A DNA stretch of 40,000 bases from Acidisphaera rubrifaciens HS-AP3. GTDB lineage: Bacteria; Pseudomonadota; Alphaproteobacteria; Acetobacterales; Acetobacteraceae. The notes beneath the pieces were generated by a model. The model was not told the DNA's origin and did no database searches. It saw only the letters and a list, made by a program, of their open reading frames with translations. The position numbers and the translations under genes are program-made. The DNA lies in NCBI RefSeq assembly GCF_000964365.1, contig NZ_BANB01000009.1, positions 1 through 40,000 on the forward strand. Reading direction: 5' to 3'. Positions 1 to 40,000 of the stretch are shown here, one piece after another (position 1 is the stretch's first letter; every line of letters begins with the position of its first letter).

Positions 1-936
1 GCCCCCGCGCGCCGCGCCGGCGATGGCACCGCCTGCCGCGCCGACAGCGCCGACACCGGCCGCAGCGAGACCAACTCCGGCGGCGCCGATCCCGGCCGCC
101 GCGAGGCCGGTTCCGACGGCGGCGCCGGCGCCAAGCTGGGGACCGCCGGCGATCAGGCCGTTGGCGATTCCGGGACCGAAGATCGTGAGACCGAGGAGAG
201 TGAGCGCCGCCAGAATCAGGGTGAGGGCGTCGGAGATCGTCGGCGGATTGTTCAGCGCGGTGGTGAACTGGCCGAAGATGGTCGAGCCGATGCCGACGAT
301 GACTGCCAGCACGAGTATCTTCACGCCGCTTGAGACCACATTGCCGAGCACCTTCTCGGCAAGGAAGGCGGTCCGGCCGAAAAGCCCGAACGGCACGAGC
401 ACGAAGCCGGCCAGCGTCGTCAGCTTGAACTCGATCAGGCTGACAAAGACCTGTATCGCCATGACGAAAAAGCTGATGATGACGATCAGCCAGGCGATCA
501 GCAGGATCGCGATCTGGATGAAATTGTCGAAGAAGCTGGTGAAGCCCATCAACCCTGAGATCGAGGTCAGGATCGGCTTGCCGGCGTCGATGCCGACCTG
601 CGCGAGCTTTCCCGGTTGCAGGAGCTGCGCGGCGGTGATCGTTCCGCCGCCGGCCTTCAGCCCGAGCCCGGAGAACGAGTTGTAGATGATCTGCGCGAGA
701 TTGTTGAAGTTGCCGATGATGAAGGCGAAGACGCCGATGTAGAGCGTCTTGCGGATCAATCGCGCCAGGACGTCTTCGTCGGGCGCCATCGCCCAGAAGA
801 GGCCGGCAAGCGTGACGTCGATCGCGATCAGCGTGCTGGCGAGCCAACGCACATCGCCCTGCACCAAACCGAAGCCGGAATCGATGTACTGCGTGAAAGT
901 CGCGAGGAACCCGTCAATGACGCCCGTACCGCCCAT
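1..936 (-). CDS. trbL: P-type conjugative transfer protein TrbL/VirB6 (first 312 codons; 3' end leaves the window)
   Basis: The minus frame is open from the ATG at 936 to base 1. My translation is MGGTGVIDGFLATFTQYIDSGFGLVQGDVRWLASTLIAIDVTLAGLFWAM..., with several TM segments and then a Gly/Ala-rich tail. Its position after trbJ-trbK fits. The listed + ORF 23..685 is its antisense shadow. Confidence 0.85.
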   Translation of the reverse strand, partial: MGGTGVIDGFLATFTQYIDSGFGLVQGDVRWLASTLIAIDVTLAGLFWAMAPDEDVLARLIRKTLYIGVFAFIIGNFNNLAQIIYNSFSGLGLKAGGGTITAAQLLQPGKLAQVGIDAGKPILTSISGLMGFTSFFDNFIQIAILLIAWLIVIISFFVMAIQVFVSLIEFKLTTLAGFVLVPFGLFGRTAFLAEKVLGNVVSSGVKILVLAVIVGIGSTIFGQFTTALNNPPTISDALTLILAALTLLGLTIFGPGIANGLIAGGPQLGAGAAVGTGLAAAGIGAAGVGLAAAGVGAVGAAGGAIAGAARGG

Positions 937-941
937 GCGAT

Positions 942-1268
942 TTACGGCTCCTCCGCATCGGTCTTCGGCGTCGGATGCGACGCGGGTGGGGTGGCGCTGT
1001 GGGCCGGCCGGTAGGTGAAGAAGCGGCGGCGATTTTCTGCCCATGCGGCCGCGCAGGCGCCGTCGTTTTGCGCCGCCATGCCGATCGACTGGCAGCGCGC
1101 GAGTTCGGCCGCGAGCGGATCGGTCGATTCTGCTCGCCGTGGCGCGGGCGCATGAGGCTTGGCACCGTCGTGATCGAAGCGAACCGCAAGGGCGACGATC
1201 GCCACGGCAACCAGCAGGAACCCGGACGCGCGAGCGACGGCGCGGGTGTTGAACAGCCGCCCGCGCAT
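942..1268 (-). CDS. trbK: TrbK-alt-like entry-exclusion protein (108 aa)
   Basis: The ATG at 1268 overlaps the trbJ stop (TGATG). Translation: MRGRLFNTRAVARASGFLLVAVAIVALAV...LAAELARCQSIGMAAQNDGACAAAWAENRRRFF. It has an N-terminal TM/signal segment and the C..C...WAENRRRFF signature I associate with TrbK-alt. It is the C-terminal part of the listed ORF 942..2087. Confidence 0.7.
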   Translation of the reverse strand: MRGRLFNTRAVARASGFLLVAVAIVALAVRFDHDGAKPHAPAPRRAESTDPLAAELARCQSIGMAAQNDGACAAAWAENRRRFFTYRPAHSATPPASHPTPKTDAEEP

Positions 1269-2011
1269 CAGTGGAACATCTGCGCAGAGCCGGCCTGATA
1301 GCCGGCGCCGTAGTTCAGGAAGTTCTGGAGCTGTTGCTGCGCCTGGACCTGGCTCTCGATCCGACGCGCGCCGTCGAGGCTCTGCGCCCGCGCGATCGAC
1401 GCCATGACAGCGGTAAGATCGGCGAGCTGCTTGGTCTGGATCGCGATGAGCTGGTTTCCGGACTGCGCGGCCTGCAATGCGCCGGTCGCCGACTGGCTGG
1501 TGGAGATCAGCGCATCGATCTGCGTGCGGGTCGTGTCGAGGTTCTGCACGACACCGGCCTGAACGCGCATGGCGTCCTGGAAGCCGGCGCGCGCGTTCTG
1601 CCAGCGCGTCTGCGCGTCGGCGATCAACTGCTGCGATGACGTCGCGCTCGAATAGGCCTGCGGATAGGTTTGCGTGAATGCCTGATCGATGGTGCTGACG
1701 CTGTAGGCGATGCGCTGCGCCTGAGAGAGAAGCTGTTGCGTCTGCGCGATCGACTGTTCGAGCGTGGCGAGCGAGGAGTACGGCAGGCTCGCGAGATTGC
1801 GCGCCTGATTGATCAGCATGGTGGCCTGGTTCTCCAGGCCTTGGATCTCGTTGTTGACCTGCTGCAGTTCCCGCGCCGCGGTCAGCACGTTCTGGGCGTA
1901 ATTGCTCGGATCGAAGACGATCCACTGCGCTTTCGCTGGCGGGCTGATCGAGACGAGAGAGAACGTGGCGACGCCGGCCGCGAGCGCGACGCGGATCCGA
2001 TGACGGATCAT
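1268..2011 (-). CDS. trbJ: P-type conjugative transfer protein TrbJ (VirB5-like)
   Basis: 247 aa. Signal peptide MIRHRIRVALAAGVATFSLVSISPPAKAQ, then a Gln-rich coiled region WIVFDPSNYAQNVLTAARELQQVNN. It overlaps the trbE stop by 4 nt. Confidence 0.85.
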   Translation of the reverse strand: MIRHRIRVALAAGVATFSLVSISPPAKAQWIVFDPSNYAQNVLTAARELQQVNNEIQGLENQATMLINQARNLASLPYSSLATLEQSIAQTQQLLSQAQRIAYSVSTIDQAFTQTYPQAYSSATSSQQLIADAQTRWQNARAGFQDAMRVQAGVVQNLDTTRTQIDALISTSQSATGALQAAQSGNQLIAIQTKQLADLTAVMASIARAQSLDGARRIESQVQAQQQLQNFLNYGAGYQAGSAQMFH

Positions 2012-4440
2012 GGGATGGTCTCCTGATTTTGGGTGAGCATGTCCGCTGCCCAGTCGACGCCCTTGGCGCGCAGCCAGGCGGCGGCAAAACCGTCGCGGCC
2101 GTGTTCGGCGAGGAGGCGCGAGATCGTGGCCTGATCGGTCTTCGACGACGCGGCGGTGAAGGTGAGCGCGACTTCGGAGAGCCCGAGTTCGAACAGGCGG
2201 TTCCCGCGTCGCGACTGGCAGTAATAGTCGCGCTTCGGCGTCGCCCGGCTCAGGATTTCGATCTGCCGGTCGTTCAGGCCGAAGCGACGATAGACCGCGG
2301 CGATCTGGGGTTCGAGCGCGCGCTCATTGGGCAGGAAAAGCCGCGTCGGGCAGCTCTCGATGATCGCCGGCGCTATCGACGATCCGTCGATATCGGCGAG
2401 CGATTGGGTCGCGAAGACGACGCTCGCATTCTTCTTCCGCAGCGTCTTCAGCCATTCGCGCAACTGCCCGGCGAAGCCGGGATCGTCGAGGGCGAGCCAA
2501 CCTTCGTCGATGATGAGCAAGGTCGGGCGGCCGTCGAGCCGATCCTCGATGCGATGAAAAAGGTAGGCCAGAACCGCGGGAGCCGCGCCGGCCCCGATCA
2601 GCCCCTCGGTCTCGAAGGCCTGAACATCCGCCTCGCCGAGACGCTCGGTCTCCGCGTCGAGGAGCCCGCCCCAGGGTCCGGCAACCGTATAGGGCTGCAG
2701 CGCCTGCTTGAGCGCATTCGACTGAAGCAGAACGGAAAGGCCGGTGATCGTCCGCTCCGCCATCGGCGCGGAGGCGAGCGAGGTGAGCGCGGACCATAGG
2801 TGTTCCTTCAGTTCGGGCGTGATGGTGACGGCCTCGCGGCCGAGCAGGGCCGCGACCCACTCGGCAGCCCAGGCGCGCTCGCCAGCGTCATCGACGCGCG
2901 CGAGCGGCTGGAGTGCGACGGCTTCGACGGCTTCATCCGCGAGGGCCCCGCCGAGGTCGTGCCAGTCGCCGCCCATCGCCAGCGCCGCCGCGCGGATCGA
3001 TCCTCCGAAATCGAAGGCGAAGACCTGCGCGCGCGGGTAGCGGCGGAATTGCAGCGCCATCAGCGCCAGCAGCACCGATTTGCCGGCGCCGGTCGGTCCG
3101 ACGATCAGGGTGTGACCGACATCGCCGACGTGCAGCGAGAAGCGGAACGGGGTCGAGCCTTCCGTGCGCGCGAAAAAGAGCGGCGGCGCCGGGAAATGCT
3201 CATCCCGTTCCGGCCCGGCCCACACCGCCGAGAAAGGCATCATGTGGGCGAGATTCATCGTCGAGATCGGCGGCTGACGCACGTTGGCGTAGACATGACC
3301 GGGCAGCGATCCGAGCCACGCCTCGATGGCGTTCACCGTCTCGCGCATGCAGGTGAAGTCGCGGCCCTGGATCGCCTTCTCGACCAGGCGCAGCCGTTCC
3401 TCGGCGGTGCGGGCGTCTTCGTCCCAAACGGTGACGGTCGCCGTGACATAGGCTTCGCCGACCAGATCGGAGCCCAGCTCCTGCAGCGCGGCGTCGGCGT
3501 CCAGCGCCTTGTTCGCGGCGTCGGAGTCCATCAGCACCGACGCCTCGTTGGTCATGACCTCTTTCAGGATGGCCATGATCGACTTGCGCTTGGCGAACCA
3601 TTGCCGCCGGATCTTGCCGAGGACCTTGGTCGCGTCGGTCTTGTCCAGGCAGATGGCGCGCGTCGCCCAGCGATAGGGGAATGCCAGGCGGTTGAGGTCG
3701 TCGAGCAGCCCCGGCCAGGTCTGCGACGGGAACCCCATGACCGTCAGCGTGCGCAGATGCGCGCCGCCGAGCCGTGGCTCAAGGCCGGCGGTGAGGTCCT
3801 CATCGAAGAGGATGGCGTCCAGATACATCGGCGTCTCGGGCACGCGGACGCGCTGGCGCCGGGTCGAGATGCAGGCGTGCAGGTACGTCAGGGTTTCGCC
3901 GTCATCGAGCCACGCGGCTTCGGGCATGAAGCCTTCGATGAGCGCGAGCACGCGATCGGTGCGATCGACGAAGCCATCGAGCGCCGCGCGCCAATCGGCG
4001 CCCGTCTGAGCGCGGTTCTCGTAGAGGAATGCCTCCGCGCGCGCGGAATCGTCGGCCGGCGGCAGCCAGAGCAGCGTCAGGAAATACCGGCTCTCGAAAT
4101 GCGCCCCTTCCTCTTCGAATTGCGCGCGGCGCTCGGCGTCGACCAACTCCGAAACCGGGTCCGGGAAGCGGCTGTTCGGGTAGCCACGCGCGAAGTCGCG
4201 CTGCGCCTCGATGAAGATCGCCCAGCCGGAGCCGAGGCGGCGCAGCGCGTTGTTGAGCCGCGAGGTGATGGAGACCAGTTCCGCCGGGGTCGAGGAATCG
4301 AGGTCGGGTCCGCGAAACTTCGCGGTGCGCTGGAACGATCCGTCCTTGTTGAGGACGACGCCCTCGCGCACGAGCGCCGCCCAGGGCAGGAAGTCGGCGA
4401 GGCTCTGCGCACGGCGACGATATTCGGCGAGGTTCATCAT
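2008..4440 (-). CDS. trbE: Conjugal transfer ATPase TrbE (VirB4 family)
   Basis: Start chosen at ATGATG 4440 (MMNLAEYRRRAQSLADFLPW), preceded by a GAGGG RBS. Walker A is LIVGPTGAGKSVLL and Walker B is LLIIDEGW. The upstream 43 codons of the listed ORF overlap trbD and look non-coding. Confidence 0.9.
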   Translation of the reverse strand: MMNLAEYRRRAQSLADFLPWAALVREGVVLNKDGSFQRTAKFRGPDLDSSTPAELVSITSRLNNALRRLGSGWAIFIEAQRDFARGYPNSRFPDPVSELVDAERRAQFEEEGAHFESRYFLTLLWLPPADDSARAEAFLYENRAQTGADWRAALDGFVDRTDRVLALIEGFMPEAAWLDDGETLTYLHACISTRRQRVRVPETPMYLDAILFDEDLTAGLEPRLGGAHLRTLTVMGFPSQTWPGLLDDLNRLAFPYRWATRAICLDKTDATKVLGKIRRQWFAKRKSIMAILKEVMTNEASVLMDSDAANKALDADAALQELGSDLVGEAYVTATVTVWDEDARTAEERLRLVEKAIQGRDFTCMRETVNAIEAWLGSLPGHVYANVRQPPISTMNLAHMMPFSAVWAGPERDEHFPAPPLFFARTEGSTPFRFSLHVGDVGHTLIVGPTGAGKSVLLALMALQFRRYPRAQVFAFDFGGSIRAAALAMGGDWHDLGGALADEAVEAVALQPLARVDDAGERAWAAEWVAALLGREAVTITPELKEHLWSALTSLASAPMAERTITGLSVLLQSNALKQALQPYTVAGPWGGLLDAETERLGEADVQAFETEGLIGAGAAPAVLAYLFHRIEDRLDGRPTLLIIDEGWLALDDPGFAGQLREWLKTLRKKNASVVFATQSLADIDGSSIAPAIIESCPTRLFLPNERALEPQIAAVYRRFGLNDRQIEILSRATPKRDYYCQSRRGNRLFELGLSEVALTFTAASSKTDQATISRLLAEHGRDGFAAAWLRAKGVDWAADMLTQNQETIP

Positions 4441-4450
4441 CGCCGCGCCC

Positions 4451-4723
4451 TCACGCGACCAGGTGCTGCGGGTAGCGCAGATGCCGGCGCACCACGTCGA
4501 CGAAGGCGGCGTCGCGCTTGGCGGCCCAGACGGCCGCGAGATGCCCGAGCAGCCAGAGCGCGGCGCCAACGAGCCAGAGCCGCAGGCCGAGTCCGATCGC
4601 CGCGGCGAGCGTTCCGTTGACGATCGCCACGGCGCGCGGCGCGCCGCCCAGGAAGATCGGCTCGGTCAGGGCGCGATGGACCGGCGCGTAGAACCCGGCG
4701 ATGGCGTCGGACGGTTCCATCAT
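4451..4723 (-). CDS. trbD: Conjugal transfer protein TrbD (VirB3-like)
   Basis: 90 aa, MMEPSDAIAGFYAPVHRALTEPIFLGGAPRAVAIVNG..., with two TM segments. The ATGA overlap with the trbC stop is at 4720-4723. Confidence 0.8.
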   Translation of the reverse strand: MMEPSDAIAGFYAPVHRALTEPIFLGGAPRAVAIVNGTLAAAIGLGLRLWLVGAALWLLGHLAAVWAAKRDAAFVDVVRRHLRYPQHLVA

Positions 4724-5043
4724 ACCATCACCCCGCCGCCGAACTGGAAGAAGGACAGAAAGAAGCTCGAGGCTGCGAAGGCGATCGACAGACCAAAGAC
4801 GATCTGGATCAGGCGGCGAAACCCTCCGGAGGTTTCGCCGAACGCGAGGGTCAGGCCGGTGATGACGATGATGATGACGGAAATGACCTTGGCGACTGGT
4901 CCCTGGACCGAATCCAGGATCTGGGTCAGCGGCTGCTCCCACGGCATGTTCGTGCCGGCCGCGTAGGCCGGCGCCGTGGCGAGCGCGACGAAGGCGGTGG
5001 CGGAGGCCGTGACGAGGGCACGGCGGGCGCGGGTAAGCAGCAT
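4720..5043 (-). CDS. trbC: Conjugal pilin precursor TrbC (VirB2-like)
   Basis: 107 aa, [30 protein letters not shown], a signal-like leader followed by two hydrophobic helices. The start overlaps the trbB stop (TGATG). Confidence 0.8.
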   Translation of the reverse strand: MLLTRARRALVTASATAFVALATAPAYAAGTNMPWEQPLTQILDSVQGPVAKVISVIIIVITGLTLAFGETSGGFRRLIQIVFGLSIAFAASSFFLSFFQFGGGVMV

Positions 5044-6008
5044 CACGGTTCTCCTGCTGGGGTGAGGACGTAGTCGCCGTTGGGTCCGAGCCCTCGGACG
5101 GCGGCGAGTTCGGCGAGACGGCGGGCGGCGCCGCGGCCCGACAGCACGGCGATCAGGTCGATCGTCTCGGCGATGAGCGCGCGAGGAACGGTGACAACGG
5201 CCTCCTGGATCAGCTGCTCGAGACGGCGGAGCGCGCCCACCGCCGAGCCGGCGTGGAGGGTGCCGACGCCTCCGGGATGGCCGGTGCCCCACGCCTTGAG
5301 CAGGTCGAGCGCCTCGGCGCCGCGTACCTCGCCGATCGGAATCCGGTCCGGCCGCAGCCGGAGCGATGAACGCACAAGATCGGACAGCGAGGCGGCCCCG
5401 TCCTTGGTCCGAAGGGCGACCAGATTGGGCGCCGCGCATTGGAGCTCGCGCGTGTCCTCGATGAGCACCACGCGGTCGCCGGTCTTGGCGACTTCCGCGA
5501 GTAACGCGTTGACGAGGGTGGTCTTGCCGGTCGAGGTGCCGCCGGCGACGAGGATGTTCTTGCGGGCCAGAACCCCGGCGCGCAGCAAGTCCGCCTGGTC
5601 GGCGGACATGATCCCGGCGTCGACATAATCTCCGAGCGTGAAGACCGCGACTGCCGGGCGCCGGATCGCGAAGCATGGCGCGGCAACGACCGGCGGAATC
5701 AGACCCTCGAACCGCTCTCCTGTTTCCGGGAGTTCAGCCGAGACGCGCGGGGAACCTGGATGGACCTCGACGCCGACATGGTGCGCGACGAGTCGCAGGA
5801 TGCGTTCCGCGTCGGCGGGTGCCACGCGGACGCCGGTCTCTTCCAGCCCGCCGGACAGGCGATCGATCCACAGTCGTCCGTCGGGGTTGAGCATGACCTC
5901 GACGATGCTCGGGTCTTCGAGGTGGCCGGAGATCGCCGGTCCCAGCGCGGTGCGCAGCATGCGCGCGCCACGGGCGAAGGCTTCCGATCGAAGGGAGATC
6001 GTCGTCAC
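5043..6008 (-). CDS. trbB: P-type conjugative transfer ATPase TrbB (VirB11 family)
   Basis: 321 aa with a GTG start at 6008. Walker A is [17 protein letters not shown]; other matches are [11 protein letters not shown] and [12 protein letters not shown]. Confidence 0.9.
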
Positions 6009-6229
6009 ACAGAACCCCGCGAAGTCGCCTCGACGCTGAGGCGGTTGGATCAGCGGGGTTGATTAGAAAGAGCCAGAACTGGGGCGACGCAACAAGACTC
6101 GAGGGTGCGTCGGGCTACTGGGTAGAAATACAGGCCGCCAGGACAGTGCATCGCTATCCCAGGCAGAGGGGCACTGACGACACTGAGTGAACATGCGAAG
6201 GTCGGCCTGCATACGGTCAGACGCACGAA

Positions 6230-6823
6230 ATGACTTTTTGCAAAGCGAGACACAAGCTGCCGGCAATGATTCAGAGTTTCAAAATGGCAAAGAAAAGTAG
6301 TTCTGACGCAAGAAGACTAGGCAAGCGAGCAAAGGCTTGGACCAATTACGAGGAAGTCGCTCGATATGTGCTTCAACAGCTTGGGAAGAGGTTCGGACTT
6401 GCCGATGTGGAAGGTAAGCAGAAGGTCTCTGGGCGGCAATCTGGAACAAAGTGGGAAATTGATGCCAAGGGTGTGCGAGATGGCGACGCGTCGTTCGTAA
6501 TTGTCGAATGTCGACGCTACGGTAAGCGCCTAAATCAGGAGGCACTTGCGGCGGTAGCATATCGGATCCTCGACACGGGTGCGACAGGCGGAATCACAGT
6601 CAGCCCGCACCCCCTTCAAAGGGGCGCCGCGAAGGTCGCCAGGGCTAGCCAAATCGAGCATGTGCAACTCCGATCCGACAGCACCCGTGAACTGTGGGTC
6701 GCTGAGATCAAGAAGGTGATCCACGTCGGAATCACCGAAGTTGTTGGATTGACCGTGAGGGACTCTTTCACGATCACGGTCATAGACGCCGACGGCAATG
6801 TGGTGGAGCAGCGGAGCGGATAG
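6230..6823 (+). CDS. Small restriction-endonuclease-like protein (Mrr-cat / PD-(D/E)xK-type core)
   Basis: The stretch KWEIDAKG...ASFVIVECRRYGKRLNQEALAAVAYRILDTGATGGITVSPHPLQRGAAKVARASQIEHVQL follows the Mrr_cat layout (D..., hydrophobic strand + E-x-K/R, then a G-rich turn and a C-terminal helix). The start is ambiguous (ATG at 6230, 6266 or 6284). It sits on the opposite strand to the backbone and is visibly more A/T-rich. Confidence 0.55.
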   Translation: MTFCKARHKLPAMIQSFKMAKKSSSDARRLGKRAKAWTNYEEVARYVLQQLGKRFGLADVEGKQKVSGRQSGTKWEIDAKGVRDGDASFVIVECRRYGKRLNQEALAAVAYRILDTGATGGITVSPHPLQRGAAKVARASQIEHVQLRSDSTRELWVAEIKKVIHVGITEVVGLTVRDSFTITVIDADGNVVEQRSG

Positions 6824-6931
6824 GCCACGAAGAGCGGTTGATCTTAAGATCTGACTTGCGGTCCCACGGTATCCGCATTGGAAAGCGTTCGGCGCCGGTC
6901 ACACCGACCTTTTTGGGTCGCTATCCGACCC

Positions 6932-7396
6932 TCAAAGCCGTTGTCGATCGCAACCGTCATTCGGTCTATACGGTTGTGAGTCGGATGCCGCTACGTCGCA
7001 AACAATCTCGTCGGCCAACTTGCGCCCGCGAGCGAGGCGGCGACCCAGCGCTTCAACAAACCCTTCATAGCGCTCTCGCCCCTTGGCCTGCGCCGCGGCG
7101 ACCGAGCTGTCCGGGAGTGGCGGCGTGCTCGTCAGCCAGAAGCGAACAAAGACCGCCAGCGCCTCGTTCGATATGTCCACGTACCTTTCTATGCGCTCCA
7201 GGTGCCGGCCAATGCGATCCAGCCGTCGCGCCAGCGCCGCCTCCAGCCGGTCGGCGCCATCCGGGGACAAATGCGATGCCAGCGCCGCTTCGACGATCAT
7301 CGACTGGCTAACCCCTTTCCGCGACGCATAGTCGGACAGCTTGGTCATCAGATCGGGGGGAAGGCGGAACGTGTGTTTGGTTCGCATCGCGCTCAC
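6932..7396 (-). CDS. Ribbon-helix-helix (CopG-like) protein between traG and trbB
   Basis: 154 aa. The N-terminus KHTFRLPPDLMTKLSDYASRKGVSQSMIVEAALASHL is a typical RHH. It overlaps the traG stop by 4 nt, the conserved position in this ICE family. Confidence 0.75.
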   Translation of the reverse strand: MSAMRTKHTFRLPPDLMTKLSDYASRKGVSQSMIVEAALASHLSPDGADRLEAALARRLDRIGRHLERIERYVDISNEALAVFVRFWLTSTPPLPDSSVAAAQAKGRERYEGFVEALGRRLARGRKLADEIVCDVAASDSQPYRPNDGCDRQRL

Positions 7397-9381
7397 ATCC
7401 GCATGTCGTCTGCCGGATCGAGGGACACTTGCCGGGCGACAGCACTCATCGTGCGCTGCAAGATGCGCTGCCGCTGCGGCTCGTCCTCCGCGTCCTCATC
7501 GATCAACTCGAATTCGTTGACAGCCCGTGGCGCCGCCGGAGCAATGTCCTCGTGCTCGGGCAGCTCGGGCTCGCGCCGGATGCCTCCATTCGCTGGATCT
7601 TCAGTGTCGGTCTGGTGCGGTCGAACGATGACGGCGCCTTCCCAGTCGCCATAGGCGTCAGTGGGATTGGTTTTCGCGCGGGGCGTGTCCAGGCTGTGGC
7701 CCGATAAGTCGGGCGGCCGCAGAATGCGAGCCTTCAGTTCGGCGTCCTCGTAGTAACGCGCTTTCTTCGCTCGAATCGGCTGGCAACCGGATACCAGAAC
7801 GAGTTCGTCCTCGTGCGGAAGCTGCATCACCTCACCCGGGGTCAGCAGCGGTCGCGCGGTCTCCTGTCGTGACACCATCAGGTGGCCGAGCCAGGGGCTC
7901 AGCCGATGGCCGGCGTAGTTCTTCATCGCGCGCATTTCGGTGGCGGTGCCGAGGGCGTCGGACACACGCTTGGCCGTCCGCTCGTCGTTGGTCGCGAAGC
8001 TCACGCGCACATGGCAGTTGTCGAGGATCGAGTTGTTCTGGCCGTAGGCCTTTTCGATCTGATTGAGCGACTGCGCGATCAGGAAGCTCTTGAGCCCATA
8101 ACCCGCCATGAAGGCGAGCGCGCTCTCGAAGAAATCCAGCCGACCGAGTGCCGGGAATTCGTCCAACATCAGCAACAGCCGATGCCGCGGCGCCTTCGGT
8201 GAGAGCTCCTCGGTCAAGCGCCTGCCGATCTGGTTGAGGATCAGGCGCACGAGGGGCTTGGTCCGGCTGATGTCCGATGGCGGCACCACCAGGTAGAGGG
8301 TGGTCGGCGCCTTCGCCTCCACCAGGTCGCGGATGCGCCAATCGCACCGCCGCGTCACAGCCGCCACGACGGGATCGCGGTAGAGGCCGAGGAACGACAT
8401 GGCGGTCGACAGCACGCCGGACCGTTCGTTCTCGCTCTTGTTGAGCAACTCGCGGGCCGAACTGGCGACCACCGGATGAACGCCGTGCTCGCCCAGATGC
8501 GGCGTCGTCATCATGGCGCGAAGCGTCGTTTCGATCGGGCGGCGCGGATCGGAGAGGAAGTTGGCCACGCCGGCGAGCGTTTTGTCAGGTTCGGCGTAGA
8601 GCACGTGAAGGATTGCGCCGACGAGCAGTGAGTGGCTGGTTTTCTCCCAGTGGTTCCGCCGCTCGAGTGCGCCTTCGGGATCGACCAGCACGTCCGCGAT
8701 GTTCTGGACGTCGCGCACCTCCCATTCGCCCCGGCGAACCTCGAGCAGTGGGTTGTAGGCGGCAGTTGCCGCATTCGTCGGATCGAACAACAGCACCCGG
8801 CCGAAGCGCTGGCGCCAGCCGGCGGTCAGCGACCAGTTCTCGCCCTTGATGTCGTGGACGATCGCTGATCCCGACCACGTCAGGAGCGTCGGCACCACCA
8901 GACCGACGCCCTTGCCGGACCGGGTCGGCGCGAAGCACAGGACATGCTCGGGGCCGTCGTGCCGCAGATATCGATCCTGCCAGCGCCCGAGCACCGCCCC
9001 ATCATGGGCGAGCAGACCAACGTCGCGCACCTCCGCGGTCTGCGCCCAGCGGGCCGAGCCATAGGTCGTGACGCGCTTCGCTTCGCGGGCGCGCCAGACC
9101 GACATGGCGATCGCGACGATGACGGCAGCGATCCCGCCCAAGGCGGCAATGTAGGCGCCCTCGGTGAAGATGTCGCGTGCGTAGGCGTCGTAGGCGAACC
9201 ACCACCAGAAGAAGGCAGGAGGCTGATATATCGGCCAGCCGAAGACCTCGAACCAGGGTCTACCGAGCTGGGGTTGGAAGACGAGCCTCCACGCCACCCA
9301 CTCCGTCGCCCCCCAGACGAAGGCGAGCGCGACAAGGCTGACGGTGAGCACCTGGCCCCAGAGGATCTTGGTCGCGTTCAT
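7393..9381 (-). CDS. traG: Type IV coupling protein TraG/VirD4
   Basis: 662 aa. N-terminal TM segments; Walker A CFAPTRSGKGVGLVVPTLL; Walker B-like LLLMLDEFPALG. Confidence 0.9.
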   Translation of the reverse strand: MNATKILWGQVLTVSLVALAFVWGATEWVAWRLVFQPQLGRPWFEVFGWPIYQPPAFFWWWFAYDAYARDIFTEGAYIAALGGIAAVIVAIAMSVWRAREAKRVTTYGSARWAQTAEVRDVGLLAHDGAVLGRWQDRYLRHDGPEHVLCFAPTRSGKGVGLVVPTLLTWSGSAIVHDIKGENWSLTAGWRQRFGRVLLFDPTNAATAAYNPLLEVRRGEWEVRDVQNIADVLVDPEGALERRNHWEKTSHSLLVGAILHVLYAEPDKTLAGVANFLSDPRRPIETTLRAMMTTPHLGEHGVHPVVASSARELLNKSENERSGVLSTAMSFLGLYRDPVVAAVTRRCDWRIRDLVEAKAPTTLYLVVPPSDISRTKPLVRLILNQIGRRLTEELSPKAPRHRLLLMLDEFPALGRLDFFESALAFMAGYGLKSFLIAQSLNQIEKAYGQNNSILDNCHVRVSFATNDERTAKRVSDALGTATEMRAMKNYAGHRLSPWLGHLMVSRQETARPLLTPGEVMQLPHEDELVLVSGCQPIRAKKARYYEDAELKARILRPPDLSGHSLDTPRAKTNPTDAYGDWEGAVIVRPHQTDTEDPANGGIRREPELPEHEDIAPAAPRAVNEFELIDEDAEDEPQRQRILQRTMSAVARQVSLDPADDMRM

Positions 9382-9522
9382 AGCGATCGAAGATCAGCGG
9401 GGGGATCCGAGTGAAAGACAACCGTCTAGTGAACTTCACAGTTCGCGCGGATAGATTTGGGTAGAAATCGGTCGGGTTAGCGAGCCCGCGCTGACGTGAA
9501 GCGGAGCGTAACTTCGGAGTCT

Positions 9523-10446
9523 ATGATGGATGTCTCATACGCGGTTGACACCTTGTTCGCCGGGGTCGTGCCCGAAAGGCTCGATGAGTTGAAGAATTTG
9601 TGGGGACAGCATGCGGAGCGGGTCCGCCTTCTCGACGTGCCGAGGTTCCTTCTGCAGCAGCTTTACGGAACCGTACAGGTGAGCGAAGTGGCGCTGCGCC
9701 AAATTTGGCTCACTGGTTATGCCGCGTGGAGCGCCGTCCAAGCCTATAATGTACCGCTGGCGCTTTCCGCCGTTCATGACGCTCCACTCGATATTGCGGC
9801 CTGGCACGCCGTTCCGTCTCAAGCCGAAAGAGACTTCGCCTTCGACAGCCTTTTCGACAAGCTAATCGAACTCGGAAGAATCGGAAGCCTTGAAGGCTTC
9901 AACTGGCCCGAGAACGTCCCTTACCCCCAAGAAGGATTGAAAATCACGGATCCAGAGATGAAGGGAACGTTTGACCTTGTCTGCATGGCAGGAGCTTACG
10001 TATTCGCGCATGAGGTGCGGCACGGCGTATTTGAACAAGAAGGTAGCAGGCCAAACGACCTCGTTGAGGAGGAGTGGGAATGTGATCGTTGGGCGTTGTC
10101 GCTGATGCTCGACGAAGCGGAAGACTATGCGAACCGTAACGGTTGGGCACCATCTGACGTACGAGCTAAACGACTCCTTGGAATCATCATCGCAAAGCTG
10201 ACAATCCTGGCGCTTACGCCCCGTTCGTCGTGGGATGAGTCTGAAGATCATCCGCCCGTGAGGGAGCGAATGCAACTCGTTCTAGACGCCGCGGTTGATC
10301 CCGTTCCCGACTGGTTCTGGATAACGGTTACATCGATGCTTTTGGCGTTCGCGAGACGACTTGGCATATCCATAACTCCGCGCCCTCTTCCTCCAAGTTT
10401 TCGCAGTCTGAGCTACAACATCTGCGAGCTCCTCACGTCGCACTAG
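9523..10446 (+). CDS. HExxH zinc-metallopeptidase-like protein (Lit/U49-like or ImmA/IrrE-like arrangement)
   Basis: HEVRH is encoded at 10009-10023, followed about 15 residues later by EEEWECDRWA (the HExxH ... E..cD.wA layout). The ATG at 9523 has GGAG 5 nt upstream (the listed ORF starts at GTG 9496). It is on the opposite strand to the backbone and more A/T-rich. Confidence 0.45.
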   Translation: MMDVSYAVDTLFAGVVPERLDELKNLWGQHAERVRLLDVPRFLLQQLYGTVQVSEVALRQIWLTGYAAWSAVQAYNVPLALSAVHDAPLDIAAWHAVPSQAERDFAFDSLFDKLIELGRIGSLEGFNWPENVPYPQEGLKITDPEMKGTFDLVCMAGAYVFAHEVRHGVFEQEGSRPNDLVEEEWECDRWALSLMLDEAEDYANRNGWAPSDVRAKRLLGIIIAKLTILALTPRSSWDESEDHPPVRERMQLVLDAAVDPVPDWFWITVTSMLLAFARRLGISITPRPLPPSFRSLSYNICELLTSH

Positions 10447-10458
10447 CAGCAAGCCGCC

Positions 10459-12213
10459 CTATAAGCCGATCCCGCGATTACGCTGAAAAATCCAATCCAC
10501 TTTACCGAATTGACCCATGACGCCCCCGACTTGTCGCCCGAGCTGCCGCTCCAGCGCCGGCCGCCAAGGGACGAGCTGAAACCCCATGCCGTCATCGATC
10601 ATGGCGAACCGGCCGGAGGCAAGCGCGACCCGTTGGCGATAGACGCCCGAGACGTGCTCGCCCTCTACGGATGGCCGATGGGCGAGCCCCGTTTCGGCCG
10701 AGAGCCGCGCGACAGCGTCATCGAGTTCACGTCGGCGCAGCGTGTCGAGAATGTCGCGTGCGAAGACGACCTGCTGCCCTTGCCGGCGCGCGAGGTCCTG
10801 TTCAACGAGATGATCGATGCGGCGGTCCATCGCGTCCCGCACTTGAGCGCCGAAGCCGGCGCCACCGAGCGCGGTCTCCTTGGCGAGAAGCTGGCGATCG
10901 AGCCAGGTGGCGCCGGATGCCGTCACCTGCGCGTCAATGTTCAGGTCGGAACGGGTGGCGAGCGAGAGCCGCCTGCGGCCGCCGGCATCGTCGTAGACTC
11001 GCGCCTCGACGATTGCGCCGGGCTTCGCGTCGCCGGTCACGTCGAGATGGGCGAAGACGACGTGATGCGTGCGGCCGTCGATCCCGTCGACGACGACGTA
11101 GGCCGTGCCTTTCAGCTCGTCGTGCAGCCCGCGCTCGACCAGACGGCCGAGGATCGGTGCGGACGGTTCCTCTCCGTGCATCGCGAAGCTGGTGACGTCC
11201 GGCTCGCGATCGCAGGCACTCATGGCCCGGTGCATGGTCTTGATGATGTCGCCGCGGACGCCGAGGTCCCTCAGCGTGGGTTCGAGACCCGGCTTCAGCG
11301 TCCACTGCGCCGGGCTACACTGCTCCGCGAGCCCGAGGCGTTCGAGCCTGGCTGCGCGGCCGATCAGCAGCCGGCGCAGCTCGGGGTCTTCGTCACCGCC
11401 TCCAGGCCTTAGGTCCGCGACGCCGCCACCCTCGTCGGCCATGTCGCGCAGGGAGCGGTCGAGGCTGGTCCATCGCTCCGCGCCGACTTCGCTCTCCAGC
11501 CCGGCGCGGATTTCCAGGGCGGTGCGCGGCCCGAGCTCCAGGGTGACGCGTTCGGCGGCGCGGTTGCGCAGTCCGTGGCTGATGTAGTCGCGACTGATGA
11601 CGAGATCGGCGCCATCGTCGGCACGTCCGCGCACCAGGACATGGATATGCGGATTGTTGGTGTTCCAATGATCGACGGCGACCCAATCGAGGCGGGTGCC
11701 AAGATCGCGTTCGGCATCCCGCATCAGCTCGCGCGTGAAGGCGCGCAGGTCCTCCATGCGGCCGCCGTCTTCGGGCGAGACGGTGAAGCGGAAATGGTGC
11801 CGGTCATCCTCGCACCGCTCGGCGAAGGCCCGTGCGTCGGCGTCGTCGGAGGACGCGTCGAACATGCGCGCGTCGGCGCCGTCATGGGTGACGCCGTCAC
11901 GCTTCAGATAGGCCAGGTGCTTCGCCAGCGGCGCCGATCGGAACCGGTCGCCGCGATGACGGACGATGCGGGTCATGATGACGACGCGGCGCGTGGATGA
12001 GCGCGACGCAAGCGACAGCGCCGCACGCCGGCCGCGGCCGAAGGTTGATCCCCCCTTGCTCTTTCCGGCGCCCTTGAACGTCGCTCCCCGATGGCCGGCC
12101 TTCGCGGCGGCGCGCATCACCTCGCCGACGAAGGTCTTCGGCCGCTTGGCGCCTCGGTTGCCATGGCGAATGCGGCCGGGCCTGGCGGTGAAGTCGTCGT
12201 CGGCCCCCGTCAT
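10459..12213 (-). CDS. Relaxase/mobilization nuclease with DUF3363-type C-terminus
   Basis: Start at ATG 12213 (MTGADDDFTARPGRIRHGNRGAKRPKTFVGEVMRAAAKAG). The histidine-triad region is VDHWNTNNPHIHVLVRG. Length is 584 aa. Confidence 0.85.
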   Translation of the reverse strand: MTGADDDFTARPGRIRHGNRGAKRPKTFVGEVMRAAAKAGHRGATFKGAGKSKGGSTFGRGRRAALSLASRSSTRRVVIMTRIVRHRGDRFRSAPLAKHLAYLKRDGVTHDGADARMFDASSDDADARAFAERCEDDRHHFRFTVSPEDGGRMEDLRAFTRELMRDAERDLGTRLDWVAVDHWNTNNPHIHVLVRGRADDGADLVISRDYISHGLRNRAAERVTLELGPRTALEIRAGLESEVGAERWTSLDRSLRDMADEGGGVADLRPGGGDEDPELRRLLIGRAARLERLGLAEQCSPAQWTLKPGLEPTLRDLGVRGDIIKTMHRAMSACDREPDVTSFAMHGEEPSAPILGRLVERGLHDELKGTAYVVVDGIDGRTHHVVFAHLDVTGDAKPGAIVEARVYDDAGGRRRLSLATRSDLNIDAQVTASGATWLDRQLLAKETALGGAGFGAQVRDAMDRRIDHLVEQDLARRQGQQVVFARDILDTLRRRELDDAVARLSAETGLAHRPSVEGEHVSGVYRQRVALASGRFAMIDDGMGFQLVPWRPALERQLGRQVGGVMGQFGKVDWIFQRNRGIGL

Positions 12214-12460
12214 GGCCCGATACGTGCTGGCCGATACAGAGGATGGCGCTCGGAGCGTTGATTTGCTTGGGCTTTTGACGGAAAGCGCCAGCACGGTTGC
12301 TGGGCCATCTGGCGAAAATCCTCAATCCAACCAATCACATGCGCCGGGCCGCAGGCGGCGCTTTTATCTTGCCGTCCGTTGGTCGGTTCGTCGGTCTCGC
12401 TCTCGACGACGTTCCAACCGCCGCCACAGCCCGCCGGAACACGAAATGACGTCGCGCCGA

Positions 12461-13291
12461 TCATCGCCCCGGGCTCCAACCAGACAGCGCTACGAACAGG
12501 CCGTTCGACGACGGCGCGAGGCCGGTCCAGTCGGCGACGCGACGGTCACCTGACGCCGATCCGGACGACGGCCCGACTGCATTCTTGCCGCTGCTCGATG
12601 GCGGTCTCGACGGCGACGGGAAAAGCGATGCTTCGGTCCAGGATCGCTCGACCGTCGCCAGCAGCGTCGCATCATCGACCTCGCCACCGGCAACGACCGG
12701 GGCCAGTCGTGCGAGGTAGGCGCGGGTCTCCATCGGCAGCGGCCTGCCTGTCGCGAGGTGGTCCTCCCAACGTGCTGGCCCGGCGTTGTAGGCCGCGAGG
12801 AAGCCAGGGATGCCGTAGCGGTCGTGCAACTCCCGCAGATACGCCGTGCCGGCGAAAATGTTGTCGTGCGCGTCGTAAGGATCGGCGCCCAGATGGTAGT
12901 GACGGCGCAGCTCGGCCCATGTCTCCGGCATGATCTGCATGAGGCCGATCGCGCCCTTGGGCGACGTCGCGCGCGCATCGCCGACGCTTTCGGCCCGCAT
13001 GACGGCGCGGATCCAAGCGGGAGGAATGCCGAACCGCGTGGCGGCTTCGTCGACGAAGACGGCGAACGGCTCACGCGGCGCGACCACGCGCATCTGTGCA
13101 GGTTGGGCGCGGGCCGACATGCCGCCGAGCGACACCTGGACAGCGACGGCAATGATGCACGCCGCGCGATGCAGACGCCGCTGTCGATGAGGATTGGGGC
13201 GAATGGGGGATCGAAGGCAGGCCGGTAAGAGGGATAAGGTTCGGTGGTGAGCGGGGCCATGATCGGCCAGCGAGCAGCGAAGCCGTTGCAC
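12461..13291 (-). CDS. Lytic transglycosylase (SLT domain)
   Basis: AESVGDARATSPKGAIGLMQIMPETWAEL and AYNAGPARW are SLT signatures. The true start is uncertain because the N-terminal 50 aa are atypical. Confidence 0.8.
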   Translation of the reverse strand: MQRLRCSLADHGPAHHRTLSLLPACLRSPIRPNPHRQRRLHRAACIIAVAVQVSLGGMSARAQPAQMRVVAPREPFAVFVDEAATRFGIPPAWIRAVMRAESVGDARATSPKGAIGLMQIMPETWAELRRHYHLGADPYDAHDNIFAGTAYLRELHDRYGIPGFLAAYNAGPARWEDHLATGRPLPMETRAYLARLAPVVAGGEVDDATLLATVERSWTEASLFPSPSRPPSSSGKNAVGPSSGSASGDRRVADWTGLAPSSNGLFVALSGWSPGR

Positions 13292-13293
13292 GA

Positions 13294-13806
13294 TCAGTCC
13301 TCCTCGTGCGTCCAGAGGGGAACCGCCCGACCGACGATCGTGCTCGCAGGCAGCAAGCCGAAATAGCGGCCGTCAAAGGAGTGCGCCGACCCCCGGTTCA
13401 TCAGGAAAATCGAGTCTGTCGGCACGCGCTGGCAGCCCTGCCAGACTGGCAGTGGGCGGCGCTGGCTGTCGCTGTCGAGGGCCTCGCCCATCGCAATGCC
13501 ATCGACGCTGACCGTGCGTCCTGCGCGGCATACGATTTGGCCCGGAAGGGCAAGGATGCGCTTCAGCATGGGCACGCCCCGGGGCAGGTAGCGACGCTCC
13601 GCGAGGAAGCTGGCGAGCTCCGGCGGCGGATCGACGGCGACCAATTCGGTGACATGCAGTTGCCCGGCGGACTCGATCGCGTAGAAGCCGATCGGCACGC
13701 TCGCGCTGACGTTCCAGATCAACAGCGGCCTTGGCCGGATGACGAGCGTCGTGGCCGCGGCCAGCGCGATCAGGCTCGCGAAGATCGACCAGCGTTTGCG
13801 CGTCAT
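13294..13806 (-). CDS. traF: S26-family conjugal transfer signal peptidase (TraF-like)
   Basis: MTRKRWSIFASLIALAAATTLVI is the TM anchor. Other matches are NVSASVPIGFY and NRGSAHSFDGRYFG. The start at 13806 directly follows the DUF2840 stop. Confidence 0.8.
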   Translation of the reverse strand: MTRKRWSIFASLIALAAATTLVIRPRPLLIWNVSASVPIGFYAIESAGQLHVTELVAVDPPPELASFLAERRYLPRGVPMLKRILALPGQIVCRAGRTVSVDGIAMGEALDSDSQRRPLPVWQGCQRVPTDSIFLMNRGSAHSFDGRYFGLLPASTIVGRAVPLWTHEED

Positions 13807-14309
13807 AGGCCGACGCTCCGACGCGCGAGCCACGCGCGATGACGCTCGCGGGTGTAGGGGCGCGGCGCGTCGCCAGCGCTCAGCCGGTTATGGACGTGAC
13901 GCCAATAATCGGGCGCAGCTTCGCTGGGATCGATGTCGAGCGCTTCGATGGCGTCGATGGTCTGAAGCGTGCGCTCGACCTTTGGCCAGCCGCTGATCCG
14001 CAGCAGAATCTCGCCACCTGGCTGGACGTAGGGCACGGTCTGGTAGGCTTCGCCGGCGGCGACCGCGCGGAGAATATCGATCCGGGATACGACGGTGCCG
14101 TAGTCTTTGGCGGCCCAGCGAACGAAGGCAAAGAGCGAATTCGGCGCGAAGCTCAGCACGCGGCGTCGCCGGTCGAGGATCGTTTCCTCGATGTCGCGAC
14201 CGAAGCGGATCCAGTGCTCGATCCGCTTTTCGATCCAGGTCAGTTGGACGTGGGTCAGCGGTGCGGCAGCATGAGATGCGCGCGATCGCGGTCGCGTGTC
14301 AGCCGTCAT
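13803..14309 (-). CDS. DUF2840-type conserved ICE protein
   Basis: 168 aa, THVQLTWIEKRIEHWIRFG...YWRHVHNRL. It occupies the conserved position between parA/RHH and traF. The family assignment is from memory. Confidence 0.6.
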   Translation of the reverse strand: MTADTRPRSRASHAAAPLTHVQLTWIEKRIEHWIRFGRDIEETILDRRRRVLSFAPNSLFAFVRWAAKDYGTVVSRIDILRAVAAGEAYQTVPYVQPGGEILLRISGWPKVERTLQTIDAIEALDIDPSEAAPDYWRHVHNRLSAGDAPRPYTRERHRAWLARRSVGL

Positions 14310-14553
14310 GACGCCGTTCCCTCGTTGTCGGGAAACTCGCGCAGCAGCAGAGCGCGCAGCATGTCGGCGACGGTTTCGCCACGGCGGAACGCGGCGATCT
14401 TGATCCGTCCGCGCAATTCAGGCGTCACGTCGATTGTCAGCCGAGCGGAGAACGTGTCGGCGCCGCGCGGCGGCGGCGCGAAATCCTGAGTTCGCACCCA
14501 GGCGTCCGGGGTGGCCGGTCGCGCGGCGAACGCGCGCTTGGAGACACGATCGG

Positions 14554-14557
<4 letters not shown>
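14306..14557 (-). CDS. Ribbon-helix-helix protein (ParG/CopG-like partner of ParA)
   Basis: 83 aa. SARLTIDVTPELRGRIKIAAFRRGETVADMLRALLLREF is an RHH. There are 4-nt overlaps on both sides. Confidence 0.7.
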
Positions 14558-15188
<631 letters not shown>

Positions 15189-15192
<4 letters not shown>

Positions 15193-16244
15193 GGCCCGCG
15201 ACCCCGGGTTATCCCCAAGGTTGGCGCGTGGCCAACTTCAAGAAGGTTAGATTCTTTTGGGTTAGAGTCTAAGTTAGGTGTGTCGTAAGTGACTGTTTTG
15301 GATATCGGAATCGGCGTTTTCGGTTCCCGATGGCACGAGCCCGCGGTTCCTGATGGCACGTGTTCGCCGGTTCCCGATGGCACGAGCGTTCCCACAGCTT
15401 GTCCACAGACGCCTGTGGATAACCGCGCGCTGACGAACGCGAGCAGCTCGCGCCGCCCTGCCTCGTATTCGATGGTCAGGCGATAGCCCGGCAAGGGCTG
15501 ACGGCGGACGATGTCGCGCAGCTCGAAGGCGAAGCGCTTGAAGGGCGAAAGGCTGGCTGACTTGGCGTGCAGGTGCCGAAAATCGAACCGCCAGCCGGCG
15601 TGCTGGTTGCCGGCGTGCTTGCGGACGAGCCGATAGAGCCAGCGTTCCAGCCCGCCGGTCAGGCGGAAATAGGTGCGGTCAATGGTCAGGACGAGCGCGT
15701 CATCGAGGACGGCGCGATAGAACCAGTCAGGCACGATTAGGTCGATGCCGGCGGGGTTGCCATGCCTGTCGGCGTGCTCGGTCCACTCGTTGATCCAGGA
15801 GAAGCGGTGCAGCCGCCGTTCCGCCGCCTGACGCAGGGACGTGGCGACCGTCGTCGACTGGAGCCTGTCGAGCGCGGCCTTCAGGCGGTGATAGTCGCGT
15901 GCACTCGTGCCGCGTCCGATGAAGGTCAGGATCTCGTAAGGCGTGGCCGCCATCAGGCGCGATGTGCGGATTCCGGCGTCGCGCGCCTCGACGATCTGCG
16001 AGGCCGCCCAGATCAGGACGTCCGCGTCCCAGATCGTCGCCATGCCGTGCTCAGGCACGGCTTCGACCCGGATGGTGATATCGTTCATCCGGAAATCGAT
16101 CGGCGTGGTGCGATGCGTCTTGGCGAGGCTGAAGAAGGGGTAAGCCATGAGGTCCTGCGCGTCGCGTGGCGCGAGATCGCCGGGCAGCGCCCGGAAGAGT
16201 TCGAGCTGCTCGCGTTCGGATTGAGGGCGGTGGCGCGAGGACAT
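15189..16244 (-). CDS. repA: Replication initiator protein A (RPA family)
   Basis: Start chosen at ATG 16244 (MSSRHRPQSEREQLELFRALPGDLAPRDAQDLMAYPFFSLAK), just after the stop of the upstream HTH gene. The listed longer ORF would overlap that gene. The C-terminal roughly 85 codons overlie iterons and DnaA boxes. Confidence 0.85.
15245..15278. repeat. Three GGTTAGA-like heptamers (GGTTAGA 15245, GGTTAGA 15260, AGTTAGG 15272) in an A/T-rich patch 50-90 bp upstream of the parA start
   Basis: Read directly from aaGGTTAGAttcttttgGGTTAGAgtctaAGTTAGGtg. Confidence 0.5.
15321..15386. repeat. Three tandem iteron-like direct repeats CGGTTCC(C/T)GATGGCACG(A/T)G with a period of 23-24 bp
   Basis: Copies are at 15321-15339, 15344-15362 and 15368-15386. 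The first and third are identical and the second differs at 2 positions. Confidence 0.75.
15399..15422. promoter_or_regulatory. Pair of inverted DnaA-box-like sites
   Basis: TTGTCCACA at 15399-15407 (+) has one mismatch to TTATCCACA. tgtggataa at 15414-15422 is a perfect TTATCCACA on the minus strand. Confidence 0.6.
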
Positions 16245-16252
16245 CGGGCAAG

Positions 16253-16537
16253 TCAGCGGCGCGGAAGCGCGGCGCGCGCCAGGGCATCGGCCGTGTGGCG
16301 TTTGGCGGGCAGGACGGTCGAACGGCCGGGGTCCGAGGTGGACGCTTTGGCGCCGGACTCGACCCAGGCCTGGAGATCTTCGAGGCGATAGACGACGCGA
16401 CCGCCAAGCTTCGAATAGCGCGGCCCGGTGCCGTAGATGCGGTGCTTCTCGAGCGTGCGGATGGAGAGCCCGACGATGCGCGCAGCCTCCGGCGTGCGCA
16501 GATAGCGTTGTGGCATGCCCGCGATGGTGGTGGACAT
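16253..16537 (-). CDS. Excisionase-family (MerR/AlpA-like) HTH protein; positional analogue of an RdfS-type recombination directionality factor
   Basis: 94 aa. YLRTPEAARIVGLSIRTLEKHRIYGTGPRYSKLGGRVVYRLEDLQAWV is the classic excisionase-type HTH plus wing. It is the first gene of the repA...relaxase operon. Confidence 0.75.
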   Translation of the reverse strand: MSTTIAGMPQRYLRTPEAARIVGLSIRTLEKHRIYGTGPRYSKLGGRVVYRLEDLQAWVESGAKASTSDPGRSTVLPAKRHTADALARAALPRR

Positions 16538-16670
16538 GGGATACCTCCGTGATCCTATGAGGGGTCGCCGGATGGCGGCGGCCGTCGCGGATCACGTTCG
16601 GCAATCGAGCGGGTGAAGGGGGATGGCGAAGTTGCGGGCGGCGAATTCGCCACCCCCCGGGCGCGCGACG

Positions 16671-17279
16671 CTATTCGGGTGGCTTCGATTTCAGCAGCTT
16701 GCGATAGCCACCGCGCATCAAGGCGACGCCGGTGCGCGCGATGCGGATGACCGCGTCGCGTAACGACGATGTCTTCCAGGCCTCGTCGGCAACGCGTCGG
16801 GGGCCGAAGATGACCTCAGCAATCGCGCGGTAGCTGGCGCCATCCAGCCGCGCGTCCAAGGCTTGCAAGGCTGCTATCAGGCGTTCGAGGCGTCGGGATC
16901 GGGATCTTCGAGGGCCAGATGATCCTCGCGCCTGCGCTTCCCAAAGCCGCACGACCGCGTCGGCCCGCGCCGCGGTCATGGCGTCGAGCGGAATGATGGC
17001 GGCGAGGGACGCTCCAGCGTCGGTTCCCGCCGTTACCCAGAGCTGCTGGAGGCCGGCTTCGCTCCGGACCATGAGATGAGCGCCATCCTCGGCGTCGCGA
17101 CGGACCATCTCAGCGGGAAGATCGGCAAGGGTAAGGGCGGACTGGCTCGCGCCAGCCGGCGCGGCGGCGAGGATGACGACCGACGCCAGTTCGTTCGGTC
17201 GCCAGAAAGCGGGCGACTGGTCGGCGCGGGCGTCAGGGTCCGCCAGGAAATCGTAACCCCCAGACGCCGGCGCGGACAT
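16671..17279 (-). CDS. DUF2285-type regulator, downstream (+1 frame) part of a split FseA-like gene
   Basis: The frame is open from 17516. The first ATG is at 17279 (MSAPASGGYDFLADPDARADQSPAFWRPNELASVVILAAAP...). It overlaps the upstream 63-codon ORF by 47 nt. Confidence 0.65.
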   Translation of the reverse strand: MSAPASGGYDFLADPDARADQSPAFWRPNELASVVILAAAPAGASQSALTLADLPAEMVRRDAEDGAHLMVRSEAGLQQLWVTAGTDAGASLAAIIPLDAMTAARADAVVRLWEAQARGSSGPRRSRSRRLERLIAALQALDARLDGASYRAIAEVIFGPRRVADEAWKTSSLRDAVIRIARTGVALMRGGYRKLLKSKPPE

Positions 17280-17424
17280 CCGCGGCGCCAGCGTCGCCGG
17301 CGGCGGCCCGATAATCGGCCCGGTAGGCAGGGTTACGCCGCAGGAACTCCCAGGCGAGCCCGGCGGATTCAAGCGTCTTGGCGTATTCGTAGGCGGCAGG
17401 AGACCGCCAATCCTCCTTCGACAT
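17233..17424 (-). CDS. DUF6499-like N-terminal module, upstream (0 frame) part of a split FseA-like gene
   Basis: MSKEDWRSPAAYEYAKTLESAGLAWEFLRRNPAYRADYRAAAG. The W..P.AY.Y...L....LAWEFLRRNP.Y..DY pattern is the N-terminus usually fused to DUF2285 proteins. Confidence 0.6.
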   Translation of the reverse strand: MSKEDWRSPAAYEYAKTLESAGLAWEFLRRNPAYRADYRAAAGDAGAADVRAGVWGLRFPGGP

Positions 17425-17605
17425 GGTCGGTCTCCGCGACGGAACGACGTGATGCCTTCGGTTGCGAGGACTGAGGTGTGAGCGAGTCGCCGGATGTGAA
17501 GTCCACCCGCCGGCATCGCGCCATGCCGGAATCGGCTCGGCGTAAATACGCGGATCCGTGATCGCGGGACCGGATGGAAACGTAAAGCCGGAGTCGCGGT
17601 TCGGG

Positions 17606-17863
17606 TCAGCTCGGCGTGCTGAGGAGATCTCGGTAGCCCTGCGCTGTCAGCCAGCGGGCGCGCGCCAGATGCGATTCATAGGCGCTGCGCGCTCGAGCGG
17701 GTTCGTGCCCCGGATCGATGCCCAGCACGATATGCGCCGCTTCTTCCCACGGCGCGCCTTCCTCGGCGGCGTCGAGCAGGCGCAGATAGATCGCAGCATG
17801 CGATCGGTCGTAATCCGTAACGTGCGTCGCGTTGGGCGCGGCGTCTGCGATCTTCGAATCCAT
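17606..17863 (-). CDS. Small helical conserved ICE protein (85 aa); positional analogue of the antiactivator QseM
   Basis: Start at ATG 17863 with AGGA upstream. Translation: MDSKIADAAPNATHVTDYDRSHAAIYLRLLDAAEEGAPWEEAAHIVLGIDPGHEPARARSAYESHLARARWL. It is divergent from an XRE gene and directly upstream of the split DUF2285 gene. Confidence 0.5.
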   Translation of the reverse strand: MDSKIADAAPNATHVTDYDRSHAAIYLRLLDAAEEGAPWEEAAHIVLGIDPGHEPARARSAYESHLARARWLTAQGYRDLLSTPS

Positions 17864-17966
17864 TGGCGCGGTCCTGATCGTCTCTCGTGTCCCCAGACGG
17901 AGGTCTGGCCCGGCGGCGTGGTTGATAGCGAACCTGTGGCCCCGCGAACACCGGGACGTAAGGCCG

Positions 17967-17980
17967 CGTATTATAATACG
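17967..17980. promoter_or_regulatory. Perfect 14-bp palindrome CGTATTATAATACG containing a consensus TATAAT; candidate operator/-10 in the divergent intergenic region
   Basis: Read directly. A half-site-like ATACGCG recurs at 17991-17997. Confidence 0.6.
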
Positions 17981-18016
17981 TAGCGCCAAAATACGCGATT
18001 GGTGTCCACCCTATGG

Positions 18017-18274
18017 ATGGATATCCGGCGAGTTTTTGGCGCAAATCTCAGACGATTTCGAACGCAAGCGGGTCTCAGCCAGGAGGCCGTGGCCGAGCGG
18101 ATGGATGTCGATCGAGCTCATGTGAGCAGTATGGAACGCGGTCAGCAGAACGTCACGCTACTGACGCTTTGGCTCGTGTCTCAGGCGGTCGGCGTGAAGC
18201 CGGCTGCATTGCTGGATGAGGATTTCGCTGCGACGGCTGCCGAGGGCATCGCGGAGAGCGATCCGTCGTCCTGA
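18017..18274 (+). CDS. XRE-family HTH regulator (QseC / C-protein-like position)
   Basis: MDIRRVFGANLRRFRTQAGLSQEAVAERMDVDRAHVSSMERGQQNVTLLTLWLVSQAVGVKPAALL. There is an alternative TTG start at 17999. Confidence 0.85.
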   Translation: MDIRRVFGANLRRFRTQAGLSQEAVAERMDVDRAHVSSMERGQQNVTLLTLWLVSQAVGVKPAALLDEDFAATAAEGIAESDPSS

Positions 18275-18286
18275 TCCCCTAAACGG

Positions 18287-18315
18287 AAAACCCCGTCCGG
18301 CGGTTCCGGACGGGG
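18287..18315 (-). terminator. Rho-independent terminator after the DUF736 gene (possibly bidirectional)
   Basis: The stem is CCCCGTCCGG (18291-18300) / CCGGACGGGG (18306-18315) with a 5-nt loop. On the minus-strand RNA it is followed by UUUUCCGUUU. Confidence 0.8.
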
Positions 18316-18330
18316 CTTCGCGTCGTCGGC

Positions 18331-18654
18331 TCAGTCGCCGTTGGTGCGGCGGCTGCGCGACCAGATCAGGGTGAACCCCTCGCCGTCCTCGTCATCGACC
18401 AAGTTGGCGTAGATCGGCGCGTTGAAGCTGGGATCGTCCAGCTTGACCGAGAGATAGTCGCGCCCCTCGTTCGAGCGCTTGGACCAGGCCGCCCCGATCT
18501 CCGCCCGGCCGACGAAGATGCGGTGGCTGGGCGTGTTGTCGCTCGCCCGGTTGGCCTCCGGGACGATGCGGACGCCCTTGGTCTGAACGCTGAGGGTGAC
18601 GATTTCGCCCTGCAGCTCGCTGCCGACCTTCTTGAAGGAACCGATGGTGGCCAT
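18331..18654 (-). CDS. DUF736-family protein
   Basis: Start at ATG 18654 with an AAGGAGAAG RBS. Translation: MATIGSFKKVGSELQGEIVTLSVQTKGVRIVPEANRASDNTPSHRIFVGRAEIGAAWSKRSNEGRDYLSVKLDDPSF. Confidence 0.85.
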   Translation of the reverse strand: MATIGSFKKVGSELQGEIVTLSVQTKGVRIVPEANRASDNTPSHRIFVGRAEIGAAWSKRSNEGRDYLSVKLDDPSFNAPIYANLVDDEDGEGFTLIWSRSRRTNGD

Positions 18655-19288
18655 GTCACTTCTCCTTGCTGTTCGCGAGCCCGCGACCATCGCGGCCTCG
18701 ATGGCGATCGGCAGGCCGAAGACGATCGACGACGCACCCGACGGTCGGGGTCCCCATCGCCGCCCTTTCGGCGTATGTGCGATGGGGTGGCCCGAGGGCC
18801 GTAGCGCAGCGGAGGACGGCGCCGAGGAGACTTTCTTGTCTCGCGAGGAATGGGCCGATCCGGGGTCCCGCGGGCTCGTCCCGTGGGGTGGTCGGTCCAG
18901 GGGAAGAAAGTCGATGCGGCGACGTTGCGGCTCAGACGATCGAGGCGCAGCCGGTCTTCGGCCAGATCAAGCCAAGGAGAGGCCCCGTGCTCGCGCGCGG
19001 TGAACAGCATCCTTGGGGAAAGATGTGGCGGGCTTCGGTTCGCACGAACAAGGGGCTGCGGCGCTGACGGGGAGAGAAAGAGCCCCTGGCGCAGAAAAGG
19101 GCGGACCAGCCTGAGTCCCTGAAGGCGGGGAAAGCGACGCTATTTCAGCCAGCACGCAGATCGACGGTGGGTAGACACCGCGGCCTAGCTTCAGCGATAC
19201 GTGAGTGCGCGCGCTTCATTCGTCGGAGGGATGCCCCCGCTCAACGCCGACCTATCCCAAGCTCGACCGCGATCAGAGAAATCGGGGA

Positions 19289-19711
19289 TCAGGAGATCCT
19301 GGGCGTTGTCGCCATCTGCGACTGATCCGACATCGCGACAGAGACACGTCGGACACCGGACGGGTAAGCCATCCCAGCGACTCGGACGACAGCGGTCGCA
19401 CCGATGGCGATCGCGCCCACAATGGCAAACACCTCTCGCCAGCCTTCGGCTGGGACGCCGATCCGGGCCAGCGCGAGGGTGGCGTGGTAGCCGGCAACGG
19501 TTGCGGGCGCGGCGAAAAGGAGCGCGATGAGCCCCCGCAGCACGGGTGAGGCGAAGGTCGCGAAGATCGCTTGGCCGACGACCAACGTAATGGCGCCCGC
19601 CGTAAACCCGACGATCAGGCCGCCGAAGAGACCCGCTCCGCTATGATAGGCGGCGAGGCCCGTGGTCATGCCGGCGAAGAAGGGCAGCGCGTAAACGGCG
19701 AGATTGAACAT
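19289..19711 (-). CDS. Small polytopic membrane protein (140 aa as called); possibly the 3' part of a longer frameshifted gene
   Basis: MFNLAVYALPFFAGMTTGLAAYHSGAGLFGGLIVGFTAGAITLVVGQAIFATF..., with about 4 TM helices. A 37-codon TM-encoding ORF (19711-19824) abuts it in another frame across a T7 tract. Confidence 0.6.
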   Translation of the reverse strand: MFNLAVYALPFFAGMTTGLAAYHSGAGLFGGLIVGFTAGAITLVVGQAIFATFASPVLRGLIALLFAAPATVAGYHATLALARIGVPAEGWREVFAIVGAIAIGATAVVRVAGMAYPSGVRRVSVAMSDQSQMATTPRIS

Positions 19712-19914
19712 CAGCCAGCAAAAAAACCGATGCCGAAGAGACTGAGAACGATGCCGATGGCGAGCATGGTGGCGAACTCCACGACCGAGTCGGACGTAAG
19801 GATCGCGCCTTCCACCACCATCATGGCGCAGACGCGAATATAGTCGAAAAGAGCCGAAGGCGTCAGCAGAAATCCGGCATGGTCGTTCGTTTGGCCTGTG
19901 TCTGTCGACGGCGC

Positions 19915-20850
19915 TCACGCGCCGCCCTTGCCAAACTTCCAGACCGGAATGCCGAGCTTCCGCGCCTTGTCGGCGAGGTTGTCCTGGATGCCGGTACCCG
20001 GGAAGTGCATTACCCCGATCGGCAGGGCGTCCAGCATCGCGTCGTTTCGTTTGAACGGCGCCGCCTTGGCATGCTTCGTCCAGTCGGGCTTGAAGGCGAT
20101 CTGCGGCACCTTGCGGTTGTCGGCCCATTTGGCGGCGATCAGCTCGGCGCCCTTCGGCGAACCGCCGTGCAGCAACACCATGTCAGGGTGCTTGGCGTGG
20201 ACCTGATCGAGCTTGGCCCAGATCAGGCGGTGATCGTTAAAATCGAGGCCACCGGTGACGGCCACCTTCGGCCCGGCCGGCAACAGCACCTCCCGGTCGG
20301 CGCGCTTCTTGGCGGCGAGGAAGTCGCGGCTGTCGATCATCGCGGCGGTGAGGTGGCGATGGTTGACCTTCGATCCGCTGCGCGGCCGCCAGGCCGAGTG
20401 TGTGTGCCGCTCGAACTGATCGGCAGCTTGGTCGCGCATCAGCTCGAAGACGTTGCGGCGCTCGATCAGCGTTTGTCCCTCCGATGTCAGCCGTTCGAGT
20501 TCGACGGATTTGACCTCGCTCCCGTCCTGTTCCCGTTGCGTGCGTCGCTGCGCCAGCTCGTTGTCGTCGAGTTCGCGTTCGATCCGGTCGATGGCGCGAT
20601 GGAACACGTTCACCGTCGACCAGAGCAGATCCTCGAGGTCGGGTTCGAGGCGCGTTTCCGCGAGCGCCACCACGAGGGCGTCGAAGATGTCGGAGATGCT
20701 GCCAGCGAGAATGTGCGGTTCGGGAAGGGGCCGCGGGTCGGGTTCGTCGCGGAAGGGCCGGTAGCCGTAGAGCTGAAGTTCCTGGAGGACACGGTCGGTG
20801 GGGGATGCGCTGTGGCGGGGCTCGAACTCTTCGTCGTGGTCGATGGACAT
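19915..20850 (-). CDS. DUF2493 (SLOG-like) domain protein
   Basis: Start at ATG 20850 with a GAGGAAAG RBS. The C-terminus is VAVTGGLDFNDHRLIWAKLDQVHAKHPDMVLLHGGSPKGAELIAAKWADNRKVPQIAFKPDW. Confidence 0.75.
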   Translation of the reverse strand: MSIDHDEEFEPRHSASPTDRVLQELQLYGYRPFRDEPDPRPLPEPHILAGSISDIFDALVVALAETRLEPDLEDLLWSTVNVFHRAIDRIERELDDNELAQRRTQREQDGSEVKSVELERLTSEGQTLIERRNVFELMRDQAADQFERHTHSAWRPRSGSKVNHRHLTAAMIDSRDFLAAKKRADREVLLPAGPKVAVTGGLDFNDHRLIWAKLDQVHAKHPDMVLLHGGSPKGAELIAAKWADNRKVPQIAFKPDWTKHAKAAPFKRNDAMLDALPIGVMHFPGTGIQDNLADKARKLGIPVWKFGKGGA

Positions 20851-21166
20851 CGCGGCTTTCCTCGTCGGATCGGCCGCGCCCATCGCGGCCTTCATGGCGA
20901 CGAAGGCGGCGGGCGGGGCGGACCTGCACCCGCAGCGCAGCGAAGGGCCGAAGCGCCAGCGGAGGATGGCGTAGGCCGGCGATTTTGCTTCGCGATGGAA
21001 CGGCGCGCAGCGCCGCCGGAAAATCGTTGGCCGCAGCCATTGCCGGTCTGCACCGCATGGCGCCCGATCGCCCTCTCCAGAAGGCCGTGGGCGCGGTCCT
21101 CTCCGCCGCTTAGGGAAAGCCGGTCCATCGCGTGAGAAAGACGAGCCGCGCAGTCTTCCCTGCCGG

Positions 21167-22225
21167 CTATGCCGCCATCTCCATGAAGCGGGCGACGTCC
21201 TGCGCCGCGATCTGCTCCCGTATCGCCGCCCGGAGCGCGTCGATCCCCAGCAGCCGGAGATCCTCGTTGAAATCGCCTAGCCGTGGCGAAAGCACGAGCG
21301 CCTCGGTCCCGGCCGACTGCGCGCGGTCGCGGAGCATCGCCACCGCGCTATCGCCTGCCGGATCGTTGTCGCGGGCGATGTAGAGGCGTCGCAGCATGTC
21401 CGGGAACAGGATGGCCGAAAGATGCGCGGCCGAGAGCGCGGCTACCATCGGCATGGTCGGCAAGACGCAGCGGAGCGACAGCATTGTCTCGATGCCTTCG
21501 CCGGCGGCGAGGACCTCGCCTGCGACGCCGAAGCGCACCGCGTGGCCGAGCAGATCGCCCATAGCCCGTCTCGGCGTGTCGATCGGCGCTTTGCCGAGCG
21601 TCGCCTCGTTGAAGCCGTCAGGGTCGAGCCAGGTGCGATGCACGCCGGTCAGGCGACCCGCGAGATCGGTGACGGCGGCGATCATCGCCGGCCAAGTCTC
21701 GGTCGGGCTGTGCTCGTCCGGCCGGTAATAGCAGCGTGGATGGAAGCGCAGACTGCCGGTTCCGTGCAAAGCCGAAATGCCGCGTTGGCGCAAATACGCT
21801 TCCACGGGAGTGCGCTCGATGGGTTGCGACATAGCGAACAACCGGCGCGCTGCTTCGGAAGATCCGGCCGGCGCATCCGGCCTCGCTGGAGCGACGTTCG
21901 GCCACCGCGACGGTTCAGCAGGTTGCGGAAGGCTCAGGAAAGCGCGGGCTTCATCGACGACGTCCTTGAAGTCGGTAAGGCTGCGGCTCTCGAGGATGAT
22001 GTCGAGCAGATCGCCATGCTCGCCGGTGGCGGCGTCGGTCCATTTGCCGGGCGGACCTTTGGCCGTCTCCCTGAGACGCACGAACATGGACCGCCCCGGC
22101 GTGTTGCGGGCGTCGCCCACGACCCAGTAGGCGCCTTCGCGACGCCCAGCGGAGAGGTAATGGCGGCACACCGCCTCGGCATTGCGAGCGAGGCGGTGTG
22201 CCAGCTCAGCGGCGTTTTCCGCCAT
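21167..22225 (-). CDS. Toprim-domain (primase-like, DUF7146-type N-terminus) protein
   Basis: Start at ATG 22225 (MAENAAELAHRLARNAEAVCRHYLSAGRREGAYWVVGD). The Toprim-like region is LAAGEGIETMLS...LYIARDNDPAGDSA. Confidence 0.75.
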   Translation of the reverse strand: MAENAAELAHRLARNAEAVCRHYLSAGRREGAYWVVGDARNTPGRSMFVRLRETAKGPPGKWTDAATGEHGDLLDIILESRSLTDFKDVVDEARAFLSLPQPAEPSRWPNVAPARPDAPAGSSEAARRLFAMSQPIERTPVEAYLRQRGISALHGTGSLRFHPRCYYRPDEHSPTETWPAMIAAVTDLAGRLTGVHRTWLDPDGFNEATLGKAPIDTPRRAMGDLLGHAVRFGVAGEVLAAGEGIETMLSLRCVLPTMPMVAALSAAHLSAILFPDMLRRLYIARDNDPAGDSAVAMLRDRAQSAGTEALVLSPRLGDFNEDLRLLGIDALRAAIREQIAAQDVARFMEMAA

Positions 22226-22288
22226 GGCGAACTCCCAGACGAAAAAGGCCCGCCATCGCTGGCGGACCAATGAGGCGGATCGATACTT

Positions 22289-24406
22289 CTATTCTGCGGC
22301 GATGCGCTCGGGGCCGGATGCGTCGGCCTCATCTTCGCTTTCGACCGAGGGTTCTCCCATGGCCGTTTCATATCCGGCGACCGCCGTCTCTTCGACCTCA
22401 GGCGCGACCGGTGCGGATTGGTCTGTGCACGCGGCAGAGAGGTTGCCCGAGGGCGCGTGCCCAGGCGTCCGGAGCGGCTCCGGAAGCCAGCGCGCGTCCG
22501 CGAGCAGCGCCTCCGCTTTCACCGCCATGTCGCCTTTCTTCAAATGCTCGATGCTTTCCGCTGCGCGCTCCCCCTTCGACTCTGCAACAGCTTGCAAAAT
22601 CCGCCCTTTGGTGACGCGGCCGAGGAAGTTGTCGACGGTCGGCTGCCATCCTGCGGCGGCCATATCGAGATCGACGGCCTGGGCGAGTTGATCGGCATGG
22701 GCGAAAGCGCGCGGTCTCCGGTTCCATGCCTCATGCACGGCATTGACCGATAGGCTGACCACGTGGGCGAAAAGCGCGCCCCGACTGTCGCCGTCCCAGC
22801 CTTGCAGCGCATTCCATAGGTCGGCCGAGTTCTTCGGGAGCGCCTTTCCCCAGGTTTCGTGGCGAACGCGGATCGCCTCGGCCGCCGCGCTATCGTTCAG
22901 GCCTGGCGCCTGGGCGCTGAAGCTGACGCTCTTCAGATCGAGATCCAGGCAACTATCCGAACCGTAGTGATAAAACGCCTTCAGCGAGAGGGCGTGCAGG
23001 GCGGCGAGAAAGGCGACGTCGGGCCGTTCGCCGAGCGCCTGACGCAGGCCGAGCGTCCGGTGGGCGGTGAGTTCCGTCATCAACCGGTCCGAAATCGGAG
23101 ACAGGCCCTCGTCTTCCTCGGGTTGTGTCGGGGGTTCGTCCACCGTCACGCTATCCCCGCCGTAGCTCGCGGCCACGGGCCGGGCAGCCTGGTCGTCTGC
23201 CGCCGGACCGGGGTCGGACTGCGCCGGCAGCTCGTCCTCGGTGCGAACGTAGCCGCGCTCGACACGCAGGGTGCCGTCATGGGCTATGCTGACGAAGGCG
23301 CCGGCGCGAACAACGTCGGCAGGGTCGAACATGACTGGCCGAGTTTCGAAGGCTTCGATTGCGGTCTCGAGTTCGCCGAAGCGCTGATCGACGTCTTCGG
23401 GCAACTCGTCGGCGTCGGCATATTCCTCCGACAGCCGGTCGTATTCCGCCTGGAGCGCGCTGCGGGTTGCTTCCTCTTCGGCGGTGAGCGGCGCTTCCTG
23501 GCCGCGAAGCTGACGCAGGCCGAAGGTGTGACCGTAGGCGAAGTCGGGCGCGACCTCGATCCACTTCCACCCTTCGGCCGCGATCGCTTCGGATTCCGCC
23601 CTCAGCTTGTCGGCCACCATCTGATCGACCAGCGCGACGTCCTGCAGCCAGCCGCCATCGTCGCCCTGGAACAGGTCACGCAGGATGGCGCCGCCGGCTT
23701 CGACATACGCGTCCACGCCGATGAACTGTACCCGCTTGTCGGAGGCGCGGACGGCGCCTTCGGTCAGCATCCGACGAATGGTGTGCGGCTGCTTGTCATA
23801 GGAAGTTTGCAGCCGCTCGAACACCTGTTCCTGGCGCGCGTGATCGGCGGAGACGGTGAAGGCCATGAGTTGATCGAGAGTCATGCCGTCGTCGGCATAG
23901 GCGTCGAGCAGGGCCGGTGAGACCGAAGCGAGCTTCAGCCGCTGCTTCACCACATTGACCGAAACGAAAAACGCGGCAGCCATTTCCTCCTCGGACTGGC
24001 CCTTCTCGCGCAGCGCCAGAAAGGCCCGGAATTGATCGAGCGGATGCAGCGGCGCGCGCTGGACGTTCTCGGCCAGCGAGTCCTCCTCGGCGATGCCGCC
24101 CTCGCGAATCACGCACGGCACGGGCGCGGTCTTGGCGAGCCGCTTCTGTTTCACGAGCAGCTCCAGCGCCCTGTACCGGCGGCCGCCGGCCGGGATCTCG
24201 AATATGCCGGTCTCGACGCCGGCTTGGTCGATGACCGGCCGGACGCTGAGGCCTTGCAGCAGGCCGCGGCGGGCGATGTCTTCGGCCAGTTCCTCGACCG
24301 AGACGCCCGCCTTCACGCGCCGGACGTTCGATTGGCTGAGCACGAGCTTGTTGAAGGGGATGTCGCGCGAGGGAGCGAGGGTGATCTTCTGAACGGCGGT
24401 CGCCAT
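22289..24406 (-). CDS. ParB/Srx N-terminal-domain protein (705 aa, ICE-type ParB-like nuclease domain protein)
   Basis: IPFNKLVLSQSNVRRVKAG...LLQGLSVRP...FEIPAGGRRYRALELL is the ParB box with GGRR. Confidence 0.85.
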   Translation of the reverse strand: MATAVQKITLAPSRDIPFNKLVLSQSNVRRVKAGVSVEELAEDIARRGLLQGLSVRPVIDQAGVETGIFEIPAGGRRYRALELLVKQKRLAKTAPVPCVIREGGIAEEDSLAENVQRAPLHPLDQFRAFLALREKGQSEEEMAAAFFVSVNVVKQRLKLASVSPALLDAYADDGMTLDQLMAFTVSADHARQEQVFERLQTSYDKQPHTIRRMLTEGAVRASDKRVQFIGVDAYVEAGGAILRDLFQGDDGGWLQDVALVDQMVADKLRAESEAIAAEGWKWIEVAPDFAYGHTFGLRQLRGQEAPLTAEEEATRSALQAEYDRLSEEYADADELPEDVDQRFGELETAIEAFETRPVMFDPADVVRAGAFVSIAHDGTLRVERGYVRTEDELPAQSDPGPAADDQAARPVAASYGGDSVTVDEPPTQPEEDEGLSPISDRLMTELTAHRTLGLRQALGERPDVAFLAALHALSLKAFYHYGSDSCLDLDLKSVSFSAQAPGLNDSAAAEAIRVRHETWGKALPKNSADLWNALQGWDGDSRGALFAHVVSLSVNAVHEAWNRRPRAFAHADQLAQAVDLDMAAAGWQPTVDNFLGRVTKGRILQAVAESKGERAAESIEHLKKGDMAVKAEALLADARWLPEPLRTPGHAPSGNLSAACTDQSAPVAPEVEETAVAGYETAMGEPSVESEDEADASGPERIAAE

Positions 24407-24497
24407 GAGATGATACTCCGCGACGGGCGGCCGAAAGCCTCTCTCTCGGCCTGCAACCCGTCACGGAACACGGCGCCGCCCTCTTCCTCTGAGGGCA
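24407..24497 (-). promoter_or_regulatory. Structured 5' leader copy A (upstream of the ParB-like gene)
   Basis: It shares four collinear blocks (GACGGGCG, GCCTCTC, AACCCGTCAC, CTCTTCCTCT) with 25836-25925. GACGGG/CCCGTC form an inverted repeat enclosing a second stem, GCCGA/TCGGC. Confidence 0.6.
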
Positions 24498-24638
24498 GCG
24501 CCGCGAAACCATTGATTAGGATAGAGAAAGCTGCCGGTGACTACCAATCGGCGGGCCATTGACTACCAATCTGCCGAAGGCTGCGGTCTGGGTAGAAAGC
24601 CGGAAATGCGCAAATCCGCTTCTCCGGCTTTCCGGTAA

Positions 24639-25835
24639 TCAGGCTGCCCGGTCGAGCAGCCTCTTCGCCCGCGCCTCCAGGTCGAGCCGGGCGTCCTGGT
24701 GGGTCTTGCCGCGGGCGACGGCGGTGATGCCCTGCACGAAATCGAACACGCTCTCGGGTTTGCGACCTTCCTCGGCCAGCACCGTCTCGATGATTTTGGC
24801 TGTCTCGCCCTTCGAGAATCCGCGCTTGCGCAGGAACTCACTTCGATCATCGTCATTGCGGGCGACGATCTTTTCCCGCGCCGCCTTGATGCCGTTGACA
24901 AAGGGCATTGGCGAGGAATTGGCGAAGCGGGTGAGCGCCGGCGCCGCTTCGTGGGCGAAGCGCGAGGCGGCGTATTTGGAGTGCCGGATGGTGATCTCCT
25001 CAAAGTCCTCGACGCCCCACAGATTGCGGTTCTGGCAGACGGCGCGGAGGTAGAAGCTCGCGATGCCCAGCGTCTTGGCGCCGACCTCGGAGTTCCAGCA
25101 GTAGAAGCCGCGGAAATAGAGATCGGGCGAGCCGTCCGGCAGCTGTCCGGCCTCGATCGGGTTGAGGTCGTCCACTAGGAACAGGAAGACGTCGCGGTCC
25201 GAGGCGTAGAGCGTCGTCGTGTCCTGGGTGATGTCGACGGACGGGTTGTAGACCCCGGTGGACCAGTCGAGCACGCCCGGCACTTTCCAGCGCGTGTCGC
25301 CAGTCCCATTGCCGGCGATGCGCTGCACGGCGGCGACCAACTCGTGGTCGAAGATGCGGCCATAGTCCGGCCCGGTCACGGCGCGCAACTCGACGCGGCC
25401 ATCCTCGATCTCGAGCGTCTTGACCTGCTCGGCGCGGTGCGTGGTCAGACCGTATTGCAGGTTGATGCCAGCGAGCGGGGCGGGAAGTTGGCGCAAATAA
25501 GCGGCCGGGGCGCCGACCAGGCTGGCGAGCTGGCCAAAGCTCCAATGCGTTGGAGCGATCGGCGCCTCGGCCTCCGGTAGTATTAGCGTCAGGCGCTCGG
25601 CGTCGCCGCGGCTGGCGTCAACCCGGATCGCGGCGCTCTCCACCGTCCGGGTCCGGCTGCGTTCGGTCCGGCCGCGCACGGACGCAAAGAGCTCCGACAA
25701 GGAGAGATAGCGCTCGTCCGCCGGTCGGCTGAACCACTCCGACGATACGCGGCCGACGCGCTCGCCGCGGCTCACGTCCACCTTGTAGCCGCCGTTACGG
25801 CCGCGAGCGGCGTCCAGAACTTCCATCTGGGTCAT
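24639..25835 (-). CDS. DUF932-family protein
   Basis: 398 aa, MTQMEVLDAARGRNGGYKVDVSRGERVGRVSSEWFSRPADERYLSLSELFASVRGRTERS. The family assignment is from memory of this ICE gene set. Confidence 0.75.
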   Translation of the reverse strand: MTQMEVLDAARGRNGGYKVDVSRGERVGRVSSEWFSRPADERYLSLSELFASVRGRTERSRTRTVESAAIRVDASRGDAERLTLILPEAEAPIAPTHWSFGQLASLVGAPAAYLRQLPAPLAGINLQYGLTTHRAEQVKTLEIEDGRVELRAVTGPDYGRIFDHELVAAVQRIAGNGTGDTRWKVPGVLDWSTGVYNPSVDITQDTTTLYASDRDVFLFLVDDLNPIEAGQLPDGSPDLYFRGFYCWNSEVGAKTLGIASFYLRAVCQNRNLWGVEDFEEITIRHSKYAASRFAHEAAPALTRFANSSPMPFVNGIKAAREKIVARNDDDRSEFLRKRGFSKGETAKIIETVLAEEGRKPESVFDFVQGITAVARGKTHQDARLDLEARAKRLLDRAA

Positions 25836-25925
25836 GGGATATCTCCATGACGGGCGCCGGAGGCCTCTCCTCCAGCCTTTAACCCGTCACAGAAACCCGT
25901 CGGCACTCTTCCTCTATAGGCGGCC
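25836..25925 (-). promoter_or_regulatory. Structured 5' leader copy B (upstream of the DUF932 gene)
   Basis: It has the same four blocks at the same spacing as copy A. The inner stem has a different sequence but is preserved (GGAGG/CCTCC). Confidence 0.6.
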
Positions 25926-26337
25926 TTCGGGAGGCTGGGTGGCTTATGTACGCGCCTTGAACACCGCAGCGCCCCCTAGGAACAACGAGCTTGGCGGACG
26001 TGCCTAGCCACGTTGGGGCGCACGATGGTCCGACACGCGTTGGCGCGGAGGTCGCCGCTTATCAGCAAAATTCCGCCGGTTAAGACGGCAATTAATCTCG
26101 GATTGGTCGGCGCTGCCGGCGCGCAGGTCCCGATAATTGTACCCTGCATCCACGCTTCGAGCATCTCGAACCTCTCGCTGGTGCACAATTTTTTCGAATG
26201 ATCTCTCCAGGGCTAGCTGAAGAATCGCGACTATGCTATCCTCCGCAGATAGTAGTCGATGTCGTCGGCACCCCAAGATGTGGGGTTTGCGAACGCGCTG
26301 ACTAGCAGGTGAGCAACATTTGGGGGCACAGTTATCT

Positions 26338-27297
26338 ATGCAGACGGCCGCCGTAATTGGAACCCAGGCTGTCCCAGTGGCGCGTTCGAACTTGTCGATC
26401 GTCACCATCTGCACTAAACAAAAGCGGTTCAAGCCATCGCCCGCGGGCACTCCGGCGGCGCTTACCGCCGCCACCCAGGCAGACCTAGCGGCCCAATGGA
26501 TAGCCGTGACGCAATCCCTGCCTCGCACGACGGTTGCCGCCAACCTCTACGCCGGACGCGCTTTCGGCCTTGCCCGAGACGCCGCGATGGTAACCGCCGC
26601 TCCGCTCTTCATTCTCTCAGCAGGCCTCGGCCTAGTGGCGTCCGACACGCCTGTTCCCGCCTATGGGTTGACGGTCTCGCGCAGCGGCGCGGAGTCCATT
26701 TGGAGCAAAGTCATCGGGCCGTTCGACGCGAGTCGGTGGTTCGCCGCGCTCACTAAAGGCCCCCACGCCGTCGGATGGGATAAGGTGTTCTCGCCGGGTT
26801 CGGGTCGCGTGCTGATCGCCCTGACCCGGCCCTATGCTGTGATGATCGCGCCGACGCTCGCAAGCCTGCCGCATGACGACTTAAAGCGGCTTCGCATATT
26901 CGGTGCCGGCCTCTCGACGCTCCTACCTCCGACTGTGCGCGAGGCCGTAGCCCCCTATGATGATCGTCTGGACACCATGATGCCGGGCACGCGGTCCGAC
27001 TTCGCTCAGCGCGCCCTGCTACATTTCGCGCAGCACATCGCAGTCGTTGCTCGCGATCAAAAGGGCGACGCCGAGGCGGTCAAATGCGCGCTCGCGCCGG
27101 TCCGCGCACCTTTGCGGCCGACCCGCCGGAGTGGGTCGGACGCTGACATCCTAACCTTGATCAAAGCTCGCCTAGCGCCGGGCGCGAGCGCGAGTCGATT
27201 GCTGCGTCAACTCCGGGACGAAGACTACATCGCCTGCGAACAGGGCCGTTTCACTGAGTTGTTTCGCCAGGCAAAAGCCGAGGACTGCGCGTCATGA
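26338..27297 (+). CDS. Uncharacterized first gene of the deazaguanine operon; YaaA(DUF328)/DUF6884-like N-terminal signature plus a helical C-terminal tail
   Basis: IVTICTKQKR ... ANLYAGRAF ... LFILSAGLGLVASDTPVPAYGLTV parallels the ISPAK ... Y.G ... LSGLYGVLRPLD...PYRLEM layout of YaaA-like proteins. There is an alternative TTG start at 26320. The stop overlaps the next ATG (ATGA). Confidence 0.4.
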   Translation: MQTAAVIGTQAVPVARSNLSIVTICTKQKRFKPSPAGTPAALTAATQADLAAQWIAVTQSLPRTTVAANLYAGRAFGLARDAAMVTAAPLFILSAGLGLVASDTPVPAYGLTVSRSGAESIWSKVIGPFDASRWFAALTKGPHAVGWDKVFSPGSGRVLIALTRPYAVMIAPTLASLPHDDLKRLRIFGAGLSTLLPPTVREAVAPYDDRLDTMMPGTRSDFAQRALLHFAQHIAVVARDQKGDAEAVKCALAPVRAPLRPTRRSGSDADILTLIKARLAPGASASRLLRQLRDEDYIACEQGRFTELFRQAKAEDCAS

Positions 27298-28436
27298 CCC
27301 GCCCAAAGAAGACCGGGGAGCCTATTCTGGCGGTGCGCGCCGTTCGGACGTTCCAGGCCGAGAAGGCCGTCTACGCCTTCTTCCTCGCCGGCGCGGACTT
27401 ACTGAGGATCGCAGACCTCTCACGGGTGCATCGCGATGCCGAGGGCTCGCTCCATGGGTTTCAACGGAAGGGCATCAGGAGCCACGTCCAGGCAATCACC
27501 GACTATCTTAACCACGGCCCGGCCCTCTTCCCGAATTCCATCATCCTGGCCATCTCGCCGCGTGCACGATTCACCGCAGCACGGGGTGAGCGGCCGGAAG
27601 GCGACTTGCGTGTGGCGGAGGCCGGTACTCTACGCATCCCCGTGCCAGTGGATGGAACGCGTGCCGCCTGGATCGTCGATGGTCAGCAGAGATCACTCGC
27701 TCTATCCCAAGCCAAGGATAAGGCCTTTCCCGTCCCCGTGGTTGCGTTCGCTTCGGAAGATCTTTCCGTCCACCGGGAACAGTTCATCCTGGTAAACAAG
27801 GCCAAGCCACTTGATCCGCGCCTGATCAATGAATTGCTGCCTGAGGTCGACGCGTACTTCCCGCGCGACCTCGCAGCGCGAAAGATCCCGAGCCTGTTGG
27901 TGCATCGGCTTCAGACGGCGGCGGATTCGCCATTGCAAGGCCTGATCCGGCGGGTGTCGGAGGAAGAGAACACAGCGGTCATCATCGACTCCGCGCTGAT
28001 CAAGGGGATTCGCCAAAGCATCGCCAGTGGGTTGGGCGCTTTGGGACCGCTCAGGGCCAGCGGTTCGCAACCGGCCGATGTCGATGGCATGTATCGAGTG
28101 CTCACCGCGTTTTGGTCCGCCGCTCGAGACGCCTTCCCGGAGGCGTGGGGTCGACCTGCGACTGAGAGCCGGTTGATGCATTCGGCGGGCATCGAAGCCA
28201 TGAGCCTGCTTATGGACAGAGTGATGTCGCGGGCTGCGCCGGGTGTCGATCTCTACACCCACGCCTATGAGGCTCTTAGTCGTGTAGCCCCGCACTGCCA
28301 TTGGACCTCGGGTCGGTGGGCGGAACTGCAACGTGATTGGAACGAAATCCAGAACGTTGCCCGCGACATCAAGATGCTGTCGAGCCACCTCGCTCGTCTC
28401 GACCACCTCTACGCCTTCGCCAAGGTGGCTTCGTGA
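27294..28436 (+). CDS. DGQHR-domain (DndB/DpdB-like, ParB/Srx superfamily) protein, paralogue 1
   Basis: 380 aa with HGFQRKGIRSHVQAITDYL, AAWIVDGQQRSLAL and REQFILVNKAKPL. The motif reads DGQQR rather than DGQHR. Confidence 0.8.
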   Translation: MTRPKKTGEPILAVRAVRTFQAEKAVYAFFLAGADLLRIADLSRVHRDAEGSLHGFQRKGIRSHVQAITDYLNHGPALFPNSIILAISPRARFTAARGERPEGDLRVAEAGTLRIPVPVDGTRAAWIVDGQQRSLALSQAKDKAFPVPVVAFASEDLSVHREQFILVNKAKPLDPRLINELLPEVDAYFPRDLAARKIPSLLVHRLQTAADSPLQGLIRRVSEEENTAVIIDSALIKGIRQSIASGLGALGPLRASGSQPADVDGMYRVLTAFWSAARDAFPEAWGRPATESRLMHSAGIEAMSLLMDRVMSRAAPGVDLYTHAYEALSRVAPHCHWTSGRWAELQRDWNEIQNVARDIKMLSSHLARLDHLYAFAKVAS

Positions 28437-29722
28437 GATTCATCTTCGCCGACAGCTTGGATACGATCGACCCGGCATACGACTTTGTCGCTGACCGCAA
28501 CGGCGCAGGCCGCACGGTCCACCGAGACGATCAATATCCTCACGAATTTCTCGACCAGGCGCCCTACGATGGCATCCTAGTGTCGCGCGGGATCGTCGGT
28601 GACGCTCGCCACCCGGGAAAGTATTCCGAGGCGCAGTTGATGCGGTTTCGGCGCGAGGGCGCCCGCCGGTTCCTGCGTTACCCGCTTGAGCGGTTCCCGG
28701 ATAGCGTGGTGATGGGAGACTGCGGGGCGTTCACTTACCGCAACCTACCCGAACCGCCGTATAGAGCCAGGGACACAGTAGAATTCTACGCGGACGGTGG
28801 CTTCTCCCATGGCTGTGCGCCTGACCACCTGATCTTCGATTTCGACGACGTGGGTGTCGAGCGGGCGCTGACCGATGTCCCCGAAGACATTCGCAAGCGG
28901 TACGAGATCACTCTTCAAAACGGCGTGGAGTTTTTCGCCGAGGCCGCACGGCTGGGGCCTGGCTTCACCCCGATGGGGGTCATCCAGGGCTGGTCGACCC
29001 GGAGTATGGCGGACGCCGCCCGCCAACTCGCCGCAATGGGCTTCAACTACCTGGCCATCGGCGGAACCGTCCCGCTGAAGATCAATCAGATCCGGCGGGT
29101 CCTGGCGGCTGTGCGGGACGCCCTGCCGAACACGGTGCGGCTCCACCTGCTCGGCTTTGGGAAGATCGAAGAGCTTCGATCTTTGGAGGACTTTGGCGTC
29201 ACTAGCTTCGACACGACATCACCGCTTTTGCGGGCCTTCAAGGACGCACGCAAAAACTACTGGGCGCGGACCGCAGACGGCGATCTGTCCTACTACACGG
29301 CTATTCGCATTCCCCAAGCCACCGAGAATAACAAGCTCAAGCATAAGGCGCTTGAGGGCAGCTTGAATCAAGAGGCGGCGCGCCACCTCGAAGACGCCGC
29401 GCTCAAATGCGTGAGGGCCTATGCAACGGGCGAGGCCACCCTCGATCAGAGTCTGGATGCCATCATGGCCTACTGGGCCGCGCTCAACTGGGACGAAGAA
29501 AACTCGCCCAGTCGCCGTGCCGACGCGGCGGCGCGACAGCGCCAAGTCTATTCCGAGACCCTGGCCGACCGACCATGGGAGCATTGCGGGTGCCGCGTCT
29601 GTCGGGAGGGCGGTGTCGAAGTGCTGATCTTCCGGACCTCGAACCGCAACAAGCGGCGCGGCATGCACAACCTCCATGTCTTCCACACGCACGTCAACGA
29701 ATTTCGGCAGGAAACCGTATGA
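28433..29722 (+). CDS. dpdA: DpdA-like DNA (7-deazaguanine) transglycosylase, TGT superfamily
   Basis: The GTG at 28433 overlaps the upstream stop (GTGA). Matches are VRFIFADSLDTIDPAYDF, VMGDCGAFTY, VIQGW, LHLLGFG and FDTTSPL, plus the TGT zinc motif HCGCRVC...MHNLH. The gene sits among DGQHR and queCDE genes. Confidence 0.85.
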   Translation: MRFIFADSLDTIDPAYDFVADRNGAGRTVHRDDQYPHEFLDQAPYDGILVSRGIVGDARHPGKYSEAQLMRFRREGARRFLRYPLERFPDSVVMGDCGAFTYRNLPEPPYRARDTVEFYADGGFSHGCAPDHLIFDFDDVGVERALTDVPEDIRKRYEITLQNGVEFFAEAARLGPGFTPMGVIQGWSTRSMADAARQLAAMGFNYLAIGGTVPLKINQIRRVLAAVRDALPNTVRLHLLGFGKIEELRSLEDFGVTSFDTTSPLLRAFKDARKNYWARTADGDLSYYTAIRIPQATENNKLKHKALEGSLNQEAARHLEDAALKCVRAYATGEATLDQSLDAIMAYWAALNWDEENSPSRRADAAARQRQVYSETLADRPWEHCGCRVCREGGVEVLIFRTSNRNKRRGMHNLHVFHTHVNEFRQETV

Positions 29723-30801
29723 GCGAGACCCACCTTTCATTCGACGCCCTGGTCCCGGCGCAAAGCCGCAATATGACCGTCTTCACCTTCGTGGCGAAGG
29801 CGGCAGACATCGCTCGATTCGCCCGAATCGAGCGCGCCGGGCGTGCTGCCGACGGTATGCTGCAGGGTTTCCAGCGTCCGCAGATCGCCGCCCACATCCG
29901 GGAGATCCGCGACTATCTCGAGAAACCTAACGCAATTCTACCTAATCCGATCGTTGTGGCCTTCCTGGGCAAGGCCGAACTCGAACCGTCTCGTAAGGCG
30001 AAGGAATCGCGGCGCCTGAAGATCGACATCAGCGATGGGCCGCCCGGCTGGATCGTCGATGGACAGCAGCGATTCACGGCACTGTCGGAGCTCTACGGAA
30101 GGGAGTTCGAAGTACTGGTCTCCGGGTTCCTCTGTGAGTCGGAGGAGGAGTTGCAGAAGCAGTTCATCCTAATCAACAATACTCGCCCCCTGCCAAAGGC
30201 ACTAATCTATGAATTGCTGCCGCAGGTCGCCGACCTGCCACCGCGGATGTCAAGTAGATCTCAGGCCGCGCTGCTCACCGAAGCCCTTAACTATCGCGCG
30301 GGCTCAGCGCTCAAGGGCCTGATTAAACAGCAGACGAACCCGAAGGGCGTGATTCGCGATACAGTCCTCCAACGGGTCATTATGAACTCGCTAAGCGACG
30401 GCGCCTTGCGTCTCTACGCCGGTGACGACGCGCTTCTGCTGAGCAAAGGCGTCGAACTGATCAGCGAATATTGGCACGCTGTGCAGACGGTTTTCGCCAC
30501 TGATTGGGATGGGAAGACTCCCAAAGACTCCCGGCTCATTCATGGGACCGGCATCATCGCCCTGGGCTATGTGATGGACTACCTTAACGCCGTCACCGGT
30601 GCCGAGGCTCGCGACGAGTTCGCTCGCGGACTGCGTCCGCTGAAAGGCAAGACAGCTTGGTCCTCCGGCGAGTGGCACTTCGGCGAAGAGCGCCGGCGGT
30701 GGAACGGCTTGCAGAACGTCCCCGCAGACGTCCGCCAATTATCCTTCTATCTCCTGGACGTCATCAAGGCGGCACTCGCCGAACAAGCGCGGGCAGCCTA
30801 A
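29719..30801 (+). CDS. DGQHR-domain (DndB/DpdB-like) protein, paralogue 2
   Basis: The ATG at 29719 overlaps the dpdA stop (ATGA). Matches are LQGFQRPQIAAHIREIRDYL, PGWIVDGQQRFTAL and QKQFILINNTRPL. It is collinear with paralogue 1 along its whole length. Confidence 0.8.
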   Translation: MSETHLSFDALVPAQSRNMTVFTFVAKAADIARFARIERAGRAADGMLQGFQRPQIAAHIREIRDYLEKPNAILPNPIVVAFLGKAELEPSRKAKESRRLKIDISDGPPGWIVDGQQRFTALSELYGREFEVLVSGFLCESEEELQKQFILINNTRPLPKALIYELLPQVADLPPRMSSRSQAALLTEALNYRAGSALKGLIKQQTNPKGVIRDTVLQRVIMNSLSDGALRLYAGDDALLLSKGVELISEYWHAVQTVFATDWDGKTPKDSRLIHGTGIIALGYVMDYLNAVTGAEARDEFARGLRPLKGKTAWSSGEWHFGEERRRWNGLQNVPADVRQLSFYLLDVIKAALAEQARAA

Positions 30802-30803
30802 CG

Positions 30804-31439
30804 ATGGTCGCATACGCCGTTAAAGAGATTTTCTACACGCTGCAAGGCGAGGGCCGGCATGCGGGCCGCGCCGCCGTCTTCTGTCGCTTCGCAGGCTGTA
30901 ATCTCTGGAGCGGCCGCGAGCAAGATCGAGGAACAGCGACCTGTCGCTTCTGCGACACGGACTTCGTTGGCGTTGATGGTCAGGGTGGCGGGCGTTTCCA
31001 GGACGCTGCCGCCCTCGCTCAGGCGATCTCCGACGCCTGGATCGGCCGGGGAGGCCGCCGCCTCGTTGTATTAACCGGCGGCGAACCTCTGTTGCAGGTC
31101 GACGAATTACTCATCGAGCGCCTACACGCCATGGACTTCGAGGTGGCAGTGGAAACGAACGGCACCGTCCCCGCGCCGGCTGGACTCGATTGGATTGCGG
31201 TCAGCCCAAAGGGGAACGCGAAACTCCAAATCCTGCAGGGGAATGAACTCAAGCTGGTTTATCCCCAACCCGAGGCACTGCCGGACCGTTTCGAGGAGTT
31301 GGCATTTGCTCACCACCTCCTCCAACCCATGGACGGGCCCGACCTTGCGGCCAACACAGCCGCTGCCGTGGCTTACTGTCTGGCTAACCCGCGTTGGCGG
31401 CTCTCCCTACAATCACACAAAGTTCTGGGGATTCCCTGA
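30804..31439 (+). CDS. queE: 7-carboxy-7-deazaguanine synthase (radical SAM)
   Basis: MVAYAVKEIFYTLQGEGRHAGRAAVFCRFAGCNLWSGREQDRGTATCRFCDTDF has the C-x14-C-x2-C cluster motif of the short QueE type. GGEPLLQ also matches. Length is 211 aa. Confidence 0.9.
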   Translation: MVAYAVKEIFYTLQGEGRHAGRAAVFCRFAGCNLWSGREQDRGTATCRFCDTDFVGVDGQGGGRFQDAAALAQAISDAWIGRGGRRLVVLTGGEPLLQVDELLIERLHAMDFEVAVETNGTVPAPAGLDWIAVSPKGNAKLQILQGNELKLVYPQPEALPDRFEELAFAHHLLQPMDGPDLAANTAAAVAYCLANPRWRLSLQSHKVLGIP

Positions 31440-31816
31440 TGTTCGAACTCAGCAAGGAATTTCGATTCGACGCGGCCCACACGCTAGAACGCGTGATCGA
31501 CACAGAGCCGAGCCGCCGAATTCATGGCCATTCCTACCGAGCCGAGGTAGTGATTCGGGGTCGCCCAGATCCTCAGACCGGGATGATCATGGACCTTGGG
31601 CTCTTCGAGCGTGCGCTGGAATCTGCTCGGGAGGGCCTCGATCATCGGTTCCTCGACGAACTCCATGACCTTGGTCCCTCGACGATGGAAAATCTATCGG
31701 CCTGGATCTGGCGCAAGGTCGAACCCGTCTGTCCCGACCTCTGGCGCGTTACCGTGCGTCGCGACAGTGATCAGGGCGCATGCAGCTATTTCGGCCGGGA
31801 GGGTCAAGGGGTATGA
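31439..31816 (+). CDS. queD: 6-carboxy-5,6,7,8-tetrahydropterin synthase
   Basis: [41 protein letters not shown]...MIMDLG...LDHRFLDE. The HGH zinc site is present. The position of the usual Cys in CxxxHGH reads Ser (SRRIHGH). The start overlaps the queE stop (TGATG). Confidence 0.85.
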
Positions 31817-32514
31817 GCGATGGCGGCGCGCTGGTTTTGTTTTCTGGCGGCCAGGACTCGGCGACCTGTCTCGCCTGGGCGCTGAGCCGTTTCGATCGAG
31901 TGGAAACGATCGGGTTCGACTACGGCCAACGTCATCGGATCGAGTTGGACGTGAGAACCCGTTTCCTGGGCGAGATCCGGACGGCATTTCCTCAATGGGG
32001 CCAACGCCTGGGAAACGATCATCTGCTCGACCTGTCATCGCTTGGCCGGATCAGCGACACCGCGTTGACGACCGGCGCCACCATCGCCTTCGCCAAGAGT
32101 GGACTGCCGAACACCTTCGTGCCAGGTCGCAACTTGTTGTTCCTGACCTACGCCGGCGCAATCGCCTACCGTCGCGAGATTAAGCACCTCGTGACCGGGG
32201 TCTGCGAGACAGACTATTCCGGCTATCCGGACTGCCGCGACGACACCATCAAGGTCGTCCAGGTGGCGCTCAACCTGGGAATGGACAAGCGCTTCGTAAT
32301 ACACACGCCGCTCATGTTGATTGACAAGGCGGCAACCTGGTCTCTTGCGACCCAATTGGGCGGGCTACCCCTGGTCGAGTTGATCGTCGAGCACTCGCAC
32401 ACCTGTTACGAAGGTGATCGGACCCAGCGGCACGCATGGGGATATGGTTGCGGCGCCTGCCCAGCCTGCAATCTTCGCGCCCAAGGTTACGCAATTTGGG
32501 CATCAGACGCCTAG
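31813..32514 (+). CDS. queC: 7-cyano-7-deazaguanine (preQ0) synthase
   Basis: [24 protein letters not shown] carries the PP-loop SGGxDS; FDYGQRH also matches. The C-terminal Cys cluster is CYEGD...[11 protein letters not shown]. There is an ATGA overlap with the queD stop. Confidence 0.9.
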
Positions 32515-32797
32515 CAACTTCCCTTCAATTCCGTGCGGAAACGAGGTGTTTGTCGATTACTCGCACGACACCCGACGGCAGCGTGGCGCTTATGGACCTG
32601 ATACAAAAGTGCGACGACGGCGATTTTCTCAAAATCGTGGCCGAAGCTGTCCTTTGCTGCCATATGGCAGTGCTGCCGCATGCACACCATGAGCACTCAA
32701 CCCGCACGCGCACCCAAGGTCCAGCGATCGATGGACGCCAACATCATCAGAGGAGTGCCTTATCCAGAAGTCGAGTCGCGTCGCAGTCCGACCAGTT

Positions 32798-34849
32798 CTA
32801 TAGCCGTCGGCGCGCTTCTGCCCCCGACCAGTCCTCAACAGCGCGGACGATGCTCGTTGCCCCTCGGCCGGTTGCGTATACAAGCGGTCGGGCGCCCCGA
32901 CGCGACTTGATAAAGTCTGTCGCAGCATGTTTGGCAGATGCCCAGACAACCACTACAAGCTCTGCTCGAGCAACCATGGCGCCGAGAGCAGCGCTGCCAC
33001 CATGGTCGTGGTTGAGTTCGACCGTGAGGTTTGGGATCGCCGCCTGAAGCAAAGCCTCCGCCTGCCGGGCGGCGGGTTCGGTGAGTGTATAAATGCCCAC
33101 AACCTTGCCTTCCAGCGCAGCGCTGTTGAGGGCGGTCTCGGTCGGTGAGGGCGTGACGCCGAGGTCGATGCCCACCTCAGCAGCAAGCGCGGTCAGTGTC
33201 AGACGCTGACCTTCCGTAAGGCGCGGCCAGAGCGGGATAAGAACTGAGATTACGTCGATGCTGAATTCTTGCAGCCGGGTGGGGACGATAGGTGTGAAAC
33301 TTCGCGCGATCTCTACGAGCTCGAGGGCGTCGTAGGCGGACGTGCGGCTCAGGCCTTCGCTAGCGATGGTCTGCGCGGCATCCAGGGCGTCACGGTACTC
33401 CGCGACGGACAGACCGCACTTTAGTGCACCGTCGAGCAGGCCCGCTGCCGAGCGGAGCGCTGTCTCACCGCGACGGGCGCTCAGTGCCATGCGGGTGAGG
33501 GTTGCGAGATAGACCGGGCAGAGGTCCCGGCGCGGCCACCGTGGGTCCGACTGCGCCCATTGCACCAGGTAAGGGATCGCTTGTCCAAAGCGTTCTTCGG
33601 CCAACCCATCGGGAATGAGTTCGATCTTGGCGGCTAGCGCGCGCGCGGCGCCGACATCAGTGTCCGCGTCGGGCAGTCGCCAGGTGGTCGCTCCGGCGGC
33701 GGCCGCCTCGGCAGAGGCGAAGTCGTCCCTGGATAGGGCGTCCACCCAGGTGGACCAGTCGAAGGGTGGTTCGTGATCGCCCGCTCGCTCCAGCACCTCC
33801 TGCCAAATCGCGCGGTTGGCAGGGCGGCGGAAGAGATCATGGCGCGAATCAGCGCTGAGAGCGTTGACGGCGTCGCGTAACGCCGCATCGGCCGCAGGGT
33901 CGCCTTCGGCGGGTAATCCCGCCACGGTTATCAGCGCCGCGCGCGCCACAGCTAGCGGATCGTTCGTCGGCTCCGCATCGCGAGGGGCTGTTGACTCTTG
34001 TGGGACCTCCTGTCGCAGCGGCGGCACAAGGATGGCGCGCAGCCACTCGACTGCCGGTCGAGAGGGATCGGGGGCGATGCCAAGGAGCAATCGCGCGTAT
34101 TCCATCGCCGGATCGCTTCGCACCAGGTCGGGCGCGCGCTCGGCCGCCGCGTCGCTGTCGTAAACGGACGTCCAGTAGATGGCCTCGATTAGAATCTCGG
34201 CGGTGGCGGGCGCAGGCCCCGCCAGCGCCAGCGCTTCGAAGCGGTCGTGCCAACGGATAGCGCCCCAATCGCCTGCGACGGATAGGATCTGGACCTCGAG
34301 TTGGACGAGGTTGAGCGCCTCGAGGCGTGACTCTTCGCGCAGTACGGCGAGGATGCGCCAGGCCTCGGTGACGTCGCCGCCATTGAGAGCGTCTTGCAGC
34401 GCCGCGAGCAGACGCGAGGTCGGTTCAGGCCGGGCGATCGCAAGATCTGGAGCGCCCTCCAGGAGACTCGCTAACCGCACCAGGGCGCGTACCGCCACCG
34501 CCTCGCCTTGAGCATAGTTCCCGGGCTGAAGGCGCGCGGCTATCGTGATCCCAGCCCCAAGCAGTACTTGATCGACTCCGCGGGCGGGGTCGAGCGGCAC
34601 GGGTGCGCCCTCGAAGTCGGTGAACGTAGGACCGGCAAACGCGAGAAGCAGAGGCTCTAGCTTTCGCCATTCGGCTGGCGTTCGGGCAGCCGCGTAAACT
34701 ACGAGGTTGCCGCTTGGATCACGGACCGGAAACATCGCGCCCGGAAAGCGGGTCGACTGGAGGGTCGACGTCAAGCTGCGGGCACCCGCTGTGAGACTGT
34801 CCCAGTCGGCGGCTGCGGCGAGCGCCCCTAAATCGAGCGTTAGCCCCAT
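32798..34849 (-). CDS. Uncharacterized 683-aa protein, mostly helical, with a DUF2325-like C-terminal domain; last gene of the helicase-PLD operon
   Basis: The C-terminus KVVGIYTLTEPAARQAEALLQAAIPNLTVELNHDHGGSAALGAMVARAELVVVVWASAKHAATDFIKSRRGARPLVYATGRGATSIVRAVEDW follows the DUF2325 layout (strand, h.Dg.g, aDlVvv...sH, K....plv, s.S). The start overlaps the PLD gene's 3' end by 10 nt. Confidence 0.45.
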   Translation of the reverse strand: MGLTLDLGALAAAADWDSLTAGARSLTSTLQSTRFPGAMFPVRDPSGNLVVYAAARTPAEWRKLEPLLLAFAGPTFTDFEGAPVPLDPARGVDQVLLGAGITIAARLQPGNYAQGEAVAVRALVRLASLLEGAPDLAIARPEPTSRLLAALQDALNGGDVTEAWRILAVLREESRLEALNLVQLEVQILSVAGDWGAIRWHDRFEALALAGPAPATAEILIEAIYWTSVYDSDAAAERAPDLVRSDPAMEYARLLLGIAPDPSRPAVEWLRAILVPPLRQEVPQESTAPRDAEPTNDPLAVARAALITVAGLPAEGDPAADAALRDAVNALSADSRHDLFRRPANRAIWQEVLERAGDHEPPFDWSTWVDALSRDDFASAEAAAAGATTWRLPDADTDVGAARALAAKIELIPDGLAEERFGQAIPYLVQWAQSDPRWPRRDLCPVYLATLTRMALSARRGETALRSAAGLLDGALKCGLSVAEYRDALDAAQTIASEGLSRTSAYDALELVEIARSFTPIVPTRLQEFSIDVISVLIPLWPRLTEGQRLTLTALAAEVGIDLGVTPSPTETALNSAALEGKVVGIYTLTEPAARQAEALLQAAIPNLTVELNHDHGGSAALGAMVARAELVVVVWASAKHAATDFIKSRRGARPLVYATGRGATSIVRAVEDWSGAEARRRL

Positions 34850-35367
34850 TGAAGGCTCCCACTCCAGCGCTCCTGAAGGGCGAGTCGGCGTGACGCGGCG
34901 GCCTGTCTATCAACTCGAAGAAGGACGTGCTCGTCGCTCGCGGTTAGGCCACTCAGTGTTAGGTTCATGGAGCCACCGAAGATATAATCCTCGCCGACGA
35001 CCGCTTTCTCGTGAGCGGCAGGGGCGATGGCGAGGCCCAGACGCCCATCCGTCTCCAATTGGAGATCCCGGAGGGAGCGGATGAAGAGGGCGTTGTGATC
35101 GACCTCACGGACGACGACACAGAGGCGGCCGCTTCGATTTGCCAGGGCTTTGATGACCTCGGTCAGGCGAATGGAGGCTGCCGGCCAGTCCGGGCGCACG
35201 GCGCTGAAGGCGCGGGCGGTGTTGTCAATAACCTCAACGTTGGAGATCCAAGCCGACAGAATCCAGAGCTCTGGACTGGGTCGCAGCAGTTCCGACAGTA
35301 ACAGTGTTTGCAGGGTGTCGCGGATCGCCCGACTCTGCCACGGACCGCTGTAATCACGGCTCAGCAT
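34840..35367 (-). CDS. Single-HKD phospholipase-D-family nuclease (DpdK-like)
   Basis: AAHEKAVVGEDYIFGGSMNLT is an HxK...GSxN PLD motif. The ATG at 35367 overlaps the helicase stop (TGATG). Length is 175 aa. Confidence 0.75.
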   Translation of the reverse strand: MLSRDYSGPWQSRAIRDTLQTLLLSELLRPSPELWILSAWISNVEVIDNTARAFSAVRPDWPAASIRLTEVIKALANRSGRLCVVVREVDHNALFIRSLRDLQLETDGRLGLAIAPAAHEKAVVGEDYIFGGSMNLTLSGLTASDEHVLLRVDRQAAASRRLALQERWSGSLQWG

Positions 35368-38300
35368 CAGACCTGTTCCCGCAGAATGAGACTGGCCCAA
35401 ACCCGTGCATCGTCCTTTGCGATGCGCTCAACAACGGCATAGAGGCTAAGCGCACCGACATGAATCGGGGTCGCCTGAAGGCGAACCAGCGCCTCGCCCA
35501 GTCGCCGCTGCTCAGGGATGGGCGCAGATAGGGTAGCGGCGCCGTCGATTGCGAGGAGTTCGGTCAGCCGATTCCACCAATTATCCTCATCGAGCGGAAC
35601 CGCTGCGCGTGCGCCCTCAAAGAGAAGGCTGCGAACCAGGGCTGGTTCACAGGGCAGGGGAGCCCGATAAGGGTTCCAACTGGTCAGGCTTTGGCGGTGG
35701 AGCGACGCGGCGCGCGGCCACAGCAGGCTCGCGAAGACCGCCGCCCGGGTCGCGGCATCTGTTGCATCCGTGAAGATCCCAGCCTGTAGGCCAAGTTCGT
35801 TGGCATCAATGTCGCCGACTGCGAGCACGGCAATCTCTCGGAGGTCGAACTCAAGGCCAAGGCCAACCTCCACATTTGTCCAGAACGACAGGAGCCGGCG
35901 GACGACAGCGTCATGCGCCACCCCGAGACCCGGCGCGAGCATCCGGGCGCTGAGGGAGACGACGAAGGCGCGGCTTGTCTCGACGCCGCAGCCCTCCAAT
36001 TGCGACAGCAAACGCGCTCGTGCTGCGGCGCGCGGCCGGTGGTCAACCTCGGCGCGCACGCCGGCGACGGCGGCGGCCACGTCCGGATTTTCCGCTGCCA
36101 GACGGTAGGTTCGGGTCAGTGCGCTGGCCGCGACATCGAGATCGGAGGGCTCGAGAGCCGCTTCGATGCCGCGGAAGATAAGCCGCGGTTCGGCGGCGAA
36201 GCGGTCGGTGAGAGCCTGGAGCACACCAGCGCCGCCGACCGTGGATTCTGTCAGCCAAATGGTTGAGTGACCCGGCTGATGTTCGTCGTTGGCGATGTCG
36301 ACGAGCAAGGCCTCGGCCGAGGCCTGTCGCGGTGTTGCAGCCACGGCTGCCGCCATTAGACCTTCGGCGAGCGTGCCCTGAAGGGCGCGCCGCATGTAGT
36401 CGCCGAGGCGGGGGCTCGTGTCGTCAAGCGCCTCCAGCAGGGCGGCGTGCAATCGAGCCCGGACGTTGTCCTTCGCCAGTTCGTCGCGCAGGCCAGCCTT
36501 TAGCCGTTCCAACCGATCACGGCGTGGACGCCCGCGGCCAGTCGGTCCGTGGGCGCCGCCACCGCTACCGCCGGCGTCATCTTCGTCCGATCCCGCGTTC
36601 GTGTGGGCGTCGCGTCGCTGAACGCCGAGGACGGCGTCTAGAGTGGCGGCATAGTCCGCAAACATGCCCGCCGCGGATACCGCATCGGCGGCCGCGACTA
36701 GGGGTTCATTCCGTTCGAGCGCGCGCCGAGCGCAGACCAGCAGGTGGATTTGACGTAGCCATGCTCGTGAGAAGACGTTCTGATCGCGGTCCAGCAGAGG
36801 GTCTTCGTTCACCAGACGCTTGTGCAGCGCTGCCCGAAGTCCGCGGCGGATGGTATCCTCGATAGGCGCAGCTTGCAGGTTATCGGGCGGAGGCAAGGTG
36901 AGGTGTAGCGCCAGGCCATCGGTCTCGAACTCGAAGCCCACGGCAGCCGTGGTGTCGTCCGCGTCACGGAAGTGAATGTCGACCACTTGCTGGACGCCAG
37001 CGGGACGGCGCAGGTCAGCGCGCGCGCCAGTGGCGAACCGTGTCACCTCCACGCTGGCCCGGAAGCGGTGCAGTTGGATATCCGCCCCCCGTACGAAGGT
37101 GCGCCAGGCGGTGCGCGCGGGCGTTGCGATTTCTACCGGCGCACCGCGCGCCGCAAAGGCGCTGGCCCACGTGAGCTGCGAATTGGAGGTGACTCCGATG
37201 ACTTCGGGGCGGGCGCGGTCAAGGTGGATCCGCCAAGGGCGATGGACGTTGGCTTCAATGAATCCAGCCCCTCCCTCGCCACGCCGCACTCCCAGAGGCT
37301 GAGACGCCTCGGCGTAGGAGGCGATAGGGAGGTTCCAGTCCGTCACCCCCGCCGGGACTGCCGACCAATGCGATAGCCCGCCGTAGTCGTCGCCAAAACG
37401 TCGGGTGACGCGGCCGGGCGCGAGTTGCGCAAGTCCTTGTTGGAGCGGCATGGACTCCAGGGTATCTGGCTCGCCGTTCCGGCTCGGCGGTAGGACGATA
37501 TCGAGTTCGGGCAGATTCAGATCGGAGAAGAGGGCTCTGGGCGCAAAGTCGGGAAGAGGGTGGTCGGGCGTGAAGCGATCGCGCTCATGACCTTGTGTCG
37601 GCCAGGCCAAGTTCCAGTTTCGGAACAGCCGGCGCAATAGCGTCGGCGCCACTTCCAAGAGGATCGACCGTGGCGCCTCCCACAGAAGGCGGTCGACGGT
37701 CAGCTCCTCTACGCGAAGGGCGTTGAGAAGGTGCTGGCGCAGCGCGCGGCGTTCCGGGCCATCCTCGCGAAGGATCTCGCCAAGCAAGCGCACAATGTGA
37801 TCGCGCAACGCCTGATCGTCCCAGGTGGGTGACTTCGGCGCGGCGACCGTTCGCCAGACGCTGCCGGCCGGTGCCTGCCGCGGTTGATCAGCAAGCCAGT
37901 CTAGCAGCGAAAACACCGCCTGCATGCGAAGGACATATTCGTTGCGGACCGGTAGCGCCTGTGCCGCCAAAGTGGGATCGAAGAGGTGTTCAACGGCTTG
38001 GAAGAGCGACCGATCTCGCCCTTGGTCGGATAAGACAGTGACCGTAAGTGGACGCATCATGCGGTCCCGGCCTGCGCGGCCACGGCGCTGGAGGAAGGCG
38101 GCGTAGTCGCGCGGAGCTTTGTGCTGCAGGACAGCGCCCACGGTGCGGTCGTTGAAGCCAACCTCCAGGGCGGCTGTGGCCACGATGATGTCAGCGGCGA
38201 CGTCGACCCCTGGATCGCGTGAGGTGGTGCGGCCGACACGCAGGCGATCGGCTAGATTTCGGCCCAAGGTCTCCGGTAGACGCCAGCGCTGACCATCAGC

Positions 38301-39917
38301 GTCGCGAAGCCGACGTTCCGCATCGGTTTCGGCCTGACCCGGCAAAATCTGGGCGCGCAGGACCGCTAGGGGCTGACGGCCGGGATCGGGGCGACCGAAG
38401 CGGTCGTAGGCCTCCGCATCCCGAAAGTCGTGGAAGAGGCGGTGGGTGACGTCGAGATCATCGGTGAAGGCAAAGATCCGACGGCCATAGCGTCCTTGGG
38501 ACGGCGCAACTGAAGGATCCATGATCCTGCCCAGCAGCATGGCAGTCTGGATCGACGCTGACAGAACCGTGGTGCGCGCGGCCGGATCGCTACGCAGCAC
38601 CACCTGATATTCCCGACCTTCCTCTTCTAACTCGTCCTCAAGCGGGACGACCTCCGTAACAGAGGCGACATCGACGCCGGTCAACTCAGCGAAGAAGCGC
38701 GCCGCGTCGCTCAGGGTCGCGGAGAGGCCAGCCCACGTGACCGGACCGCCGACGAGGTGGCGCCAACGGCGTAGGGTCAGCGCCGCCTGGGCGCCGGATA
38801 CGCCCGTGTAGGTGTGAGCCTCATCGAGCAGCAAGAACTCCGGTCGTCGACCCGGCGGCGCGCGGACGCCGAATACCACTCGCGATGTTTGGTCGGAGAG
38901 CGAGCGGTTCAGCATCTCTGTAGTAGTAAAAAGAAAATCAGGCGGTTCACGGCGCTGTCGGTTGCGCGTGAGGACGAGGATCTCGGGGTTCGTCTCGTAT
39001 CCGCAGTTGCGAAGGCAGACTAGGCGTTCCCGACCCGCCGCCAGGTCCTCGCGCGCCCAAATCATGTCCCCGCCGCACTCACATCGCAGGAAAGGGCAGA
39101 TGAAACCTGCGCCGTTACGGGTGGCCTTCCACTTTCCACCGACGCTCTGCTCCGACGCTGCTTGGGGAGTATCGCCGAAATAAGGTCCTATGCGCATCGG
39201 CCGCCGACCGGCTGCCCGAAGGGCGGGCGAGACCGCTGAGGCGTTGCGCAGCGCTTCAGACAACTGGTCCTTTAGCAACTCGTTGCGTGGATAGATGGCG
39301 ATCGCTTTGGTCCAGAAATCCCCAGGCTGGACGGACTCTGCCAGGCGAAGAAAGACCGGGAGGTAGAAGGCCAGGGTTTTCCCAGATCCCGTGCCGGCGC
39401 CGACAATGACACCAGCGTCGCGGTCGTTGGAGACCAGCAGTCTCTGAGCCGCACGCTTCTGGAACTGGGCGAGTCGAGTCGGCGATAGCGCGCGCCAAAT
39501 ATGTCGCTGCAAATCGGAGAGCGGGCCTAGTTCTTGCATAACGTCCGCCGCGTCAAGTTCACGCGCGGGATAACGACGCTTGCGAAGGTCGATCCGAAAG
39601 TCGGCCACCAAAGGTGGAGCGCCCTGCCAGGCCTCACCCGGAAAAGTCTGTCGAAGGCGTGCGAGCAAGCGGATCGTTTCGGCGAACCGCGAGCGATATC
39701 GTTCGCCGCCTCCGGGAGGATTGAACGCCTGAACCAGGCCCGCCTCCAGCAGCGCTTCGACCGCGTCCTCGGTGTCGGCGGCGAAGTGCGTCGTCGCGAG
39801 ATCTAGAATCGTGTCGCGGGAAAGCGAGGCTGCGGCGTCGCCCCATCTTAGCGACAGGAGTTCCAGATCCTCGATGCTGTTCAGCAATTCGTCGTGGCGT
39901 CGATCCAGGACGGTCAT
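35367..39917 (-). CDS. Giant SF2 DEAD/DEAH-box helicase (about 1516 aa; DpdJ/DruE/Lhr-like)
   Basis: Motif I is GAGTGSGKTLAFYLP (encoded at 39375-39401), Ia AIYPRNELLKDQ, II LLLDEAHTY, III LSATLS and VI FLQRRGRAGR. There is a Cys-rich insertion, CPFLRCECGGDM...CLRNCGYE. The ATG at 39917 forms an ATGA overlap with the stop of an upstream gene. The listed GTG start at 39968 is less likely. Confidence 0.85.
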   Translation of the reverse strand: MTVLDRRHDELLNSIEDLELLSLRWGDAAASLSRDTILDLATTHFAADTEDAVEALLEAGLVQAFNPPGGGERYRSRFAETIRLLARLRQTFPGEAWQGAPPLVADFRIDLRKRRYPARELDAADVMQELGPLSDLQRHIWRALSPTRLAQFQKRAAQRLLVSNDRDAGVIVGAGTGSGKTLAFYLPVFLRLAESVQPGDFWTKAIAIYPRNELLKDQLSEALRNASAVSPALRAAGRRPMRIGPYFGDTPQAASEQSVGGKWKATRNGAGFICPFLRCECGGDMIWAREDLAAGRERLVCLRNCGYETNPEILVLTRNRQRREPPDFLFTTTEMLNRSLSDQTSRVVFGVRAPPGRRPEFLLLDEAHTYTGVSGAQAALTLRRWRHLVGGPVTWAGLSATLSDAARFFAELTGVDVASVTEVVPLEDELEEEGREYQVVLRSDPAARTTVLSASIQTAMLLGRIMDPSVAPSQGRYGRRIFAFTDDLDVTHRLFHDFRDAEAYDRFGRPDPGRQPLAVLRAQILPGQAETDAERRLRDADGQRWRLPETLGRNLADRLRVGRTTSRDPGVDVAADIIVATAALEVGFNDRTVGAVLQHKAPRDYAAFLQRRGRAGRDRMMRPLTVTVLSDQGRDRSLFQAVEHLFDPTLAAQALPVRNEYVLRMQAVFSLLDWLADQPRQAPAGSVWRTVAAPKSPTWDDQALRDHIVRLLGEILREDGPERRALRQHLLNALRVEELTVDRLLWEAPRSILLEVAPTLLRRLFRNWNLAWPTQGHERDRFTPDHPLPDFAPRALFSDLNLPELDIVLPPSRNGEPDTLESMPLQQGLAQLAPGRVTRRFGDDYGGLSHWSAVPAGVTDWNLPIASYAEASQPLGVRRGEGGAGFIEANVHRPWRIHLDRARPEVIGVTSNSQLTWASAFAARGAPVEIATPARTAWRTFVRGADIQLHRFRASVEVTRFATGARADLRRPAGVQQVVDIHFRDADDTTAAVGFEFETDGLALHLTLPPPDNLQAAPIEDTIRRGLRAALHKRLVNEDPLLDRDQNVFSRAWLRQIHLLVCARRALERNEPLVAAADAVSAAGMFADYAATLDAVLGVQRRDAHTNAGSDEDDAGGSGGGAHGPTGRGRPRRDRLERLKAGLRDELAKDNVRARLHAALLEALDDTSPRLGDYMRRALQGTLAEGLMAAAVAATPRQASAEALLVDIANDEHQPGHSTIWLTESTVGGAGVLQALTDRFAAEPRLIFRGIEAALEPSDLDVAASALTRTYRLAAENPDVAAAVAGVRAEVDHRPRAAARARLLSQLEGCGVETSRAFVVSLSARMLAPGLGVAHDAVVRRLLSFWTNVEVGLGLEFDLREIAVLAVGDIDANELGLQAGIFTDATDAATRAAVFASLLWPRAASLHRQSLTSWNPYRAPLPCEPALVRSLLFEGARAAVPLDEDNWWNRLTELLAIDGAATLSAPIPEQRRLGEALVRLQATPIHVGALSLYAVVERIAKDDARVWASLILREQV

Positions 39918-40000
39918 CGGCGCGCCCGGACAGTGAACGAGGCCATGAGGTTCTGGGCTGTCAGCCACGTTTTCACCTCGTCGGTCAGGCTGTCGAGCGC
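39914..40000 (-). CDS. 3' end of a further upstream minus-strand gene (only 28 codons visible)
   Basis: My translation of the minus strand is ...ALDSLTDEVKTWLTAQNLMASFTVRARR-stop. The stop TGA at 39914-39916 overlaps the helicase ATG. Confidence 0.5.
   Translation of the reverse strand, partial: ALDSLTDEVKTWLTAQNLMASFTVRARR

What the first reader, a model, noticed from the sequence alone, without database searches (positions are those of the whole stretch)
26320..32514. Dpd-like 7-deazaguanine DNA-modification operon with a non-canonical gene set
**Seen in sequence.** Seven co-directional genes are tightly coupled: ATGA at 27294, GTGA at 28433, ATGA at 29719, a 2-nt gap at 30802, TGATG at 31439 and ATGA at 31813. 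They encode:
- a YaaA/DUF6884-like protein;
- a DGQQR protein;
- a TGT-superfamily protein with DpdA hallmarks (N-terminal FIFADSLD, GDCGAF, LLGFG and zinc motif CGCRVC...H);
- a second DGQQR protein;
- QueE, QueD and QueC.

**Established knowledge.** In the dpd (7-deazapurine in DNA) islands first described in Salmonella Montevideo, DpdA with the DndB-like DpdB inserts preQ0 into DNA. DpdC then converts it to the 7-amido form. QueC, QueD and QueE make preQ0.

**What is unusual here.**
- Two full-length DGQHR-type paralogues bracket dpdA instead of one partner.
- An extra leading gene of a different fold is present.
- The whole preQ0 branch is fused into the same coupled operon, without folE or queF, so the end product should be preQ0.
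- QueD shows Ser where the CxxxHGH Cys is expected.

I cannot tell from memory which of the three non-TGT proteins, if any, corresponds to canonical DpdC.
Basis: partly seen in the sequence, partly recalled or inferred. Interest (0 to 1): 0.85.

Follow-up and report, generated by a model that had tools for sequence, protein, structure and literature searches.

The report
Ordinary Dpd DNA-modification island, two-DpdB type
This is a genuine 7-deazaguanine (Dpd) DNA restriction-modification island carried next to a conjugative element, and its seemingly odd gene set (two DpdB ATPases, a leading DUF6884 gene, fused preQ0 genes) is the standard layout in about 150 other proteobacterial loci, so it is a new example of a known system.

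Summary
Seven translationally coupled genes lie at 26320-32514, with every junction as described.

The interpretation as a non-canonical gene set does not hold:
- **The leading gene is DpdC.** It matches PADLOC DpdC at 9e-75 over its full length and Pfam DUF6884.
- **Both DGQQR proteins are DpdB.** They pass the NCBIfam DpdB equivalog model (428 and 395 bits, cutoff 300).
- **The TGT protein is DpdA.** It scores 533 bits and matches PDB 7UI4 at 3e-91.
- **The restriction module is present.** DpdD, DpdK and DpdJ follow convergently and run to the window end.

The order dpdC-dpdB-dpdA-dpdB-queE-queD-queC recurs exactly in 41 of 62 related genome loci. The B-A-B core is in 56 of 62 genome loci and about 60 metagenome contigs. 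RefSeq already annotates it, for example in the Caulobacter sp. S6 plasmid. Published surveys report 801 extra dpdB copies, DpdC as DUF6884, and preQ0 genes in about 27% of islands.

With DpdC present, the expected DNA product is dADG, not only dPreQ0.

Two points remain open:
- **Roles of the two DpdB paralogues.** They are 34% identical and both intact. Recurrent DpdC-DpdB1 fusion proteins hint that the upstream copy works with DpdC.
- **The QueD Ser.** The Ser replacing the catalytic Cys is real and typical of this lineage.

The parts
26320..27297 (+). dpdC (DUF6884 protein; predicted to convert dPreQ0 in DNA to dADG). TTG 26320 has an AGGTGA 8 nt upstream; an in-frame ATG at 26338 is an alternative start.
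   Evidence: PADLOC DpdC PDLC02815 at E=9e-75, residues 27-321 against profile 9-308/312. Pfam DUF6884 at 40.6 bits, cutoff 30. NCBIfam has no DpdC model: even the Enterobacter DpdC gets no hit. Sequence read.
27294..28436 (+). dpdB1, the upstream ParB-like DGQQR ATPase paralogue
   Evidence: NCBIfam NF041060 DpdB at 427.9 bits, cutoff 300, full length. PADLOC DpdB at 6e-125. Present in 60 of 66 genome loci and 61 of 62 metagenome loci with room upstream. DGQQR in 61 of 61.
28433..29722 (+). dpdA, DNA-guanine transglycosylase that inserts preQ0 (GTG start overlapping the dpdB1 stop)
   Evidence: NF041059 DpdA at 533 bits, cutoff 200. PDB 7UI4 (S. Montevideo DpdA) at E=3.3e-91 over residues 2-420. 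Catalytic equivalents D96, F100, D131, G210/G211, L240, D260, F269 and Cys385/387/390 are present.
29719..30801 (+). dpdB2, the downstream DpdB paralogue, in the position of the single DpdB of the Salmonella-type cluster
   Evidence: NF041060 DpdB at 394.9 bits. 34% identical to dpdB1. Present in 63 of 63 and 58 of 58 loci with room downstream. The canonical order dpdC-dpdA-dpdB is seen in pPOL9A.
30804..31439 (+). [quoted passage not shown]
   Evidence: TIGR04508 at 344 bits, cutoff 240.
31439..31816 (+). queD-like PTPS-family gene with Sx3HGH in place of Cx3HGH
   Evidence: PF01242 at 102 bits. Below the NCBIfam QueD cutoffs, 70 against 89. Closest PDB entries are bacterial QueD 2OBA and 4NTK at about 1e-22. 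Ser type found in 30 of 58 sister operons and in all 120 nearest database homologues.
31813..32514 (+). [quoted passage not shown]
   Evidence: TIGR00364 at 196 bits, cutoff 150.3; PF06508 at 223 bits.
32798..34849 (-). dpdD (restriction module, convergent with queC)
   Evidence: NF041061 DpdD at 512 bits, cutoff 300.
34840..35400 (-). dpdK (PLD-like protein of the restriction module)
   Evidence: NF041068 DpdK at 176.7 bits, cutoff 100.
35367..39968 (-). dpdJ (large DEAD/DEAH helicase-family protein). The rest of the restriction operon, dpdI to dpdE, would lie beyond base 40000.
   Evidence: NF041067 DpdJ at 1586 bits, cutoff 800. Order dpdD-dpdK-dpdJ-(I)-H-G-F seen in pPOL9A.
942..25835 (-). 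Conjugative-element backbone next to the island: TrbK/E/C/B, TraG coupling protein, DUF3363 relaxase, SLT, ParA, RepA, DUF7146-Toprim and a ParB-like protein
   Evidence: Pfam hits. About 75-77% DNA identity to alphaproteobacterial conjugative plasmids.

Best explanation
The region is the modification half of a bona fide Dpd (7-deazapurine in DNA) restriction-modification island. It has the two-DpdB architecture that is widespread in Alpha-, Beta- and Gammaproteobacteria, and it sits as cargo beside a Trb/TraG-type conjugative element.

**Proposed mechanism**
- QueD, QueE and QueC convert host-made dihydroneopterin triphosphate into the free base preQ0. FolE is supplied by the host.
- DpdA exchanges specific guanines in duplex DNA for preQ0. 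This reaction needs ATP hydrolysis by a ParB-like DpdB.
- DpdC then hydrates the nitrile in DNA to give dADG.
- The convergent dpdD-dpdK-dpdJ genes, continuing beyond the window, restrict DNA that lacks the mark.

**Shown here**
- Family membership of every gene.
- Conservation of the catalytic residues of DpdA and of the DGQQR NTPase motif in both DpdB copies.
- Conservation of the whole gene order in about 100 independent loci.

**Inferred from the Salmonella Montevideo biochemistry**
- The chemistry of each step.

**Inferred and uncertain**
- The division of labour between the two DpdB paralogues.
- My preferred reading is that the downstream copy (DpdB2) is the DpdA partner. It holds the canonical position and is never lost.
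- The upstream copy (DpdB1) would be an accessory that acts with DpdC or pairs with DpdB2. It is sometimes lost and in some lineages is fused to DpdC.
For: - **Curated models.** DpdA, DpdB (twice), DpdD, DpdK, DpdJ, QueE and QueC all pass equivalog cutoffs. DpdC is identified by PADLOC and Pfam.
- **DpdA.** It aligns end to end with the crystallised S. Montevideo enzyme and keeps its catalytic residues.
- **Gene order.** The seven-gene order is identical in 41 of 62 genome loci. The B1-A-B2 core is in 56 of 62. In metagenome contigs the flanking DpdBs are present in 61 of 62 and 58 of 58.
- **Existing annotation.** RefSeq annotates the same order in plasmids of Caulobacter sp. S6 and Skermanella rosea.
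- **Canonical comparator.** Enterobacter pPOL9A, whose DpdA is near-identical to 7UI4, has dpdC-dpdA-dpdB followed convergently by dpdD-dpdK-dpdJ.
- **Both paralogues intact.** 46 columns are at least 95% conserved and identical in B1 and B2, including GFQR and DGQQR.
- **Asymmetry between the copies.** Seven loci lack B1 and none lack B2.
- **Fusions.** DpdC-DpdB1 fusions form a conserved family. DpdA-DpdB fusions also exist.
- **Literature.** Roles of DpdA, DpdB and DpdC are in PMC10164549. Extra dpdB copies, DUF6884 and preQ0-gene linkage are in PMC12235509.
Against: - No biochemical data exist for this two-DpdB architecture.
- The window's DpdC is only 24% identical to the enterobacterial DpdC.
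- QueD lacks the Cys that is reported to be essential. De novo preQ0 synthesis from this operon alone is therefore not guaranteed.
- dpdE to dpdI are not visible because the window ends at 40000.
- AlphaFold2 gave no confident DpdC-DpdB1 interface in the fusion protein, with pTM 0.44.
Confidence: 0.9

Rival explanations
1. DpdB1 and DpdB2 form an obligate heterodimeric ATPase clamp that replaces the DpdB homodimer of the Salmonella system. Both would then be needed for DpdA to insert preQ0.
For: - S. Montevideo DpdB is a homodimer whose ParB-like domains are proposed to dimerise on ATP.
- The two genes bracket dpdA with overlapping stop and start codons, which suggests equimolar synthesis.
- Both keep all shared invariant residues.
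- Both are about equally distant from the single-copy DpdB.
Against: - Seven loci within the same DpdA clade have lost DpdB1 cleanly and keep DpdC, DpdA and DpdB2. DpdB2 alone therefore appears sufficient there.
- The fusion partner of DpdB1 is DpdC, not DpdB2 or DpdA.
Confidence: 0.3
2. The two paralogues have split roles. DpdB2 powers DpdA-catalysed preQ0 insertion. DpdB1 works with DpdC, for example by exposing the preQ0 base in duplex DNA for hydration to ADG.
For: - A conserved family of about 690-residue DpdC-DpdB1 fusion proteins exists: at least 25 clusters at 41-100% identity, found on many contigs. Each is followed by a separate dpdA and dpdB2.
- Independent DpdA-DpdB fusions exist in other lineages.
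- dpdB1 lies directly next to dpdC.
- B1 was never found without DpdC, 0 of 114 loci.
Against: - S. Montevideo DpdC converts preQ0-DNA to ADG-DNA without DpdA or DpdB in vitro.
- DpdC persists where B1 is lost.
- DpdC is near-universal in this clade, so the co-occurrence carries little weight.
- No confident inter-domain packing was predicted in the fusion.
Confidence: 0.3
3. One reading: a Dpd-like but non-canonical system with an unassigned accessory protein, whose final product is preQ0 rather than ADG.
For: - The type system has one DpdB.
- ORF1 has no NCBIfam hit.
- queF and folE are absent from the operon.
Against: - ORF1 is a full-length DpdC.
- The missing NCBIfam hit is a gap in that library, not a property of the protein.
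- The architecture is common and already annotated.
- The literature reports extra dpdB copies.
Confidence: 0.05
4. The queD-like gene is not a 6-carboxytetrahydropterin synthase. It would be a repurposed T-fold enzyme, by analogy with phage DpdL, so that the operon makes or modifies a different 7-deazaguanine.
For: - The Cys of Cx3HGH is described as catalytic and required.
- DpdL, a QueD paralogue without this Cys, is proposed to be a CDG decarboxylase.
- Sx3HGH is not among the described PTPS motif classes.
- The protein scores below the NCBIfam QueD cutoffs.
- Some Bradyrhizobium loci and L015 add a second, Cys-type PTPS after queC.
Against: - In sister operons the same slot between queE and queC holds an ordinary Cys-type QueD, in 23 loci.
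- The zinc ligands and the Asp-His pair are conserved.
- The Ser type also occurs as a plain chromosomal queE-queD pair away from any dpd genes.
- Most Ser-type loci have no other PTPS gene within 10 kb.
- QueC is present, unlike in the DpdL phages.
Confidence: 0.2

Closest known systems
Dpd restriction-modification system of Salmonella enterica serovar Montevideo (dpdA-K). DpdA structure is PDB 7UI4; biochemistry is in PMC10164549.
   Same: - DpdA, DpdB, DpdC, DpdD, DpdK and DpdJ are all present and pass the family models.
- Layout is the same: a modification operon beginning with dpdC, and a convergent dpdD-dpdK-dpdJ module.
- The DpdA catalytic residues and the DpdB DGQQR motif are conserved.
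   Different: - A second DpdB paralogue sits between dpdC and dpdA.
- queE-queD-queC are coupled onto the 3' end of the modification operon.
- Proteins are only 24-39% identical to the enterobacterial ones.
- DpdA has Gln where S. Montevideo has His181.
RefSeq-annotated dpd operons of Caulobacter sp. S6 plasmid NZ_CP073079 and Skermanella rosea pSR-1, plus about 100 genome and metagenome loci (L001-L158)
   Same: Identical gene order: dpdC-dpdB-dpdA-dpdB-queE-queD-queC. DpdA is 45-92% identical. The Ser-type QueD is present in about half of them.
   Different: - The restriction genes downstream vary or are replaced.
- Some loci lack queE, queD or dpdB1.
- The window copy lies beside a conjugative element.
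DndB and SspE, ParB-like DGQHR proteins of phosphorothioation systems
   Same: Same superfamily and the same DGQ(H/Q)R NTPase motif. Pfam DndB matches both DpdB copies. SspE gives a weak structural match.
   Different: Both copies score far above the DpdB-specific equivalog cutoff and far below the Dnd-specific models. No dnd or ssp genes are nearby.
E. coli QueD (PDB 4NTK) and the phage QueD paralogue DpdL
   Same: PTPS/T-fold family. The HGH zinc motif, the N-terminal His and the Asp-His pair are conserved. The closest solved structures are bacterial QueDs.
   Different: - Ser replaces the catalytic Cys. Tyr replaces it in a Xanthomonadales subgroup.
- Unlike DpdL (LxxxHRH), the HGH motif is intact and QueC is present.

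Membership tests
Dpd system, modification module | DpdA: a TGT-family DNA-guanine transglycosylase passing the DpdA equivalog model | tested here: met
   NF041059 at 533 bits against a cutoff of 200, residues 1-423 on profile 1-405/406. PDB 7UI4 at E=3.3e-91.
Dpd system, modification module | DpdA catalytic residues (S. Montevideo Asp95, Asp130, Asp256, Phe99, Phe265) and the Cys-rich zinc site | tested here: met
   D96, D131, D260, F100, F269 and C385/C387/C390/H412 align with them and are invariant in alignment A1. His181 is Gln185 here.
Dpd system, modification module | DpdB: a ParB-like ATPase with the DGQQR motif | tested here: met
   Two copies, NF041060 at 428 and 395 bits against a cutoff of 300. 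DGQQR in both. The motif is described for S. Montevideo DpdB.
Dpd system, modification module | One DpdB per dpdA, as in the type system | tested here: not met
   Two paralogues, 34% identical. This is not a defining feature: extra dpdB copies are reported in the literature and are the norm in this clade.
Dpd system, modification module | DpdC (DUF6884 protein) adjacent to dpdA and dpdB | tested here: met
   PADLOC DpdC at 9e-75, full length. Pfam DUF6884 above cutoff. As a control, the enterobacterial DpdC hits PADLOC DpdC models and DUF6884.
Dpd system, restriction module | dpdD to dpdK genes next to the modification genes | tested here: inconclusive
   DpdD, DpdK and DpdJ are present above cutoffs. 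dpdE to dpdI would lie beyond the window end at 40000.
Dpd system | dPreQ0 and dADG present in genomic DNA, and restriction of unmodified DNA | not testable with these tools
   Needs LC-MS/MS and transformation or phage assays.
preQ0 pathway (QueC, QueD, QueE) | QueE and QueC pass their equivalog models | tested here: met
   TIGR04508 at 344 bits (cutoff 240). TIGR00364 at 196 bits (cutoff 150.3).
QueD (PTPS-I) | Cx3HGH signature with the catalytic Cys | tested here: not met
   The sequence is SRRIHGH. TIGR03367 scores 70.3 against a cutoff of 89.25. PTPS fold-family membership is met: PF01242 at 102 bits.
YaaA / DUF328 | Match to the DUF328 (PF03883) profile or to the YaaA structure | tested here: not met
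   Pfam returns only DUF6884 for ORF1 at E up to 0.01. There was no sequence hit in the PDB. Foldseek of a model containing the DpdC domain found nothing significant. One paper calls DpdC DUF328 and another calls it DUF6884.

The most novel reading that the evidence does not exclude
In the two-DpdB class of Dpd systems the ParB-like ATPase would have split into two dedicated motors. DpdB2 serves the transglycosylase DpdA. DpdB1 serves the nitrile hydratase-like DpdC, as hinted by recurrent DpdC-DpdB1 fusion proteins. ADG formation in DNA would then be ATP-assisted in most proteobacterial Dpd systems, unlike the Salmonella paradigm in which DpdC acts alone. A side point is that these operons run preQ0 synthesis with a QueD that lacks the supposedly essential Cys.
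Probability: 0.3. Interest if true: 0.5.

Novelty: new member of a known kind. Interest (0 to 1): 0.22.

Why it matters
For the scan, this finding should be downgraded. It is a correctly recognised but ordinary Dpd island, already covered by NCBIfam and PADLOC models, RefSeq annotation and a 2025 survey.

Its residual value lies in two open questions:
- **The common architecture is untested.** The experimentally studied Salmonella system, with one DpdB, is not the most common layout in Alphaproteobacteria. The two-DpdB layout and the DpdC-DpdB1 fusions offer a cheap, testable handle on what the ATPase actually does.
- **The Ser-type QueD.** A widespread QueD with Ser in place of Cys questions the stated requirement for the catalytic Cys.

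The island's position beside a conjugative element fits the known horizontal mobility of dpd.

Tried and rejected
- **DpdC-DpdB1 interface.** AlphaFold2 of fusion protein P0279 gave confident domains (mean pLDDT 80.6) but pTM 0.44, so the result is inconclusive.
- **Which paralogue is orthologous to the single DpdB.** BLAST (38% against 35%) and paralogue-specific HMMs (312 against 301 bits) are nearly tied. 74 single-type representatives are intermediate. The question is unresolved.
- **A relocated catalytic Cys in the Ser-type QueD.** Rejected. The PxCP and C-terminal Cys residues are not conserved across Ser-type sequences; the Brevundimonas-like ones have neither.
- **Ser-type QueD as a dpd-specific invention.** Rejected. 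The same type occurs as chromosomal queE-queD pairs without dpd genes.
- **Operon boundaries.** Promoter and terminator scans found no more than shuffled controls.
- **Riboswitches and tRNAs.** No Rfam family, including no preQ1 riboswitch, and no tRNA in the window.
- **Original 2016 PNAS paper and the GATOR-GC supplements.** Not held in the library, so I could not check whether the two-DpdB layout was among the strains analysed by mass spectrometry.
- **Literature on DpdB1/DpdB2.** No relevant paper found.

Full report
**Observation**

Listing ORFs over 22-37 kb shows seven co-directional ORFs on the + strand between 26320 and 32514.
- ATGA at 27294
- GTGA at 28433
- ATGA at 29719
- TAAcgATG at 30799-30806
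- TGATG at 31437-31441
- ATGA at 31813

The DpdA-type motifs FIFADSLD, GDCGAF, HLLGFG and CGCRVC...H are in the translation, as are the two VDGQQR motifs. The QueD sequence SRRIHGH is also there.

**What the genes are**

- **DpdA.** NCBIfam equivalog models identify the third gene as DpdA (533 bits, cutoff 200).
- **DpdB, twice.** Both DGQQR proteins are DpdB (428 and 395 bits, cutoff 300).
- **QueE and QueC.** Both pass their models.
- **QueD.** It falls below the NCBIfam QueD cutoffs but is a clear PF01242 member.
- **Restriction module.** The same search shows the system continues on the other strand: DpdD (32798-34849), DpdK (34840-35400) and DpdJ (35367-39968) all exceed their cutoffs. 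The finding's coordinates therefore cover only the modification half.
- **DpdC.** The leading gene has no NCBIfam hit. It is Pfam DUF6884 and a full-length match to PADLOC DpdC at E=9e-75. The missing NCBIfam hit is a gap in that library. The DpdC of a Salmonella-type cluster gets no NCBIfam hit either, yet it hits PADLOC DpdC and DUF6884.
- **DpdA detail.** It aligns end to end with the crystallised S. Montevideo enzyme (PDB 7UI4, E=3.3e-91). It keeps the residues shown by mutagenesis to be essential, Asp95, Asp256 and Phe265, here D96, D260 and F269. It also keeps the base-binding Asp and the Cys cluster. His181 is Gln here.

**Is the gene set unusual?**

I scanned one genome per species (GTDB) with DpdA and obtained 68 loci. 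A tblastn census gave these results for the 62 loci with room on both sides:
- 41 have exactly the window's order, dpdC-dpdB1-dpdA-dpdB2-queE-queD-queC.
- 56 have the dpdB1-dpdA-dpdB2 core.
- The downstream copy is present in 63 of 63 loci with room downstream.

A metagenome scan added 80 contigs with DpdA 45-85% identical. The upstream copy is present in 61 of 62 and the downstream copy in 58 of 58.

RefSeq already annotates the same order, with both genes named DpdB, in plasmids of Caulobacter sp. S6 and Skermanella rosea.

The published GATOR-GC survey of 2335 unique dpd islands makes three relevant statements (PMC12235509):
- DpdC is the DUF6884 protein.
- About 27% of islands co-localise with preQ0 genes.

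The link between dpdA and preQ0 genes was part of the original discovery (PMC5699537). DGQQR is the motif described for S. Montevideo DpdB (PMC10164549). Each feature listed as unusual is therefore either canonical or a common, already recorded variant.

**Comparison with the type system**

Enterobacter cloacae pPOL9A carries a DpdA that is practically the 7UI4 protein (892 bits). Its order is dpdC-dpdA-dpdB, followed convergently by dpdD-dpdK-dpdJ-(I)-H-G-F. The window has the same layout with two insertions:
- dpdB1 between dpdC and dpdA.
- queE-queD-queC after dpdB2.

By position, dpdB2 corresponds to the single DpdB.

**The two DpdB paralogues**

- They are 34% identical to each other.
- They are 35% and 38% identical to the enterobacterial DpdB.
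- Paralogue-specific HMMs score the enterobacterial protein 301 and 312 bits. Seventy-four single-type representatives are likewise intermediate. The duplication is old and orthology by sequence is unresolved.
- Across 124 B1 and 133 B2 sequences, 46 columns are at least 95% conserved with the same residue in both, including GFQR and DGQQR. Only six columns are fixed differently. Neither copy looks degenerate.
- Seven loci, mostly Sphingomonas, have lost dpdB1 cleanly, with dpdC abutting dpdA. None has lost dpdB2.

A search of 1.84 billion cluster representatives found DpdA-DpdB fusion proteins of 750-800 residues and DpdC-DpdB1 fusions.

The DpdC-DpdB1 fusion is a conserved family of about 690-residue proteins, with at least 25 clusters at 41-100% identity. 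One example, Candidatus Accumulibacter, appears on more than 20 contigs. In these loci the fusion gene is followed by separate dpdA and dpdB2 genes and the convergent dpdD-dpdK-dpdJ. Two of 117 dpdC/dpdB1 pairs in my census are fused.

This hints that DpdB1 acts with DpdC. The hint is weak for three reasons:
- S. Montevideo DpdC works without DpdB in vitro.
- DpdC persists where B1 is lost.
- AlphaFold2 predicts no confident inter-domain packing, with pTM 0.44.

**QueD**

The Ser at the Cys position is real and conserved. Among 58 sister operons the slot between queE and queC holds three types:
- A Ser-type protein in 30.
- An ordinary Cys-type QueD, about 37% identical, in 23.
- A Tyr-type protein in 5.

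All 120 nearest database homologues are Ser-type.

The zinc ligands and the Asp-His pair are kept, and no other Cys is conserved. The Ser codon is mostly AGY, one step from TGY, with a few TCN.

The literature calls this Cys catalytic and required (PMC9894224; PMC10516641). The described PTPS motif classes do not include Sx3HGH.

The Ser type is not dpd-specific. It also occurs as a plain chromosomal queE-queD pair. In Bradyrhizobium and one other locus a second, Cys-type PTPS follows queC.

I consider it most likely a functional QueD of a lineage-typical kind. The alternative, a changed activity like that proposed for phage DpdL, is not excluded.

**Context**

Bases 1-25.8 kb encode a conjugative-element backbone:
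- TrbK, TrbE, TrbC and TrbB
- TraG coupling protein
- a DUF3363 relaxase
- SLT
- ParA and RepA
- DUF7146-Toprim
- a ParB-like protein

This backbone is about 75-77% identical at the DNA level to alphaproteobacterial conjugative plasmids. The dpd island is thus cargo or a neighbour of a mobile element, in line with the known mobility of dpd. The dpd region has slightly lower G+C, 0.60-0.63 against 0.65-0.70. No Rfam family and no tRNA were found in the window.

**Mechanism and verdict**

- QueD, QueE and QueC make preQ0 from host H2NTP.
- DpdA, with DpdB-driven ATP hydrolysis, inserts preQ0 into DNA.
- DpdC converts it to dADG.
- DpdD to DpdK restrict unmarked DNA.

The chemistry is inferred from the Salmonella work. 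Family membership, residue conservation and gene order are shown here. The expected DNA product is dADG with minor dPreQ0, not preQ0 alone.

This is a new member of a known kind. Interest is low, apart from the untested roles of the two DpdB paralogues and the Cys-less QueD.

Noticed in passing
L164:8001-10082, L167:8001-10070, L104, L132 (related loci); proteins P0122, P0271-P0294, P0298: DpdC and the upstream DpdB paralogue are fused into one protein of about 690 residues (DUF6884 + DndB). The family is conserved and occurs, for example, in Candidatus Accumulibacter. The fusion gene is followed by separate dpdA and dpdB2 genes. This may indicate that DpdB1 works with DpdC.
   Followed up: partly
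proteins P0150, P0174, P0185, P0194, P0202 (cluster representatives, no context available): DpdA-DpdB fusion proteins of 750-800 residues exist in several divergent clusters. The DpdB part is of the single-copy type.
   Followed up: partly
window 31439-31816; sister loci L001-L158; L159:6001-6372, L160:6001-6375: The QueD subfamily has Ser (or Tyr in Xanthomonadales-type loci) in place of the catalytic Cys of Cx3HGH. It is conserved in dozens of species, inside dpd operons and also as chromosomal queE-queD pairs. The literature states that QueD is inactive without this Cys.
   Followed up: partly
L071:9130-9567, L072:9147-9584, L015:13384-13854: In Bradyrhizobium elkanii and one MAG, a second Cys-type PTPS gene (145 aa, KCKNVHGH) follows queC in operons that already hold the Ser-type QueD. 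In Bradyrhizobium it is followed by PycTM-like and HAD-like genes.
   Followed up: no
L028, L029, L031, L032, L035, L088 (dpdC directly abuts dpdA); L034: A Sphingomonas/Rhodospirillales subgroup within the same DpdA clade has lost dpdB1 but keeps dpdC, dpdA, dpdB2 and queE/D/C. The upstream paralogue is therefore dispensable there.
   Followed up: partly
window 942-25835: Conjugative-element backbone: TrbK/E/C/B, TraG at 7393-9381, DUF3363 relaxase at 10459-12294, SLT, ParA, RepA at 15189-16604, DUF7146-Toprim at 21167-22270, and a 705-aa ParB-like protein at 22289-24406. No integrase or tRNA is seen in the window.
   Followed up: partly
window 9496-10446 (+): An ORF on the opposite strand to the transfer genes gives a Peptidase_U49 (Lit-like) Pfam hit at E=2.4e-6. 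It may be a second defence or exclusion gene on the element.
   Followed up: no
window 28433-29722 (DpdA residue 185): DpdA has Gln where S. [quoted passage not shown] Gln is the majority residue in the eight-sequence DpdA alignment A1.
   Followed up: partly
L012, L036, L041, L043, L044, L046, L016, L017 and others: Several sister operons lack queE, or lack both queE and queD, while keeping queC. The preQ0 branch attached to dpd is often incomplete and must rely on host genes.
   Followed up: no

What the first reader, a model, noticed from the sequence alone, without database searches (positions are those of the whole stretch)
32798..40000. Convergent restriction-type operon: giant DEAH helicase + single-HKD PLD nuclease + 683-aa unknown, continuing past the window
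**Seen in sequence.** Three minus-strand genes are translationally coupled. The helicase stop and PLD start overlap as TGATG at 35367, and the PLD 3' end overlaps the 683-aa gene start by 10 nt. A fourth gene's stop overlaps the helicase ATG at 39914-39917, so the operon extends upstream beyond base 40000.

**Established knowledge.** The dpd restriction half (dpdD-K) includes a very large DEAD/DEAH helicase (DpdJ) followed by a small PLD protein (DpdK). Helicase + PLD pairs are also the core of DISARM, and giant helicases occur in Druantia.

**Inference.** This is the effector half that discriminates deazaguanine-modified from unmodified DNA. The extra gene after the PLD, and the convergent layout in which the two operons meet tail to tail at 32515-32797, differ from the single-direction textbook layout as I remember it.
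Basis: partly seen in the sequence, partly recalled or inferred. Interest (0 to 1): 0.75.

Follow-up and report, generated by a model that had tools for sequence, protein, structure and literature searches.

The report
Known Dpd restriction genes DpdJ-DpdK-DpdD
The three coupled genes are the already catalogued DpdJ helicase, DpdK nuclease and DpdD protein of the Dpd system, which marks a bacterium's own DNA with 7-deazaguanine bases and restricts unmarked DNA; their order and tail-to-tail layout are the usual ones, so the locus is ordinary.

Summary
Three intact minus-strand genes are tightly coupled (TGATG at 35365-35369, a 10-nt overlap at 34840-34849). A fourth ORF ends in ATGA on the helicase start and runs off the window.

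The identification as the Dpd restriction half is right. Against NCBIfam equivalog models:
- The helicase scores 1586 bits for DpdJ (cutoff 800).
- The PLD protein scores 177 bits for DpdK (cutoff 100).
- The "683-aa unknown" scores 512 bits for DpdD (cutoff 300).

NCBI already names the identical proteins DpdJ and DpdD in Acidisphaera rubrifaciens. The truncated upstream ORF matches the C-terminus of DpdI in relatives, whose operons read dpdE-F-G-H-I-J-K-D.

The claimed departure from the textbook layout is wrong:
- J-K-D order occurs in 64 of 69 related loci from many phyla.
- When the modification genes lie within 10 kb downstream, they converge on dpdD in 14 of 21 loci.
- A PGAP-annotated Enterobacter plasmid has the same convergent layout.

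DISARM and Druantia models give only weak local helicase hits. The restriction mechanism of Dpd is still unknown. I infer that DpdJ is the translocase or sensor, a DpdK dimer is the nuclease, and DpdD is a scaffold. Novelty: already known. Interest: low.

The parts
39914..40000 (-). 3' end of the upstream gene, probably dpdI (29 codons visible, stop overlapping the dpdJ ATG as ATGA)
   Evidence: Translation. It aligns with the C-terminus of the 234-aa gene just upstream of dpdJ in L001 (...IDSLTEEVSTWLKAHNLAASFTIRAR*). That gene hits NCBIfam DpdI end to end, but only at 32 bits, below the 150-bit cutoff.
35367..39917 (-). dpdJ: 1516-aa YprA-family SF2 (DEAH) helicase
   Evidence: NCBIfam NF041067 DpdJ scores 1586 bits (cutoff 800) over residues 12-1516. 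PADLOC DpdJ gives E = 0 at 1411 bits. It is 100% identical to NCBI 'protein DpdJ [Acidisphaera rubrifaciens]'.
39375..39395 (-). DpdJ Walker A / motif I, GTGSGKT (residues 175-181)
   Evidence: Invariant in the 14-sequence alignment A1.
39003..39098 (-). DpdJ Cys cluster (C274, C279, C281, C301, C305) inserted between motifs I and II: predicted zinc-binding motif in RecA1
   Evidence: All five Cys are invariant in A1. This matches the zinc-binding motif described for Dpd YprA helicases (bioRxiv 10.1101/2025.09.15.676423). The other three Cys of the protein are not conserved, consistent with the reported loss of the DUF1998 Cys4 cluster.
38814..38834 (-). DpdJ motif II, LLLDEAH (residues 362-368)
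   Evidence: D365, E366 and H368 are invariant in A1.
34840..35367 (-). dpdK: 175-aa single-HKD phospholipase-D-family protein, the predicted nuclease
   Evidence: NCBIfam NF041068 DpdK scores 177 bits (cutoff 100). The only PADLOC hits are DpdK models, best 3e-51. Pfam PLDc_2 reaches only 17.6 bits, below its gathering score of 27.
34963..35013 (-). DpdK catalytic motif H119-E-K121 ... G-S-M-N135
   Evidence: H, K and GS(M/F)N are at least 90% conserved across DpdK from 75 loci. It is the only HxK in the protein.
   Evidence: NCBIfam NF041061 DpdD scores 512 bits (cutoff 300). PADLOC DpdD gives 5.9e-95. It is 100% identical to NCBI 'protein DpdD [Acidisphaera rubrifaciens]'.
34454..34849 (-). 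DpdD N-terminal alpha/beta domain (residues 1-132), no known family
   Evidence: AF2 model with mean pLDDT 85.8. Invariant positions include F35, P36, G37, P41, W61, R62, G73 and G81. No Pfam or PDB sequence match.
33176..34420 (-). DpdD central all-helical solenoid (residues 144-558)
   Evidence: AF2 secondary structure. Foldseek against PDB finds only weak TPR/PPR-like repeat matches, best E = 2.7e-3 and TM at most 0.19.
32804..33103 (-). DpdD C-terminal four-stranded alpha/beta domain (residues 583-682), DUF2325-like
   Evidence: The domain modelled alone has pLDDT 91.2 and pTM 0.85. Of 16 DpdD C-termini, 12 hit Pfam DUF2325 below threshold (best E = 1e-4, 18-19 bits against GA 33.6). Foldseek against PDB gives only generic receiver or Rossmann-like matches.
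32515..32797 (.). 283-bp spacer where the two operons meet tail to tail
   Evidence: No terminator-like or promoter-like site. Only a 12-nt palindrome at 32719-32736. No Rfam family. No plasmid DNA match.
26320..27297 (+). dpdC (DUF6884); true start probably downstream of the TTG
   Evidence: PADLOC DpdC 9e-75. Pfam DUF6884 40.6 bits (GA 30). No NCBIfam hit.
27294..28436 (+). dpdB copy 1 (DGQHR / DndB-like, ParB-like ATPase)
   Evidence: NCBIfam NF041060 DpdB scores 428 bits (cutoff 300).
28433..29722 (+). dpdA (TGT-like DNA guanine transglycosylase)
   Evidence: NCBIfam NF041059 DpdA scores 531 bits (cutoff 200).
29719..30801 (+). dpdB copy 2, 34% identical to copy 1
   Evidence: NCBIfam DpdB scores 395 bits (cutoff 300). 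BLASTP identity to copy 1 is 33.6%.
30801..32514 (+). queE (30801-31439), queD (31394-31816) and queC (31780-32514): preQ0 synthesis genes
   Evidence: queE scores 344 bits on TIGR04508 (cutoff 240). queC scores 196 bits on TIGR00364 (cutoff 150). queD scores 101.7 bits on Pfam PTPS but is below the QueD equivalog cutoff.

Best explanation
Bases 32798-40000 hold the 3' end of a canonical Dpd restriction operon, dpdE-F-G-H-I-J-K-D. Visible here are the last 29 codons of dpdI, then dpdJ, dpdK and dpdD. The operon converges on the cognate modification operon dpdC-dpdB-dpdA-dpdB'-queE-queD-queC at 26320-32514.

**Shown elsewhere (Salmonella Montevideo).**
- DpdA, with the DpdB ATPase, swaps a guanine in DNA for preQ0.
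- DpdC hydrolyses it to the amide, ADG.
- dpdD-K are needed to restrict unmodified DNA.
- The role of each restriction protein is unknown.

**Inferred for this locus by homology.** It does the same.

**Inferred mechanism for the three genes.**
- DpdJ is a YprA-family SF2 helicase with intact Walker A and DEAH motifs and an invariant five-Cys zinc motif. I propose it is the ATP-driven DNA translocase and sensor.
- DpdK has one HxK...GSxN half-site, so it must dimerise like Nuc or BfiI to form one active site. I propose it is the nuclease that cuts DNA lacking the deazaguanine mark.
- DpdD has an orphan alpha/beta domain, a TPR-like helical solenoid and a DUF2325-like alpha/beta domain, with no recognisable catalytic motif. 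I propose it is a scaffold or regulator made together with DpdK and DpdJ through translational coupling.
For: **Family membership.** DpdJ scores 1586 bits (cutoff 800), DpdK 177 (cutoff 100) and DpdD 512 (cutoff 300), all full length. PADLOC gives the same names.

**Existing annotation.** The identical proteins are already named DpdJ and DpdD by NCBI in Acidisphaera rubrifaciens.

**Modification module.** DpdA and two DpdB copies are above cutoff. DpdC is found by PADLOC and Pfam. queE and queC are above cutoff, and queD is found by Pfam.

**Relatives.**
- L001 (82% identical DpdJ) and L003 carry dpdE, F, G and H upstream, all above NCBIfam cutoffs (913, 748, 97 and 513 bits), plus a DpdI-like gene whose C-terminus matches the window's truncated ORF.
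- J-K-D order is found in 64 of 69 loci.
- The modification module converges on dpdD in 14 of the 21 loci that have it downstream.
- The same layout occurs in PGAP-annotated Enterobacter cloacae pPOL9A.
- The J/K junction is a 1- or 4-nt overlap in 52 of 64 loci.

**Catalytic residues.** The DpdK H, K and GSxN residues are at least 90% conserved in 75 loci. The DpdJ motifs and the five Cys are invariant.

**Literature.**
- dpdD-K contribute to the restriction phenotype and their roles are unknown (PMC10164549; PMC12707154).
- DpdJ is a YprA-family helicase associated with a PLD nuclease (10.1101/2025.09.15.676423).
Against: - Nothing contradicts the identification.
- dpdE-H are not visible in the window, and I could not retrieve the rest of the contig. 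Completeness of the operon in this genome is therefore inferred.
- No experiment exists for this organism: neither dADG nor dPreQ0 has been measured and no restriction assay has been run.
- The roles assigned to DpdJ, DpdK and DpdD are inference. No Dpd restriction protein has a solved structure or published biochemistry.
- The DpdK Asp is displaced by one position relative to the classic HxK(x)4D spacing, and Pfam PLDc_2 is below threshold.
- The DpdD structure searches gave no significant match, so 'scaffold' is the default reading of a helical repeat protein and not a finding.
Confidence: 0.9

Rival explanations
1. The helicase and PLD pair belongs to a DISARM-type system (DrmA/DrmB helicase plus DrmC PLD nuclease) that merely sits next to a deazaguanine modification operon.
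For: DpdJ and DrmA are both YprA-family helicases, and both systems pair the helicase with a PLD nuclease. PADLOC DrmA models give weak local hits on DpdJ: 2.1e-9 over residues 575-658 and 4.8e-7 over residues 148-224.
Against: - The DpdJ model wins by more than 1300 bits and covers the full length.
- DpdK hits only DpdK models and no DrmC model.
- There is no separate DUF1998/DrmB gene and no conserved Cys4 cluster.
- Upstream genes in relatives are dpdE-I, above DpdE, F, G and H cutoffs. DrmD scores only 118 bits against a cutoff of 610 on DpdE.
- No methyltransferase lies in the operon.
Confidence: 0.02
2. The giant helicase marks a Druantia-type system (DruE).
For: PADLOC DruE models hit DpdJ locally (about 1e-19, residues 312-421 and 165-218). 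The nearest PDB sequence is a 2108-aa DEAD/DEAH helicase, 9tu7, at E = 2.8e-7 over about 70 residues.
Against: - The hits cover only the shared helicase motifs.
- No DruA-D-like genes occur in relatives.
- In the published YprA tree, Dpd groups with DISARM and not with Druantia.
Confidence: 0.01
3. The operon is a Dpd restriction module in name but is incomplete, inactive or uncoupled from the adjacent modification genes in this genome. It could be a remnant carried on a conjugative element, or a module that restricts by a criterion other than absence of deazaguanine.
For: - Only I (partial), J, K and D are visible, and dpdE-H are unverified here.
- In 38 of 59 related loci no modification gene lies within 10 kb downstream of dpdD. 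In L001/L005 the operon is followed by unrelated cargo, so the two modules are not always adjacent.
- No restriction protein of Dpd has been characterised biochemically.
Against: - All three genes are full length against their models, with catalytic motifs intact.
- Translational coupling is preserved.
- The contig is 51,127 bp, so about 11 kb lies outside the 40-kb window. That would be enough for the roughly 10 kb of dpdE-I if it all lies on the dpdJ side.
- A complete modification operon with preQ0 synthesis genes abuts the restriction genes, in the commonest adjacent arrangement.
Confidence: 0.07

Closest known systems
Dpd (7-deazapurine in DNA) restriction-modification system of Salmonella enterica serovar Montevideo, and the PGAP-annotated copy on Enterobacter cloacae plasmid pPOL9A (NZ_CP086409.1)
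   Same: - The same protein families are present: DpdA, B, C, D, J and K here, and E-I in close relatives.
- The restriction operon order is the same, E-F-G-H-I-J-K-D.
- The convergent meeting of dpdD with the modification genes is the same.
- The small K/D overlap is conserved: 10 nt here and 8 nt in pPOL9A.
   Different: - The proteins are only about 37% identical (DpdJ).
- A second, divergent dpdB follows dpdA here. pPOL9A has one dpdB.
- queE, queD and queC are inside the operon here.
- The locus sits on a conjugative element of a high-G+C alphaproteobacterium, not at the leuX island.
- All these variations are already recorded in surveys. For example, dpdB is the most often duplicated dpd gene, with 801 additional copies (PMC12235509).
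DISARM (DrmA/DrmB helicase with DrmC PLD nuclease)
   Same: A YprA-family SF2 helicase is paired with a small PLD-family nuclease. An SNF2 (BrxHII/DrmD-like) helicase is in the same operon. The logic is self-marking plus restriction.
   Different: - In DISARM the helicase is split, with DUF1998 in a separate gene. Here it is one 1516-aa protein without the Cys4 cluster.
- According to the YprA preprint, DrmC carries an N-terminal four-helix bundle that the Dpd PLD lacks.
- The mark is a methyl group in DISARM and a deazaguanine here.
- HMM scores reject membership.
Druantia DruE and ARMADA YprA helicases
   Same: Very large YprA-family helicases in defence operons.
   Different: These carry a nuclease fused to the C-terminus, whereas Dpd uses a separate PLD protein. 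They sit on a different branch of the YprA tree. Only local motif-level hits occur here.
Single-HKD PLD nucleases Nuc (Salmonella pKM101) and BfiI (recalled from my own knowledge, not searched here)
   Same: One HxK...GSxN half-site per small subunit, which implies a homodimer forming one active site.
   Different: - There is no significant sequence match in the PDB.
- The Asp after the HxK is shifted by one position, and the residue at the classic position varies.
- DpdK is always encoded directly after a helicase: a 1- or 4-nt overlap in 52 of 64 loci and a gap of 15 nt or less in 60 of 64.

Membership tests
Dpd restriction-modification system | DpdA, a TGT-like DNA guanine transglycosylase | tested here: met
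   Window 28433-29722 scores 531 bits on NCBIfam NF041059 (cutoff 200). PADLOC DpdA gives 2.4e-151.
Dpd restriction-modification system | DpdB, a DGQHR / ParB-like ATPase next to DpdA | tested here: met
   Two copies, 27294-28436 and 29719-30801, score 428 and 395 bits (cutoff 300).
Dpd restriction-modification system | DpdC (DUF6884), which converts preQ0 to ADG | tested here: met
   PADLOC DpdC gives 9e-75. Pfam DUF6884 scores 40.6 bits (GA 30). No NCBIfam model hit.
Dpd restriction-modification system | DpdJ, the large YprA-family helicase | tested here: met
   NF041067 scores 1586 bits (cutoff 800), full length.
Dpd restriction-modification system | DpdK, the small PLD-family protein directly after DpdJ | tested here: met
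   NF041068 scores 177 bits (cutoff 100). TGATG junction with dpdJ.
Dpd restriction-modification system | DpdD | tested here: met
   NF041061 scores 512 bits (cutoff 300). It lies directly after dpdK, as in 64 of 69 loci.
Dpd restriction-modification system | DpdE, F, G, H and I upstream of DpdJ | tested here: inconclusive
   - Only 29 codons of the upstream gene are in the window. They align with the DpdI C-terminus of L001.
- dpdE-H are seen only in relatives.
- The rest of the contig could not be fetched.
Dpd restriction-modification system | dPreQ0 or dADG present in genomic DNA | not testable with these tools
   Needs LC-MS/MS of A. rubrifaciens DNA.
Dpd restriction-modification system | Restriction of unmodified incoming DNA that depends on dpdD-K | not testable with these tools
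   Shown only for the Salmonella cluster (PMC10164549, PMC12707154).
PLD / HKD nuclease superfamily (for DpdK) | HxK(x)4D(x)6GSxN motif | tested here: inconclusive
   H119, K121 and G-S-M-N (132-135) are present and at least 90% conserved. The Asp is one position later than canonical, with five and not six residues before GSxN. Pfam PLDc_2 scores 17.6 bits, below GA 27.
DISARM | DrmA helicase plus a separate DrmB (DUF1998), DrmC and a methyltransferase | tested here: not met
   DrmA models hit only locally at 2e-9. There is no DrmC hit on DpdK and no conserved Cys4 cluster. Neighbours in relatives are dpdE-I.
Druantia | DruE full-length match with DruA-D or DruH partners | tested here: not met
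   DruE hits cover only about 100 residues at about 1e-19. No Dru partners occur in relatives.

The most novel reading that the evidence does not exclude
The translationally coupled trio DpdJ-DpdK-DpdD may form a discrete effector sub-complex. In this reading DpdD, and not the helicase, is the licensing subunit that reads the modification state or the activity of the modification machinery, and it gates the DpdK nuclease. DpdD consists of an orphan N-terminal alpha/beta domain, a TPR-like solenoid and a DUF2325-like C-terminal alpha/beta domain. Its position at the junction with the modification operon in most adjacent layouts would fit such a bridging role. Nothing here tests this reading. 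It rests on the absence of any catalytic signature in a well-predicted three-domain protein and on conserved gene adjacency.
Probability: 0.15. Interest if true: 0.45.

Novelty: already known. Interest (0 to 1): 0.12.

Why it matters
For this locus there is little at stake. It is one more standard Dpd system, already named by NCBI's annotation pipeline, in an acidophilic alphaproteobacterium.

Its general interest comes from the family. A 2025 review states that the restriction activity associated with ADG 'has not been further explored' (PMC12707154). No DpdD-K protein has a structure or an assigned biochemical role.

The survey made here could help anyone designing experiments on the effector end of Dpd:
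- The J-K-D order is near-universal, with overlapping stop and start codons.
- The DpdK catalytic residues are conserved.
- DpdD has a three-domain architecture with a DUF2325-like C-terminus.

None of this depends on this particular window.

Tried and rejected
- **Fetching the sequence beyond base 40000.** Exact-protein look-ups for DpdD, DpdK and DpdJ/P0001 found no record. A single-protein scan of genome contigs found no relative. I used relatives instead.
- **DISARM and Druantia assignment.** Rejected on HMM scores and neighbours.
- **Function of DpdD.**
  - Pfam finds nothing on the full protein.
  - There is no PDB sequence match for the full protein, the N-terminal domain or the C-terminal domain.
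  - Foldseek of the full model finds only TPR/PPR-like repeats at E >= 2.7e-3.
  - Foldseek of the C-terminal domain finds only generic receiver, ATCase or Rossmann-like folds at E >= 4e-3 and TM <= 0.57.
  - DUF2325 is a sub-threshold but consistent hit (12 of 16 members). The family itself has no characterised function, and the five papers that mention it are all on unrelated topics.
- **The 283-bp spacer 32515-32797.**
  - I suspected that the ORF fragment ...MDLIQKCDDGDFLKIVAEAVL... was a transposase relic. No Pfam hit at E <= 10 and no plasmid DNA match, so the idea is dropped.
  - No terminator-like hairpin and no Rfam family anywhere in the window.
- **Papers not held.** Thiaville 2016, Yuan 2018, the 2024 MMBR review and Iyer 2013 could not be read. 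The Salmonella layout was therefore not read directly. It was inferred from the annotated Enterobacter plasmid and from the review's 'dpdCAB' order.


Full report
**Observation.** The minus strand of 32798-40000 carries three intact, tightly packed genes.
- The large gene runs from the ATG at 39917 to the TGA at 35369-35367 and encodes 1516 aa. That stop shares its A with the ATG of the next gene (TGATG).
- The second gene (35367-34840, 175 aa) overlaps the ATG at 34849 of the third gene (683 aa, ending at 32798) by 10 nt.
- A further ORF is open from base 40000 and stops at 39916-39914 inside ATGA on the helicase start.
- LLLDEAH is at helicase residues 362-368 and GTGSGKT at 175-181. The single H-E-K is at residues 119-121 of the small protein, followed by GSMN.

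**Identity.** All three proteins pass the curated 'equivalog' cutoffs of NCBIfam: DpdJ 1586 bits (cutoff 800), DpdK 177 (cutoff 100) and DpdD 512 (cutoff 300). Each is aligned essentially end to end. PADLOC gives the same names: DpdJ E = 0, DpdK 3e-51, DpdD 5.9e-95. The '683-aa unknown' is therefore DpdD.

The plus-strand operon that meets it at 32515-32797 is dpdC, dpdB, dpdA, a second dpdB, queE, queD and queC.

The large protein database holds 100%-identical entries that NCBI calls 'protein DpdJ' and 'protein DpdD' of Acidisphaera rubrifaciens, on a 51,127-bp contig. The locus is already annotated publicly.

**What lies beyond the window.** I could not fetch the contig itself. Close relatives show what is there.
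- A Caulobacteraceae MAG (L001/L005, DpdJ 82% identical) and a Phenylobacterium genome (L003, 64%) both have dpdE-F-G-H-I-J-K-D as one co-directional block.
- In L001, DpdE, F, G and H score 913, 748, 97 and 513 bits, all above their cutoffs.
- The 234-aa gene before dpdJ matches the DpdI model over its full length but at only 32 bits, below the 150-bit cutoff.
- Its C-terminus (…IDSLTEEVSTWLKAHNLAASFTIRAR*) aligns with the window's truncated ORF (…LDSLTDEVKTWLTAQNLMASFTVRARR*).

**Is the layout unusual?** No. A profile-based scan of one genome per species returned 80 DpdJ loci from Alpha-, Beta- and Gammaproteobacteria, Cyanobacteria, Chloroflexota, Paenibacillus, Planctomycetota, Verrucomicrobiota, Acidobacteriota and others. 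I mapped the Dpd proteins onto them with tblastn.
- dpdJ is followed by dpdK and then dpdD in 64 of the 69 loci with enough downstream sequence. The other five have dpdK but no detectable dpdD at this sensitivity.
- Of the 59 loci with at least 8 kb downstream, 21 have the modification genes there: 14 convergent on dpdD as here, 5 co-directional and 2 mixed.
- In 14 of those 21 loci two dpdB copies are present. The per-locus maps typically show them flanking dpdA in the order C-B1-A-B2 seen in the window.
- Enterobacter cloacae plasmid pPOL9A, annotated by PGAP, reads dpdE, dpdF, dpdG, dpdH, hypothetical, dpdJ, dpdK, dpdD, then dpdB and dpdA on the opposite strand. The enterobacterial form has the same order and the same convergence.
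- The J/K junction is a 1- or 4-nt overlap in 52 of 64 loci.
- A published survey of 2335 unique dpd islands already notes that dpdB is the most often duplicated dpd gene (PMC12235509).

**Rivals.**
- DISARM and Druantia share the YprA helicase family with Dpd (10.1101/2025.09.15.676423). This explains the weak local DrmA (2e-9) and DruE (about 1e-19) hits on DpdJ.
- They are excluded by the full-length DpdJ match, by DpdK hitting only DpdK models, by the lack of a conserved Cys4 (DUF1998) cluster and by the dpdE-I neighbours.
- A remnant or uncoupled module cannot be fully excluded, because dpdE-H are not visible here. The genes are intact, however, and about 11 kb of the contig lies outside the 40-kb window, which would hold them if it all lies on the dpdJ side.

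**How it probably works.**

*Shown in Salmonella.*
- DpdA with the DpdB ATPase inserts preQ0 in place of guanine.
- DpdC makes ADG from it.
[quoted passage not shown] - No Dpd restriction protein has a solved structure.

*Inferred here.*
- DpdJ has intact ATPase motifs and five invariant cysteines (274, 279, 281, 301, 305) between motifs I and II. These match the zinc-binding insert described for Dpd YprA helicases. I take DpdJ to be the translocase and sensor.
- DpdK has one H-x-K…G-S-x-N half-site, at least 90% conserved over 75 loci. It must dimerise to form an active site, and it is the likeliest nuclease. The Asp is shifted by one position, and Pfam PLDc_2 is below threshold.
- DpdD folds with good confidence (mean pLDDT 85.8) into three parts:
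  - An N-terminal alpha/beta domain with no known relatives.
  - A long helical solenoid that resembles TPR/PPR repeats only weakly.
  - A C-terminal four-stranded alpha/beta domain (pLDDT 91 when modelled alone). It hits Pfam DUF2325 below threshold in 12 of 16 homologues and resembles only generic receiver or Rossmann-like folds.
- With no catalytic signature, a scaffold or regulatory role is the default reading of DpdD. That reading is not tested.

**Context.**
- The first 26 kb of the window is a conjugative-element backbone. It carries TrbB, TrbC, TrbE and TrbK, the TraG coupling protein, a DUF3363 relaxase, SLT, a TraF-like S26 peptidase, ParA, RepA, a Toprim protein and a ParB-like protein.
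- Two small plus-strand inserts sit in this backbone: an Mrr-type endonuclease and a Lit-like peptidase.
- Third-position G+C is 0.69-0.76 in the Dpd genes and 0.81-0.84 in traG and the relaxase gene. This is consistent with Dpd being acquired cargo.

**Verdict.** The Dpd reading is correct. The supposed novelty (an extra unknown gene and an atypical convergent layout) is not real. The locus is a known member of a known system, and its interest is low.

Noticed in passing
window 1-26000: This region is a conjugative-element (ICE or plasmid, Tn4371-like) backbone, all on the minus strand:
- TrbK 942-2087
- TrbE/VirB4 2008-4569
- TrbC pilin 4720-5676
- TrbB 5043-6008
- TraG coupling protein 7393-9381
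- DUF3363 relaxase 10459-12294
- SLT 12461-13291
- S26 peptidase 13294-13833
- DUF2840 13803-14309
- ParA 14554-15192
- RepA (PF10134) 15189-16604
- DUF736 18331-18690
- YAcAr/SLOG 19915-20895
- Toprim + DUF7146 21167-22270
- ParB_N protein 22289-24406

The Dpd system is therefore cargo on, or next to, a mobile element. No tRNA gene is in the window.
   Followed up: partly
window 9496-10446 (+): A Lit-like Peptidase_U49 gene (PADLOC Lit 6.6e-15; Pfam 27.8 bits, GA 23.9) lies on the opposite strand between traG and the relaxase gene. It may be a second, abortive-infection-type defence gene carried by the element.
   Followed up: partly
window 6230-6823 (+): An Mrr_cat restriction-endonuclease-domain protein (197 aa, Pfam E = 1.5e-5) sits between trbB and traG. 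The 6001-7000 stretch is the lowest-G+C kilobase of the window (0.563). It looks like another inserted cargo gene. No PADLOC model hit.
   Followed up: partly
window 27294-28436 and 29719-30801: Two DpdB paralogues flank dpdA. They are only 34% identical, yet both exceed the DpdB equivalog cutoff. Two dpdB copies flanking dpdA (typically C-B1-A-B2) recur in about 14 of the 21 related loci that have the modification module downstream. It is an old, conserved paralogue pair and not a recent duplication. This could mean a heteromeric DpdB ATPase.
   Followed up: partly
window 26320-39917 versus 7393-12294: Third-codon-position G+C is 0.69-0.76 in all Dpd and que genes, against 0.81-0.84 in traG and the relaxase gene. 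Overall G+C of the modification operon (0.59-0.645) is lower than that of dpdD and dpdJ (0.654-0.664). This suggests the Dpd island, and perhaps its two halves, came from elsewhere.
   Followed up: partly
window 32515-32797; L003 17117-17126: Here the convergent queC and dpdD stops are separated by 283 bp of 56.5% G+C with no recognisable terminator. In Phenylobacterium (L003) the two convergent genes overlap by 10 nt. How two convergent operons terminate without colliding is unexplained.
   Followed up: partly
L001 9297-10001; L085 17074-17922: DpdI is poorly captured by current models. The gene in the DpdI position scores only 32 bits against the NCBIfam cutoff of 150 in L001, and it is annotated 'hypothetical protein' on Enterobacter pPOL9A. 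This may explain why surveys report dpdI as one of the two dpd genes least often found clustered with dpdAB.
   Followed up: partly
L050 and L055 (cyanobacterial loci), downstream of dpdD: A second dpdJ-like gene follows dpdD in two cyanobacterial loci, with a second dpdK in L050. This suggests a tandem duplication of the helicase-nuclease pair.
   Followed up: no
L001/L005 17237-24554: In the closest relative (82% DpdJ) the restriction operon is not followed by dpdABC. It is followed by an SRAP protein, a DNA cytosine methylase with a GIY-YIG protein, and then TrbB and TraG. It sits on a conjugative element too, but with different neighbouring cargo. In 38 of 59 loci no modification gene lies within 10 kb downstream of dpdD. 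Their position upstream of dpdE could not be checked with the flanks available.
   Followed up: no
window 26320-32514: The modification operon carries queE, queD and queC but no folE (GTP cyclohydrolase I). The first step of preQ0 synthesis must come from a gene elsewhere in the genome.
   Followed up: no
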